DNA from: Candidatus Woesebacteria bacterium GW2011_GWC1_42_9
Lineage (GTDB): Bacteria > Patescibacteriota > Microgenomatia > UBA8517
Direction: 5' to 3'
Assembly (NCBI GenBank): GCA_000995185.1
Contig: LCET01000009.1
Coordinates: 1-45,812 of the forward strand
DNA: 45,812 nt
Shown: piece after piece, positions 1 through 45,812 of the stretch
Numbering within the stretch: the first letter of the stretch is position 1
Layout: each line of letters begins with the position of its first letter
The notes under the pieces: generated by a model
The model's database searches: none
Told to the model about the DNA's origin: nothing
What the model saw: only the letters and a program-made list of their open reading frames with translations
Made by a program: the position numbers and the translations under genes

Positions 1-1
1 C

Positions 2-178
2 CAACCACTCACCACCCTGGGATCAGTGGTTACCCTCTCAGGGGTAACCCTCTCCCGCAATCTCGGCGGAGGGAATGCAAATCCTGCGGAAACATTCACC
101 TTTAACCCTGCTAATTACCTTCTCTTCCCACAATCCCTCTCTCCAGGGAAAATCATCTGGCAGGAGGTGGCACCGTGA
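2..178 (+). CDS. 3' end of an unidentified CDS entering from upstream of the window (partial)
   Basis: Frame 2 is open from base 2 to TGA at 176-178 (ends ...FPQSLSPGKIIWQEVAP*). It is absent from the ORF track because it has no start in the window. No family recognised. Confidence 0.35.
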   Translation, partial: QPLTTLGSVVTLSGVTLSRNLGGGNANPAETFTFNPANYLLFPQSLSPGKIIWQEVAP

Positions 179-189
179 GGAATCCGTAG

Positions 190-660
190 TTATTTTTCTT
201 TTTCTTTAGGACTCTTCTCTTCAGGTTTTGTTGTGGGTTTGGCAATTTTGCTGTACGTTGAGGATACCCCGGCGCGGATAATTTGCAAAGGGATCATCGC
301 GAGGAGAGCAAGGCCAGCCAAGGAAATAGCCAAGGACCACTCGAGGGGGATAAGTTTTGAGCCGGTTGCGAGTTCTTGAAGGACGTATAGTTGGGTTAGT
401 GCGGAAAGGATTAATAATACTACCGACTTAGCCAGATACCTTCTCGCGATATAGGACATAAGAAGGAGCGGGGATAAGAACAAGGCGACAGCGCGGATGA
501 CGATCACGGTAGTAGTAAAGGGGTAAGTCTTGATTGTCTCGGAGTTAAGGTAATGGTAAGGAGTTGCCAAAGGAAGTATAAGAGGCTCTACAGTTGCTTC
601 CAAAAGATACGCCACCAGGAGTAGCCCTACAACTAAAGCCAAAATATACCCTTGTTTCAT
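190..660 (-). CDS. small integral membrane protein, function unknown
   Basis: 156 aa with about four hydrophobic helices and a Lys/Glu/Pro-rich C-terminal tail. No family recognised. Confidence 0.6.
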   Translation of the reverse strand: MKQGYILALVVGLLLVAYLLEATVEPLILPLATPYHYLNSETIKTYPFTTTVIVIRAVALFLSPLLLMSYIARRYLAKSVVLLILSALTQLYVLQELATGSKLIPLEWSLAISLAGLALLAMIPLQIIRAGVSSTYSKIAKPTTKPEEKSPKEKEK

Positions 661-689
661 AAACCTTGGGGCAAGTATACAACATTCTC

Positions 690-2600
690 TTACGGAGTGG
701 GAGCTAGTGGTTGGGAATCCTCAGGCAGTTCCAACGGTGGCTTGAGGATTTCTTTTGTCTCTTGAGGCGGCACAAGATTGGTTGATTTGGTTTCAGTCAA
801 TGGCCCTTTGCTTTTGAGGCTTTCCAAGACACTTGATGCTGTTTCGTAATCGCTTGATTCCTTGGGAACAAGCGAGAGGACGATATTGAGTTCATCTATC
901 GCCTTGTCGATCTGGCCAGAATCTTTGTAAGCAAATGCAAGGTTGTAGTGGGCATTGGGATGATCCGGCTTTACGAGGTTGGTGACTATTCTGTATACCT
1001 CGATGGCGTCTGTATAATCTCTTCTTGCATACAAAAGACCTCCAAGTGCAATGCGGGTGTTTGGGTTTAAAGGATCCAGGGCAATAGCTTGGTTATAGGA
1101 TTCGATTGCGAATTGGTCTGCGCCTTGAGCTAGGGGGATGATGCTTTGATATGTGTTCGCCAGAATTTCCCAGTTGCCTGCGCGTCCAGAATTTAGAGAA
1201 ACAGTTGATTTTGCTTCTCTTATGGCTTGCTGGGCAAGCTTTCCGATAGTTGTGCGGTCTTCATCAGTAATTTCCTTGTTCTGAGCAATCCCTCCGGCGA
1301 TAGCCAGGTTAATTTGCGCGTAGGAAGCGTGATATCTGTCTATTTTTGGGTTTAATGAAATTGTACGGGCGAGAAGATCATATGCGGCCTTTCCATTGTT
1401 GTTTGCGATTGCTATCAAGGCTTTGTTGTAGGTGTACTCCGCTTTAACTATATTTACTCCTTTGTACCACACGAATGCGATGGTAATAATAATAGGACTT
1501 GCGATGACAAGGAGGGGGAGCTTGGCAGTGGTCTTAATAGATACAAGACTTGTTTTCGTTGAAAGGGAAAGAACGATAAAGAGTAAGACGATAAGATAGG
1601 AGGAGCTTGGGAAAATCATGAGCGCCCCAAGGATAATTATTAGAGGTATTAGTTTTTTATCTTTTGAGATAGTTTGAAAGTGTTTGTATAGTTTTGATAC
1701 TAATATACTTAATCCGATAATCCCGAACAATCCGGTTTCTGTAGTCATGGTCATAAAAAAGTTTCTTGAAGTAGTAAATCGCAGAGACCATAGATCTGTT
1801 CCATTGAAAGCAATCGGACGATACCGATTAAAAGCAGTTAGATAGTTTCCTGGCCCCACACCGAATATGGGATTTGCCTTCAAGGAATCAATCATTATCG
1901 CCCATGAAGTGGCAAAATCGACCAATAGAGGCGCCGTTTGTTTTCCTGGTAAAATGTTTATTACTGAGATGATAAGTCCTAAGATTATCAGACCAAGGGA
2001 AGCCCCTAAAATAGACTTTGCAAAGGTCTTTTCAGATTTATTGGCGAGTCCCACCCCTAAGGGGATTATCGTCAAAAGGAATATTGCTCCGGTCAAATGA
2101 TCACCAAGAGATGTATAGAGTGGGTTTGAGAAAAGCGGAGGGAGGAAACTTACTATTGAGAGAATTTTTGTTGTGGATAATATCAAAACGAGTGAGAAGA
2201 CTGTACCCCCTGCGATAAGAGATGCTTTAACAAGTTCTTTCGATTTTTCTTTAAGTTGGGTAATACTTAAATAGAGGATCGCTCCAAGGATCACAAAGCT
2301 CCCTGTGCCAGGCACTAAAAATGCATCATAGCGATTAGGTGTGGAGAATATACCACTCAATAGGTATGATGAGGCGATAAATATTACTGGTAGGTCATAT
2401 TCTCCAGCAGAGTATTCAAGTTCATCGCTATATATAGAGCGGATAATCTTAAGTAATATAAGAAGGCATACGCCAATTGTTAGGATGATTAGTTTAGAAA
2501 GGGTGAACGGGTCTTGGAAGAAAGGCAATACTAATATGGGAATAGCAAAAACTGTTGCCAATACCAATCCAATTATAAATTTATCCATACTTCTCTCCAT
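690..2600 (-). CDS. O-antigen ligase/polymerase-like polytopic membrane protein with C-terminal TPR repeats
   Basis: 636 aa. The N-terminal ~400 aa contain many TM helices and an FGVGPGNY motif typical of the O-antigen-ligase family. The C-terminal part has TPR-like repeats (AIESYNQAIALDP, AHYNLAFAYKDSGQIDKAIDELN). Confidence 0.8.
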   Translation of the reverse strand: MERSMDKFIIGLVLATVFAIPILVLPFFQDPFTLSKLIILTIGVCLLILLKIIRSIYSDELEYSAGEYDLPVIFIASSYLLSGIFSTPNRYDAFLVPGTGSFVILGAILYLSITQLKEKSKELVKASLIAGGTVFSLVLILSTTKILSIVSFLPPLFSNPLYTSLGDHLTGAIFLLTIIPLGVGLANKSEKTFAKSILGASLGLIILGLIISVINILPGKQTAPLLVDFATSWAIMIDSLKANPIFGVGPGNYLTAFNRYRPIAFNGTDLWSLRFTTSRNFFMTMTTETGLFGIIGLSILVSKLYKHFQTISKDKKLIPLIIILGALMIFPSSSYLIVLLFIVLSLSTKTSLVSIKTTAKLPLLVIASPIIITIAFVWYKGVNIVKAEYTYNKALIAIANNNGKAAYDLLARTISLNPKIDRYHASYAQINLAIAGGIAQNKEITDEDRTTIGKLAQQAIREAKSTVSLNSGRAGNWEILANTYQSIIPLAQGADQFAIESYNQAIALDPLNPNTRIALGGLLYARRDYTDAIEVYRIVTNLVKPDHPNAHYNLAFAYKDSGQIDKAIDELNIVLSLVPKESSDYETASSVLESLKSKGPLTETKSTNLVPPQETKEILKPPLELPEDSQPLAPTP

Positions 2601-2641
2601 TTCTATCTAAAGTATCATTGAGATGGTTGAATTGCAATAAA

Positions 2642-2924
2642 GCGGTAAATATTGAGATAAAGTATTTAAAGATATGCGGTTATTGATTCGTAAATCAAAT
2701 GAAGACAGGAAATACTAATGTTATTATTGCTTTCACTATCGTATATAACATGATTTCCGCACGTTAACTTACCTGTAATTATTCATAATTAATAGTCCCA
2801 TAGCTTAAGTATATGAATTATATACCGCTTATAGATTGAGCCTATTTCCGCAAGATGAGGGAATCGTATTTTGCCTTCAGTAAACCTCTTTGTGAGTTTT
2901 TTTATATTTTCTTGGATTTACCGT
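2642..2924. promoter_or_regulatory. cluster of GCGGWAAAT-like 9-mers in a 511-bp divergent intergenic region
   Basis: GCGGTAAAT at 2642-2650 and GCGGTTATT at 2676-2684 are on the + strand. In reverse orientation are ATTTCCGCA at 2753-2761 and 2844-2852, ATACCGCT at 2822-2829 and ATTTACCGT at 2916-2924. The GC cores stand out in very AT-rich DNA. Confidence 0.4.
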
Positions 2925-3076
2925 GATATTTTGATAAAAGTCTAGATCGTTTCAAGAAAATAATATATTTGAGCTTATCGGCAGTCACTATGTATAACTG
3001 CTAGAAAGTATTTACCATGAATTATCTCAATTTTGAGGGCTTTTGTTGATTTTTTTGCTTATTAATTTTTTTTGTA

Positions 3077-3105
3077 TTGAGCTAGAGAGTAATCTGTCAT
3101 ATACT
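3077..3105 (+). promoter_or_regulatory. sigma70-like promoter for leuS, possibly giving a leaderless mRNA
   Basis: TTGAGC (3077-3082), 17-nt spacer, TATACT (3100-3105). The ATG at 3112 lies 6 nt after the -10 box and no Shine-Dalgarno is present. Confidence 0.4.
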
Positions 3106-3111
3106 TATTAA

Positions 3112-5478
3112 ATGATAAATCGTGATCCATATCGGCATGGTTTGATTGAGTCTAAATGGCAAATTAAATGGAAAAAGTCTGCTGTATATACGCCTAAAAT
3201 TAACGCAAAAAACAAATTTTATAACCTGATGATGTTCCCTTACCCTTCCGCAGAAGGGCTCCATATCGGCAATATGTACGCCTTTACTGGGGCTGATGTC
3301 AACGGGAGGTATCAAAGAATGCTCGGTCACAGCGTCTTTGAGCCTATTGGGCTTGATGGATTTGGGATACATTCCGAGAACTACGCCATAAAAAAGGGGA
3401 TTCATCCAAAAAAGCTCTCAGAAATCACTGAAAAAAGATTTTATTCACAACTGACGGCAATTGGAGGTAGTTTTGATTGGACTAGAAAGCTTGAGACTTA
3501 TGATCCAGATTATTACCGTTGGACGCAGTGGATTTTTATTAAAATGTACGAAAAAGGCTTGGTGTACCGAGGAGAAGCGATGGTTAATTGGTGCCCGAGT
3601 TGTAAGACTGTACTTGCTGATGAGCAAGCAGAATCAGGGATATGTGAGCGCTGTAAGACGAAAGTAGAGAGGAGGATAATGGCCTCATGGTATTTTAGGA
3701 TCACGGATTACGCTGAAAAGCTTCTCTCTGGCCTGGAAACTATAAATTGGCCGGAGAAAATAAAGCATGCTCAGCGCCAGTGGATAGGTAAAAGCCAGGG
3801 AATGGTTATAAAATTTCAGCTGGTAGACCATAAGTCTCAGATTGCAGTATTCACTACTCGGCCAGATACGATCCATGGTGCGACATTTTTGGTGATTTCA
3901 CCGGAGCTTTCTAAAAAGTATCTAAAATTTGTCCCTAAAGGTAAGCGCGAGAAGGTGCTTTTATATATCAATAAGTCTTTGAGTAAGACTGAGCAGGAGA
4001 GAAAACTGACGGAAAAGAAAAAAACTGGCGTCGATATGGGGCTTGAGGCGATAAACCCGATTACTAATAAGAAAATTTCAGTGTGGGTGGCCGATTATGT
4101 CCTTAGCGATGTGGGGACAGGGGCGATAATGGGAGTGCCGGCACACGATGAGCGCGATATGAAGTTTGCTAGAAAATATAAGATTGATATAGTTGAGATG
4201 GAACCTGATGAGAAAATGTGGGAGGAGATTAAAAAAAGAGGTCTTGGCCAAAAGACTACTACTTACCACCTTCGAGATTGGTTAGTGAGCCGCCAGCGCT
4301 ATTGGGGGGCGCCAATCCCAATGATTAATTGCAAGAAATGCGGGTGGTTAACTGTCCCAGAGGAGGATCTCCCCGTTGAATTGCCAGACATTAAAGATTA
4401 TAAGCCAAAAGCAGATGGAACAAGCCCATTGAGTAATGCTCCAGATAGCTGGAAATTTGTTGAGTGCCCCAAATGCGGCGGTAAGGCTCAAAGAGAGTTG
4501 GATGTTTCTGATACATTTTTAGATAGTTCGTGGTACTTTTTGGCGTATCCAAACTTGGATACAAGGCAGTGGAAAGAGGGTCCTTCGGCAAGCTCAGGAC
4601 AGGCATTTTTTGATAAAAAGATAATGAATGCCTGGCTGCCAGTTGATGCTTATATCGGTGGTGCCGAGCACGCCGTCTTGCACCTTTTGTATTCTCGATT
4701 TGTGACGAGGGCTTTATCAGATATGGGTTATCTTGATTTTAAAGAGCCATTCCCATTTCTTTATGGCCATGGGCTGATTATTAAAGATGGGGCAAAAATG
4801 AGTAAATCTCGAGGGAATGTGGTTAATCCTGATGAATATATAAAAAAATATGGTGCGGACACAGTTAGGATGTACTTGATGTTTTTGGGGCCGTTTGATC
4901 AAGGGGGGGATTTTAGTGATGCAGGGATTGAAGGGATGGAGAGGTTTACAAAGAGAGTTTGGAATTTATTGTCTTCGGCTGATCATTCATCAGTCGTCAA
5001 TCATCAGTTATCAGTCGTAATGCATCAAACTATAAAAAAGGTGACCAATGACCTTGAGAGATTCCGCTATAACACTGCTATTAGTACGATTATGGAGTAT
5101 GTTAATTTTTTGAGAATCTCTGATCCATTATCCATTAACCATTATTCATTAATCGTCTTGGCTCAGTTGATTGCTCCTTTTGCACCATACATGGCCGAGG
5201 AAGCTTGGGAATTACTAGGCGAGAAATACTCTATCCATACATCTAACTGGCCGAAATATGATCCCGAGATGGTGAGAGAGGATAAAGCAGTCTATGCTAT
5301 CCAAGTCAACGGTAAGCTTAGGGGCGAGATCACGGTACCAATCGATGAAAGTAAAGAGAAAGTAATTAAAAAAGCAAAGGAGGATGAAAGAATTGTTAAA
5401 TGGCTGGAAGAGAAAGTAATTGAAAAGGAAATTTTTGTGAAGGGAAAGATTGTAAACTTCGTATTATCTGTTGCTTGA
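3112..5478 (+). CDS. leuS: leucyl-tRNA synthetase
   Basis: 788 aa. Class I HIGH-type motif (EGLHIGN), KMSKS motif (GAKMSKSRGN), editing-domain motif TTRPDTIHGATF, and zinc-knuckle cysteines (CPSCKT...CERCKT). Confidence 0.95.
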   Translation: MINRDPYRHGLIESKWQIKWKKSAVYTPKINAKNKFYNLMMFPYPSAEGLHIGNMYAFTGADVNGRYQRMLGHSVFEPIGLDGFGIHSENYAIKKGIHPKKLSEITEKRFYSQLTAIGGSFDWTRKLETYDPDYYRWTQWIFIKMYEKGLVYRGEAMVNWCPSCKTVLADEQAESGICERCKTKVERRIMASWYFRITDYAEKLLSGLETINWPEKIKHAQRQWIGKSQGMVIKFQLVDHKSQIAVFTTRPDTIHGATFLVISPELSKKYLKFVPKGKREKVLLYINKSLSKTEQERKLTEKKKTGVDMGLEAINPITNKKISVWVADYVLSDVGTGAIMGVPAHDERDMKFARKYKIDIVEMEPDEKMWEEIKKRGLGQKTTTYHLRDWLVSRQRYWGAPIPMINCKKCGWLTVPEEDLPVELPDIKDYKPKADGTSPLSNAPDSWKFVECPKCGGKAQRELDVSDTFLDSSWYFLAYPNLDTRQWKEGPSASSGQAFFDKKIMNAWLPVDAYIGGAEHAVLHLLYSRFVTRALSDMGYLDFKEPFPFLYGHGLIIKDGAKMSKSRGNVVNPDEYIKKYGADTVRMYLMFLGPFDQGGDFSDAGIEGMERFTKRVWNLLSSADHSSVVNHQLSVVMHQTIKKVTNDLERFRYNTAISTIMEYVNFLRISDPLSINHYSLIVLAQLIAPFAPYMAEEAWELLGEKYSIHTSNWPKYDPEMVREDKAVYAIQVNGKLRGEITVPIDESKEKVIKKAKEDERIVKWLEEKVIEKEIFVKGKIVNFVLSVA
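5125..5152 (+). repeat. four imperfect tandem heptamers (CCATTAT CCATTAA CCATTAT TCATTAA) inside leuS
   Basis: Read directly from the sequence. Encodes DPLSINHYSLI in a variable segment of LeuRS. Confidence 0.8.
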
Positions 5479-5493
5479 AAGGAGAGACCTTTC
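5477..5493. terminator. short hairpin between convergent leuS and the 5506-6069 gene
   Basis: GAAAGG-AGAGA-CCTTTC (6-bp stem, 5-nt loop) overlapping the leuS stop codon. There is no clear U-tract. Confidence 0.3.
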
Positions 5494-5505
5494 AAGCAGG
5501 CGGAA

Positions 5506-6069
5506 CTATCGTCTGGTTATTAAGAAGAGGATTATTGCCAGAGCGAAGATACCGATAAAGGCCAAAGCACCACTAAGCTGAGCCAGATTGATATTAGAAG
5601 CCTTCGGGGTGGGCGTCGGAGTAATATCTTCATTTAATTCTCCAATCCCAGTATCGAGGAAATCTATATTTTGGATGGAGCCCTTCATCACAGTTTCTCC
5701 TTTGGGGCTTCTTGTGTCGGCATCCTTTTCTCGGGTGATAAAAAGGGAATCAAATGCATTTTTGGTTTTTAGGTAAACTTTACCCACCCCCAGCTCGCCA
5801 AGCTTATAAGTTTTGCCGTCTGTCCCAGACCCCCAAACGATATAACTAAAAATATCGGTCCCGCTGGTCGTCCCTGGGTAGGTGATATCTCGGCAACTTA
5901 AAAGGACGTTGTAGTTTTGGTCGCTCATAAGTACCGACGCCGCAAAGCACCGGGCATTTTCTCCAGACGTGTTTTGAAGCTCAAACGTCCCCTCGCTTGC
6001 GCCTACACTAGGTGCGGCAATTGCACCTGCCGCAAGCAATGCTGAAAAAAGATATAGGACTTTTCGCAT
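5506..6069 (-). CDS. secreted protein with a C-terminal membrane anchor, function unknown
   Basis: 187 aa. N-terminal signal peptide (MRKVLYLFSALLAAGAIAAPS), TPTPTPK linker, C-terminal hydrophobic helix ending in RR. Confidence 0.65.
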   Translation of the reverse strand: MRKVLYLFSALLAAGAIAAPSVGASEGTFELQNTSGENARCFAASVLMSDQNYNVLLSCRDITYPGTTSGTDIFSYIVWGSGTDGKTYKLGELGVGKVYLKTKNAFDSLFITREKDADTRSPKGETVMKGSIQNIDFLDTGIGELNEDITPTPTPKASNINLAQLSGALAFIGIFALAIILFLITRR

Positions 6070-6097
6070 AATTAATTATAATATAGAGACAGACAAG

Positions 6098-6685
6098 ATG
6101 CTAGAAGAATCCCTATATAGATTCCGCTCCCAAATTATATTGGGACTTGTGGGGCTTGGACTTGCCGGCGCGGGTTTAATAATGACGAAATCAAGCTTCT
6201 TCACACCCACAAAAGTAGAGATACTAGGGGAAACTTCGGAGTCGACACCAAGTGGATCATTAGTAGTCGAAGTATCAGGAAGTGTCACAAATCCTGGAGT
6301 ATATGAGTTGGAAGCCAGCTCTCGTGTGGAGGATGCATTAACGGCGGCCGGCGGCCTTACTAGCGAAGCAGACTTAGATTGGATTGAGAAGGCGCTAAAT
6401 CGGGCGGCCAAAGTCGTCGACGGCCAAAAAATATACATCCCGGCAAAGGGCGAGGATGCTTTCTCAATTGCTACCAATAATTCGGGAACTTCACCAACTT
6501 CTGGAATGGTGAGCATTAACACCGCCAGTAAATCGCAGCTAGAAGCATTATGGGGGATAGGGCCGGCGACGGCGGATAAAATAATCGAGGCTAGGCCATT
6601 TTCGTCGGTGGAGGAGTTATTGTCTAAAAAGATCTTGAAGTCAAATGTATACGAAGCAAATAAAGACAAACTCACTGTTTATTAG
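6098..6685 (+). CDS. comEA: ComEA-like DNA receptor (TM anchor, SLBB-like region, helix-hairpin-helix)
   Basis: 195 aa. N-terminal TM helix. C-terminal INTASKSQLEALWGIGPATADKIIEARPFSSVEELL is a typical ComEA HhH motif. Confidence 0.85.
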   Translation: MLEESLYRFRSQIILGLVGLGLAGAGLIMTKSSFFTPTKVEILGETSESTPSGSLVVEVSGSVTNPGVYELEASSRVEDALTAAGGLTSEADLDWIEKALNRAAKVVDGQKIYIPAKGEDAFSIATNNSGTSPTSGMVSINTASKSQLEALWGIGPATADKIIEARPFSSVEELLSKKILKSNVYEANKDKLTVY

Positions 6686-7742
6686 GGATTGTCTCTTTTG
6701 GGGGTTATTACTTGCTGCCGTCATTTTCCGTTTTCAATCTACAAAGCCAGTTTACAGAGACGGAGACAAAATACGAGTATCCGGGCGGCTTTTAACTGAG
6801 CCGATCCGTTATTCAAACGCCCAGTATTTTCACCTTGAGAGATTGAAAGTTTACCTTCCGCTTTTCCCAGAAATATATTACGGAGATTATGTAGTTATCG
6901 AAGGCGTGGTGAGTGAGGATAAATTGACCTCCCCGGTTTTAGTTAACAGGATCGAGAGTAGAAATATGTTGTTTTTAATTAGAAGAAGACTAATCTCTTT
7001 TTATCAAGCTTCATTATCCGAGCCGCACGCGTCGCTGGTGGCAGGCATAGTTATCGGCGCAAAGTCTTCACTGCCTGAAGATTTTTGGAATGCTCTCAAG
7101 GCGACGGGTACCGCTCATGTTGTCGTGGCTAGCGGGATGAACGTGAGCATGACGGCAAGCTTTGTATTGGCTGCTTTGGTTAATTTTATTACCCGAAAAA
7201 GGGCAGTAATAATCGCGATCGTTTCTATATGGATATATACAGTGATGAGTGGGTTTGATGCCCCAATAATAAGAGCGGCCATAATGGGGAGCATCGCCTT
7301 TGGCGCGCAGAGCGTGGGGAGGCTTTCTTTGTCTTTGAGGGCTTTATTATTAAGCGCCGTTTTGATGTTAATCATTAATCCCAGGTGGATGACCGACTTG
7401 GGATTTGTTTTGTCCTTTTTGGCGACCTTAGCTTTGATCCTTTTTGAGTCAAAGATTAGGAGTAAGATACATTTTGTCCCAGGTGTATTCAGGGAGGGCT
7501 TATCCACTTCATTAGCCGCTCAAGTTGGCGTGGCTCCCGTTTTATACTATGTATTTGGGCAGTTTAACCCCGTTTCACCACTAATTAACGCTCTGATTCT
7601 CTGGACAATTGCGCCGATAATGGTAATCGGGTCATTGTCGGGTTTGCTTGGGATTTTTATGCCCTTTCTTGGCCGAGCAGTACTTTTATTGGCATTTCCA
7701 TTAACAAGTTGGTTTGTATTTGTAGTAAATTTATTCGGCTAA
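6645..7742 (+). CDS. comEC: ComEC/Rec2 channel protein, N-terminal OB-like and competence domains only
   Basis: 365 aa polytopic membrane protein with the competence-domain motif LKATGTAHVVVASGMNV. It overlaps comEA by 41 nt, so the true start may be later. Confidence 0.85.
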   Translation: MYTKQIKTNSLFIRDCLFWGLLLAAVIFRFQSTKPVYRDGDKIRVSGRLLTEPIRYSNAQYFHLERLKVYLPLFPEIYYGDYVVIEGVVSEDKLTSPVLVNRIESRNMLFLIRRRLISFYQASLSEPHASLVAGIVIGAKSSLPEDFWNALKATGTAHVVVASGMNVSMTASFVLAALVNFITRKRAVIIAIVSIWIYTVMSGFDAPIIRAAIMGSIAFGAQSVGRLSLSLRALLLSAVLMLIINPRWMTDLGFVLSFLATLALILFESKIRSKIHFVPGVFREGLSTSLAAQVGVAPVLYYVFGQFNPVSPLINALILWTIAPIMVIGSLSGLLGIFMPFLGRAVLLLAFPLTSWFVFVVNLFG

Positions 7743-7743
7743 G

Positions 7744-8583
7744 ATGTTTTGGAAAAAATTTATTAGTTTATTAGTTTTAATAGTTTTTTTGATATGGCTT
7801 TCGGCTTTGAAATACGATGGTTCGAATTTGCATGTTGTAGCTTGTGATGTAGGGCAAGGGGATGCAATTTTAATTACTCAAGGAGCATCACAGGTGCTTA
7901 TTGATGGCGGCCCAGATTCAAGGGTCTTAGAGTGCTTGGGGGAGTACCTGCCGTTTTGGGACAGGAAAATCGAATTGGTCGTTATGACCCATCCGCAGAA
8001 GGATCACTATGGAGGACTGACGGAGGTAATGGACCGATACCAGGTGGATTCCTTTTTAAAAACCGACGCGACGAGTAGCAGTCAAGACTTTGAAGTGCTA
8101 GAAAGGATGGTAGGGGGTGGGGGGATCAAAGTAATACAGCCAAAAACAGGTTTGGATATCCGAGTTGGTTTGATGTATTTGGAGATAGTTTACCCACCCG
8201 AAAATGTTAATATTGCTGAGGATCGTGATCCAAATGATTTTTCGGTAGTTTTGAAATTGAAGTATGGTGAGTTTGATGCGCTTTTTACAGGGGACATGGG
8301 ACCAAATATTGTTAGTGAAGTGATTGGCACCGGGTTAATTGGGGATATTGAGTATTTGAAGGTCCCGCATCACGGATCAAAGAATGGCCTAACCCAAGAG
8401 ATGTTGGAAGCGACAACCCCAGAAGTGGCAGTAGTCTCGGCGGGGAGAAATAATCGCTATGGACACCCTCACCAGGAAGTGCTGGGGATGCTAGATGATA
8501 TTGGCGTAAATATATTAAGAACCGATCTGGTGGGTAGTGTTGAGGTAGTGACGAATGGGAGTACATTTTGGGTGGAGAATTAA
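7744..8583 (+). CDS. ComEC-type metallo-beta-lactamase domain protein encoded as a separate ORF
   Basis: 279 aa with its own N-terminal TM helix. Motifs VVACDVGQGDAILI, THPQKDHYGG and VPHHGS are typical of the ComEC C-terminal MBL domain. It starts 1 nt after the comEC stop. Confidence 0.85.
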   Translation: MFWKKFISLLVLIVFLIWLSALKYDGSNLHVVACDVGQGDAILITQGASQVLIDGGPDSRVLECLGEYLPFWDRKIELVVMTHPQKDHYGGLTEVMDRYQVDSFLKTDATSSSQDFEVLERMVGGGGIKVIQPKTGLDIRVGLMYLEIVYPPENVNIAEDRDPNDFSVVLKLKYGEFDALFTGDMGPNIVSEVIGTGLIGDIEYLKVPHHGSKNGLTQEMLEATTPEVAVVSAGRNNRYGHPHQEVLGMLDDIGVNILRTDLVGSVEVVTNGSTFWVEN

Positions 8584-8592
8584 TGATAAAAT

Positions 8593-10224
8593 ATGCTAAT
8601 GATAAGGAATGAAATAATTGGGGCGATAAGGAAAGTGGTCCGACGAGATATTCATCTCGAATTCCCGGAAAATTTCCAACATGGCGACTATTCTACTAAC
8701 GCCGCAATGCAGTTTGGGTTGGATGCGAAAAAGATCGTTTTAAAGCTATCAAAAGATAAAAAACTATCTAAAATAGTATCAAAAATAGAAATTGCGGGGC
8801 CGGGATTTATTAACTTCTTTTTATCTAAGAAAACACTTTACGATAATCTAAATATGATTAATCTGGAAAAACTCAAGTATGGTAAATCGGGTATTGGGAA
8901 AGATAAGACGGTTGTTGTCGAGTACTCATCTCCAAATATCGCAAAACGCTTTTCAATAGGTCATTTACGATCAACCATCGTGGGACAGGCGTTATATAAT
9001 TTTTATAAAGTCATTGGTTATAAAGTGATCGGAGATAATCATCTGGGAGATTGGGGGACGCAGTTTGGAGTCCTGCTCCGTCAATTTACAATTTACAATT
9101 TACAATTTACGGACCTGACGATAGATAAGCTTGAGGATTTATATGTAAGGTTTAACAAGTCAGCAAAGGAGAACCCTAAACTATGGGAGGAAGCCCGCGC
9201 TTGGTTTGCCAAGCTTGAGAAGGGTGATCCTGAAGCGCGAAAAATTTGGACGGAAATTAGGAAACTTTCATTAGAAGAATTTGATGAAATTTATAGTAAA
9301 CTGGGAGTTAAAATAGACCATGAACACGGAGAAAGCTTCTATGAAGACAAAATAGACTCGATCGTGAAAGAACTAAGAAATAAGGGCATTTCCATCAAAA
9401 GCCAGGGGGCCGAGATAATAGAATTTAGTGATCATCCTCCGGCGATGATAATAAAAAGCGATGGTACCTCCACATACTTTACTCGCGATCTTGCCCAGGT
9501 AAAGTTTCGCCTGGACGAGTACCGTCCAAGTAAGATTATTTATGAAGTCGGTGCAGACCAGACCCTCCATTTTAGACAATTGTTTAGCGCGGTTGGGAAG
9601 CTTGGGTGGGGCAAGGATGTGGAGTTTGTGCATATTCCTCATGGTTTGATCCAGCTTGAGAGTGGGAAGATGTCGACCCGAGCAGGGAAGACAATTAAGT
9701 TATCCGAGGTGCTTGATAAGGCGATCAAGAAGGCTAGTGAATTGGGCGCCAAGACTGGGCCATTGGCCGAGAAGGTGGGTATTGGAGCGATAAAGTGGAA
9801 TGATCTAAAACGGGAGCCAAAAACTGGATTTACTTTTAATTGGGACGAAATCCTTAATATGCAAGGGAACAGTGGGCCGTACATGCAGTATACCTATGCC
9901 AGAGCAAAGAGTGTTTTAAGAAAAACAAAAATTGCACTTAAGACCGTCCCCTATAGTATTTCGTTAACCACTGAGGAAGAGGTAATTCTTCGCTATTTAT
10001 CCCGATTTCCTGAGATTTTAGTTAATGCGGCGGATAATTACTCACCAAACCTTTTATGTGAGTATTTATTTGCTTTAGCGGGAGCATATAACGCTTTCTA
10101 TAACAAACATAAAATTATTGGAGACCCAAATGAAGCAGGACGGATCGCTCTTACAAAGGCCACAGTCCAGGTAATTAAAAACGGCCTTCTAATTTTAGGA
10201 ATAAATGTTCCTGAGAGGATGTAG
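8593..10224 (+). CDS. argS: arginyl-tRNA synthetase
   Basis: 543 aa. Motifs SSPNIAKRFSIGHLRST (HIGH-type), GDWGTQFG, MSTRAGK (KMSK-like), and the C-terminal anticodon-binding DALR-type region. Confidence 0.95.
   Translation: MLMIRNEIIGAIRKVVRRDIHLEFPENFQHGDYSTNAAMQFGLDAKKIVLKLSKDKKLSKIVSKIEIAGPGFINFFLSKKTLYDNLNMINLEKLKYGKSGIGKDKTVVVEYSSPNIAKRFSIGHLRSTIVGQALYNFYKVIGYKVIGDNHLGDWGTQFGVLLRQFTIYNLQFTDLTIDKLEDLYVRFNKSAKENPKLWEEARAWFAKLEKGDPEARKIWTEIRKLSLEEFDEIYSKLGVKIDHEHGESFYEDKIDSIVKELRNKGISIKSQGAEIIEFSDHPPAMIIKSDGTSTYFTRDLAQVKFRLDEYRPSKIIYEVGADQTLHFRQLFSAVGKLGWGKDVEFVHIPHGLIQLESGKMSTRAGKTIKLSEVLDKAIKKASELGAKTGPLAEKVGIGAIKWNDLKREPKTGFTFNWDEILNMQGNSGPYMQYTYARAKSVLRKTKIALKTVPYSISLTTEEEVILRYLSRFPEILVNAADNYSPNLLCEYLFALAGAYNAFYNKHKIIGDPNEAGRIALTKATVQVIKNGLLILGINVPERM
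9082..9109 (+). repeat. perfect (CAATTTA)x4 heptanucleotide tandem repeat inside argS
   Basis: caatttacaatttacaatttacaattta read directly. Encodes QFTIYNLQFT. Confidence 0.9.
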
Positions 10225-10249
10225 GGGATTGCGTGATATACTTTGATCT

Positions 10250-11521
10250 GTGAATTATAAAAAGTTTAAGCTTCAGAATGGCTTGCGAGTAGTGATCATT
10301 CCCATGCCAAGCCTTGAGAGCGCCACAGTGACTGCTTGGGTGCGCGTCGGTTCGCGCTACGAATCGGATCGCATTGCCGGCATTAGCCACTTTTTAGAGC
10401 ATATGGCTTTTAAGGGTGGCAAGAAATATAAATCTGCCAGGGAGGTTTCGGAGCTGGTGGATTCGTTTGGCGGGGAGTTTAATGCCGGGACCCACAAACA
10501 CTGGACTAACTTTTACGTCCGGGCACGGAGCGAAAACATGGAGGAAGCGTTTGATGTTTTGAGCGATATGCTTCTTGCCCCACTTTTAAAGCCCGCGGAC
10601 ATAGAACGCGAGCGGGGAGTAATTATCGAGGAGATCGGTATGTATGAGGACACCCCGATCGCTAAAATAGGGGAAATTTTTGAAGAGGTCATCCATGGAA
10701 AAACTGATCTGGGACGGGATGTGATCGGTACAAAAGAGACGGTCTTAAAAATCAATCGACAAGACTTTGTTGAGTACCGAGATAAGCATTATAACTCGGG
10801 CAATATGCTAATTACTATATCAGGAGGGATCACTGAGAGCAAGGCTAAATTGCTCGCCGAAAAATATTTCGGCGGTCTTAAAAAAGGGAATAAAACAAGC
10901 CATAGCAAGTTTTCGGCCACCCAAAAAAAACCACAGGCGTTATTGAAATTCAAGAAAACCGACCAGGCGCATTTGATCCTCGGGTTTGGAGGAAGCGGCT
11001 TTGGGCATAAAGACCGTTTTATAGAATTTGTCTTGATGACTATCCTTGGGAGCGGGATGAGCTGCCGGCTATTTACCGAGGTCCGCGAGAAGCGAGGGCT
11101 TGCGTACTCTATCCATGGTGATATAGATAAATATATTGATACCGGGTATGTATCGGCATATGCGGGGGTGGCGCCAGCGAAAGTGGACGAGGCGATAAAG
11201 GTGATTTTGGGAGAGTTTTATAAAATGACTGGCGGAAATCATGGAATTAGCGAGCAGGAACTAAATAAAGCGAAAGAATATATCAAAGGACGGACCTCGC
11301 TTTCTTTGGAGAACACCAGCTCGGTGAATGGTTTTTTCGGGGTCCGCGAGCTTCTAATTGAGAAAATTGAAACTCCAGACCAGATATTTTCTGAAATTGA
11401 TAAAGTCACCGTAGAAGATGTTTCTCGCCTAGCCAAAGGGCTTTTTGGGCGGGAGAAACTAAATCTTGCGGTCATTGGCCCTTATAAATCTCAGGCGAGG
11501 TTTGAGAAATTATTGATTTAG
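10250..11521 (+). CDS. M16-family (insulinase/pitrilysin-like) zinc peptidase
   Basis: 423 aa with the inverted zinc motif HFLEHMAFKG (HxxEH) and a downstream EE segment (RERGVIIEEIGMYED). GTG start. Confidence 0.9.
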   Translation: MNYKKFKLQNGLRVVIIPMPSLESATVTAWVRVGSRYESDRIAGISHFLEHMAFKGGKKYKSAREVSELVDSFGGEFNAGTHKHWTNFYVRARSENMEEAFDVLSDMLLAPLLKPADIERERGVIIEEIGMYEDTPIAKIGEIFEEVIHGKTDLGRDVIGTKETVLKINRQDFVEYRDKHYNSGNMLITISGGITESKAKLLAEKYFGGLKKGNKTSHSKFSATQKKPQALLKFKKTDQAHLILGFGGSGFGHKDRFIEFVLMTILGSGMSCRLFTEVREKRGLAYSIHGDIDKYIDTGYVSAYAGVAPAKVDEAIKVILGEFYKMTGGNHGISEQELNKAKEYIKGRTSLSLENTSSVNGFFGVRELLIEKIETPDQIFSEIDKVTVEDVSRLAKGLFGREKLNLAVIGPYKSQARFEKLLI

Positions 11522-11536
11522 TTGTAAGCTTTCCTC

Positions 11537-12004
11537 ATGGAAAAGACGGTGGTCTTGGTAAAACCCGATGCGCTTCAAAGGGGGTTGGTAGGGGAAATTA
11601 TCCAAAGATTTGAGAGAAAAGGCATGAAGCTTGTTGGGATCAAAATGATTACGTTTGATGATGAGACACTAGATGAGTGGTACGAGCATCACAAAGGCAA
11701 GGATTTTTTCGCTGATCTTAAGAAATTTATGACCTGGACACCGATAGTAGTCATGGTTTGGCAGGGTTTGGATGGGATTGCTACAGTTAGAAAGATAGTT
11801 GGAACTACAAAGGGCAGAGAGGCAGAATCAGGGTCAATCAGGGGAGATTTTGGGATGAGCGGCCAGCAAAACCTGATCCATGCTTCGGACTCGCCAGAGT
11901 CAGCCAAAAAAGAGATAAAGCTAATTTTTGATAAAGATGAGGTATTCGAATATGAATCAGCTTCAGAGTGCTTGATTTACTCGAAAGAAGAGACAAAAAG
12001 CTAG
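11537..12004 (+). CDS. ndk: nucleoside diphosphate kinase
   Basis: 155 aa. Motifs KTVVLVKPDALQRGLVGEIIQRFE and the active-site His region NLIHASDS. Confidence 0.95.
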   Translation: MEKTVVLVKPDALQRGLVGEIIQRFERKGMKLVGIKMITFDDETLDEWYEHHKGKDFFADLKKFMTWTPIVVMVWQGLDGIATVRKIVGTTKGREAESGSIRGDFGMSGQQNLIHASDSPESAKKEIKLIFDKDEVFEYESASECLIYSKEETKS

Positions 12005-15000
12005 TAATTTACTTTATCAACGATAAACCAGCCGAAGCTGATATCTTCTGATACTGGAGTGAGCGTTTCAACCTGGAAACCGTAGCCGCTTTCTTTTTCG
12101 GTCACCACAAGCGGAGAAAGAGTGGGCGAGGTGGGGGTGACCATGATGATGGAATTTGCGGTAACTAGCTCGCTTGGGATATATATCTCAGTCTTACCCT
12201 TGGTAATTATCCCGCTACCGGCGGATTCGCCGCTAACATTATATTTTTGGGCCGTAATTTCTTGAGCGGTGACATTGCCCTTTTCGTCGATGCTAACTAG
12301 CCCATTCATGATCTCGATCGACCCAAGCCTCCCGGGCTGAAGCTCCAGTGAGCCCACGGCATCAATCTTATTGTTGAGGCCATCAATAATTAACGTCCCG
12401 ACCGAAAGCTCGCCGCTTATCGAGACGTCCCCAAGAACAGCGCTCCCACTTACCGTAAGGTCAGTGATCTCTGATTCAAGATTCGTACTAATTTGAGTAT
12501 CAATTTGTTCTCCTTGTTGGTTTTCAAGATTATTGACTCGGCTTTCAAGCTCGATTATCCGCTGAGCCATCCTGGTCATGACCCCGCCGAGCTCTTCTTC
12601 CAAAGCTTCAATCTCTTCACTTGGGGCGCTAACTTCATCCTGGGCGATAACTTGTGAATCGAAATATCCGCCGAGAGCGTCCAATGTTATTGGTTCGGTG
12701 AGTAGTGATCCAGATTGGAGTGTACTGATACTTTTTGATCCACTCATCAGTAATTGGCTAGCTCTTGTCCAGTCGCTTCCGATCCCGCCGTCCCAGTAGC
12801 CCGTCTGGACAAAAGCCATGACTTTACCCTCATTATAGACGGCAGCGTCGGTTACGCCATCTTTGTTGTTGTCGTGAGTGATGAGCTGACCAGAAGCTGA
12901 AGCCTCAGCTGCGACTTGGCTTAAGTAGGCTTTAAGTTCTTCTTCAGTAAACTTAACATCTGGGGTTACCACATCGACTATGGTCGAACTGCCGTCAAAG
13001 TCTTCCATGGCGCGGCCTACAGAAATACCCGGATTCACGCCCTTCATGGCATAGCCAGGCTTAGAAGCGGGGACCAGGTAATCACCTTTCTTAATTGGAC
13101 CATTTTCTAGAGTCACTTTAACTGGTACTCTGCCTGCCAGAGCTACCTGAACAGTCTTAGCCTGGCCACTTTTGACTGCGCTGCCATCGGCATTGGTTGC
13201 TACGCCAGCAGTACTGCCATCTTCATTACCAAGCACCAGTCCAGGTTTGGTGGCGATGATACCAATAGCGTTCCTATCTTCTTTGCCTAGTGATTTAGTG
13301 ACGGAAATATCATTAACTGTATCAATACTAACTACATCTCCCGCCTCGGCAGTGAGGTCATAAGTTTGGTAGTACTCTGCCAAGTCGGCGCCGATTGGTT
13401 CAGTATAGGGGCCGATGGCCAGCCACTGCATGGTTACAGCCCCTAGATAGGTAGTATATGGGGGAATACTGATATAACGATTAACATTAAAAAAACCAGG
13501 TTGAGCGCTGGACACGTAAGCCCGCATATCCCAGGCACTCGTGTCAACACCGCTGACAACGTAGTGGAAACTGATAGGGCTCGTGACCACCATCGGCGTA
13601 CTGTCAAAAGTAATGCCGTAGTAAGTAGTGATTGTTTGACTGGCAGGAACAGCGCTGGCGGCTGGCAGATCAGTGGTGCCGGTCCTAATCACTTGATTTT
13701 TTAGTACGTTACCTGAACTATCGAGGGCTTTAACAGTACTCTGATTAAGACTATCTACTTGGTTAGTAAGGCTAGCAGTTTTTCTCAATAGAGACTCCCC
13801 AGTGTATTCTTTCCAGTAATGAGTGTCTGAGGTGATAAAGAGCTTGTTAGTACCCAGGGTTTGGATGGCGGTAATATCATCATAAGTGGCTCCCCAGGCG
13901 GTGCTGGTATCATCAGTCAGGCTAGCGGCTCCGTTATAGTATTGTTTGCCAATAAATTGGTAATCGTTTTGGCGCGTGAAGGCAAAAGCGCCGCCGCCAT
14001 CAGAGCCGTCATTGTCGCCGAAGTAAGCATTTTGCCCTTCCATAAAAATGGCTTTAGGCTCAATCACTCCCGGGTAGACATTTTTCAGGATCCTAAAGTC
14101 TGAGGTGGTGTCGGGAGTAGTGGCCCAATTTGGAGTAATAGTTAAGACGGTGGCCGTGTTTGACTTAACAGTTCGATATTGGCCAGAGCCGGTGCCGCCG
14201 GTGATTTCTACCATCTCACCCACAAACTCATTAGTCTTCCAAGCCATAGAGGAATCGCCGATGGTTGAAGCCGAGTAGTCGGTGGCATCAGCTACACCAG
14301 TGTGGAGCCAACCCTTACCGCGGTTCATTATTGCCTGGATTTCACTTTGAGAAAGGGCTTTATCATCGATGATAAACAAGTCATCCATGCCGCCGTCAAA
14401 GTCGGCGGTGGTGGCGCCGGTGACTCCCTGAGTGCCAAGATAGAGATTGATCCCATCTGTAGGTCTGGCTCCGGCCAGGCCGGTATCAACCAGCTGACCG
14501 TTCACATAAAAACTGCCCTCCGATACATTATCTGCAAAAGTAAAAGCTACATGGACCCACTCATCAACTGGCAGGGTTTGGGTGCTGGTCATGTTGGCGC
14601 CATCGTCATAAAATGCAAGAATGCCCGTAGCTTCAGAGTAGTAGAAAATCCAGCCATCACCCGTCGCGTTATAGGTACCCATGATGCCTTGGGTGGCTTG
14701 GACGTCGGCTGAATCAACTTTTAGCCAGCCGCCCATAGTAAATGAAGCTCCGAGGATTGGCACGTCGGCGTCGGCAACAATGAAGTACTCGTTAGAAGCA
14801 TTGTCAAAGTCCAAGGCCGAGTCAGCTGTCCCTTCAGGCCCGACAATCAGGGTGGGAGTGCCGGAAACAGAAGTGCTGTCGGCGCTGTTGCCGGAAATGT
14901 CGGTGGCGGCCGCGGCATTATCAAGATCATAAAAATTGTTATAAGTGCCTGATAAAGTAGAGTGGAAAATACCGCCTCTCTCTACAGTGCTTCCGTCTGC

Positions 15001-16152
15001 ATCAATTTGGAAGACGTCAACTCCGGCGCTAGAGCCGTAGTAGATCTTCATAGCCCTATCTTCATAGACCTCAAGCGCATATTTCGTCGAGCCGGGGTTG
15101 GCTAATATTTCCGGGGTGGTAGCGGTAGTAAAGTTCTGGTCAGCGGCGGTCACATCAGCAGTATCGCTTTGAATATCGGAAAAGACCTGGAGCTGAGTGG
15201 CAGTCTCGTTGGTAGCGATTAATTCACCGCCGGTAGTCAATCTAACATTATTAATATCATCGGTTGCGGCGCTGGTGTAGTACTTTCTGAGGACATCTTC
15301 CTTTGCTTTGTTAGGATCAAGAATATAAGCACTGCCGTCGGTCGCTAGGGCATAGTAGGTGACTCCGTTAACTTTAGTCACATCAAAGTCATTAACGGCG
15401 TCGTCTCCAAGGGCAAAGTCAGTATCAGTGTTGGTGGCATAAGAGTTAGTACCGTTACGGCCGGCGATGTTCTGGTCGGAAGTAGAGCGGTTGACGGCGT
15501 CATAGCGAATCAACCTATCCAGCTTAAAGTCGATAACAAACAAACCAGTATCGCCAGAGCCGCCATTGGTAGAGACAAAGACCTGGCCGTCTTGAGCATA
15601 AATCTCGGTAATTACCCCTTCAATTGCCTCGGCGGTGGTGCCGACACCAAATCTCATCCACAAGTTATTGGTGACTTCATCAATGATGATGAGTTCGGTG
15701 GAGGAGCCAATGATGACTGCTTTTTCTGGGAAGGCGGCTTGTTCACAACGGTCATCAGAGCCAGAAACATCGCACTCGACCCCCGCAGAAGCGTCAAGTG
15801 CTTCGGTGTACCAACTACTTGACTGAGCAGTGATGGAGTTTGTCCAGGTCCCGCCATCGGAATCCTTGGAAGTATCATAAGCGAACATGTCATAGATAGT
15901 GCCGATAGAGGTGGTAATTTCAGTTTGACTATCGAGAATAACGTCGCCTTTGATAGTTAGGTCGGCTGGGTTGGTTGAAGCGGTGCCGATGTTCACATTG
16001 CCATTATTGGCGATGGTAAAGACTGAAGTGCCGCTGGCGCTGGCGGTCAAGATATCATTACTTCCGGTTTCATTTAGAGTAACGAGAGCGTTTCCTATGG
16101 CTTGGCCATTTACTGTCAATAGGGAACTGGATGAGCCTGCCGTCTCGATCAC
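12001..16152 (-). CDS. C-terminal segment of a giant surface protein (LamG/concanavalin-like lectin domain, conserved NGPI-GD module, coiled coil)
   Basis: 1383 aa from a GTG. LamG-like region at about aa 405-612 (SFTMGGWLKV...WVHVAFTF...FYVNGQLV...LYLG...FDGGMDDLFIIDDKALSQSEIQ). Module GDVVSID...ALAGRVPVKVTLENGPIKKGDYLVPASKPGYAMKG...GRAMEDF. Coiled coil EEIEALEEEL...IIELESRVNNLENQ. Confidence 0.85.
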   Translation of the reverse strand: MIETAGSSSSLLTVNGQAIGNALVTLNETGSNDILTASASGTSVFTIANNGNVNIGTASTNPADLTIKGDVILDSQTEITTSIGTIYDMFAYDTSKDSDGGTWTNSITAQSSSWYTEALDASAGVECDVSGSDDRCEQAAFPEKAVIIGSSTELIIIDEVTNNLWMRFGVGTTAEAIEGVITEIYAQDGQVFVSTNGGSGDTGLFVIDFKLDRLIRYDAVNRSTSDQNIAGRNGTNSYATNTDTDFALGDDAVNDFDVTKVNGVTYYALATDGSAYILDPNKAKEDVLRKYYTSAATDDINNVRLTTGGELIATNETATQLQVFSDIQSDTADVTAADQNFTTATTPEILANPGSTKYALEVYEDRAMKIYYGSSAGVDVFQIDADGSTVERGGIFHSTLSGTYNNFYDLDNAAAATDISGNSADSTSVSGTPTLIVGPEGTADSALDFDNASNEYFIVADADVPILGASFTMGGWLKVDSADVQATQGIMGTYNATGDGWIFYYSEATGILAFYDDGANMTSTQTLPVDEWVHVAFTFADNVSEGSFYVNGQLVDTGLAGARPTDGINLYLGTQGVTGATTADFDGGMDDLFIIDDKALSQSEIQAIMNRGKGWLHTGVADATDYSASTIGDSSMAWKTNEFVGEMVEITGGTGSGQYRTVKSNTATVLTITPNWATTPDTTSDFRILKNVYPGVIEPKAIFMEGQNAYFGDNDGSDGGGAFAFTRQNDYQFIGKQYYNGAASLTDDTSTAWGATYDDITAIQTLGTNKLFITSDTHYWKEYTGESLLRKTASLTNQVDSLNQSTVKALDSSGNVLKNQVIRTGTTDLPAASAVPASQTITTYYGITFDSTPMVVTSPISFHYVVSGVDTSAWDMRAYVSSAQPGFFNVNRYISIPPYTTYLGAVTMQWLAIGPYTEPIGADLAEYYQTYDLTAEAGDVVSIDTVNDISVTKSLGKEDRNAIGIIATKPGLVLGNEDGSTAGVATNADGSAVKSGQAKTVQVALAGRVPVKVTLENGPIKKGDYLVPASKPGYAMKGVNPGISVGRAMEDFDGSSTIVDVVTPDVKFTEEELKAYLSQVAAEASASGQLITHDNNKDGVTDAAVYNEGKVMAFVQTGYWDGGIGSDWTRASQLLMSGSKSISTLQSGSLLTEPITLDALGGYFDSQVIAQDEVSAPSEEIEALEEELGGVMTRMAQRIIELESRVNNLENQQGEQIDTQISTNLESEITDLTVSGSAVLGDVSISGELSVGTLIIDGLNNKIDAVGSLELQPGRLGSIEIMNGLVSIDEKGNVTAQEITAQKYNVSGESAGSGIITKGKTEIYIPSELVTANSIIMVTPTSPTLSPLVVTEKESGYGFQVETLTPVSEDISFGWFIVDKVNY

Positions 16153-18085
16153 CAGCCTGAAGAGACGATCCTGCCGTTAAGTGGCGTGCAAGGATGGTGT
16201 CATATTGAACTTCATTGGAGAGGATGAGGTAGGTTTGACCAGCGCTTGCCCCACCGCCATCAATGTTTCCATATGCTCCAATCAAAATATCATCATATCC
16301 ATCTTTGTTGACATCTCCGGCACCGGAGACTGACCAACCACTATTATCACTCGCAGCCTCTCCCAAAAAACTGGCATTGGCAGCAGACAGGTCAGTATCC
16401 ATCGCCCAACCAGTGGCTTTCCCTAATATGAGGTAGGTCTGACCCGCACTTGCTCCGCCATCTTCATCTGCATATGCCCCAATCAAAATATCATCATACC
16501 CATCCCCATTGACGTCTCCTGCGCCAGAGACAGACCAGCCACTCCTGTCACTCGCATCTTCTCCCCAAAAGCTGGCATCGACTGCAGACAGACTGGTATC
16601 CATCGCCCAAGCAGTGGCTTTCCCCAGGATGAGATAGGTCTGACCTGCGCTGCTTCCTCCGGCATCATTCCCATACGCTCCAATCAAAATATCATCATAC
16701 CCATCCCCATTGGTGTCTCCGGCACCAGAGACAAACCAACCACTATTATCGTTCAAAGCCTCTCCCAAATAGCTGGCATCAGCGACAGATAAATCAGTAT
16801 CCATCGCCCAACCAGTGACTTTCCCTAATATGAGGTATGTCTGTCCGGCATTACTTGCTCCATTGTCATTTTGATATGCCCCAATAATGAAGTCATCATA
16901 CCCATCCGCATTGACATCTCTAGCACCAGAGATAGAAGTGCCACTCCGATCATCTGCATTTTCTCCCCAGAAAGAGGCATCAGCTGTAGATAGACTGGTA
17001 TCCATCGCCCAAGCAGTGGCTTTCCCTAATATGAGGTATGTCTGACCTGCAAGATTTCCTCCCTCTTCATCAAAGTTTGCCCCAATAATGAAGTCATCAT
17101 ACCCATCCCCATTGACATCTCCGGCACCGCTGACTGAAACTCCACTTTGATCATCTGCGTCTTCTCCCCAGAAAGAGGCATCAGCTGTAGATAGACTGGT
17201 ATCCATCGCCCAGCCTGTGGCTTTCCCCAGGATGAGATAAGTCTGACCTGCAAGATTTCCTCCATCATCATCTCCCCATGCCCCAATAATGAAGTCATCA
17301 TACCCATCCCCATTGACATCTCCGGCACCGCTGACTGAAACTCCACTTTGATCACCAGCGCCCTCACCTCTATAGGAAGCATCGGCTGCAGATAAATCAG
17401 TATCCATCGCCCAGCCTGTGGCTTTCCCCAGGATGAGATAAGTCTGTCCGGCTTGACTTGCTACATCGGCATCTAGATATGCGCCAATCGCCATGTCGTC
17501 ATAACCATCTCCATTAACGTCTCCAACGTTAGTGACAAAATAGCCACTAGAATCACCCGCGTCCTCTCCCCAAAAGCTGGCATTGGCAGTTGAGAGGTTC
17601 TGATCCATATCGTCAGCGTTTGTAACGGTTCCAATATCATAGGTGTTATTTGCGCCAGGGAGGAGAGTGCCGTCGTTTGTTATCGTGAATCGTGTTGTCG
17701 CCGACGCGCTTGCTGTAAAAATGTCATTGCCGCCAGTGTCATCGAAGGCGACAAGAGCGTTCCCTCCAGAGTATCCAGTAACTTCTAATCTGTGATCGGG
17801 AGCGTCGTTGCCTATTCCAACTCTGTTTGCACCAGCGTCTACGAAAAATAAATCATAAAGGGAAGTCCCTCCGACACGGAAGTTAACATCTACCCCTTGG
17901 GCATTGACAATTATTTCAGAAGAGTCCACCCCTTCTATTAGAAGTTGACCTGTTGAGTTTTGAATCCAGGAATCTGATCCATCATGGTAGAGATGCAAAT
18001 CATTACCTGCCCCGAGCCTGAGCCCCGCAGTTAACCCATCGGCTAGAAGATCAAGCTGCCCATTTGTATCAAGGCTGGCAAGCAT
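16070..18085 (-). CDS. middle segment of the giant surface protein: seven-blade FG-GAP/integrin-alpha-like beta-propeller
   Basis: 671 aa with seven 67-aa repeats, each containing GDVNGDGYDDxxIGA (FG-GAP Ca-binding loop) and AGQTYLILGKATGWAMDT. The frame stays open about 17 codons upstream of the listed ATG. The last ~30 aa look like out-of-frame read-through. Confidence 0.85.
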   Translation of the reverse strand: MLASLDTNGQLDLLADGLTAGLRLGAGNDLHLYHDGSDSWIQNSTGQLLIEGVDSSEIIVNAQGVDVNFRVGGTSLYDLFFVDAGANRVGIGNDAPDHRLEVTGYSGGNALVAFDDTGGNDIFTASASATTRFTITNDGTLLPGANNTYDIGTVTNADDMDQNLSTANASFWGEDAGDSSGYFVTNVGDVNGDGYDDMAIGAYLDADVASQAGQTYLILGKATGWAMDTDLSAADASYRGEGAGDQSGVSVSGAGDVNGDGYDDFIIGAWGDDDGGNLAGQTYLILGKATGWAMDTSLSTADASFWGEDADDQSGVSVSGAGDVNGDGYDDFIIGANFDEEGGNLAGQTYLILGKATAWAMDTSLSTADASFWGENADDRSGTSISGARDVNADGYDDFIIGAYQNDNGASNAGQTYLILGKVTGWAMDTDLSVADASYLGEALNDNSGWFVSGAGDTNGDGYDDILIGAYGNDAGGSSAGQTYLILGKATAWAMDTSLSAVDASFWGEDASDRSGWSVSGAGDVNGDGYDDILIGAYADEDGGASAGQTYLILGKATGWAMDTDLSAANASFLGEAASDNSGWSVSGAGDVNKDGYDDILIGAYGNIDGGGASAGQTYLILSNEVQYDTILARHLTAGSSLQAGDRDGRLIQFPIDSKWPSHRKRSRYSK
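16215..17620. repeat. seven tandem 201-bp repeats (FG-GAP blades), six of them highly similar at DNA level
   Basis: The string tatccatcgccca recurs at about 16396, 16597, 16798, 16999, 17200 and 17401, an exact 201-nt spacing. A degenerate copy lies near 17600. Confidence 0.85.
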
Positions 18086-19725
18086 TGTAGATCCATTGTT
18101 ATAAATTGTTGAATATGATAAACTTCTTCTGTAATATTTACAAAATGCTCATCTGTAAATATAGGAACTTGAAAACCATTATATTCATTCCATTTTGTTA
18201 TATCTAAACTGATTGGCAAACCTTTGACTATATATGGCAATGGTAAACAAGTCAGAGACATTCTCTTTAGCGAAGACCTAGTAAATCTGTTGGAATTACA
18301 GGCATTAAATATTAATAAGATTATATTGTTGACATATAGATTGTTCCAGTAGAGGAGAGATGACCCAAGATCGGCTCCGGAATCAACACTGGGGTTAACA
18401 GCCCCGCCTGAGCCAATGGAGAGGATGTCGGTCGTGGCATCATAGGTAAGCCCGGTGTCGCCGGCGATCGTAGAGGTGCCGGTCCAGTAAGTAAGCTGGT
18501 TTGCAATTCCAGTACCGCCAGTCCCTAGCCCTTCGGTTGTCCAGGTGCTTCCATTATAGACATAGAAGATATTATCGTCGCTATCCCAGGCGATATATCC
18601 CTCTCCGGCAGCAGGGGCAGTAAGTGATGTACTTTGAGGTAATTTGAATCCTTGTGCAGCAGTATCATTGTGTAATATCGCGGATAGATCAAGTAGGGCC
18701 CCGTCGGCTAAAGTGATTGAAGTGGAGTAGGTCGTGGCACCTGAAAAGGTATATGCCCCCGAGGCGGTATCTCCGGAATTGAAAAGGTATTTGTCGTCAA
18801 GTGTCACCTCACCGCTACTTACTCCGAAGTAGCTATCGCTAAATTTAGCAATTCCCTTGTTGTCGGTACTGGCATCCTCTCCGGCGATGGTGACTTGATT
18901 GGCGGCGCCTCGGGTGATATCAATCCCTTCTCCGGAAATAAGATTTAGGATCGCTCCATCAATTAGGGCGTCTTGAGTTGTTCCGTCGGTGGCAAACGAC
19001 CATGATGTATATGTATCGATCCCAGTCAGGTTGGATCCATCTCCGAAGACTGCACCGGTTACTTCTAAATCTCCCGAAATAAATAAATCATTGGTAGCAT
19101 CCATGATGTCGGAAGTCGGAAGTTCGCCTTCATTTGCAAAAGCGCTATAGATATTTGAAGTAATTCCTCCTACTGAGAGACTGCCACCTATAGTAACATC
19201 ATTTTTTAGGTTTGTAGGTACGTTTACATTAAAAATTATGTCTTCTGAGGAGATAGACTCGGCTAAAACCCTCCGCTCTTGATATGAATGCTTGATTTCG
19301 CTTAAAATACTGCTCCTATCTCTGGAATTTGGGGAAAAGATTTCAAAAGCATAGTTTTGCAGGGAAGTGGTTCTTAGTATAACAAATAGTATTAAAGCAA
19401 TACAGAAGGCGAGTGCATAGCCTTTTAATACTCGTAAGCTGATGTTGCGATTTTCATTAATTTCAGAAGCAGAAGTCGTATCTAGCTCATAAATACTGGG
19501 GTTGGCATGCGGAGCCGGTATAGTTTTTGCCCTATTTTTCGAGGTTTTATAGGCCTTAAGGTCATTTAGCAGATATCTTCGGTGATTGCCAGTCGTTCTT
19601 TGTGGAATTATTTTACCCTCAATTTCCCATCTACGAAGAGTCTTTTTACTAACTTTTAAAAACTCCGCAGCCTCAGCAATCGTAAAACTGTGATTGGTCG
19701 ATTTATCGTTCAGCAGGTTCCTCAT
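18043..19725 (-). CDS. N-terminal segment of the giant surface protein: excisionase/MerR-type HTH, one TM helix, extracellular beta-rich region
   Basis: HTH at aa 13-57 (FTIAEAAEFLKVSKKTLRRWEIEGKIIPQRTTGNHRRYLLNDL). TM helix at aa 101-119. The extracellular part is Gly/Thr/Asp-rich. Only the first ~467 aa (to 18325) look genuinely coding; the last ~93 aa are read-through of the AT-rich insert. Confidence 0.8.
   Translation of the reverse strand: MRNLLNDKSTNHSFTIAEAAEFLKVSKKTLRRWEIEGKIIPQRTTGNHRRYLLNDLKAYKTSKNRAKTIPAPHANPSIYELDTTSASEINENRNISLRVLKGYALAFCIALILFVILRTTSLQNYAFEIFSPNSRDRSSILSEIKHSYQERRVLAESISSEDIIFNVNVPTNLKNDVTIGGSLSVGGITSNIYSAFANEGELPTSDIMDATNDLFISGDLEVTGAVFGDGSNLTGIDTYTSWSFATDGTTQDALIDGAILNLISGEGIDITRGAANQVTIAGEDASTDNKGIAKFSDSYFGVSSGEVTLDDKYLFNSGDTASGAYTFSGATTYSTSITLADGALLDLSAILHNDTAAQGFKLPQSTSLTAPAAGEGYIAWDSDDNIFYVYNGSTWTTEGLGTGGTGIANQLTYWTGTSTIAGDTGLTYDATTDILSIGSGGAVNPSVDSGADLGSSLLYWNNLYVNNIILLIFNACNSNRFTRSSLKRMSLTCLPLPYIVKGLPISLDITKWNEYNGFQVPIFTDEHFVNITEEVYHIQQFITMDLQCLPALIQMGSLIF
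18095..18324. other. 230-bp AT-rich insert interrupting the giant surface-protein reading frame
   Basis: Hand count gives 63 G+C in 230 nt (27%), versus more than 50% in the flanking coding DNA. AACAAT (minus strand) occurs at 18330-18325 and 18100-18095. Removing 230 nt joins ...LYWNNLYVNN to GSTMLASLDTNGQ... in frame. Confidence 0.6.
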
Positions 19726-19888
19726 TTTGGCAGTATTTAATAATCTTGGACATTTGCTTCAAAATGTCTAATATCATTAATACAAAAATTACCCAATTTG
19801 TCAAGCACGAAATAAGGGAGGCTTATTTGTGTCAAGATAGAGTTTCTAGCTTGAATTCGAGCGAGCGATGTAATGGGCTGGTATTTTG

Positions 19889-19897
19889 TGCTATACT
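19889..19897 (+). promoter_or_regulatory. extended -10 promoter element (TGcTATACT) upstream of the 20040 gene
   Basis: tgctatact read directly. It would give a ~140-nt 5' region containing the three motif copies at 19949-20004. Confidence 0.3.
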
Positions 19898-19948
19898 GAA
19901 AAATAAGTGTTAGGAAGTACTTTAGCAGAATATCTTTGCAGTGTAAAT

Positions 19949-20004
19949 GCGGTAAATATAAAAGCCAATAGTTTTGATTACCGCAAAGCTAAATTATTTC
20001 CGCA
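19949..20004. promoter_or_regulatory. three GCGGWAAAT-type motif copies in the divergent region between the giant-protein gene and the 20040 gene
   Basis: GCGGTAAAT at 19949-19957, ATTACCGCA at 19977-19985 (inverted with respect to the first copy), ATTTCCGCA at 19996-20004. A further ATTACCGCA lies at 20078-20086, just inside the CDS. Confidence 0.4.
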
Positions 20005-20030
20005 ACTATATATTTGAGGCAAGCAGATAG

Positions 20031-20834
<804 letters not shown>

Positions 20835-20843
20835 TACATTGAT

Positions 20844-21347
20844 ATGTTTTTAAATAGAATTATACAATTAGTTAGAGGTAGAAGAGGCCCTGTCGGCCCA
20901 AGCGGGAACGTCCAGTCGCCAGTAATTGTCTTAGTTCTTGATGGTTGGGGAATCGCCCCGCTGTCTCAAGGGAATGCAATTAGCTTGGCAAAGACTCCAA
21001 ACATGAGTAGCTACCTGAAGTATTTCCCTCACGGTGAGCTGATCGCGGCCGGCGAGTCTGTGGGGCTCCCTGCCGGTGAGGCTGGAAATTCCGAGGTAGG
21101 GCACTTGACTATGGGGGCAGGTAAACCAACTCCTCAGAGTCTGACAAGGATAAATCGATCTGTTAAAGACGGGTCGTTTCATAATAACGCCGCTTTTTTG
21201 AAGGCCGTAAATCATGTCAAGGTGAATGGATCAAAGCTCCATCTCATGGGAATGGTAGGTAGCGGAGGAGTACACTCGTCAATTGACCATTTTTATTCTT
21301 TGATTGGCGACATTAGCCGGCCGCTACTACGCTATGGACCGCGATAA
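20844..21347 (+). pseudogene. gpmI: 2,3-bisphosphoglycerate-independent phosphoglycerate mutase, N-terminal fragment
   Basis: VLDGWGIAP..., GNSEVGHLTMGAG and GGVHSSIDH match iPGM up to about residue 130. The frame then runs out into unrelated residues and a stop. Confidence 0.75.
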
Positions 21348-22425
21348 ACGCTGGGATCGCACCAGAAAAGCCTATGATGCCATCGTGCTTGGGAGGGGAG
21401 GACAGGCGGTTTCAGCAGAGGAGGCAATAAAAAGTTCTTTTGCCCAGGGCGTGACAGACGAATTTATTGCTCCAGTTGTGATTATGGAGGGGGGGAAGCC
21501 TGTGGCGACAGTTGACGATAACGACGCCGTAATCTTTTTTAATTTTAGAATTGATCGCCCAAGGCAATTGACGATGGCTTTTGTTCTTCCTGATTTTGAA
21601 AAGATTGAAGGAATTGAGGTGGAGGTGGCCCCGCACGAGGAAAATATTCCTAGAAGAAAGAAGGAGTTGATTAAAGGACCGACTTTTAAGCGAGAGAAAT
21701 GGCCTAAAAACCTCTATTTTGTAACAATGACTGAGTATCACCGCGATTTTCCGGTTAGCGCAATTGCTTTCCCTCCCTTGGTCGTAGAAAATCCTCTTCC
21801 TAAAATTCTCTCCCAAAGTAGTATGAAGCAGCTTTGTTTAGCAGAAAGCGAGAAAGAAAAGATGGTCACTTTTTATTACAATGGGATGCGCGCAAAGGGG
21901 TTTGAAGGCGAAGATGCGGTTATTATCCCGTCCCCAAAAGTGGCTACCTATGACAAAAAGCCGGAGATGAGTTTATTTAAGATTATTGATGAGTTTAAGC
22001 GTCAGATAGCAAGGCGCTACTATCATTTTGCATTTGTAAATTTTGCCAATGCCGACATGGTTGCTCATAGCGGGAACCTGAAGGCTTCGATAAAGGCTTG
22101 CGAGTATATCGATAAAGCGGTGGGGGAATTTGTAACTGTTGCCTTACAATATAATGCGACGGTGATCATTTCGGCTGACCATGGCAATGCCGAAGACTTG
22201 CTGTCTTATCCTAATAAGTCTTTTTTCTTCACAACCCAGGAGGGCACCACCAATACAGAGCACTCTGCAAATCCTGTTCCAGTATTAATTATCAATAATT
22301 CCCTGCGCGGGAAAGCTGTTACACTTGAGAAAGGGTCTTTGGCTGATATCGCGCCAACGGTACTAGGGCTATTTGGCCTGCCGGTGCCGCCTGAAATGGA
22401 GGGAAAAGATTTATTAAAACAATGA
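21304..22425 (+). pseudogene. gpmI: 2,3-bisphosphoglycerate-independent phosphoglycerate mutase, C-terminal fragment in a different frame
   Basis: Starts at TTG directly after an in-frame TGA. ATLAGRYYAMDRDKRWDR, SPKVATYDKKPEMS, NFANADMVAHSG and SADHGNAE match iPGM from about residue 180 onward. About 46 aa, including the DGRD substrate-binding segment, are missing between the fragments. Confidence 0.75.
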
Positions 22426-22955
22426 GCGATTTTATGACGCGATTACTAATTATTTCCGGAGCAGTCAATATACTTCTACTTTATATAGCAGTGAGTTTAT
22501 TTGCGACAGTGAGAATTGTGAGAAAGCGGTACAAGAAGTTAGCACGAAGCCATGTAGTCTTAAAGTCAAGAAGCAAATCTAGAAAGATTATCAGTGATGC
22601 GCGCGACACTGCCCAGAAGATCATCAATGAAAGCAGGCTCTACCGGCACGAGATCGAGGCGAGCGTGGAGGACACTATCCGAGAGGTTGTCAATAACGGA
22701 CTTAAAGGCGCGATCGAAAATGCTTCGGGAGCGATAGAGAAAGGGATAATTGAGGAAATATCGAAATCAAAGGCGATGGTTGACAAAGAGCTTTTGGAAT
22801 ATAAGGCCAAAAAGATAAATGAGATCGATCAAAAAGTATCTGAAGTAACTAAAAAGATACTTAGAGATACTTTAAGTAAGTCATTGAGTGAGAGTGACCA
22901 AGAAAAGCTTATTTTAGATGCCCTTACCAAAGCAAAAACCAATGAGATTCTCTAA
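22422..22955 (+). CDS. atpF: F-type ATP synthase subunit b-like (one TM helix plus a long helical stalk)
   Basis: 177 aa. N-terminal TM helix followed by a charged helical region. Its position immediately upstream of the delta-alpha-gamma-beta-epsilon genes fits subunit b. Its ATGA overlaps the gpmI stop. Confidence 0.65.
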   Translation: MSDFMTRLLIISGAVNILLLYIAVSLFATVRIVRKRYKKLARSHVVLKSRSKSRKIISDARDTAQKIINESRLYRHEIEASVEDTIREVVNNGLKGAIENASGAIEKGIIEEISKSKAMVDKELLEYKAKKINEIDQKVSEVTKKILRDTLSKSLSESDQEKLILDALTKAKTNEIL

Positions 22956-23361
22956 TATACTTAGCCTTATTCGTACCTCAAGTGAGCTTGCTCTTTTAAG
23001 CACTGAGCTCGGGGATTTACGTGATGAAGATTTTCAAGGGACTAAAAAGAGTGATGTAAGGATGGAAACTCGGGAAGCAGTCCGTAAGGATTTTGAAGCC
23101 AGTAAATTGGAAAAGGATCAGTTTTTTAGTGAGCTTGAGGCAATTCTTGATGGGATGCCGGAGCTCGTATTAGAAGTTTCAATTCAGCCGGGCGAGGGAT
23201 TAATTGAAAAAATTTACGAATGGCTTTTGGGAAATATGGAGAATAAGGTGATAGTTAATTTTGTAATTAAGCCCGAGCTTATCGGAGGAGCAACAATATC
23301 TTTTCAAGGAAAATTTGGAGATTATTCTTTATGTTCGGTGCTTACCAATGAAGGATTTTAA
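22942..23361 (+). CDS. atpH: F-type ATP synthase subunit delta (OSCP)-like, short
   Basis: The C-terminal motif KPELIGGATISFQGKFGDYSL is typical of delta. Only about 140 aa. An alternative upstream start is at 22918. Confidence 0.6.
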   Translation: MRFSNILSLIRTSSELALLSTELGDLRDEDFQGTKKSDVRMETREAVRKDFEASKLEKDQFFSELEAILDGMPELVLEVSIQPGEGLIEKIYEWLLGNMENKVIVNFVIKPELIGGATISFQGKFGDYSLCSVLTNEGF

Positions 23362-24812
23362 TTATTATCTTAACAAGTTTGGAGAGATAGGGTTTATCGA
23401 GGAGTCTTTGAGCTCGGTAGTTTATGTTGAAGGGCTGCCTGAAGTACGCCCCGGGGAATTGGTGATATTTGAAACAAATGACGGCGATAGTAAAATCGAC
23501 CATGTGGGCCAAGTGCTATCACTGACCGTGGAATACGCAGAGGTGCTTCTTTTTACTAATGAACAGATTAATGTGGGAACGAAAGTTGCTAGAACTGGGG
23601 AGACTTTGACCATGCCGGTTGGCGAGGAGATGATGGGGAAGACGATCGTGCCTCTTGGAAGTATGGTAGGGGAGGAACTAAAGCAAATTGATACAACCCC
23701 GAGTGGGCTATCGGCTCGGTCGGCAGTAAATAAACCGCTTGTTACAGGTGTCACCATAGTTGACTTGGTGGTTCCTTTAGGGAAGGGACAAAGGGAGCTT
23801 ATTATAGGCGATGGTAAAACTGGTAAGACCATGTTCTTGTTGCAGACGATGCTCACTCAAGCTCTCTCTGGAACGATCTGCATCTATGCCGCTGTAGGGA
23901 AAAGACAGCAAGATACCAAAAAAGTTGAGGAGTTTATTAAAAAAAATAAAATAGAGAAGAGCTGTGTAATTATTGCTAGTGACGCGGCCGATCCAGCGGG
24001 ACTGGTGTATGTAACTCCGTATGCCGCTATGAGTGTGGCAGAGTATTTTCGGGACTTGGGCAGGGACGTCTTAATTATTTTGGATGATCTTACTACGCAC
24101 GCTAGGTATTACCGGGAAATTTCGCTTCTTTTGCGAAGATTTCCTGGAAGAGATGCCTATCCTGGGGACATTTTTTATGCCCACTCAAGGCTTTTGGAGC
24201 GGGGAGGATGCTTCAAACTTGGGAATAAGGAAGTCTCGATCAGCTGTCTTCCCGTTGCTGAAAGTAAGCTTGGGGACTTGTCCGGGTTTATCCAAACAAA
24301 TCTTATGGCGATTACCGACGGGCATATATATTTTGATCGCGACCTTTTTAACAAGGGGTACCGCCCGGCAGTGAGCCCGTATTTGTCTGTTACCAGGGTC
24401 GGGAGGCAAGCGCATATCGATATCGTCCGCGATATCAGCCGGGAAATTTCGAGCTTTTTAGTATCGCAAACCAGGATGCGGCAGCATATTAGATTTGGGG
24501 CGGAGCTTGGGGAAGAGGTACAACAAAAGCTTGCCCTGGGGGAGCAAGTATCGGTTTTGTTTGATCAAACTGTCGCCTATATTGTCCCACTGGAAGCGAG
24601 CATATTCATGTTTGGAGCACTTTGGGCAGATATCTGGAAAGGGTTTGATAAGGAGGCAACAAAGTCTGAGATAGTTAAAGTAATCTCTCGGTATAACAAA
24701 GAGAAATCATTTAGAGATATGGTAATTAAGCTAGTCAATGAATCAAAGACGCTTTCTGAGCTTAAAACAAAGATTGCCAGTAATCCAGAGATGGTAAAAG
24801 CAAACTTGTCCC

Positions 24813-24820
<8 letters not shown>
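23348..24820 (+). CDS. atpA: F-type ATP synthase subunit alpha
   Basis: Walker A GDGKTGKT, ILDDLTTHARYYREISLLLRRFPGRDAYPGDIFYAHSRLLER, and position in the operon. The ORF track start at 23315 lies inside atpH, so ATG 23348 (MKDFNYY...) is preferred. Confidence 0.93.
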
Positions 24821-27304
<2,484 letters not shown>

Positions 27305-27311
27305 CGTAGTG

Positions 27312-27383
27312 TCGGGGTGCTGGGAATTGAACCCAGTGTCTCTGCGTCCCGAACGCAGCGTGTTACCGATACACTACACCCCG
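27312..27383 (-). tRNA. tRNA-Pro (anticodon CGG)
   Basis: Hand-folded 72-nt cloverleaf: acceptor CGGGGTG/CACCCCG, D stem GTGT/ACAC, anticodon stem CTGCG/CGCAG with loop TTCGGGA, T arm CTGGG-TTCAATT-CCCAG. CCA is not encoded. Confidence 0.9.
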
Positions 27384-27581
27384 CTTCCCATGTTTAGGCC
27401 TAAAAGTGCCCTGTTAACTTAACTTGTTCATTATACAGTATGCCTGAAATATTGCAGAGAGATAGACTAATCTTATAGTCTGAGTTCATCAACGAGTTAT
27501 CCACAATTTCTGGGTACAATTTTTATATACTTATAGTTTGTGATAGTTTAGGGAGTTTAAGAAAGTAGGTTATAATTATTT

Positions 27582-28253
27582 ATGTTGGGCAAGCTTTATG
27601 TAGTCGCTACACCGATTGGGAATTTGGGGGATATAAGCGAGCGGGCGATTAAGACACTAAAAGAGGTGGATTTAATATACGCTGAGGACACTCGTGTTAC
27701 AAACAAATTGTTAGATCACTTTGAGATAGATAATCATGCTTTGTCATATCACCAACACAGTCATGATTCTAAGAAAGACGAAATTTTGTTGAGGCTATTA
27801 GCAGGGGAAAGTATTGCTTTGGTAAGCGACGCTGGGACGCCAGGCATTAGTGACCCAGGGAATGAATTGATAGATTACGTGATTTCAAAATCTGAGCTTG
27901 AAATTATTCCAGTTCCCGGTCCATCGGCAGGAATCACCGCGCTTTCAGTGTGTGGGTTTGATGTAAATAAGTATATATTTATTGGGTTTATGCCCAAAAA
28001 GAAGCGTTTGAAATTGTTAAAGTTTTTAAACGATTCGCGATTGACTTTTGTGTTCTATGAGTCGCCGCATAGGATCATTAAAACGCTTAAGGTTATCAGA
28101 GAAAATCTTGGTGAGAGGCGAGTATTTGTCGCTCGTGAACTTACCAAGATGCATGAGACCCTCTACAGAGGAGAGATTGATAAGGTGATCAAAGATCTTC
28201 AAGCTTCCACCCTCAAAGGCGAGATAACCGTAGTGGTCGAGAAACCATTATAG
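27582..28253 (+). CDS. rsmI: 16S rRNA (cytidine1402-2'-O)-methyltransferase
   Basis: 223 aa. LYVVATPIGNLGDISERAIKTLKEVDLIYAEDTR and SDAGTPGISDPG are typical of the RsmI/tetrapyrrole-methylase fold. TATAAT at 27571-27576 lies 5 nt before the ATG. Confidence 0.9.
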   Translation: MLGKLYVVATPIGNLGDISERAIKTLKEVDLIYAEDTRVTNKLLDHFEIDNHALSYHQHSHDSKKDEILLRLLAGESIALVSDAGTPGISDPGNELIDYVISKSELEIIPVPGPSAGITALSVCGFDVNKYIFIGFMPKKKRLKLLKFLNDSRLTFVFYESPHRIIKTLKVIRENLGERRVFVARELTKMHETLYRGEIDKVIKDLQASTLKGEITVVVEKPL

Positions 28254-28260
28254 TTTGATG

Positions 28261-28332
28261 TGTCCCCGGGAAGAGTCGAACTTCCATTTAAGGTTTAGGA
28301 AACCTCCGTTCTATCCGTTGAACTACGGGGAC
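28261..28332 (-). tRNA. tRNA-Arg (anticodon CCT)
   Basis: Hand-folded 72-nt cloverleaf: acceptor GTCCCCG/CGGGGAC, D stem GTTC/GAAC, anticodon stem GAGGT/ACCTT with loop TTCCTAA, T arm GGAAG-TTCGACT-CTTCC. CCA is not encoded. Confidence 0.88.
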
Positions 28333-28349
28333 TCATTATAGGAAACTTA

Positions 28350-29516
28350 CTATCTCAAGCCCAGCCAGTATAAATTAGTGGGTGAGTCTTGTGCTCCTAA
28401 ATTCGTTAGGATCAATATCCTATTGGCACTTGAGGAAGAGTAGGCATGGGGGAAGCTATAGTTCCCACTAAAGACAGTGAGGTTATTTGTGCCGTCGTAA
28501 TCCATTACTTTTATTTCGTTCTCCTTAGGGGAAATAAGGTTAACTGAGTTTGGGAGCCAGTGAATTATATCATTAGAAGTGCCTACCTTGAAATTTTTAT
28601 CTTCCTTAGTGTCGTATACATATGTATTGCCGTCAGTGATCTCTCTTTCTTCTTTTTGGGTAGAGGCTCCCGGCAGAGGATCAATGAAACCTTCTGGGAT
28701 GCTTGCGCTTCCACTTGCTGTATAGAGGATCCTGTCTTCATCTGGAGAAAAAAGAATACCCTTCGCACTTTTTTCAAAAATTTGCGCGAGCTCATCAGGA
28801 AGCTTTTCTAGGCGAGACTCGATTTGTTTTTGATTTTCCTCTTCCCAAGCACGGGAGATATCATTTAACTCAGTGATGATATTAACCAATTGGTTTTGAG
28901 GGGTGTATTTAGACGCATCCAAAAGAAATGCCCCCTCAGAGGTAGTTAGAAGGATTTCGCTTCCATTAGGCGACCATTCCCAAGTAGCCTCAGTGAGATC
29001 CCCATTGGTTATTTGGCGCGAACTTCTATTAAATCCTAGAGGCAGATTTACAGTTTCAATGACCCAAAGCCCTGCTTTTTCCCCGTTATCCCCGTTTGGG
29101 GCAATGGCATAGGCGATGCTGGTAAGGTCCTTATTAGATACTGGATTGATGGCGCCTGAAAAGGTAAGTGCGCTTAAGTTGGGTGCGGTGGAAACTAAAA
29201 AAGCGTCAACTTGAGTAACCTCCTCTTTGGCAACTTCAATCGTTTTTTGCCAGGTTAGAAATCCCTCTTTCTTAATTTCTACTGCATGAGGCCCCGGGGA
29301 CAAGCTAATAGTTGCATTTGTGGCGGTTTCAAGCTTCCCATCCACGTATACTTGGGCTCCATTGGGCTCAGAATTTGCAACTAAAAGTCCTTTGGGTAAA
29401 AGTTCCAATTTTTCTGTATCAAAACGATATCCTCTAGCAAAAAGTATACCAATAGTCCCAAACACGCCGATGATTATTAGTGTGATTAATATCATGAGTA
29501 GCCGCACTTTTGTCAT
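28350..29516 (-). CDS. membrane-anchored PEGA-domain protein with a TolB/WD40-like beta-propeller region
   Basis: 388 aa. N-terminal TM helix. PEGA-like segment AQVYVDGKLETATNATISLSPGPHAVEIKKEGFLTWQKTIEV. Repeated SPNGSE/SPDEDR-type propeller motifs. Confidence 0.75.
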   Translation of the reverse strand: MTKVRLLMILITLIIIGVFGTIGILFARGYRFDTEKLELLPKGLLVANSEPNGAQVYVDGKLETATNATISLSPGPHAVEIKKEGFLTWQKTIEVAKEEVTQVDAFLVSTAPNLSALTFSGAINPVSNKDLTSIAYAIAPNGDNGEKAGLWVIETVNLPLGFNRSSRQITNGDLTEATWEWSPNGSEILLTTSEGAFLLDASKYTPQNQLVNIITELNDISRAWEEENQKQIESRLEKLPDELAQIFEKSAKGILFSPDEDRILYTASGSASIPEGFIDPLPGASTQKEEREITDGNTYVYDTKEDKNFKVGTSNDIIHWLPNSVNLISPKENEIKVMDYDGTNNLTVFSGNYSFPHAYSSSSANRILILTNLGAQDSPTNLYWLGLR

Positions 29517-29554
29517 TGGATATATTATACAATTAAGTTTCCTGATAGGCTATA

Positions 29555-30568
29555 ATGCGCATGATGCGGAAGAAATTGGCGATTGATCTAGGCACAGCAA
29601 ACACCTTAGTTTGGGTAGCAGGAGAGGGAATAATTGCAAATGAACCAACGGTGGTTGCCGTTAATGCCGAAGATAATAAGGTTGTCGCTGTTGGCGAGGA
29701 AGCAAAAAGGATGCTTGGGAGGACACCTGAGGCGTTAATTGCTTCAAGGCCGATGCGGGAAGGAGTCATCGCTGACTACCAGATCACGAAAGTGATGCTC
29801 AAGTACTTCATTAATAAAGTGTACGGGAGATTTCAGCTTTTTAAGCCTGAGGTCATGGTTTGTGTCCCGGCAGGTTGCACCCAAGTGGAGCGAAGGGCCG
29901 CGCTTGATGCGACCCTCGAAGCTGGGGCGGCGCGGGCTTACTTGATTGATGAGCCCTTGGCCGCGGCAATTGGGGCAAATATCCCGGTCTCTGCCCCAAG
30001 CGGGCATATGATCGTGGACATGGGAGGGGGTGCCGCTGAGGCTGCTGTGATTTCTCTGGGGGGAGTAGTGAATCACAAAAGCGTCCGTGTGGCAGGGAAC
30101 AAGGTGGATGAGGCGATCCAAATATATATCAAAAAGAAGTATAATTTGATAATTGGCGATCAGACTGCAGAGGATATCAAAGTCAAGCTTGGCTCCGCCA
30201 CTAAACTTGATAAAGAAGAAAAATATGAGATCTCAGGGAGGGATTTGGTTTTTGGTTTGCCAAGAAGCGTTGAAATCACTTCAACAGATATCACCGAGGC
30301 CATGCGGGGGACTCTTCTTCAAATTATAGGGGCAGTTAAAGCCGTTTTGGAAGATACGCCGCCGGAGCTTGCTTCAGACATTATCGATAAAGGGATTGTG
30401 ATGAGTGGTGGGACTAGTATGTTAAGAAACTTTGATAAACTAATGACAGAGGAAACTGGCGTCCCAAGCCATGTTGCCGATGATGCGCTTTATTGTGTAG
30501 TAAGAGGGACGGGAATGGTATTGGAAAATATTGAGGTTTGGAAGAATAGCATTACCACGAAAAGATAG
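29555..30568 (+). CDS. mreB: rod-shape-determining actin homologue MreB
   Basis: 337 aa. Motifs LAIDLGTANTLVW, EPLAAAIGA, VDMGGGAAEAAVISLGG and GIVMSGGTSMLRN. Confidence 0.95.
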   Translation: MRMMRKKLAIDLGTANTLVWVAGEGIIANEPTVVAVNAEDNKVVAVGEEAKRMLGRTPEALIASRPMREGVIADYQITKVMLKYFINKVYGRFQLFKPEVMVCVPAGCTQVERRAALDATLEAGAARAYLIDEPLAAAIGANIPVSAPSGHMIVDMGGGAAEAAVISLGGVVNHKSVRVAGNKVDEAIQIYIKKKYNLIIGDQTAEDIKVKLGSATKLDKEEKYEISGRDLVFGLPRSVEITSTDITEAMRGTLLQIIGAVKAVLEDTPPELASDIIDKGIVMSGGTSMLRNFDKLMTEETGVPSHVADDALYCVVRGTGMVLENIEVWKNSITTKR

Positions 30569-30614
30569 CCGATAATAATTGTACATTGAGAGCTAATATT
30601 TTGGGTAATCATTC

Positions 30615-30638
30615 AGGCTAATGGAGGAGAATTAGCCT
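30615..30638 (+). terminator. hairpin downstream of mreB
   Basis: AGGCTAAT-GGAGGAGA-ATTAGCCT (8-bp stem) followed by TAAATTTTG, 46 nt after the mreB stop. Confidence 0.4.
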
Positions 30639-30876
30639 TAAATTTTGAGGTAGTTTTGTGAACGTAAATGCTTAATTTACAGTTATTGTAAATATCTACT
30701 ACAACTTATAGTTAGTGTAGGTATTTTTAATGAATCTATCGCTACTATCGGATAAAAAATTTTGTCGTTTATGCATGGAAAACTAGAAAAAAATATGAAT
30801 TTATCGTACACAGAAGGCAAAGGGTATGGTAAATGATAGAAATTTGCTGTGAAAATAGGCGTAGCTTGCAGAAATC

Positions 30877-31653
30877 ATGATTAATAAAGACCGAAAAATA
30901 GTCAAAATATTAAAAGTAAATGTTTCTAGCATTCGAAGGAGTCAAGTGCTAGATGAAATTCGAGGTAGCCTCAAAAAAAATAAGAAGATTTTGATAGTGA
31001 CCCCAAATCCCGAGATAATGGTTCACGCTCAGGGGAGCAAAAAATTGCTTGTTTCTTTAAATTCTGCAGATATTTCCATCTGCGACGGGATTGGTTTATT
31101 ATGGGCTTTAAAGCTGCTGAAAAAAGAAGTTCCAGAGAGGTTTCGAGGTAGGGAACTAATGATAGATCTCCTTAAAATAGCCAATGATAGCAAGTTAAAG
31201 GTATATTTCTTAGGCGCATCAGATAGTGTTAATCGTAAAGCCGTTAATCTGGCAAAAGAAAAATATCCAAAGGCAAAGATCCTTGGCGCTAGCGGGCCAT
31301 GGTTAGATGATCAAGCAGATCCTGTAACTGATTTTTATAATAAGCATGAGATTGAAGTAGTTAATCATATAAACGATCAGAAACCGGCTATTTTGCTTGT
31401 TGCCTTTGGCGCACCAAAGCAGGAAATATGGGCCCATAAGTGGAGGAACAATTTAGATGTAACTGTTATCATGACGGTTGGAGGAGCTTTTGATTACTTT
31501 GCTGGTACAGCAGTGGTACCGCCAATATGGGTGGCGAGAGTGGGCTTAGAATGGCTATGGCGCCTTCTTAGAGAGCCGCGAAGATTTAAAAGAATAATTA
31601 ATGCTTTAGTAACTTTCCCGTTATTAGTCTTGAAGGAAAGATTTTTGGAATAG
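30877..31653 (+). CDS. WecB/TagA/CpsF-family glycosyltransferase
   Basis: 258 aa. Family-typical motifs IVTPNPEIMV, DGIGLLWA, FGAPKQEIW and GGAFDYFAG. Confidence 0.85.
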   Translation: MINKDRKIVKILKVNVSSIRRSQVLDEIRGSLKKNKKILIVTPNPEIMVHAQGSKKLLVSLNSADISICDGIGLLWALKLLKKEVPERFRGRELMIDLLKIANDSKLKVYFLGASDSVNRKAVNLAKEKYPKAKILGASGPWLDDQADPVTDFYNKHEIEVVNHINDQKPAILLVAFGAPKQEIWAHKWRNNLDVTVIMTVGGAFDYFAGTAVVPPIWVARVGLEWLWRLLREPRRFKRIINALVTFPLLVLKERFLE

Positions 31654-31674
31654 GTTAATAGACCGATAATTTGT

Positions 31675-31714
31675 AGCGGGTGCTTATTGAAAAAATTACT
31701 ATAAGCACCCTGCT
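31675..31714. terminator. strong hairpin between convergent genes (possible bidirectional terminator)
   Basis: GGGTGCTTAT (31678-31687) pairs perfectly with ATAAGCACCC (31701-31710) across a 13-nt A/T-rich loop. It is flanked by AGC/GCT. Confidence 0.5.
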
Positions 31715-31716
31715 GG

Positions 31717-31980
31717 TTACCAATACAGTCCAAACCAGCGCTTCTTAACCACCCGGAAATACTTGGTGGTGAAATCGCTATTTGGAACTACCACTTCGGC
31801 ATATCCGCCAATATAGCGTATACGCGGAGCGCCGGACCGGTCTATATTACGCACTTCCCAGATCTTTTGGGATAAAGGCCAGTCATTCTTTTTTGGAAAG
31901 AGCACGGCAGAATGATGTTTTCTGGTTCGAATGACTAGTATCCCCACTTTTGGGAGAATGCGTTTCTCGCCCCTAAACAT
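31717..31980 (-). CDS. hypothetical basic 87-aa protein
   Basis: ORF only. No family recognised. Confidence 0.45.
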   Translation of the reverse strand: MFRGEKRILPKVGILVIRTRKHHSAVLFPKKNDWPLSQKIWEVRNIDRSGAPRIRYIGGYAEVVVPNSDFTTKYFRVVKKRWFGLYW

Positions 31981-32101
31981 TGTGTTCTCCTTAATGTTCC
32001 AATGGTTATTGGGAGGATTGTAGTATATGTAGGGTTAATAGTCAATATTATGGGATGTATGCCGGATGGCGTGGTTGACTTGCCACCCGGCACAATATAG
32101 G

Positions 32102-32275
32102 TTAAACAATCTTGAAATGTTTCGAGCTAATGTAATTTCTGTGTAGCTCAAGACAATTGCCCAAGCTATCTGCGAGAGTTAAGGTGCCAGTAAGTTCTTC
32201 AAGATTTAACGGCGCGATGTTAACAAGCATCGTGCCTTCTTTCAATCTCGGATTTAGATCTGTTAAAGGTTCCAT
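32102..32275 (-). CDS. hypothetical 57-aa protein (below the ORF-track length cut-off)
   Basis: Hand translation gives MEPLTDLNPRLKEGTMLVNIAPLNLEELTGTLTLADSLGNCLELHRNYISSKHFKIV*. It lies in an otherwise empty 386-bp gap. Confidence 0.3.
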   Translation of the reverse strand: MEPLTDLNPRLKEGTMLVNIAPLNLEELTGTLTLADSLGNCLELHRNYISSKHFKIV

Positions 32276-32366
32276 TTCTAGCCTCCCAGAAATCTGCTTT
32301 CGATAGGTGGGATTATATCATCCTGAGAGTTCGTGAGAGAAAGGTTTTGTTATAATCTGAGAGCCA

Positions 32367-33611
32367 ATGAGAGATATTGAAATAAAATTACCAAAGGGTA
32401 CGAAAATTCCAAACCATGTCGCCATCATCCCTGATGGTAACCGCCGCTGGGCAAGGGCAAGGGGACTTCACACTTTGAAAGGCCACAAAGCAGGCTTTGA
32501 ACGCGCCGTGGAGCTAGCTCGCGCCGCTCGCAGGATGGGAGTGCATACGGTGACTTTATGGGGGTTTTCGACTGAGAATTGGGATCGCACCGAGGAGGAA
32601 GTGGGATATCTCATGAGACTATATGTAAAGTTAATCAACGATTATCTAAAAGAAGCGGATCAGGAGAAGGTGAGATTGGTACATTTGGGAAGGAAAGATC
32701 GGTTGCCAGAGTTTTTGGTAAAAAAAATTGTAGAGGCAGAAAAGTCCACTTTTAATAATCATAAATATGTTGTCAATTTGGCGATTGATTACGGCGGGCA
32801 TGATGAGATTATCCGTGCCGTTAAGGGGATGATCAAGGATGATATCCCGGAAAATAAAATTAACAAAAAGCTTTTTGAGAAATATTTAGACACTTGGGAC
32901 CAGCTCTATCCTTATGTTGATTTACTGATTAGGACTAGCGGAGAACAGCGGACAAGCGGGCTGTTATTGTGGCAGATGGAGTATGCCGAAATGTACTGGG
33001 AGGATGATCATTTTCCCGATTTTACGCCTGAAAAATTAAGAAATGCAATCCTTGATTACTCATGTAGGAGAAGGCGTTTTGGAGGGAATGACAACGAAGG
33101 GCACTTTAAGTTTAAACCAGAGGTGACAGCCAAATTGGAACTAGACTGGTGGAGGCTTGGGAATATCCCCGAGGGCACTAAGTTTAGGGAATATGCCGCG
33201 GCCCATATCCGCGAGCAATGGGGAGTTTCCAAATCATTGGCTAAAGAAGCCGGAGGACACTTGGTCCTTGCGACACTTGCAGGGGAGAAAAAGCACTGGA
33301 AGGAGGCCGCCGTAAGCCTTAAGAGATTTTATAGATTGATCCGGGATGAAGTGAAGCTTGCCTTTGAGCCGTCCCTGGCCGCTTCTCTTGGAGTTAAACT
33401 TTGGCAGAAACCGGATGAAGATACTCAGAGGAAATTTATCGCCGAAGTCTACCGGATCAGTGATTTCCAGGCGGCAAAGGCGGCACATTTGAGGTCCCTT
33501 GCTTCTAAAGAGAGAGTTCTTGCCGAAGCCGGGGAGGGCGATGAGCATTGGCAATTAGCAAAAGAGTATCTTCTGGAGTATTACAAAGCCCTCAAAGATC
33601 GAGTAGCCTAG
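32367..33611 (+). CDS. uppS: undecaprenyl-diphosphate synthase (cis-prenyltransferase) with a ~175-aa C-terminal helical extension
   Basis: HVAIIPDGNRRWA and RTSGEQRTSGLLLWQMEYAEMYW define the UppS core, ending at about aa 238. Aa 240-414 have no recognisable family. Confidence 0.9.
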   Translation: MRDIEIKLPKGTKIPNHVAIIPDGNRRWARARGLHTLKGHKAGFERAVELARAARRMGVHTVTLWGFSTENWDRTEEEVGYLMRLYVKLINDYLKEADQEKVRLVHLGRKDRLPEFLVKKIVEAEKSTFNNHKYVVNLAIDYGGHDEIIRAVKGMIKDDIPENKINKKLFEKYLDTWDQLYPYVDLLIRTSGEQRTSGLLLWQMEYAEMYWEDDHFPDFTPEKLRNAILDYSCRRRRFGGNDNEGHFKFKPEVTAKLELDWWRLGNIPEGTKFREYAAAHIREQWGVSKSLAKEAGGHLVLATLAGEKKHWKEAAVSLKRFYRLIRDEVKLAFEPSLAASLGVKLWQKPDEDTQRKFIAEVYRISDFQAAKAAHLRSLASKERVLAEAGEGDEHWQLAKEYLLEYYKALKDRVA

Positions 33612-33682
33612 GGATTTTTATGAAAAGTGGGGCTTGACGGCTCTGTCCCTGTTTGTTACTTTGTGATTAACTTAAGATTATT

Positions 33683-33889
33683 TTGATGGATAAAAAGAAG
33701 ATTAATATTAAAAGTCTCCCGGATCTCCTTACAGTACGCGAAGTGGCAGAGCTATTAAGAGTTTCCCCTTTGACGATCAAGCGCTGGGGAAAGCGCGGAA
33801 AGCTCCCGCCGATTAGGATCAATTCTCGCGGGGATAGGCGCTATAAAAAAGAAGCGGTTTTATATCTCCTGGGAATTCAAGAAAGCTAG
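33683..33889 (+). CDS. small excisionase/MerR-type helix-turn-helix DNA-binding protein
   Basis: 68 aa. LTVREVAELLRVSPLTIKRWGKRGKLPPIRINSRGDRRYKKEAV closely parallels the HTH at the N-terminus of the giant protein. Confidence 0.8.
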   Translation: MMDKKKINIKSLPDLLTVREVAELLRVSPLTIKRWGKRGKLPPIRINSRGDRRYKKEAVLYLLGIQES

Positions 33890-33921
33890 TTTACTTTAGG
33901 GCCTTCATAGTATAATTAGCC

Positions 33922-34782
33922 ATGCGCAAGTTAGTTATAGCACTGTTTATATTTTGTTTAGCGTTTTTTAGTTCTTCGGCGGTATCCGCCCAGCAAATTG
34001 GCCCGCTATTGGAAACTGAACCCACGATCACTCCGCGCCCGGATATTACTCAGACTACCGAGGAGGTCGCTGAGCCTTTGGGCAAGCTTTTGGAGTCACA
34101 AAAGCTTGGGGCGGTCTGGCCATTTAACCCGATAAAATATGCCATTCGCGCCTCGGTTGAGGTGGGGGTTGCTCCGACTACAGTAGTACTCCTCCTCCTT
34201 TTGCCGGTAATCGCCGCCTTTATCGCCGCAGCGAGGCACATTATTGGTCTTCGAGGTTTTGGAATATTTTTACCGGCGTCGCTTGCAATAGTGTTTTTGG
34301 CAATTGGGCCGGTCTTGGGGATACTTCTTTTTGTTGTGATCGTTGCGGTTTCGACCTTCTCGAGGCTAGTCCTTAGGAAAGCTAAGGTAAAACTACAGTA
34401 TTTGCCCAGGATGTCGCTTTTACTCCTTCTTGTTGTCATTGGGGTACTAAACATCTTGTTTTTGGCGCCGGTTTGGAAGTATCCGGACTTAACAAATGTC
34501 AGTATTTTCCCAGTTTTGATACTGGTGCTCCTGGCGGAGGACTTTTCAAAAGTACAGCTGGGAAAAAGCGCCCGCACCGCGGTCACCCTCGCAACGGAGA
34601 CTTTGATCCTTTCACTTTTGTCCTATACTTTCTTGATCATGGATCCATTGAGGGTGTTTGCGCTTCTTCATCCTGAGTCGCTTCTTGTGGCAGTTTTGGT
34701 TGTGGATTTGGTACTTGGGAAATACACTGGCCTGAGGGTAGCTGAATACTGGAGGTACCGAAAACTTCTTCGAGGCAAATAA
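33922..34782 (+). CDS. 7TM membrane protein of the type usually fused to an inactive transglutaminase (7TM_transglut-like)
   Basis: 286 aa. Signal peptide, ~70-aa exposed segment, then about seven TM helices with GLRGFGIFLPASLAIVF, LPRMSLLLLLVV, LLAEDFSKVQLGKS and C-terminal GLRVAEYWRYRKL. Confidence 0.75.
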   Translation: MRKLVIALFIFCLAFFSSSAVSAQQIGPLLETEPTITPRPDITQTTEEVAEPLGKLLESQKLGAVWPFNPIKYAIRASVEVGVAPTTVVLLLLLPVIAAFIAAARHIIGLRGFGIFLPASLAIVFLAIGPVLGILLFVVIVAVSTFSRLVLRKAKVKLQYLPRMSLLLLLVVIGVLNILFLAPVWKYPDLTNVSIFPVLILVLLAEDFSKVQLGKSARTAVTLATETLILSLLSYTFLIMDPLRVFALLHPESLLVAVLVVDLVLGKYTGLRVAEYWRYRKLLRGK

Positions 34783-34784
34783 CC

Positions 34785-36140
34785 ATGAAGGCATCAGCAA
34801 TATTAGGCTTAAATGCTCGTACGCAGCTCTTTTCTTACTCGCATAATAAATCTCACGGGAAGGGAGTGGCCGCTTCAAAGCTATGGACTTATCGGGTCCT
34901 ATCAAAGGTTGGTATGCCGACTCCTGAGATTTGCGCTAAGTTTATAAATCCGGGAGACATTTTAAATTATGATTGGTCGCGGCTTCCTTCAGCCTTTGCC
35001 TTAAAACCAAGTCGAGGACTGGGGGGAGAGGGGATCATTGTCGTCAAAAGAAGGGCCAAGGATGGAAATGGGTGGATGACCACAAGTAGGGAAAGGGTAA
35101 CTGCGGAGGACCTCAAACTTCATGCACTAGACATTCTTGAGGGGGCGTACAGTTTGAATAATGAGCCAGACATTGCCTTGGTGCAGGAGTATGTCGGGCG
35201 GCATAAGGCATTTAAGAAATATGCTTACCGCGGGACGCCTGATATCCGGGTAATTGTTTTTAATAAAGTGCCGGTGATGGCAATGCTAAGGCTTCCGACT
35301 AAGGATTCCGGAGGGAGGGCAAATCTTCACCAGGGGGCGCTTGGTGTCGGGATCGATATCGCCACAGGGATCACAACATATGCGATTTGGTATGGCGATT
35401 ATGTCAAATATAAGCCTGGCACAAAACGCAAGCTTCATGGGATAAAGATCCCAAATTGGACAAAAATATTGGAGACTGCCGTGAAAGCGCATGAAGTGGC
35501 AAAGCTTGGATATGCCGGCGTGGATATCGTCATCCATCCAAGCCGCGGACCGATGATCTTGGAACTTAATTATCAGCCAGGTCTTCAGATCCAGCTTGCC
35601 AATAAAGAGGGCTTAAGAAAACGCCTCGAGAGAGTTGAAGACCTTAAAGTACGTGACCCAGAGCATGGCGTACACATCGCAAAAGCTTTGTTTGCGGCAA
35701 GCTTTGCCCATCGGGTGAGGCCGAAAGATGAAATAAAGACCATCTCGGCACTCGAGGAAATTACAATTAAAGGGGTCGCGAAGGGGCAACGCAAGAAAGT
35801 GATGGCAAAAATCGATACCGGGGCGTACCGCACTTCAGTTGAATACAAAATTGCTAAAGAATTAGGGCTTCTCAGAAAGGAAAATATCTTTTTGACTACC
35901 CGGAGAGTGAGGAGCTCTTTAGGAGTTACCGAAAGACCAATTATAGGGTTCACTTTTTGGCTTGCCGGAAGGAAAATAAAAACTTATACTTCCGTAGCCA
36001 AGCGTGATAGGCTTCGCTATTCTGTAATCATCGGAAGACGTGATCTCAGCGGGTTTTTAGTTGATCCGTTAATTGAAAGTCATACGGAGGAGGCAGAAAA
36101 AAGAGTAATAGAAGCGGTAAATAAAAAAGATGGAAAATAA
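34785..36140 (+). CDS. fusion of an alpha-L-glutamate-ligase-related ATP-grasp enzyme and a retropepsin-like (COG4067 'Zn_protease') domain
   Basis: 451 aa. N-terminal ILGLNARTQLF..., KPSRGLGGEGIIVV, GTPDIRVIVFNKVPVMAMLRLPTKDSGGRANLHQGALGVGIDIATG and YAGVDIVIHPSRGPMILELNYQPGL. C-terminal (aa ~325-440) AKIDTGAYRTSV (D-T-G-A), VRSSLGVTERPII and VIIGRRDLSGFLVDP. Confidence 0.85.
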   Translation: MKASAILGLNARTQLFSYSHNKSHGKGVAASKLWTYRVLSKVGMPTPEICAKFINPGDILNYDWSRLPSAFALKPSRGLGGEGIIVVKRRAKDGNGWMTTSRERVTAEDLKLHALDILEGAYSLNNEPDIALVQEYVGRHKAFKKYAYRGTPDIRVIVFNKVPVMAMLRLPTKDSGGRANLHQGALGVGIDIATGITTYAIWYGDYVKYKPGTKRKLHGIKIPNWTKILETAVKAHEVAKLGYAGVDIVIHPSRGPMILELNYQPGLQIQLANKEGLRKRLERVEDLKVRDPEHGVHIAKALFAASFAHRVRPKDEIKTISALEEITIKGVAKGQRKKVMAKIDTGAYRTSVEYKIAKELGLLRKENIFLTTRRVRSSLGVTERPIIGFTFWLAGRKIKTYTSVAKRDRLRYSVIIGRRDLSGFLVDPLIESHTEEAEKRVIEAVNKKDGK

Positions 36141-37029
36141 CTTATTGATAGTGACCGGCGGCCCGGTAAGTAAGATTGAGCCGTTTGTCGAGCAGGCTGG
36201 GAAACTCGGGGTAAAACTCACGATTGCTTCATTTTCTGATCTTGAGTTTCAAAGCGGTGGTAAATATGAGCTGAAAATATTGGGTCGCGACGTGCGTGGA
36301 TTTGACGTATTATATATTCGTTTAGTCGGGAAGCGCTTGGAGGACGCCACGCTTCTGGCGCGATATGCAAAGGAGAAAGGCTTAAGGGTAGTCGATAAAC
36401 ATTACGGCAGTGCTCATATGATGCCGGTTTCATTAAGCAAGGCAATTGAGCTTTCGCTCCTAATTGAGAATAATATCCCCACCCCTGCGACTTATTTTGG
36501 GAGCTTAGAGAATATTAAGAATAAAGCGGGAGGGGTGGTCGGGTTCCCATTTGTCCTTAAAAGCACCTCCGGTAAAAAGGCGCGTGAAGTCTGGTCGCCA
36601 GAGACCCACGAAGAATTGGATGAATTGATGAATAAGCTTGCTAAGGAAGAGAAAGAAGGGAAGCGTTTTTTTGCACAAGAATTTACTAAGGCAAGCCAGA
36701 GAGTGAGGGTGTTTGTGCTTGGGGATAGGGCTATTGGGGCAATTACCAGGCCTACAAAGTGGAGAAAGCGGTTTATAGAGAAAGTTAATGGAGAATACCC
36801 GGAGGGGGAAAAGAAGGCTGTTTATCCAGTCCCTGAAAAGTATGAGGCGCTTGCTGTAAGAGCGGCAAAAGCAGTAGAGATAGACATCGCCGGAGTTGAT
36901 CTTGCCGAAGATGAGAATGGTAAGATGGTTGTCTGGGAAGTAAATTCTGCTCCTGCCTGGAAGGCGGTTTCCAAAGACACAGGGATAAATGTGGAAGAGG
37001 AGATATTAAAATGGATTCTCAAAAAGTAA
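36130..37029 (+). CDS. RimK/LysX-family ATP-grasp ligase
   Basis: 299 aa. FPFVLKSTSGKKAREV, FAQEFTKASQRVRVFVLGDRAIGAITR and IAGVDLAEDENGKMVVWEVNSAPAW. Overlaps the upstream gene by 11 nt. Confidence 0.8.
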   Translation: MENNLLIVTGGPVSKIEPFVEQAGKLGVKLTIASFSDLEFQSGGKYELKILGRDVRGFDVLYIRLVGKRLEDATLLARYAKEKGLRVVDKHYGSAHMMPVSLSKAIELSLLIENNIPTPATYFGSLENIKNKAGGVVGFPFVLKSTSGKKAREVWSPETHEELDELMNKLAKEEKEGKRFFAQEFTKASQRVRVFVLGDRAIGAITRPTKWRKRFIEKVNGEYPEGEKKAVYPVPEKYEALAVRAAKAVEIDIAGVDLAEDENGKMVVWEVNSAPAWKAVSKDTGINVEEEILKWILKK

Positions 37030-37643
37030 AGAAAATCTATCAGAAAAAGTTTGAAAAGCATGGGGTAGACCCTAAAAGTCTTTTTTGGGCAAGGAAAGGG
37101 GCCGCTCACCAGCGCTTCAGACAAATTTGGGCTGAGGTAGATTTTAATGGTAAATCGGTATTAGATGTTGGCTGCGGTTTTGGGGAGATGGCCAAATTTT
37201 TAGACAAGCGCTACAAGATTAAAAGCTATACGGGGGTGGACATCGTCCCGGAATTTATCGCGGAAGCCAAAAAAAACTTTCCCCATCACAAATTTATTGC
37301 CTGCGATTATTTTTCCAAGCCTCTCTCTGAGAAATTTGATGTGGTGATGGCAAGCGGGACCCTCAATTCAAATATAGAGGACGGCATGTCCGCCAATGGG
37401 GCGGGGAATATGGATTTTCGCAAAAAGGCAATTAAGGCCATGTTTGAGCATGCCAATATAGTGTGCTCTTTTAATATGCTTGGGGGTCATCCTCAGCCGG
37501 AAAATAGGGACGATAACCATGTCTGGTATGCTGATTCGTTGGAAATATTAGAATATTGCATGAGCCTCACCAGGCGGGTGATTTTGAGGCACCACTACAA
37601 CCCTAAAGACTTCACGATCTTCATGTATCCGGTGAAAAGCTAG
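37011..37643 (+). CDS. class I SAM-dependent methyltransferase
   Basis: 210 aa. Motif I VLDVGCGFGEMAKFL and motif post-II FDVVMASGTL. Overlaps the upstream gene by 19 nt. Confidence 0.8.
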   Translation: MDSQKVKKIYQKKFEKHGVDPKSLFWARKGAAHQRFRQIWAEVDFNGKSVLDVGCGFGEMAKFLDKRYKIKSYTGVDIVPEFIAEAKKNFPHHKFIACDYFSKPLSEKFDVVMASGTLNSNIEDGMSANGAGNMDFRKKAIKAMFEHANIVCSFNMLGGHPQPENRDDNHVWYADSLEILEYCMSLTRRVILRHHYNPKDFTIFMYPVKS

Positions 37644-37699
37644 GGGAATTTATCATCTTATAGTATAATAAATAAGTTCAATAGTGATAGGAGAAATTC

Positions 37700-38308
37700 A
37701 TGAACTTTGAAGATTGGCTGAAGGAGTTTGTAGAAACCGGGAAAGTTTGGCGAAATGGCCTGGTGGAGGTTTCGCTACAGTTTGTGTGTTTTGGAGCTGA
37801 TTTCAGAAATCTTTCTGATGAAGGGATAGCCTCCCTCAGGAAATATACCAATGAGGGCAAGGCTTTGGGCGTGCGCGAGGTCTGGGGTGGTAAATTTGAT
37901 GCTTATAAAGCCTGGACTAAGCAATTTATCGCAGAGTATGAAGCCGAGCATGGGATTGAGCTGCCGGCGCTTGTGCCGAGCGGGCGGAAGAACTCGGGGA
38001 TGATCCAGTTTTTTGGCGAGCTCACCGCTTTTGCGGCAGGAGTAATGTCTATCTCTGAGTTTACGCTATTTATGGAGGCAAGAATTCTAAACGGCCGTCT
38101 CTGGGAAGAAGGGCGTAAAGATGAGCGTGTGCGTGTGAACGTGCCGACTTCCGATAAGCCGATCTTGTTGTCGTCTTTCCCGCCAAGCTTCCCGCTCGCG
38201 GCCTGGGAATTTACTGCCGGTGGTGAGAGATTCTCTCGATTTTACCCGCCGGCAGTAGTTATTAGGCTTGCTTGGCTACCCACCCCGTTCCTTTCAAGAT
38301 ATCATTGA
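37700..38308 (+). CDS. hypothetical protein
   Basis: 202 aa. AGGAG Shine-Dalgarno 6 nt upstream and TATAAT at about 37664. No family recognised. Confidence 0.55.
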   Translation: MNFEDWLKEFVETGKVWRNGLVEVSLQFVCFGADFRNLSDEGIASLRKYTNEGKALGVREVWGGKFDAYKAWTKQFIAEYEAEHGIELPALVPSGRKNSGMIQFFGELTAFAAGVMSISEFTLFMEARILNGRLWEEGRKDERVRVNVPTSDKPILLSSFPPSFPLAAWEFTAGGERFSRFYPPAVVIRLAWLPTPFLSRYH

Positions 38309-38504
38309 GGTCAGGATTGCCATCTTCATGGTCAATTGACCCTACTAAAATTTTTGCTTCGTGATATTCCTCATCAGGCGTTTCGTAGCTGACGATGAAA
38401 TCACCAAACCTCTCCTCTGGCCCGTGCGCAGCGGATATGTTCCGATATCCCTGCGAGGCTAACCAATAGGCGATTACACTCTTAATGCAATCTCTATCCA
38501 ACAT
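38262..38504 (-). CDS. hypothetical acidic 80-aa protein
   Basis: GAGGG Shine-Dalgarno upstream. Converges on and overlaps the 37700 gene by 47 nt. No family recognised. Confidence 0.45.
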   Translation of the reverse strand: MLDRDCIKSVIAYWLASQGYRNISAAHGPEERFGDFIVSYETPDEEYHEAKILVGSIDHEDGNPDLNDILKGTGWVAKQA

Positions 38505-38547
38505 TTCAAACCCTCACTTTACTAGCCGATGGAAATATTCTACCAGA

Positions 38548-38949
38548 TTATTTCAACTCGACTGCGGCTCCGGCTGTTTTTAAAGCTTCTTCTGCTTTTT
38601 TAGCATCTTCTGCCTTGGCATCTTTGACAATTTCGGATGGAACTTGCTCAGTCATATCTTTGGCTTCTTTAAGTCCCCAGTTTTGATTAATCTCACGAAG
38701 TGCTTTTATGACAGCAATCTTGTTTGTGCCTGCACTAGTCATGACAACTGTCTTTGTGGCGCTTTCTTCATCTTTCTTTGCTTCGCCCTCTGCTGGTGCT
38801 CCTGCTGGCGCAGCCATTTGCGGGACGACGGCTGAGACTCCGAGTTTATCTTGAAGTTCTGTGACTAATTCACTAAGCTCCAAAACACTAAGTTTTGAGA
38901 TTTCATCAACTAATTTTGATACGGCTTTTGATTCTTTTTTATCTGCCAT
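38548..38949 (-). CDS. rplL: 50S ribosomal protein L7/L12
   Basis: 133 aa. N-terminal dimerisation helix, Ala/Glu/Pro hinge, C-terminal KIAVIKALREI...GLKEAKD...AGAAVELK. Confidence 0.95.
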   Translation of the reverse strand: MADKKESKAVSKLVDEISKLSVLELSELVTELQDKLGVSAVVPQMAAPAGAPAEGEAKKDEESATKTVVMTSAGTNKIAVIKALREINQNWGLKEAKDMTEQVPSEIVKDAKAEDAKKAEEALKTAGAAVELK

Positions 38950-38951
38950 GT

Positions 38952-39494
38952 TTAGTCACCTCCTTTGTCTGCTTTTGATTTCAAAATATAGATTAATTTC
39001 TGTAAATTTCCTTCTAGAGTGCCGACTAGTCCATACATTGGCCCAGCAATTGCACCCACTACCTGTCCGGCTAGTACCTCGCGAGTAGGAAGCTTGCTTA
39101 TGGCCAAAAGCCCTGTTTCATTTAGAAATTTCCCCTCAATGATCCCTGCTTTGAGTTTTGGAGCTTCAAATTCTTTGATAAATTTACCAAGAGCTTGGAT
39201 GGGGCTAATGGCATCTTCATTTGCAAAGATAAGTGCGGTTTGACCGGTGAGAATGTCTTCACTTAAAACTTCATCGCTAATTTCGGCTTTTTTTCCAGCG
39301 AGGTTTATGAGAGTGTTTTTAGCGACGATCATTCGTGCTCCAGCTTCGGTGAGCTTTTCTCGAAGCGTTGAGAGGGCGCTCATCCCCATCCCGGAGTAGT
39401 CAACCATCACGAGAGACTTGGCCTTTTTAATATCACTGGCCAAGTTGTCAACAGCTTCTTTTTTTTCTTGTTTTATTTTAGCTACAGGTGCCAT
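38952..39494 (-). CDS. rplJ: 50S ribosomal protein L10
   Basis: MAPVAKIKQEKKEAVDNLA...VMVDYSGMGMSALSTLREKLTEAGARMIVAKNTL. ATG 39494 is preferred over the track's TTG at 39506, which lies in the U-tract of the leader hairpin. Confidence 0.92.
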   Translation of the reverse strand: MAPVAKIKQEKKEAVDNLASDIKKAKSLVMVDYSGMGMSALSTLREKLTEAGARMIVAKNTLINLAGKKAEISDEVLSEDILTGQTALIFANEDAISPIQALGKFIKEFEAPKLKAGIIEGKFLNETGLLAISKLPTREVLAGQVVGAIAGPMYGLVGTLEGNLQKLIYILKSKADKGGD

Positions 39495-39504
39495 ATTAAT
39501 GCAC

Positions 39505-39603
39505 AAAAAAACGCGCCAAAGACGCGCTACTTACCTCGGCGAGATTTACGTTATGAAACGACTCGCTGTCTTTGGTAAAGGTAGTCTAGCAGATTGAAAA
39601 TTA
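39505..39603 (-). promoter_or_regulatory. rplJ leader with a terminator/attenuator-like hairpin and U7 tract
   Basis: The minus strand reads ...AGCGCGTCTTTGGCGCGTTTTTTTG (stem 39527-39512, U-run 39511-39505) immediately before the rplJ start. The position matches the autoregulatory L10 leader. Confidence 0.45.
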
Positions 39604-40359
39604 CTAAGCAACCTCAAGCTTTACCGATGGCCCCATGGAGGAGGCAAGGTAGGCGTCAGCTATCTGATTTTTGGTCACAGCTTCAATGATCGCCTGGGCA
39701 TTATTTACCAAATCAGCTTCATCCCAGCTAACTTTACCAATAACTGTGTGCATAAGCGGGGCCTTCTTTTCAGTTTTCAGATTTATCGTATTTGCGGAAA
39801 ATTTCTTAATTTCTTCTTCGGATTTTATTAGGGTGCCGAGCTTTGGATTTGGCATGAGTCCTTTTGGCCCTAAAATGTGTGCAAAAGGGATTAATTTAGG
39901 CATGAATTCGGGCATAGCAAGGAGGATGTCAAAGTCGATTTTTCCCTTCTTTAATTTCTCAATTGTTTGCTCATTGGCTACTTCCACCCTTTTTTTACTA
40001 GCTGCTTTAGGTAGCTGTACATTTACGGCTAAACCACTCTTTTTTACTTTAAGATGCATTTCTACCGATCCGTCAAAGCTTGAAAACGATGTTTCTTTAA
40101 CTAATTTTATTGCTTCGCTGAGGGAATATTTTTTGCTTTTATCGATTTTGGCTTTAGCCGCCTTATATTTGGCACCGCGTACTTTGGGAGGGCGGACGCG
40201 CTTCTCGGGTTTTTTTTCTTCCGTCTCAACCTTTTCGATAATTGGGCCAGCATCCATCGCCTTGACCCGTTCGCCGCCCTTGAGGCCTGCGATGCGAACC
40301 TTACTCGTTTTGTGCTCTTTTACCTCTTCACTGATTAGTGTAGTCTTTGTTTTACCCAT
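39604..40359 (-). CDS. rplA: 50S ribosomal protein L1 with a ~55-60-aa Lys/Glu-rich N-terminal extension
   Basis: 251 aa. The L1 core begins near YSLSEAIKLVKE and includes KGLMPNPKLGT and MHTVIGKVSW. Confidence 0.95.
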   Translation of the reverse strand: MGKTKTTLISEEVKEHKTSKVRIAGLKGGERVKAMDAGPIIEKVETEEKKPEKRVRPPKVRGAKYKAAKAKIDKSKKYSLSEAIKLVKETSFSSFDGSVEMHLKVKKSGLAVNVQLPKAASKKRVEVANEQTIEKLKKGKIDFDILLAMPEFMPKLIPFAHILGPKGLMPNPKLGTLIKSEEEIKKFSANTINLKTEKKAPLMHTVIGKVSWDEADLVNNAQAIIEAVTKNQIADAYLASSMGPSVKLEVA

Positions 40360-40780
40360 TTTTAATTTTTACCCCCATGCTTCTTGCAGTCCCGGCAACA
40401 ATCTTCTTGGCCGCTTCAGTGTCTTTAGCATTTAAGTCCTGTATTTTGGCCTCGGCAATTTTGGTTAATTGCGCATCTGTGAGCTCTCCGGCGGATTCGC
40501 GGGGAGTGTGGCCGGAGCCCTTTTGGATATTTAGCTCTTTTTTGATCATTTCAGAAACTGGGGCAAGTTTAGTTTCAAAGTCAAAGCTTCGATCCTCATA
40601 AATAGTGATAACTACGGGGACAACCTCGCCTTTTTTATCAGCGGTCTTGTCGTTATATGCTTTAACAAATTCCATGATGGCCACGCCGTGCTGTCCCAAT
40701 AATGGTCCCAGTGGAGGAGCTGGTGTGGCTTCACCGGCTTTTAAGTTTACCTTTACGATAGTTTTTACTTGTTTTGCCAT
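40352..40780 (-). CDS. rplK: 50S ribosomal protein L11
   Basis: 142 aa. Motif VKVNLKAGEATPAPPLGPLLGQHGVAIMEF. Confidence 0.95.
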   Translation of the reverse strand: MAKQVKTIVKVNLKAGEATPAPPLGPLLGQHGVAIMEFVKAYNDKTADKKGEVVPVVITIYEDRSFDFETKLAPVSEMIKKELNIQKGSGHTPRESAGELTDAQLTKIAEAKIQDLNAKDTEAAKKIVAGTARSMGVKIKNG

Positions 40781-40787
40781 AACTTGC

Positions 40788-40816
40788 TAGTTTACCAGCT
40801 CTTGATATTAATTTCC
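40788..40816 (-). promoter_or_regulatory. possible rplK promoter (TTGGAA-18 nt-TAAACT) with the ATG 8 nt downstream
   Basis: The minus strand reads aaTTGGAAattaatatcaagagctggTAAACTagcaagttATG. There is no Shine-Dalgarno before rplK. Confidence 0.3.
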
Positions 40817-40836
40817 AATTCTGGAATACTTGAGGC

Positions 40837-41136
40837 ATGGCAGAGGACAAACAGGAACAGCCACAGTTTGATAAGGAGGAATTTTTTGAGAGCTTGAAGA
40901 CAATGTCCCCAGGACATGAAGAGGCTGAAGATAGAGAGAAGGCGAAAGAAATGGACATAATGAACAAATTGAATGTAGTGGGTATTTACTATAATCCCCG
41001 TATTCAAAGACTTGAAAAAGAAGACGTAGAACGAGCCTTGGAGATACTTCGCAATCAGCATGAGGGTGGGAAGTATGTTGATGAAGTTATTGAACGATTT
41101 AGAACTCTTACTGAATTCGTAAAGCCTAAACCTTAG
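40837..41136 (+). CDS. hypothetical acidic 99-aa protein on the opposite strand between nusG and rplK
   Basis: The ORF has non-repetitive, protein-like composition, while the competing minus-strand ORFs look like AT-rich noise. The Shine-Dalgarno spacing is poor (GAGG 1 nt before the ATG). Confidence 0.45.
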   Translation: MAEDKQEQPQFDKEEFFESLKTMSPGHEEAEDREKAKEMDIMNKLNVVGIYYNPRIQRLEKEDVERALEILRNQHEGGKYVDEVIERFRTLTEFVKPKP

Positions 41137-41803
41137 CTACTTGGAGAAAATCCAAATCCACTGGTGTTTCGCGGCCAAAGATACTTACTAATACTTTTAC
41201 TCTTCCTTTTTCTTCATCTACTTCGTGGATTGTCCCCAAAAAGTCCGAGAACGGACCATCAGTAATTTTAACGGCTTCGCCAATGGAAAGCTTGGTCTTA
41301 AATCTCTTTGCGGGGGTAGAAACGAATTTTTGAATATTGCTCACTTCGCCTTGCGAAAGGGGCGTGGGCTTATTGCCGACTCCCACAAATCCGGTTACTC
41401 CGGGAGTAGTTCTAACTGCAAGCCACGTATTGTCATCCAGAGACATTTTGATGAGTAAGTACCCTGGGAAGATTTTCTCTTTGATAGTGGCCTTTTTGCC
41501 GCTTCGCACGACTACTCGGTCTTGGGTGGGGACCAATAGCTCAAAAATGTTTTTCTCAAGTCCCATGGACTCAACTCTTTGCCTTAAAGTTTCGGAAACG
41601 CGCGCTTCATGACCGCTTGCGGTGTGGACGACATACCATTTGGCTTCTGGGTCGCTTGTTTCGCCAATAACGATGTGGCCCGGGATTTTTTTCTTCCCGG
41701 TCCCGCGCTCGCTAACCCCGTGATCAGAGAGATCTGCGGCTTGGGCGAGCGGAGTTTTTATTTCCTCCTTCTTTTCGACTGGTGCGTCTTTTATATTTTT
41801 CAT
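41126..41803 (-). CDS. nusG: transcription termination/antitermination factor NusG with an N-terminal extension
   Basis: NGN motif WYVVHTASGHEARV. KOW motif GEAVKITDGPFSDFLGTIHEVDEEKGRVKVLVSIFGRETPV. Confidence 0.92.
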   Translation of the reverse strand: MKNIKDAPVEKKEEIKTPLAQAADLSDHGVSERGTGKKKIPGHIVIGETSDPEAKWYVVHTASGHEARVSETLRQRVESMGLEKNIFELLVPTQDRVVVRSGKKATIKEKIFPGYLLIKMSLDDNTWLAVRTTPGVTGFVGVGNKPTPLSQGEVSNIQKFVSTPAKRFKTKLSIGEAVKITDGPFSDFLGTIHEVDEEKGRVKVLVSIFGRETPVDLDFLQVAKV

Positions 41804-42003
41804 CCTGAAATTATTGTTTCAATTAACTTGGTAAAACCAAGATCAAGGGCGGTGAGATAAAGTCCAACAATTGCCGAAATTAATAGTACTGTCGCCGTAA
41901 GCTTCACGACCTCCTCGCGTTTGGGCCAAATAACTTTGCCCAGCTCAGATCTAACTTCGCGAAAATATTGGAATAAACCACCCACAGTGAGTGATTTTAT
42001 CAA
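41800..42003 (-). CDS. secE: preprotein translocase subunit SecE
   Basis: 67 aa. FREVRSELGKVIWPKREEV followed by a single TM helix. Lies immediately upstream of nusG. Confidence 0.85.
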   Translation of the reverse strand: MIKSLTVGGLFQYFREVRSELGKVIWPKREEVVKLTATVLLISAIVGLYLTALDLGFTKLIETIISG

Positions 42004-42194
42004 AAACCCCGTCTCTTTTCAAGCTCGATCTGGTGTCTGATGCGGTACTTCCTCTCTTTTCTTCTTTCGGAGTCTTTTTTGTGGCGTTCGCGGTCCCTTA
42101 GTTCCAATAAAACACCAGAGTCTATAATCTTTTTACGAAATCGGGAAATCAAGCGATCGTCGCTCTCTCCCTTTTTCTTTTTGACTGAAATCAA
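42000..42194 (-). CDS. rpsU: 30S ribosomal protein S21
   Basis: 64 aa. VKKKKGESDDRLISRFRKKIIDSGVLLELRDRERHKKDSERRKERK fits the S21 pattern. TTG start with AAGGAGG 9 nt upstream. Confidence 0.85.
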   Translation of the reverse strand: MISVKKKKGESDDRLISRFRKKIIDSGVLLELRDRERHKKDSERRKERKYRIRHQIELEKRRGF

Positions 42195-42241
42195 TTAGCT
42201 TCGCCTCCTTGTCTGTCATAAAAAACACACTCCTTGGGGGT

Positions 42242-42250
42242 ATTATACCA
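42242..42250 (-). promoter_or_regulatory. extended -10 promoter (TGGTATAAT) upstream of rpsU-secE-nusG
   Basis: The minus strand reads ...ttTGGTATAATaccccc, about 45 nt upstream of the rpsU start. Confidence 0.4.
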
Positions 42251-42267
42251 AAAGGTGCAAGGGGGCA

Positions 42268-42582
42268 TTAGGACAGAAGCAAAGTAACTAGGGAGAGGAT
42301 CACAAAAGCGGCGAGCCAGGCGGCGGTGAAGGTAACCAGTTTAAGGGCGCGTCTTGCCTGGTGTTTTTCCCAAAATAAAATTACTGAATATCCCAAACCA
42401 ATAAGGGATGAGATCAGAGCGGAAGCGATAAAAAGGGATAGAAATACGACTGGACCCAAAAGATTATTCATGGGGCCAAATATTTCATTGCCTTTCCAAA
42501 AAATCACCCCGACAAGGGAGCAGTAGAGGATTATCCCCAGCGCTTGTAGAAAACCAATTTGCCAAAGAGTGAGTTTTTTCAT
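42268..42582 (-). CDS. small membrane protein (3 TM helices), function unknown
   Basis: 104 aa and hydrophobic. Overlaps the upstream SIMPL-like gene by 4 nt. Confidence 0.6.
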   Translation of the reverse strand: MKKLTLWQIGFLQALGIILYCSLVGVIFWKGNEIFGPMNNLLGPVVFLSLFIASALISSLIGLGYSVILFWEKHQARRALKLVTFTAAWLAAFVILSLVTLLLS

Positions 42583-43304
42583 TTCAGTTCAAATGTCACT
42601 GTTGCTGTTTGATAAATTGACGAGCTTCCAGGCTCGACCGGAGTGCTAGTATCAGCCGAGCGCGCTTCCATTAAAGGATAGATTGAGGGAGATGACCCTT
42701 CGGTAACAGTGATGACCTTTCCAAGTTTTCTGTCGCTTGCTTCGGCAATTTTCTCGGCCTTTTCCCGCGCGTCATTAATTGCATCTGCTAAAAGCTCGGC
42801 CTGCTGGGTGTTGGTATCATCAAGCCTGAAATTTGGCCCATAGACATCTGTCGCGCCGCTAGCTGACAAAAGATCGGCTAATTCATCTGTTCGGTCGACA
42901 TCCCGGAGGGCAATTTCAACAGAATTACTGGCTCTCCATTGCCCGGAAGTGGTTCTTGGGGGATAAATTAGCTCCATCATTTCGTCCTTATTAACGCTAA
43001 TGCTTTGTGTTTCTAGGTCGCTATCATTGATCCCGAATTCTTTCAGATCGGCAATTAGCTTTGTCATTTTTTCGTTTACCTCGTTAACGGCGGTGTCTTT
43101 GTCGTCATTTTGAGCGGTGACGCCAGCCGAGAAAGAAGCAATTTGATTTCGCTCGGTTTGTTTTGCTTCACCAGTTACGGTAATAGTTGAGGTGGGGAGA
43201 AGCTCAACCTTTCCCCAGTTCATTTTGTTCCAAGGGAAAAAATAAATTAGAGCAATTAAGAAAGCGATCACAAATAAGTTGGATAAAAGCCTTTGTTTGC
43301 TCAC
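42579..43304 (-). CDS. SIMPL/DUF541-family periplasmic-type protein with an N-terminal anchor
   Basis: 241 aa. TM anchor followed by ITVTGEAKQ...ASFSAGVT...A family-like pattern. Confidence 0.7.
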   Translation of the reverse strand: MSKQRLLSNLFVIAFLIALIYFFPWNKMNWGKVELLPTSTITVTGEAKQTERNQIASFSAGVTAQNDDKDTAVNEVNEKMTKLIADLKEFGINDSDLETQSISVNKDEMMELIYPPRTTSGQWRASNSVEIALRDVDRTDELADLLSASGATDVYGPNFRLDDTNTQQAELLADAINDAREKAEKIAEASDRKLGKVITVTEGSSPSIYPLMEARSADTSTPVEPGSSSIYQTATVTFELK

Positions 43305-43334
43305 GGGATTATTTTATCATATTATGATCTAGGT

Positions 43335-44576
43335 ATGTTAAGGCCCAGAGTGTCTTTATCAAAGATTAGCCCGGATTGGATGAGGGTCATTATTTATACC
43401 ACCCCCATTTTTTTCTATTCTTTTTCTGATTCGATCCTTTCCTATTATGCGCCAATTGCAATCCAAGCCGCTTTCGGGAGCGCGATGATAATGGGCTTGG
43501 TGATGAGTTTCTCTTCAGTTGTTGGACTTGTGACTGACTTTATCTTCCCGCAGATTTTAAAGGAGATTTCGGCGAAGCGCTTATTATTATGGTCCGGGTT
43601 TTTGTCCCTGGCATTTGCCGTGCTTTTGCTTGGGGCAGGTGATAAGCCTTTATACCCGGTGTTTTTACTAGCGATGGCTATCTGGGGGGTATACTACGAG
43701 TTTTTGGGTTTTTCGAAGCAGAAATTTATGGGGACCAAGGTCCCCAGGTCCCTTCACTCTGGAGCAAATGCCTTCATGTTCACCATGAGAGGCGTTTCAT
43801 ATACTTTTGGGCCATTACTGGCTGCGTTTATGTTTGGGATAAGCAGTCAGCTTTTGATCGGGGTTTCCATTGCGATCGCTGTAGTTGGAGTATTTTTGAG
43901 CATATTTACAAATCACAGCAGGGGAGTTCCGGTGGAAGTAGAAGTCCAGCATGTTCATCTGGGGGCGGAGCTTTCGCACTGGAAGGTGCTAATGGTCTCA
44001 GTCTGGCCAATGGTACTTTTGTTTATTGGTTTAGGACTGGTTGACGCCGCCTTTTGGACAACTGGTACGGTACTAAGCCAGAAATTTGCCGAGACGACGG
44101 TACTGGGCGATTTTCTGATCCCAATTTATGTACTACCCGCTTTGATCATCGGCCTTGTAGTTGCTAAATGGAATCCAGTCGAGGGCAAAAAGAAATTGGC
44201 AACATTATTTTTCTTGTTGTCGGGGATATTTTTGGGATTAGTGGGGGTAATTGAAAGCATCCCGTTGATTTTAGTGATGGTCTTTATCTCAAGTGTCTTA
44301 TCCTCGATCTCATATCCATTGGTAGATGCGGTCTTTTCGGACTTGACCGAAAGGATGGGGAAGGAGAGGTTTCACTTGATCGGGCTTACAAATTCTGCGA
44401 CAAGCATCGCCTATATTATTGGCCCCTTGATGGCTGGGTTCATGGCAAGCCGCATGGGGGAGGAAAAAACTTTTGGGGCGCTAGGGGTGATCACGGTTGT
44501 GTTATCGATAATTATTTATTTTGCGACTCCGAGAAAAATCAAGCTTTCGCAGGAAAATATTAAAAAATGGGATTAA
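43335..44576 (+). CDS. MFS-type transporter
   Basis: About 12 TM helices. The ORF track start at 43293 overlaps the divergent gene start, so ATG 43335 is preferred. Confidence 0.7.
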   Translation: MLRPRVSLSKISPDWMRVIIYTTPIFFYSFSDSILSYYAPIAIQAAFGSAMIMGLVMSFSSVVGLVTDFIFPQILKEISAKRLLLWSGFLSLAFAVLLLGAGDKPLYPVFLLAMAIWGVYYEFLGFSKQKFMGTKVPRSLHSGANAFMFTMRGVSYTFGPLLAAFMFGISSQLLIGVSIAIAVVGVFLSIFTNHSRGVPVEVEVQHVHLGAELSHWKVLMVSVWPMVLLFIGLGLVDAAFWTTGTVLSQKFAETTVLGDFLIPIYVLPALIIGLVVAKWNPVEGKKKLATLFFLLSGIFLGLVGVIESIPLILVMVFISSVLSSISYPLVDAVFSDLTERMGKERFHLIGLTNSATSIAYIIGPLMAGFMASRMGEEKTFGALGVITVVLSIIIYFATPRKIKLSQENIKKWD

Positions 44577-44612
44577 TGACCTGTGGGGAGAGGGGAGTTC
44601 CCCACAGGAATT

Positions 44613-44966
44613 CTATTGCTGACGTGCTTTGTAGATCGCATGGATAATTTCATCCATGTGTGTTTTACTGACAAAGCACTCGGCCGACCCGCGATTTGTT
44701 ATCACACTAAATCTGGTGTGATTTTCAAATTGATCGATTTTCAGCCAAGCATCGGAATGGTCCTTAAAAGATGTCGTTACATTTCTAGCTAGAGCATCAA
44801 TGACGGCATCGATTTGGTGATCATTCAGCCCAACTTTATAAAACTCACCATGGGCATTGGTGACATCTATCCAGAGGTATGCCCCATTTCCAGGGTTTTT
44901 GTACGGGAGGATTATAATAGATCCACCGAAAATCCCATAGAAAATGTAGCCACAAATTTCTGACAT
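44613..44966 (-). CDS. hypothetical 117-aa protein
   Basis: Strong AGGAGG Shine-Dalgarno upstream. No family recognised. Confidence 0.6.
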   Translation of the reverse strand: MSEICGYIFYGIFGGSIIILPYKNPGNGAYLWIDVTNAHGEFYKVGLNDHQIDAVIDALARNVTTSFKDHSDAWLKIDQFENHTRFSVITNRGSAECFVSKTHMDEIIHAIYKARQQ

Positions 44967-45100
44967 TTTTCCTCCTTGAGATTTGAAAGTTCCCCTCGAG
45001 ATAGGCCTATATTATACCAAATCTTGCCAAATTCTCATAAAAAACCTATAATATTGCATCAGTAAATTTCGTTCGCAGTTTTACAGATAAGGAGTGGTAA

Positions 45101-45812
45101 ATGTCTGACCAACAAAGTGGTGACGATATCAATCGTGGTGAGGTTAAGATTAATTTGTGGCCCGAGATCAGTCTGCGGATTGGCGAAGAAAGTGTTCCTT
45201 TCGGTGACGGAGGAGCGCTTACGGCGTTGGTCATGAAGCATTCTAGTGATATGCCGGTCATGATATCCCTGGGACTTGCTCTTTCTGATTTAGAGGATTC
45301 TCTTGAAAAATATGATGTACTTTCGGAGAGAGCTCTTGAAGTCGGGTTGCCCAAGGAGGCTGATAGGTTTTTCGGCGTGGCGGCACAAATCCGCCAGTAT
45401 CGCGCGGAAATTTCTCTTTTGCGCCATGCCGTGAGTGGTGTAGTTTTTAGGGACATCACGAATGAACAAAAGAGGCAGATCGATGACCTGGAGGAGTCTA
45501 ACAGTGTCCTTCATGGGGCTTTGGATCGGTGCGAGACGGATCTTAATGAAGCGCTTCGCATTGCGAAGAAGGGCGATCTTGTCGAAACACAGAAGGCGAT
45601 TTGGGGAATTTTGCAATGGCTAGCGGCCGGACTTATCAAGCCTGATGATTTCGAAGAACCTGCGGGGGATGATGAGCCGGAAGAACCGGTGATTGAAGTC
45701 ACCAGAGCTGAAGTGGATGCGGTAGCGCCCTCTGAAGTTGGGATCAGAGTTGAAAATCTCGAGGGTGATGATCTGCCCATCGAGCTTGGTGAAAAACTTG
45801 ATTGGGCTGTTG
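45101..45812 (+). CDS. hypothetical acidic protein, 5' partial CDS running off the window end
   Basis: ATG at 45101 with AAGGAG 7 nt upstream and TATAAT at about 45049. Open for 237 codons to the window end (MSDQQSGDDINRGEVKINLWPEISL...). Not in the ORF track because there is no stop in the window. Confidence 0.6.
   Translation, partial: MSDQQSGDDINRGEVKINLWPEISLRIGEESVPFGDGGALTALVMKHSSDMPVMISLGLALSDLEDSLEKYDVLSERALEVGLPKEADRFFGVAAQIRQYRAEISLLRHAVSGVVFRDITNEQKRQIDDLEESNSVLHGALDRCETDLNEALRIAKKGDLVETQKAIWGILQWLAAGLIKPDDFEEPAGDDEPEEPVIEVTRAEVDAVAPSEVGIRVENLEGDDLPIELGEKLDWAV

What the first reader, a model, noticed from the sequence alone, without database searches (positions are those of the whole stretch)
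12001..19725. Giant (~2,500 aa reconstructed) surface protein with a cytoplasmic HTH DNA-binding domain and a single TM helix at its N-terminus
Three consecutive, overlapping minus-strand ORFs (560, 671 and 1383 aa) share composition (about 50% GC, rich in Gly/Thr/Asp/Ala). They also share a recurring motif, GNALVxxxxTGxNDIxTASASxTxxFTIxNxG, present in both the 671- and 1383-aa pieces. They read like one protein: excisionase/MerR-type HTH (aa 13-57), TM helix (aa 101-119), beta-rich stalk, seven-blade FG-GAP propeller, further beta-rich regions, LamG lectin-like domain, NGPI-GD module, coiled coil and a C-terminal beta domain. A DNA-binding domain tethered to the membrane by an enormous adhesin-like ectodomain suggests surface contact or ligand binding could be coupled directly to gene regulation, or that the HTH is released by proteolysis. 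This would be attractive biology for an episymbiotic CPR cell. The HTH is closely similar to the stand-alone HTH at 33683-33889.
Basis: partly seen in the sequence, partly recalled or inferred. Interest (0 to 1): 0.7.

Follow-up and report, generated by a model that had tools for sequence, protein, structure and literature searches.

The report
Membrane-anchored giant surface fibre with DNA-binding tail
The three reading frames are one 2,617-residue gene of a groundwater ultra-small (Patescibacteria) bacterium: a short DNA-binding domain inside the cell, one membrane helix, and a huge phage-tail-fibre-like stalk outside; it looks split only because this sequence record carries three local errors.

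Summary
In detail: three minus-strand ORFs (560, 671 and 1383 aa) carry an N-terminal MerR/excisionase-type winged HTH, a single TM helix, seven FG-GAP blades, a LamG domain and a conserved C-terminal module.

The split is specific to this record. Twelve independent contigs of the same population are 100% identical to the window apart from three lesions. One of them carries a single uninterrupted 2,617-aa gene and an intact iPGM. The lesions are:
- about 210 bp of foreign DNA replacing about 227 bp, including 133 bp that are 99% identical to an epimerase gene of another organism;
- a 107-bp deletion;
- a 137-bp deletion in the neighbouring iPGM.

The architecture is not unique. Of the 150 best representative matches to the N-terminus, 98 have HTH(s) followed by a TM segment. 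Of the 23 proteins of 1,000 aa or more, 22 do (up to 5,623 aa), and many share this gene's C-terminal domain.

The HTH is closest to BldC, RacA and Xis: a wHTH with no dimerisation helix. The C-terminal module resembles the phage phi29 gp12 autochaperone.

Best reading: a type-II anchored, probably trimeric, surface fibre or adhesin whose cytoplasmic HTH binds DNA at the membrane. Whether it regulates transcription or tethers the nucleoid was not tested. It is a new variant of the ToxR-like principle, and I found no paper describing it.

The parts
12001..19725 (-). The whole gene as it appears in this record (three ORFs). The intact allele is one ORF of 2,617 aa.
   Evidence: ORFs. L021 gene 1833-9686 is 2,617 aa. 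ORF1 aa 1-469, ORF2 aa 1-646 and ORF3 aa 2-1383 correspond to residues 1-469, 554-1199 and 1236-2617 of it at 100% identity.
19540..19689 (-). Cytoplasmic winged helix-turn-helix of MerR/excisionase/BldC type (aa 13-62)
   Evidence: Pfam MerR E 1.1e-11, HTH_17 E 4.5e-10. TIGR01764 30.4 bits, above its cut-off; HTH_BldC E 1.6e-8, below its cut-off. AF2 pLDDT 94-98, beta-alpha-alpha-beta-beta-alpha. Foldseek hits RacA, CarH, BldC and Xis. By phmmer, BldC is the best PDB hit, E 1.1e-5.
19369..19431 (-). Single transmembrane helix (aa ~99-119), acting as a signal anchor
   Evidence: It is the only Kyte-Doolittle window above 1.6 in all three ORFs. AF2 gives a long helix at aa 86-130 with pLDDT 94-96.
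18793..18933 (-). Phage-tail-fibre-type repeat GEGIDITRG...AGEDASTDNKGIAKFSDSYFGVSSGEVTLDD (aa 265-311); the DLGSSLLYWNNLY motif lies further downstream
   Evidence: the ectodomain of ORF1 hits only proteins built from this repeat.
18111..18322 (.). Foreign or mis-assembled block that replaces ~227 bp of genuine coding sequence. Positions 18191-18323 (+ strand) are a fragment of an NAD-dependent sugar epimerase gene.
   Evidence: epimerase; PDB 1orr E 2.5e-6; 132/133 nt identical to L014/P0181. GC 0.27, lowest 0.1% of the contig; six other contigs carry the genuine sequence (GC 0.515).
17669..17767 (-). First copy of the 33-aa family motif GGNALVAFDDTGGNDIFTASASATTRFTITNDG
   Evidence: The same motif recurs in relatives P0026, P0040, P0049 and P0106.
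16226..17575 (-). Seven-blade FG-GAP (integrin-alpha-like) propeller with seven Ca-loop motifs
   Evidence: Pfam FG-GAP E 1.9e-43, 7 stretches. DxNxDGxxD at ORF2 aa 189, 256, 323, 390, 457, 524, 591. 201-nt tandem period.
16147..16149 (.). Point where 107 bp (about 36 codons, ...LSIIGETLSSSGHLAINAENISLNKSGDLDLTGNVN...) are missing from this record. This creates the ORF2/ORF3 frame change.
16000..16098 (-). Second copy of the family motif IGNALVTLNETGSNDILTASASGTSVFTIANNG
14335..14796 (-). LamG / concanavalin-A-like lectin domain (ORF3 aa ~453-606)
   Evidence: Pfam Laminin_G_3 E 9.3e-21, profile 3-151 of 151.
12883..13395 (-). Conserved beta-rich module GADLAEYY...VALAGRVPVKV...NGPIKKGD (ORF3 aa ~920-1090), resembling the phi29 gp12 C-terminal autochaperone
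   Evidence: Hits 17 of the HTH-bearing relatives. AF2 core pLDDT 80-93. Foldseek 3gqh E 5.6e-5 and 3suc E 2.3e-4.
12505..12621 (-). Coiled-coil helix (ORF3 aa ~1178-1216)
   Evidence: AF2 helix at model residues 273-311.
12004..12507 (-). C-terminal family domain ending ...FGWFIVDKVNY; always the extreme C-terminus in relatives
   Evidence: AF2 beta-sandwich pLDDT ~90. Genome loci.
19777..19804 (-). Promoter-like TTGACA, 16 nt, TATTAA, upstream of the gene
   Evidence: Read directly. Not reported by the consensus scan. Inference only.
19737..19780 (.). Imperfect palindrome (19-nt arms, 16/19 complementary, 6-nt gap) between the -10 box and the ATG. Candidate operator or 5'-UTR hairpin.
   Evidence: None of 300 dinucleotide shuffles reaches 16/19. 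Unique in the window. RNA fold -11.7 kcal/mol, z -2.7.
33683..33889 (+). Stand-alone 68-aa BldC-like wHTH; the only other member of this HTH family in the window

Best explanation
Window 12001-19725 is one gene, broken in this record only by local sequence errors. In the natural population it encodes a 2,617-aa type-II (N-in) single-pass membrane protein, laid out as follows:
- Residues 1-~70: a cytoplasmic BldC/excisionase-type winged HTH with no dimerisation helix.
- A ~30-aa flexible linker leading to the only TM helix.
- About 2,500 extracellular residues forming a modular fibre: phage-tail-fibre repeats, a 7-blade Ca-loop FG-GAP propeller, a LamG lectin domain, a phi29-gp12-like C-terminal assembly module, a coiled coil and a terminal beta-sandwich.

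It belongs to a large family of Patescibacteria proteins with the plan 'one or two HTHs, one TM helix, giant ectodomain'.

Most likely mechanism: the ectodomain assembles, probably as a trimer like tail fibres, into a surface fibre or adhesin that binds glycans or host surfaces. The HTHs stay at the inner face of the membrane and bind DNA there without being released. The first candidate target is the palindrome over the gene's own promoter (cis-autoregulation). A wider ToxR-like regulatory role or a RacA-like nucleoid tether are the alternatives.

Shown: single gene, domain content, family architecture, fold of the HTH.
Inferred: topology, trimerisation, adhesion, DNA binding and its target.
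For: Single gene:
- L021 and 11 other contigs of the same population are 100% identical to the window except at three lesions. L021 carries one 2,617-aa ORF plus an intact 572-aa iPGM.
- Every contig covering a lesion agrees with L021.
- ORF2 and ORF3 have no signal peptide or TM helix.
- ORF3 aa 2 aligns to residue 849 of its closest homologue, the 2,387-aa P0025.

Family:
- 1,927 representatives match the N-terminal 140 aa at E<=1e-3. Of the best 150, 98 have a TM-like segment after the last HTH (95 have exactly one). This holds for 22 of 23 proteins >=1,000 aa and 52 of 54 >=400 aa.
- 17 and 28 of them share the two C-terminal modules of ORF3, always at their own C-terminus.
- L008 is a single ORF of >=3,484 aa that starts inside an HTH, has a TM helix, and holds modules like those of ORF1, ORF2 and ORF3.

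Topology:
- 18 K/R in residues 1-100.
- Net charge N-side +1.78 against C-side +0.66; N>C in 64 relatives, N<C in 19.

HTH:
- Pfam, NCBIfam, AF2 and Foldseek.
- The T-L-R-R-W recognition helix and the R-T-x-G-G-x-R-R-Y wing are nearly invariant across relatives.

Fibre:
- Tail-fibre repeats and the similarity to phi29 gp12.

Operator candidate.
Against: - There is no experimental evidence for DNA binding, topology, oligomeric state or adhesion.
- Some proteins with the same C-terminal modules have no HTH (P0030; L013 starts with several TM-like segments). P0025 has a different small N-terminal domain, integrase-SAM-like with weak support. The HTH is therefore dispensable for building the fibre.
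- BldC-type domains bind direct repeats head-to-tail (PMC5859096), whereas the candidate site here is an inverted repeat. It could equally be an RNA hairpin.
- The gp12 match has TM-score 0.50 (normalised to the target) and rmsd ~11 A, on a model with mean pLDDT 63.
- That the lesions are assembly artefacts is inferred from 12 concordant contigs, not from read mapping.
Confidence: 0.7

Rival explanations
1. The lesions are biological. The sampled genome carries a recently inactivated copy (a pseudogene): a small foreign insertion or replacement and a 107-bp deletion, with a 137-bp deletion in iPGM as well.
For: - Short microhomologies sit at the breakpoints: ATTGTT at both ends of the replaced block, GAT at the 107-bp deletion.
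- These organisms encode ComEC, so uptake of foreign DNA is plausible.
Against: - Three lesions of roughly read length (107, 137 and ~210 bp) lie within 5.2 kb of otherwise 100% identical sequence. One of them breaks a core glycolytic gene.
- All 12 other contigs, from several runs and assemblers, lack them.
- The foreign piece is 132/133 identical to another organism's gene in a metagenome scaffold whose name (ANAN16-1) suggests a related data set, though I could not confirm that. Its homology stops abruptly, and a second unrelated 80-bp piece lies next to it.
Confidence: 0.12
2. Three separate genes, each with its own start: an HTH-TM protein, an FG-GAP protein and a LamG protein.
For: ORF2 starts with ATG and ORF3 with GTG. 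Most genes of this contig lack a Shine-Dalgarno sequence, so its absence says nothing.
Against: - The intact single ORF exists in the same population.
- ORF2 and ORF3 have no export signal.
- Relatives are single polypeptides.
Confidence: 0.01
3. The HTH is a ToxR/CadC-like transmembrane regulator. Ligand or host binding by the ectodomain changes HTH oligomerisation and so the transcription of target genes.
For: - The topology is the same as in ToxR-like receptors, which bind DNA while in the membrane (PMC5430869, PMC10629549, PMC7888679).
- The wHTH lacks its own dimerisation helix, so DNA affinity should depend on how the rest of the protein oligomerises.
- A candidate operator lies at the gene's own promoter.
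Against: - The recognition helix is nearly invariant across very divergent family members. That fits a common or low-specificity DNA target better than many distinct regulons.
- A ~30-aa disordered linker and a 2,500-aa stalk make transmission of a conformational signal hard to picture.
- No target genes are known.
Confidence: 0.25
4. The HTH is an architectural DNA tether, like RacA or Xis. It holds the nucleoid, or incoming DNA, at the membrane under the fibre rather than regulating specific genes.
For: - The best structural match is the RacA DNA-binding domain bound to DNA (5i44, E 5e-4); Xis and RdfS are also hit.
- Most relatives carry two tandem HTHs. Some membrane proteins carry up to eight with hardly any ectodomain (P0031).
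- The recognition helix is conserved.
Against: - BldC, the closest relative by sequence, is a transcription factor (PMC5859096).
- This gene has only one HTH.
- There is no evidence of any kind on localisation.
Confidence: 0.25
5. The HTH is released by regulated intramembrane proteolysis and then acts as a soluble factor.
For: Only the precedent of other membrane-tethered factors (general knowledge). The linker at aa 68-85 is predicted flexible.
Against: - No protease site or partner was identified.
- In cells this small the nucleoid lies next to the membrane, so release is unnecessary.
- ToxR-type proteins work unreleased (PMC10629549).
Confidence: 0.08
6. The N-terminal domain no longer binds DNA. 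It serves as a positively charged cytoplasmic plug that fixes N-in orientation, or as a protein-interaction module.
For: - Different small domains, or none, occupy this position in proteins with the same C-terminus.
- Any folded basic domain would enforce this topology.
Against: Residues typical of DNA contact in MerR/BldC domains (TLRRW, RTxGGxRRY) are the most conserved positions of the whole protein family. The alternative N-terminal domain in P0025 is also of a DNA-binding type, though with weak support.
Confidence: 0.15

Closest known systems
ToxR-like transmembrane transcription regulators (ToxR, TcpP, CadC, PsaE, VtrA)
   Same: An N-terminal cytoplasmic winged-helix DNA-binding domain, a flexible linker, one TM helix and a C-terminal extracytoplasmic domain. 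They bind DNA while inserted in the membrane (PMC5430869, PMC10629549, PMC7888679).
   Different: Their DNA-binding domain is of OmpR/PhoB type; here it is MerR/BldC/excisionase type. Their outer domain is a sensor of 100-250 aa; here it is a ~2,500-aa tail-fibre-like stalk with propeller and lectin domains. No regulatory target is known here.
BldC (Streptomyces), a 68-aa MerR-like wHTH-only regulator
   Same: Best PDB hit by sequence (E 1.1e-5, shared RT-x-GGHRRY wing) and a very close fold match (38-40% identity, rmsd 1.7-1.8 A). Both lack the MerR coiled coil and effector domain.
   Different: BldC is a free cytoplasmic protein that multimerises head-to-tail on direct repeats (PMC5859096). 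Here the domain is fused to a TM helix and a giant ectodomain, and it scores below the NCBIfam BldC cut-off (34 against 77 bits).
RacA (Bacillus subtilis chromosome-anchoring protein) and the Xis/RdfS excisionases
   Same: The same wHTH fold; RacA-DNA is the top Foldseek hit. These are architectural DNA binders that anchor DNA to the cell pole or shape it.
   Different: RacA reaches the membrane through a coiled coil and DivIVA (my own knowledge), not a TM helix. Excisionases work with integrases, and none is near this gene.
Phage tail fibres and tailspikes with a C-terminal intramolecular chaperone (phi29 gp12 appendage; endosialidase-type S74 domains)
   Same: Tail-fibre-type repeats in the stalk. 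The conserved C-terminal module matches the phi29 gp12 C-terminal fragment and pre-mature gp12. Some relatives instead carry SDxRLK motifs of S74 type (sequences; my own reading).
   Different: This is a chromosomal gene among housekeeping genes. The N-terminus is anchored in the cell membrane rather than in a baseplate. Trimerisation and self-cleavage were not tested.
Giant FG-GAP/LamG surface proteins of CPR and other bacteria (integrin-alpha-like propellers, concanavalin-like lectin domains)
   Same: A 7-blade Ca-loop propeller and a LamG domain in a very long, Cys-poor, Gly/Thr/Asp/Ala-rich extracellular protein.
   Different: The cytoplasmic DNA-binding domain at the N-terminus. I found no paper that mentions it.

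Membership tests
ToxR-like transmembrane transcription regulators | Cytoplasmic N-terminal DNA-binding domain of the OmpR/PhoB winged-helix type | tested here: not met
   The domain is MerR/HTH_17/BldC type. There is no OmpR-type hit.
ToxR-like transmembrane transcription regulators | Single TM helix with the DNA-binding domain inside and the C-terminal domain outside | tested here: met
   One hydrophobic segment, AF2 helix, positive-inside bias. Orientation is inferred, not measured.
ToxR-like transmembrane transcription regulators | Binds promoter DNA and controls transcription while in the membrane | not testable with these tools
   Only a candidate palindrome at the gene's own promoter.
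Canonical MerR-family regulators | N-terminal wHTH | tested here: met
   Pfam MerR 44.7 bits, above the 28.2 cut-off. Fold.
Canonical MerR-family regulators | Long antiparallel coiled-coil dimerisation helix directly after the wHTH | tested here: not met
   After helix 53-67 comes a low-confidence linker (aa 68-85), then the TM helix. Full-length MerR proteins align with rmsd above 10 A.
Canonical MerR-family regulators | C-terminal effector-binding domain | tested here: not met
   None found. A TM helix and the ectodomain follow instead.
BldC family (wHTH-only MerR-like proteins) | MerR-like wHTH without coiled coil or effector domain | tested here: met
BldC family (wHTH-only MerR-like proteins) | Score above the curated NCBIfam HTH_BldC cut-off; small free protein | tested here: not met
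   34.3 bits against a cut-off of 77, and the domain is fused to 2,500 further residues. The stand-alone ORF at 33683-33889 also stays below the cut-off (45 bits).
BldC family (wHTH-only MerR-like proteins) | Head-to-tail multimers on DNA direct repeats | not testable with these tools
   Feature as described in PMC5859096. That most relatives have two tandem HTHs is only suggestive.
Excisionase / recombination directionality factors (TIGR01764, HTH_17) | Excisionase-type DNA-binding domain | tested here: met
   TIGR01764 30.4 bits, above the 28.8 cut-off; HTH_17 40.1 bits, above 27.
Excisionase / recombination directionality factors (TIGR01764, HTH_17) | Partnership with an integrase on a mobile element | tested here: not met
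   No integrase or phage genes among the window's ORFs. The neighbours are NDK, ArgRS, iPGM and ATP synthase.
Integrin-alpha-like FG-GAP beta-propeller | Seven FG-GAP repeats with Ca-binding DxDxDG-type loops | tested here: met
   7 Pfam stretches, E 1.9e-43. Seven DxNxDGxxD loops at 67-aa spacing.
Tail fibre/tailspike with C-terminal autochaperone (phi29 gp12-like) | C-terminal domain with the gp12 autochaperone fold | tested here: inconclusive
   Foldseek 3gqh E 5.6e-5, prob 1.0, but TM-score 0.50 (normalised to the target) and rmsd 10.9 A, on a model with mean pLDDT 63.
Tail fibre/tailspike with C-terminal autochaperone (phi29 gp12-like) | Trimer formation and self-cleavage of the chaperone | not testable with these tools
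   No multimer modelling or biochemistry was available.
Unnamed Patescibacteria family 'HTH(s), TM, giant ectodomain, ...FDWWIVD C-terminal domain' | One or two N-terminal wHTHs, one TM helix 17-142 aa later, long ectodomain, shared C-terminal domain at the very end | tested here: met
   The intact allele has all four features.

The most novel reading that the evidence does not exclude
In hundreds of Patescibacteria lineages, giant tail-fibre-like surface appendages are joined to the chromosome by a BldC-type HTH on the same polypeptide. The assembly or host-contact state of a fibre, which sets how many HTHs are clustered under the membrane, would then be read out directly on DNA, as transcription control or as positioning of the nucleoid at the host-contact site. 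That would be a one-protein path from cell surface to genome, in cells too small to need a diffusible messenger.
Probability: 0.25. Interest if true: 0.85.

Novelty: new variant of a known kind. Interest (0 to 1): 0.62.

Why it matters
Cultivated Patescibacteria live attached to host cells, and how they sense and hold on to hosts is largely unknown. This gene belongs to a populous, apparently undescribed family in which the largest surface proteins of these organisms carry a conserved DNA-binding domain at their cytoplasmic end. Annotation pipelines therefore label 2,000-5,000-aa surface proteins as 'MerR family transcriptional regulator' or 'excisionase'. If the HTH binds DNA at the membrane, that would be a very direct link between the cell surface and the genome, and it would extend the ToxR principle to a different DNA-binding fold and a fibre-sized ectodomain. 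The case also carries a practical warning. Three 'broken' genes in this record come from local lesions in this one record, most likely assembly errors, and such lesions would wrongly inflate pseudogene counts in reduced genomes.

Tried and rejected
1. My own repair was wrong in detail. I deleted 18095-18324 (230 bp, flanked by AACAAT) and 16144-16177 (34 bp, flanked by ACGGCAGG), which gave an open 2,486-aa frame. The real allele shows a ~227-bp replacement and a 107-bp deletion. The direct repeats I relied on were misleading.

2. A scan of genome contigs with ORF3 alone found no relative. An alignment of 16 C-terminal domains was too divergent to be searched. A 3-sequence alignment worked.

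3. Two exact 30-mers next to junction 1 gave 0 hits in metagenome contigs, although JGI contigs holding those very sequences exist (L019, L024). The word-indexed protein search with ORF1 also did not return the 2,617-aa protein. Absence in those searches was therefore not evidence of absence.

4. Exact look-ups of ORF3 and of P0024 found nothing. Looking up the two flanking genes was what worked.

5. Absence of a Shine-Dalgarno sequence before ORF2 and ORF3 was dropped as an argument, because most genes of this contig lack one.

6. I considered an excisionase or prophage context and rejected it: no integrase or phage genes are nearby.

7. The 80-96 bp of the foreign block outside the epimerase match (18111-18190) has no match in PDB or in the fetched loci. 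Its origin is unknown.

8. Six literature searches for this architecture found no description of it.

Full report
**What is in the window.** They are in frames 0/1/0 and overlap by 43 and 83 nt.
- ORF1 aa 14-62 is a MerR/HTH_17 helix-turn-helix (Pfam E 1.1e-11 and 4.5e-10).
- The only hydrophobic, TM-like segment in all three ORFs is ORF1 aa ~99-119.
- ORF2 holds seven FG-GAP repeats (E 1.9e-43). Seven DxNxDGxxD loops are spaced exactly 67 aa apart, on a 201-nt DNA period.
- ORF3 has no Pfam hit when scanned whole. Its aa ~453-606 scanned alone match Laminin_G_3 at E 9.3e-21.
- The 33-aa motif shared by ORF2 and ORF3 is real: 24/40 identical, E 1e-11.
- The neighbours are housekeeping genes: NDK, ArgRS, an M16 peptidase, iPGM, the ATP synthase operon, MreB and ribosomal proteins. 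This is a chromosome, not a phage or plasmid.

**The junctions are not simple frameshifts.**
- After ...DLGSSLLYWNNLYVNNI, the ORF1 frame runs into an AT-rich stretch with GC 0.27, in the lowest 0.1% of 230-bp windows of the contig.
- The plus strand of that stretch encodes a fragment of an NAD-dependent sugar epimerase (Pfam PF01370 E 5.5e-4; PDB CDP-tyvelose 2-epimerase E 2.5e-6).
- A protein search with that fragment found P0181. Its 803-bp contig (L014, record ANAN16-1_SAMN03202994..., GC 0.34) is 132/133 nt identical to window 18191-18323. The homology stops abruptly at both ends.
- The neighbouring iPGM is also split into two ORFs, and about 45 positions of the iPGM_N profile are missing between them.
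- I first tried to repair the gene by removing two segments flanked by short direct repeats. This gave an open 2,486-aa frame. That repair later proved wrong in detail.

**The decisive result.** I looked up contigs that encode exactly the two flanking proteins, NDK and the 264-aa ORF at 20040. This returned twelve independent contigs. They come from:
- ENA and Logan assemblies of runs SRR1658462, SRR1658465 and SRR1658343 (BioProject PRJNA268031);
- SRR2177968 (PRJNA292723);
- ENA ERZ27254728;
- JGI 3300025015 and 3300009285.

PRJNA268031 is described as groundwater filtrates and has been used for Patescibacteriota work (PMC6251912, PMC12911398).

L021 (55,959-bp contig) has the same gene order. 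It carries one minus-strand gene of 2,617 aa with MerR, HTH_17 and FG-GAP hits, followed by the 264-aa gene and an intact 572-aa iPGM. Wherever these contigs overlap the window (positions 1537-30697), they are 100% identical or nearly so. The exceptions are three places, plus a few mismatches in L015 and L017 inside the FG-GAP repeats:
- Window 18111 to ~18322 (~210 bp of foreign sequence) replaces ~227 bp of genuine coding sequence with GC 0.515.
- 107 bp are missing at 16147-16149.
- 137 bp are missing in iPGM at 21306/21307.

Six contigs cover each lesion, and all agree with L021 at 100% identity. In the intact protein:
- ORF1 aa 1-469 = residues 1-469;
- ORF2 aa 1-646 = residues 554-1199;
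- ORF3 aa 2-1383 = residues 1236-2617.

So the gene is a single ORF in nature. The three-ORF appearance belongs to this record alone. Three read-length lesions in otherwise identical sequence point to local mis-assembly, especially as one contains DNA from a different organism. A real rare variant cannot be excluded without read mapping.

**The architecture is a family trait.** A full HMMER search of 1.84 billion representatives with ORF1 aa 1-140 gave 1,927 hits at E<=1e-3.
- Among the best 150, 98 have a hydrophobic segment after the last HTH, and 95 have exactly one.
- This holds for 52 of 54 proteins of 400 aa or more and 22 of 23 of 1,000 aa or more, up to 5,623 aa.
- 114 carry two tandem HTHs. 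One membrane protein carries eight.
- The HTH-to-TM linker has a median of 54.5 aa. Net charge is +1.78 on the N-side and +0.66 on the C-side, which fits HTH-in, stalk-out.
- Source annotations call such proteins 'MerR family DNA-binding transcriptional regulator [Candidatus Daviesbacteria]' (2,180 aa) or 'excisionase family DNA binding protein' (2,519 aa).

The two C-terminal modules of ORF3 hit 17 and 28 of these HTH-bearing proteins, always at their extreme C-terminus. The modules are GADLAEYY...VALAGRVPVKV...NGPIKKGD and the final ~170 aa ending FDWWIVD.

A scan of GTDB species genomes with the C-terminal domain found 12 loci. Seven were labelled Woesebacteria, Microgenomatus, Moraniibacteriota, Parcubacteria or Patescibacteria. 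One of them, L008, is a continuous ORF of at least 3,484 aa. It begins inside an HTH, has a TM helix, and contains modules like those of ORF1, ORF2 and ORF3.

The closest homologue of ORF3 is P0025 (2,387 aa, 50% identity over 1,130 aa). It is uninterrupted and has a TM helix at ~aa 75. It carries a different small N-terminal domain with integrase-SAM-like motifs (weak: Pfam E 0.21) and lacks the FG-GAP propeller. The N-terminal cytoplasmic module and the stalk modules are therefore exchangeable.

**What the domains look like.**
- *N-terminus.* An AF2 model of residues 1-133 (33-sequence alignment; mean pLDDT 81.6) gives a beta-alpha-alpha-beta-beta-alpha winged HTH at aa 11-67 with pLDDT 94-98. 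A low-confidence linker follows (aa 68-85), then one long helix at aa 86-130.
- *Fold matches of the N-terminus.* Foldseek against the PDB returns the RacA DNA-binding domain on DNA (E 5e-4), CarH, BldC-DNA complexes (38-40% identity, rmsd 1.7-1.8 A), Pukovnik Xis, GlnR, RdfS and MerR proteins.
- *Sequence matches of the N-terminus.* BldC is the best PDB hit (E 1.1e-5). NCBIfam ranks HTH_BldC first but below its cut-off, while TIGR01764 'excise' passes. BldC is a wHTH-only MerR relative that multimerises head-to-tail on direct repeats. RacA and Xis are architectural DNA binders with the same fold (PMC5859096).
- *Stalk.* It contains repeats otherwise seen in phage-tail-fibre-like proteins.
- *C-terminus.* An AF2 model of the last 478 aa (mean pLDDT 63; the two beta domains reach 80-93) best matches the C-terminal fragment of phage phi29 gp12 and pre-mature gp12 (E 5.6e-5 and 2.3e-4). 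Other tailspikes follow. From my own knowledge, that gp12 domain is an intramolecular trimerisation chaperone; here the match is only a lead.

**How it most likely works.**
- *Shown:* one gene; a wHTH, one TM helix and a giant modular ectodomain; a widespread family.
- *Inferred:* the TM helix acts as a signal anchor. The ~2,500-aa stalk is exported and, like the tail fibres it resembles, trimerises from its C-terminal module into a surface fibre. The FG-GAP propeller and LamG domain bind host or surface ligands.
- *The HTH.* It has no dimerisation helix, so its affinity for DNA should depend on how many copies the fibre brings together under the membrane.
- *A candidate target.* An imperfect palindrome (19-nt arms, 16/19, 6-nt gap) sits at 19737-19780, between a TTGACA-16-TATTAA promoter-like element and the ATG. 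None of 300 shuffles reaches that score, and it is unique in the window. It could also be an RNA hairpin.
- *A second candidate.* Four of the window's ten TTWCCGCA sites cluster at 19948-20086.
- *My commitment.* The HTH binds DNA while anchored (about 0.55). Cis-autoregulation at its own promoter is the single most likely use (about 0.3). A ToxR-like sensor-regulator and a RacA-like tether follow at about 0.25 each. The near-invariance of the recognition helix across very different family members and the multi-HTH arrays lean towards a common or architectural DNA target. The relation to BldC and the promoter palindrome lean towards regulation.

**Comparison with what is known, and novelty.**
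- The protein works like a ToxR/CadC-type transmembrane regulator. It is not a member, because the DNA-binding fold differs.
- It is not a canonical MerR protein: it has no coiled coil and no effector domain.
- It is not an excisionase in function: there is no integrase partner.
- It scores below the BldC family cut-off.
- Six literature searches found no description of HTH-anchored giant surface proteins in Patescibacteria. The library is incomplete, so this is not proof of absence.
- I rate it a new variant of a known kind, real and widespread, with the function of its most unusual part untested.

Noticed in passing
window 20844-22425 (break at 21306/21307): iPGM is split into 167-aa and 373-aa ORFs because 137 bp are missing from this record. 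Six other contigs of the same population carry an intact 572-aa gene.
   Followed up: yes
window 18111-18322; L014 289-421: The foreign block is a mosaic. 133 bp are 99% identical to an epimerase/GDP-mannose-dehydratase-family gene on an 803-bp metagenome scaffold (GC 0.34). The adjacent ~80 bp (GC ~0.23) are of unknown origin and read as an open frame, KWNEYNGFQVPIFTDEHFVNITEEVYHIQQF, on the minus strand.
   Followed up: partly
window 19737-19780: Imperfect palindrome (16/19, 6-nt gap) overlapping the putative -10 box and 5'-UTR of the giant gene. It exceeds all 300 shuffles and is unique in the window.
   Followed up: partly
window 19948-20086 (also 2754 and 2845): Four of ten TTWCCGCA octamers in the window (3.4 expected by chance) cluster within 139 bp, between the giant gene and the divergent 264-aa gene. 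Two more lie in the AT-rich intergenic region upstream of LeuRS. The motif was chosen after seeing the data.
   Followed up: partly
window 33683-33889: A stand-alone 68-aa BldC-like wHTH (HTH_BldC E 6.9e-12, below cut-off; TIGR01764 passes). It lies just upstream of a 7TM_transglut / ATP-grasp / RimK / methyltransferase cluster (33922-37643).
   Followed up: partly
window 6645-7742 and 7744-8583: ComEC is encoded as two adjacent ORFs: a Competence domain, then a metallo-beta-lactamase domain. The same split is present in the independent contigs L015 and L016, so it is genuine here.
   Followed up: partly
L001 2566-3057 and 3050-10213: P0025, the closest homologue of ORF3, starts with an integrase-SAM-like motif followed by a TM helix. 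It is preceded by a 163-aa protein made of SAM-like repeats. This looks like a different putative DNA-binding module in the same position.
   Followed up: partly
P0031 (623 aa), P0032 (1015 aa): Relatives made almost entirely of tandem HTHs. P0031 has eight copies, then one TM helix and a short tail. P0032 has at least five copies detected (more by eye) and no TM helix. They may be DNA-organising proteins.
   Followed up: no
window 20040-20834: The divergently transcribed 264-aa ORF has no family assignment (only a faint GHMP_kinases_N hit, E 0.008). It is perfectly conserved in 19 contigs.
   Followed up: no
tools:: Several searches that should have found the intact allele returned nothing: the word-indexed protein search, the exact look-up of ORF3, and exact 30-mers in metagenome contigs. 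Look-ups with the neighbouring genes found twelve contigs. Negative results from those collections need caution.
   Followed up: yes

What the first reader, a model, noticed from the sequence alone, without database searches (positions are those of the whole stretch)
33683..37643. Five-gene HTH / 7TM / ATP-grasp-retropepsin fusion / RimK-like ATP-grasp / methyltransferase operon: candidate membrane-associated peptide-ligase system
Seen in the sequence: five same-strand genes are packed with 3-nt spacing or 11- and 19-nt overlaps, which implies co-translation. They encode (a) a 68-aa excisionase-type HTH. (b) A signal-peptide-bearing 7TM protein whose motifs match the 7TM module normally fused to an inactive transglutaminase, but without the transglutaminase domain. 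(c) An alpha-L-glutamate-ligase-related ATP-grasp (LRLPTKDSGGRANLHQGALGVGID) fused in one polypeptide to a retropepsin-like domain with an intact D-T-G-A motif. (d) A second, RimK/LysX-like ATP-grasp. (e) A class I SAM methyltransferase. Established knowledge: RimK adds poly-alpha-glutamate tails to ribosomal protein S6, and in Pseudomonas it is partnered by the retropepsin-like RimB. Comparative genomics of ATP-grasp amidoligases also linked the alpha-E-ligase-related ATP-grasp, the 7TM/inactive-transglutaminase protein and COG4067 peptidases into a conserved but biochemically uncharacterised system. Inference: this compact version has ligase and peptidase fused, a second ligase, a methyltransferase and a dedicated HTH. 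It could build, trim and methylate a peptide tag or small peptide at the membrane. The product and target are unknown.
Basis: partly seen in the sequence, partly recalled or inferred. Interest (0 to 1): 0.78.

Follow-up and report, generated by a model that had tools for sequence, protein, structure and literature searches.

The report
Membrane-docked peptide ligase–protease gene cluster
This is a candidate-phylum (Woesebacteria) version of the recently named Rlo/Rim systems: a membrane protein, an ATP-driven amino-acid ligase fused to a retrovirus-type protease, and optional extra ligases and a methyltransferase, which probably build and trim a short acidic peptide at the membrane; what they make is still unknown.

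Summary
The five genes exist as described and every domain call holds up in profile searches. The conserved unit differs from the one proposed.

- **Core.** Across 86 related Microgenomates loci the invariant core is a 7TM protein (RloB-like, without the transglutaminase ectodomain) followed by an RloC-type ATP-grasp fused to a retropepsin. The 7TM gene is adjacent in 76 of 77 loci.
- **Variable part.** Downstream lie 0-3 or more RimK-family ligases of several subfamilies.
- **Window's sub-module.** The window's ligase subtype usually travels with the methyltransferase (17 of 18 adjacent).
- **HTH.** It is a very conserved BldC/excisionase-type neighbour, often kilobases away, so it is not a dedicated regulator.
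- **Independent support.** The 7TM is fused to the ligase in a Halobacterium plasmid ORF. Ligase–retropepsin–ligase and ligase–degenerate retropepsin–MATCAP carboxypeptidase fusions occur in other genomic contexts.
- **Closest known systems.** These are RloABC of Pseudomonas (2025) and RimK/RimB, including the RimBK hybrid.

This is a new variant of a known kind. The mechanism is inferred and the product is unknown.

The parts
33683..33889 (+). 68-aa excisionase/BldC-type HTH protein. It is a conserved syntenic neighbour and probably not a dedicated part of the system.
   Evidence: HTH_17 2.7e-11, TIGR01764 33 bits (cut-off 28.8), HTH_BldC 45 bits (cut-off 77). Median identity is 87% across loci. 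It is adjacent to the 7TM gene (gap of 92 nt or less) in only 17 of 40 loci that have it.
33922..34782 (+). RloB-like 7TM membrane protein without the inactive-transglutaminase ectodomain. Layout: signal-like segment aa 1-23, acidic P/T/S-rich ectodomain of about 60 aa, 7 TM segments aa 86-265 (34177-34716), basic C-terminal tail inside the cell.
   Evidence: PF14402 3e-23 and the RloB model NF052267 matched only over positions 313-507 of 508. It is 28% identical to the 7TM half of a Legionella RloB-like protein. Topology comes from hydropathy and the positive-inside rule. A hydrophobic N-terminal segment is present in 106 of 120 homologues. The gene lies directly upstream of the fusion in 76 of 77 loci.
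34785..36140 (+). 451-aa cytoplasmic fusion protein: an RloC-type ATP-grasp amidoligase, a linker and a retropepsin domain.
   Evidence: The AF2 model has mean pLDDT 82 with two folded domains and a disordered linker at aa 305-316. There are 437 GTDB species loci.
34842..35684 (+). ATP-grasp ligase domain (aa ~20-300), of the TIGR02291/ATPgrasp_ST type.
   Evidence: PF14397 220 bits. TIGR02291 251.6 bits (cut-off 314.2). It is 38.6% identical to the RloC-like protein of a Legionella rloABC-type operon, E 4e-52. Foldseek best matches are ArgX, RimK and LysX. The K74-P75..G80-G81-x-G83, D247 and E260-x-N262 columns are invariant.
35736..36065 (+). Retropepsin (RimB/RloA-like, PF05618) domain, aa ~318-427. 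It has no cysteines and no signal peptide, so it is cytoplasmic.
   Evidence: A profile of the C-domains hits the RloA structures 9G59 (1.2e-5) and 9G58 (3.6e-5) and 2PMA (7.8e-3). 19 of 19 homologous domains hit PF05618. hhalign against the Legionella RloA-like protein gives E 4e-5; the window domain lacks about 25-30 aa that RloA carries between the DTG motif and the RP motif.
35814..35825 (+). Catalytic D-T-G-A motif of the retropepsin domain (D344).
   Evidence: Translation. D[TS]G[AS] is present in 120 of 120 closest homologues. K342, R384 and R407 align with the basic poly-Glu-contacting positions of RloA (PMC12239564).
36130..37029 (+). Accessory RimK-family ATP-grasp ligase of a divergent subfamily. 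It overlaps the fusion gene by 11 nt.
   Evidence: PF08443 2.6e-22. TIGR00768 122 bits (cut-off 143). Best PDB hit is E. coli RimK at 4e-13. The subfamily replaces the FR(S/A)N..GG loop with PTKWRKRF plus an insert. It is only 26-29% identical to the RK_A/RK_B ligase pair found in most relatives.
37011..37643 (+). Class I SAM-dependent methyltransferase. It overlaps the ligase gene by 19 nt.
   Evidence: Methyltransf_25 4.5e-13. It is adjacent to the window-type ligase in 17 of the 18 loci that have both. The substrate class cannot be resolved.
37700..38308 (+). Orphan 202-aa protein ('U202'), a likely sixth and optional member. The window copy carries a non-conserved C-terminal extension of about 30 aa.
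   Evidence: Homologues follow the methyltransferase in 9 of the 12 loci that have it. Only 27 homologues were found and all are unnamed. The AF2 model has pLDDT 88 and pTM 0.83 and is all-alpha. No PDB fold match was found; best E-value 0.74. No Pfam or NCBIfam hit.

Best explanation
The locus is the Microgenomates (Woesebacteria) form of the RloB–RloC–RloA / RimK–RimB type of module.

**Shown**
- A 7-TM membrane protein, the RloB core without its transglutaminase-like ectodomain, is encoded 2 nt upstream of a cytoplasmic enzyme.
- In that enzyme an RloC-type ATP-grasp ligase is fused to a retropepsin with an intact active site.
- The pair is almost invariably followed by RimK-family ligases, which vary in number and type.

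**Inferred by analogy with RimK/RimB and RloA**
- The ATP-grasp domain uses ATP to add amino acids, most likely glutamate, stepwise to a carboxylate. This builds an acidic peptide or peptide tail.
- The retropepsin domain dimerises, activates the ligase and cuts or limits the product.
- The 7TM protein docks the enzyme on the inner face of the membrane. It either exports the product or presents the acceptor.
- The downstream divergent ligase, the methyltransferase and the 202-aa protein form an optional sub-module that extends and caps the product by methylation.

The HTH protein is a conserved neighbouring DNA-binding protein, not the system's own regulator. The product and the acceptor are unknown.
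For: **Domain identities**
- Searches confirm all domains.
- The window proteins are homologous to all three proteins of a canonical rloABC-type operon on a Legionella plasmid.

**Core linkage**
- The 7TM gene is directly upstream of the fusion in 76 of 77 loci, with a gap of 35 nt or less in 64. At least one RimK-type ligase is adjacent downstream in 75 of 81 loci.
- The same linkage occurs in unrelated genomic contexts (L090, L091).

**Rosetta-stone fusions**
- 7TM fused to ATP-grasp in Halobacterium sp. DL1 and in 4 cluster representatives.
- Ligase–retropepsin–second ligase in 2 representatives.

**A peptidase appears to be obligatory**
- The Microgenomates family keeps D[TS]G[AS] in 120 of 120 homologues.
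- The roughly 800-aa relatives have lost the DTG motif in 37 of 40 cases. They have gained a MATCAP-type metallocarboxypeptidase domain with an invariant HExxxH..E motif.

**Poly-Glu reading**
- K342, R384 and R407 align with the conserved basic poly-Glu contacts of RloA and are invariant or nearly so.

**Literature**
- RloA cleaves poly-Glu of 8 residues or more, and deleting rloB or rloC suppresses the phenotype of the triple rloA1-3 deletion (PMC12239564).
- RimB stimulates the RimK ATPase about fourfold and is needed for poly-alpha-Glu synthesis. A RimBK hybrid is proteolytically active (PMC11957791).

**Translational coupling**
- The genes are separated by a 2-nt gap and by overlaps of 11 and 19 nt. 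Overlaps of 4 nt are common in relatives.
Against: - No product, acceptor or activity is known, even for RloC or RloB in Pseudomonas.
- The fusion scores below NCBIfam's TIGR02291 cut-off (251.6 against 314.2).
- The retropepsin domain is shorter than RloA in the segment between the DTG and RP motifs, by about 25-30 aa. It is also cytoplasmic, unlike secreted RloA, so its substrate rules may differ.
- The window's accessory ligase lacks the canonical RimK substrate loop.
- Much of the conservation within Microgenomates could reflect inherited synteny, because the locus always sits next to rplL-rplJ (76 of 81 loci).
- Pfam names the ligase family 'sugar-transfer associated', and one relative is fused to a YdjC-type deacetylase. 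This points towards a glycan acceptor.
- An export role for the 7TM protein is pure inference.
Confidence: 0.55

Rival explanations
1. The ligases amidate a cell-envelope glycopolymer or a peptidoglycan/lipid-linked precursor. They would attach amino acids to a sugar-acid or stem-peptide carboxylate, or to a de-acetylated amino sugar. The 7TM protein would act as a flippase or membrane scaffold, and the peptidase would edit the side chains.
For: - The Pfam family name ATPgrasp_ST means 'sugar-transfer associated'.
- There is conserved synteny with MreB, a WecG/TagA glycosyltransferase and UppS.
- One relative has the fusion joined to a YdjC-type deacetylase domain (P0275). A YdjC gene and a GT2 gene lie near the cluster in L006.
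- rlo mutants in Pseudomonas show cell-shape, ampicillin and hypo-osmotic phenotypes (PMC12239564).
- A Shewanella RloB-homologue mutant overproduces membrane vesicles (PMC12096838).
- The variable ligase complement resembles the diversity seen in surface polymers.
Against: - Both attached peptidase types act on peptide chains (RimB/RloA-type retropepsin, MATCAP-type carboxypeptidase), which fits peptide products.
- The MreB/WecG/UppS synteny is lineage-specific. It is absent in L001, L003, L090 and L091.
- No glycosyltransferase lies inside the tightly packed block.
Confidence: 0.22
2. It is an ordinary rimK–rimB ribosomal protein S6 polyglutamylation pair that happens to sit next to unrelated genes. 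Under this reading the convergent rplJ-rplL neighbours hint at a ribosomal role.
For: - A RimK-family ligase and a cytosolic, cysteine-free retropepsin are present.
- The locus is always next to rplL-rplJ (76 of 81 loci).
Against: - The retropepsin is fused to the ATPgrasp_ST/TIGR02291 ligase, which scores 220 bits there against 36 bits for Pfam RimK. It is not fused to the RimK-type one.
- Both ligases score far below the S6-ligase equivalog NF007764: 23 and 50 bits against a cut-off of 331.
- The 7TM gene is linked in 76 of 77 loci and is fused to the ligase in other organisms.
- rplL is on the opposite strand.
- The same module occurs away from ribosomal genes.
Confidence: 0.06
3. It is a RiPP-type cluster (graspetide-like: ATP-grasp, protease, methyltransferase and exporter acting on a gene-encoded precursor), or a methylation-associated defence system (MADS).
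For: - The gene set superficially resembles a RiPP cluster.
- PsnB appears among distant Foldseek matches.
- The plantazolicin N-methyltransferase BamL is a weak hit of the methyltransferase.
- PADLOC mad1 and mad2 models hit the HTH (43 bits) and the methyltransferase (48 bits).
Against: - No precursor-sized conserved ORF fits in the gaps, which are 32 nt, 2 nt and two overlaps.
- The only small ORF nearby (38262-38504, minus strand) is not conserved in any of 89 loci.
- The graspetide maturase model scores only 22.5 bits against a cut-off of 350.
- The MADS hits are generic domain matches. The mad2 match covers profile positions 290-385 of 492, and no other MADS component is present.
Confidence: 0.03
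4. The RimK-family ligase works in amino-acid or cofactor metabolism: a LysX/ArgX carrier-protein pathway, or MptN/CofF-type glutamyl tailing of a cofactor.
For: The LysX, MptN and CofF models give E-values from 1e-10 to 1e-29 with protein 4.
Against: - All scores are far below the family cut-offs: 102 against 276, 93 against 350, 41 against 300.
- No LysW-like carrier gene and no LysZ, LysY, LysJ or LysK genes are in the window or in the 86 loci.
- The canonical substrate loop is absent.
- From general knowledge, CPR genomes lack these pathways.
Confidence: 0.02

Closest known systems
RloABC operon of Pseudomonas aeruginosa (Lormand et al., mBio 2025, PMC12239564). It is the named form of the ATP-grasp / 7TM-inactive-transglutaminase / COG4067 system predicted by Iyer, Abhiman, Burroughs and Aravind in 2009. 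That citation is from my own knowledge; the paper is not held.
   Same: - The same three modules are present: a 7TM_transglut membrane protein, an ATPgrasp_ST/TIGR02291 ligase and a PF05618 retropepsin with a DTG motif and conserved basic substrate contacts.
- The modules are tightly linked.
- The window proteins are homologous to all three proteins of a canonical operon of this type in Legionella.
   Different: - There is no transglutaminase-like ectodomain, only a roughly 60-aa acidic linker.
- The retropepsin is fused to the C-terminus of the ligase, so it is cytoplasmic. It has no signal peptide and no disulfide cysteines.
- The segment between the DTG and RP motifs is shorter.
- Extra RimK-family ligases, a methyltransferase and an orphan protein are attached.
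- The host is a Patescibacteria lineage. The 2025 paper reported that 96% of RloB hits were in Proteobacteria.
RimK/RimB and the RimBK hybrid of Desulfotalea psychrophila (Little et al., JBC 2025, PMC11957791)
   Same: - A cytosolic retropepsin is physically coupled to an ATP-grasp alpha-amino-acid ligase.
- The retropepsin has no cysteines, like RimB.
- The precedent shows that such a hybrid is an active protease and that the protease partner stimulates the ligase.
   Different: - The domain order is reversed: ligase N-terminal here, RimB N-terminal in RimBK.
- The fused ligase belongs to the RloC clade, not to RimK.
- A 7TM partner is obligatory here.
- Nothing here points specifically to ribosomal protein S6 as the target (its C-terminus was not checked).
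Relatives found here: 7TM fused to ATP-grasp (Halobacterium sp. DL1 plasmid), and ATP-grasp–retropepsin-like–MATCAP and ATP-grasp–retropepsin–ATP-grasp fusions (metagenomic, probably CPR)
   Same: They have the same ligase clade at 35-48% identity, the same upstream 7TM gene, and accessory RimK ligases nearby.
   Different: - The window keeps an active-looking retropepsin and has no MATCAP domain.
- The window's accessory ligase is a separate gene.
- The window's 7TM protein has neither a PKD nor a transglutaminase ectodomain.
Eukaryotic tubulin tail code (TTL/TTLL ATP-grasp ligases with MATCAP/VASH/CCP peptidases). This is an analogy only, from my own knowledge.
   Same: ATP-grasp ligases add Glu or Tyr to acidic C-terminal tails and dedicated peptidases remove them. 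A MATCAP-family domain is fused to this ligase clade in relatives.
   Different: There is no homology of substrates and no evidence of a protein-tail acceptor here. The window itself has no MATCAP domain.

Membership tests
RloABC system | RloC-type cytoplasmic ATP-grasp (PF14397 ATPgrasp_ST / TIGR02291) | tested here: met
   PF14397 scores 220.3 bits against a cut-off of 31.4. The domain is 38.6% identical to the RloC-like protein of a Legionella operon, E 4e-52. Caveat: TIGR02291 scores 251.6 bits, below its strict cut-off of 314.2.
RloABC system | RloB 7-TM module (PF14402) | tested here: met
   83 bits against a cut-off of 25, covering profile positions 58-247 of 248. It is 28% identical to the 7TM half of Legionella RloB.
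RloABC system | RloB periplasmic inactive-transglutaminase domain (PF14400) | tested here: not met
   There is no PF14400 hit, and the RloB model NF052267 is matched only at positions 313-507 of 508. The ectodomain is about 60 aa. The Legionella control does show PF14400.
RloABC system | RloA retropepsin fold with a catalytic DTG motif and basic poly-Glu contacts | tested here: met
   D[TS]G[AS] is present in 120 of 120 homologues. K342, R384 and R407 are conserved.
RloABC system | RloA is secreted: it has a signal peptide and a conserved disulfide pair | tested here: not met
   The domain is C-terminal to an ATP-grasp domain in one polypeptide that has no hydrophobic segment. The domain contains no cysteine (sequence).
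RloABC system | Role in hypo-osmotic tolerance, cell shape and biofilm, with rloB/rloC epistatic to rloA | not testable with these tools
   This needs genetics, and the organisms are uncultured.
RimK/RimB (S6 polyglutamylation) | Ligase is the S6–L-glutamate ligase equivalog (NF007764) | tested here: not met
   The fusion scores 23.4 bits and protein 4 scores 50 bits, against a cut-off of 331. Protein 4 lacks the FRSNLHRGG-type loop.
RimK/RimB (S6 polyglutamylation) | RpsF with an acidic C-terminus as acceptor | not tested
   rpsF was not found among the ORFs annotated in the window, although not every ORF was scanned.
RimBK hybrid | RimB domain at the N-terminus of a RimK-clade ligase | tested here: not met
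   The order here is ligase then retropepsin, and the ligase is of the RloC clade.
Class I SAM-dependent methyltransferase | Rossmann-type SAM-binding domain | tested here: met
   Methyltransf_25 scores 50.1 bits against a cut-off of 27, and Methyltransf_11 scores 44.6 against 21.2. No equivalog-level assignment was possible.
Excisionase/BldC-type HTH | Excisionase-family HTH domain; BldC subfamily | tested here: inconclusive
   TIGR01764 scores 33 bits, above its cut-off of 28.8, so the domain test is met. HTH_BldC scores 45 bits, below its cut-off of 77, so the subfamily test is not met.
MADS defence system | mad1-mad8 gene set | tested here: not met
   Only generic mad1 (HTH) and partial mad2 (methyltransferase core) hits were found. 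The other four proteins have no PADLOC hit.

The most novel reading that the evidence does not exclude
The conserved 7TM + ligase–protease core is the membrane platform of a modular, non-ribosomal peptide assembly line built from stand-alone ATP-grasp ligases. Loci carry 1-5 ATP-grasp domains, and these are swapped between lineages. Each ligase would add a defined residue, with methylation as a cap. The result would be a lineage-variable acidic peptide that is exported to, or attached at, the surface of these ultra-small episymbiotic bacteria. Such a peptide would be a diversifying envelope or host-interaction determinant. The orphan 202-aa protein would be a new accessory fold.
Probability: 0.2. 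Interest if true: 0.8.

Novelty: new variant of a known kind. Interest (0 to 1): 0.55.

Why it matters
The product and the mechanism of RloB and RloC are unknown even in Pseudomonas, although the operon affects antibiotic tolerance, cell shape and biofilm formation.

The variants described here give natural 'Rosetta-stone' evidence on three points:
- The 7TM protein and the ligase act as one membrane machine.
- The peptidase partners the ligase physically. When its active site decays, another peptidase (MATCAP-type) replaces it.
- Extra RimK-type ligases belong to the same machine.

This makes the open question of what Rlo-type systems synthesise more tractable. A single soluble ligase–protease polypeptide and a small 7TM protein could be expressed and assayed.

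The work also shows that genome-reduced Patescibacteria keep up to five ATP-grasp domains at one locus, which suggests an important function, possibly at the cell surface. Several database annotations look wrong by these domain analyses: 'ATP-dependent zinc protease', 'ketopantoate hydroxymethyltransferase', and an unannotated haloarchaeal ORF.

Tried and rejected
- **Single-sequence PDB search of the fusion's C-domain.** It was too weak (E 0.22). A profile of 19 homologous domains was needed.
- **Foldseek with the whole fusion model.** It returned only ATP-grasp enzymes, so the small domain was swamped.
- **Promoter and terminator scan of 33400-38700.** It found fewer or no more sites than shuffled sequence gives, so it is uninformative. 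Two exact TATAAT boxes were seen by eye but were not tested for conservation.
- **Rfam scan of 31500-39000.** No RNA family was found.
- **MADS defence reading.** Rejected: only generic domain hits.
- **RiPP precursor search.** Rejected: there is no space between the genes, and the only nearby small ORF is not conserved.
- **LysX/ArgX or cofactor-tailing reading.** Rejected on scores and context.
- **7TM C-terminal tail as the acceptor.** Judged unlikely, because in four representatives and in Halobacterium that terminus is fused to the ligase and is not free.
- **Orphan 202-aa protein.** No Pfam, NCBIfam, PADLOC, PDB-sequence or PDB-fold match was found.
- **Iyer et al. 2009 (PMC3268129).** The paper could not be read because it is not held.
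- **Literature searches.** Searches for DUF1704/MATCAP together with ATP-grasp, and for this fusion in Patescibacteria, found nothing relevant.

Full report
**1. Observation**

- a 68-aa HTH protein, 33683-33889;
- a 286-aa membrane protein, 33922-34782;
- a 451-aa protein, 34785-36140;
- a 299-aa protein, 36130-37029;
- a 210-aa protein, 37011-37643.

The gaps are 32 nt and 2 nt, followed by overlaps of 11 and 19 nt. The last four genes are therefore packed as for translational coupling, while the HTH gene is slightly set apart.

Pfam and NCBIfam confirm each assignment:
- HTH_17/MerR and the excisionase domain TIGR01764;
- 7TM_transglut (3e-23), matching only the 7-TM part of the profile, with no transglutaminase domain;
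- ATPgrasp_ST (4e-65) and TIGR02291 'alpha-L-glutamate ligase-like' (9e-75, although below that model's strict cut-off);
- RimK (2.6e-22);
- Methyltransf_25 (4.5e-13).

The retropepsin call was the weakest. PF05618 scores 23.4 bits in the whole protein, below the cut-off of 27. Three further results support it:
- The isolated C-domain reaches the cut-off, and all 19 homologous C-domains tested hit PF05618.
- A profile of those domains hits the RloA crystal structures 9G59 and 9G58 (1e-5) and 2PMA. The mBio paper identifies 9G58 and 9G59 as RloA orthologues.
- D[TS]G[AS] is present in 120 of 120 close homologues.

Hydropathy gives a signal-like N-terminus, a roughly 60-aa acidic P/T/S-rich ectodomain, seven TM segments and a basic C-terminal tail. 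This means N-terminus outside and C-terminus inside.

**2. The organism and how widespread the fusion is**

The fusion has thousands of relatives, with 5214 at E below 1e-5 among the candidates scored. The closest are 60-72% identical, and those that carry a name are from Candidatus Woesebacteria or Patescibacteria. A scan of GTDB species genomes found 437 loci. The best 80 are Woesebacteria, Microgenomates, Blackburnbacteria or Woykebacteria MAGs. Many records titled 'uncultured Gammaproteobacteria' share the same synteny and are probably mislabelled. The rest of the window has typical CPR content: LeuRS, ArgRS, ComEA/ComEC, ATP synthase, MreB, WecG and UppS.

**3. What the conserved unit really is**

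I called ORFs in 86 loci and compared them with the window's proteins.

| Feature | Count |
|---|---|
| 7TM gene directly upstream of the fusion | 76 of 77 |
| of these, gap of 35 nt or less | 64 |
| At least one RimK-family ligase adjacent downstream | 75 of 81 |
| Ligase genes between the fusion and rplL: 0 / 1 / 2 / 3 | 3 / 28 / 39 / 11 loci |
| Methyltransferase present | 27 of 81 |
| Loci with the window's ligase subtype | 29 |
| of these, with the methyltransferase | 18 (17 adjacent, usually overlapping) |

The ligase numbers are an undercount. A further divergent ATP-grasp family and 613-aa tandem double ligases also occur.

The ligases fall into several subfamilies. Most genomes carry a pair, RK_A and RK_B. 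The window carries a single ligase of a different subfamily, only 26-29% identical to either member of the pair. This subfamily has replaced the canonical FR(S/A)N..GG loop with PTKWRKRF plus an insert. It keeps the ATP-binding Lys and the Mg-binding D/E/N positions.

Homologues of the next gene in the window, the 202-aa ORF at 37700-38308, follow the methyltransferase in 9 of the 12 loci that have it. It is therefore a probable sixth, optional member. It belongs to a small orphan family of 27 sequences. Its model is confident and all-alpha (pLDDT 88, pTM 0.83), with no PDB fold match.

The HTH behaves differently. It is 87% identical across species in the median, comparable to MreB at 83% and well above the fusion at 63%. 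It is adjacent to the 7TM gene in only 17 of 40 loci and lies 311-4785 nt away in the other 23. I read it as a conserved BldC/excisionase-type DNA-binding protein that is a syntenic neighbour, not a dedicated regulator.

**4. Is the linkage functional or just inherited synteny?**

Within Microgenomates the whole block sits at a fixed place. It is convergent with rplL-rplJ in 76 of 81 loci and often lies downstream of MreB–WecG–UppS. Conservation inside that clade alone is therefore weak evidence. Four independent lines remove the doubt.

- **(a) A canonical operon as reference.** A plasmid of Legionella adelaidensis carries a canonical operon: a PF05618 retropepsin, a transglutaminase+7TM protein and an ATPgrasp_ST ligase. 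Its three proteins are homologous to the three modules in the window. In Pseudomonas this operon is rloABC, and deleting rloB or rloC suppresses the defects of the triple rloA1-3 deletion (PMC12239564).
- **(b) 7TM–ligase fusions.** An unannotated 584-aa ORF on a Halobacterium sp. DL1 plasmid fuses a 7TM module, without the transglutaminase domain, to the ligase. Four of the best 150 cluster representatives do the same. This ties the cytoplasmic C-terminus of the 7TM protein to the N-terminus of the ligase. It also makes the 7TM tail an unlikely acceptor.
- **(c) Architectures among representatives.** An exhaustive search of 1.84 billion representatives gave the following among the best 150:

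| Architecture | Representatives |
|---|---|
| Ligase alone | 48 |
| Ligase + retropepsin | 51 |
| Ligase + retropepsin-like + MATCAP (PF08014), about 800 aa | 44 |
| Ligase + retropepsin + second ATP-grasp | 2 |
| Ligase + retropepsin + YdjC | 1 |

- **(d) Other genomic contexts.** Two of these relatives sit in quite different contexts: between RuvC and TyrRS/PBP, and between GalT and RuvAB. Each still has a 7TM gene immediately upstream, one of them with a PKD ectodomain. One is also flanked by RimK-type ligases and a DUF3541 protein.

**5. A telling contrast**

In the MATCAP-containing proteins the retropepsin-like domain has lost its DTG motif in 37 of 40 cases. The MATCAP domain in these proteins keeps an invariant HExxxH…E metal and catalytic signature in 40 of 40. 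The Microgenomates family has no MATCAP domain and keeps DTG in 120 of 120.

I infer that the system needs a peptidase activity. I also infer that the retropepsin fold has a second, structural role next to the ligase. This matches the published finding that RimB binds RimK, raises its ATPase about fourfold and is required for poly-alpha-glutamate synthesis, and that a natural RimBK hybrid is an active protease (PMC11957791).

The window's retropepsin domain is RimB-like in being cytosolic and free of cysteines, whereas RloA has a signal peptide and a disulfide. It keeps the K-x-D-T-G, R-P and R positions that align with the poly-Glu contacts K46/D48/R114/R137 of RloA. It lacks about 25-30 aa that RloA carries between the DTG and RP motifs.

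**6. Most likely mechanism**

*Shown:* the domain identities, the fusion, the membrane topology prediction, the translationally coupled packing, and the conserved and independently recurring linkage.

*Inferred:*
- The RloC-type ATP-grasp activates a carboxylate with ATP and adds amino acids one at a time, most likely glutamate. This follows from the family name and the conserved poly-Glu-type contacts of the attached protease.
- The retropepsin dimerises (retropepsins are obligate dimers), stimulates the ligase, and limits or releases the product.
- The 7TM protein holds the enzyme at the membrane and exports the product or presents the acceptor. In Pseudomonas the protease is periplasmic and the ligase cytoplasmic, so something must cross the membrane there.
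- The accessory ligase, the methyltransferase and the 202-aa protein extend and cap the product.

I put about 0.55 on this package. Confidence in the identity part is much higher, about 0.85. It is much lower for glutamate, for export and for capping individually.

**7. Rivals**

- **Glycopolymer or peptidoglycan acceptor (0.22).** This is the main rival. It draws on the Pfam label 'sugar-transfer associated', the envelope-gene synteny, the YdjC fusion and the envelope phenotypes of rlo mutants and of a Shewanella RloB mutant (PMC12096838). Two peptide-directed peptidase types argue for peptide products, and the envelope synteny is lineage-specific.
- **Plain rimK–rimB S6 system (0.06).** Unlikely, given the model scores, the obligatory 7TM partner and occurrence away from ribosomal genes.
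- **RiPP, MADS, LysX or cofactor readings.** Rejected.

**8. Comparison, novelty and score**

This is not a member of RloABC in the strict sense. Two defining features fail: the transglutaminase ectodomain and a secreted protease. It is not a RimBK hybrid either, because the domain order and the ligase clade are wrong. It works like both.

It is a new variant of a known kind. The proteins are in public databases but are unnamed or misnamed, as 'ATP-dependent zinc protease' or 'ketopantoate hydroxymethyltransferase'. I found no paper describing this architecture, the variable ligase cassette, the MATCAP variants or the orphan sixth gene.

Interest is moderate, at 0.55. The finding is not categorically new. 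It does offer a tractable route to the unknown chemistry of Rlo-type systems, and it points to a possibly diversifying product in CPR bacteria.

Noticed in passing
window 37700-38308 (+): An orphan 202-aa protein family with only 27 homologues, all unnamed. The AF2 model is confident and all-alpha, with no PDB fold match. Conserved motifs are KPSGRKNSGMIQFFGELTAFAAG and VPTxxxPILLSSFPPGFP. The window copy has a non-conserved C-terminal extension of about 30 aa that overlaps a non-conserved minus-strand ORF (38262-38504).
   Followed up: yes
window 32367-33611 (+): The undecaprenyl-diphosphate synthase (UppS) carries a C-terminal extension of about 170 aa with no Pfam match; Pfam covers only aa 21-239 of 414. 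The long form (408-458 aa) is conserved across the related loci.
   Followed up: no
L090 4990-7377 and 3436-4980; P0274, P0292 and about 40 other representatives: Proteins of about 800 aa fuse an ATP-grasp, a degenerate retropepsin (DTG lost in 37 of 40) and a MATCAP/DUF1704-type metallocarboxypeptidase (HExxxH..E invariant). They are preceded by a 7TM protein that in L090 has a PKD ectodomain. This is a bacterial ligase/carboxypeptidase pairing reminiscent of tubulin tail tyrosination and detyrosination.
   Followed up: partly
L089 4164-5918 (Halobacterium sp. DL1 plasmid CP007061.1, 106086-107009 region): An unannotated 584-aa ORF fuses a 7TM_transglut module, without the transglutaminase domain, to an ATPgrasp_ST ligase. 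It is an archaeal instance of the module.
   Followed up: partly
L026 8122-9087 (-), L046, L074, L078, L091 9672-10607 (-): A DUF3541 protein recurs among the accessory genes next to the fusion and the RimK-type ligases, in two different genomic contexts. It may be another system component.
   Followed up: partly
L001 10340-11053, L064, L073, L080, L087; L001 6553-6930 and L005 6573-6944: IS200/Y1-type transposase genes sit in the variable stretch between the ligases and rplL. A small PF05635 (23S_rRNA_IVP) gene is inserted between the 7TM gene and the fusion in two loci. The region behaves as an insertion hot spot.
   Followed up: no
window 33910-33915 and 37664-37669: Exact TATAAT hexamers lie 6 nt upstream of the 7TM ATG, which could mean a leaderless or very short-leader transcript separate from the HTH gene. 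Another lies upstream of the 202-aa gene, which also has an AGGAGA ribosome-binding site. The consensus scan did not report either, and conservation was not tested.
   Followed up: no
window 20844-21347 and 21304-22425 (+): A cofactor-independent phosphoglycerate mutase (iPGM) is split into two overlapping ORFs of 167 and 373 aa, each matching complementary parts of the Metalloenzyme and iPGM_N profiles. This is a frameshift, a pseudogene or an assembly error.
   Followed up: no
window 18043-19725 (-): A second excisionase/MerR-type HTH (aa 14-62) forms the N-terminus of a 560-aa protein that is otherwise unannotated. It sits next to large FG-GAP surface-protein genes.
   Followed up: no
window 31654-32366: A stretch of about 700 nt between the WecG/TagA gene and UppS has no long ORF. 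Relatives carry NUDIX and small hypothetical genes there (L002, L007). It may be a decayed remnant.
   Followed up: no
L010, L013, L015, L018 and many other loci: Many GTDB species-representative MAGs titled 'uncultured Gammaproteobacteria bacterium' (and one each titled Alphaproteobacteria and Woesearchaeota) carry the Woesebacteria-type locus and synteny. The record titles are probably wrong.
   Followed up: no
window 33683-33889 and 37011-37643: The PADLOC models mad1 and mad2 of the methylation-associated defence system hit the HTH and the methyltransferase. These are generic domain matches and could cause false defence-system calls in automated annotation.
   Followed up: yes
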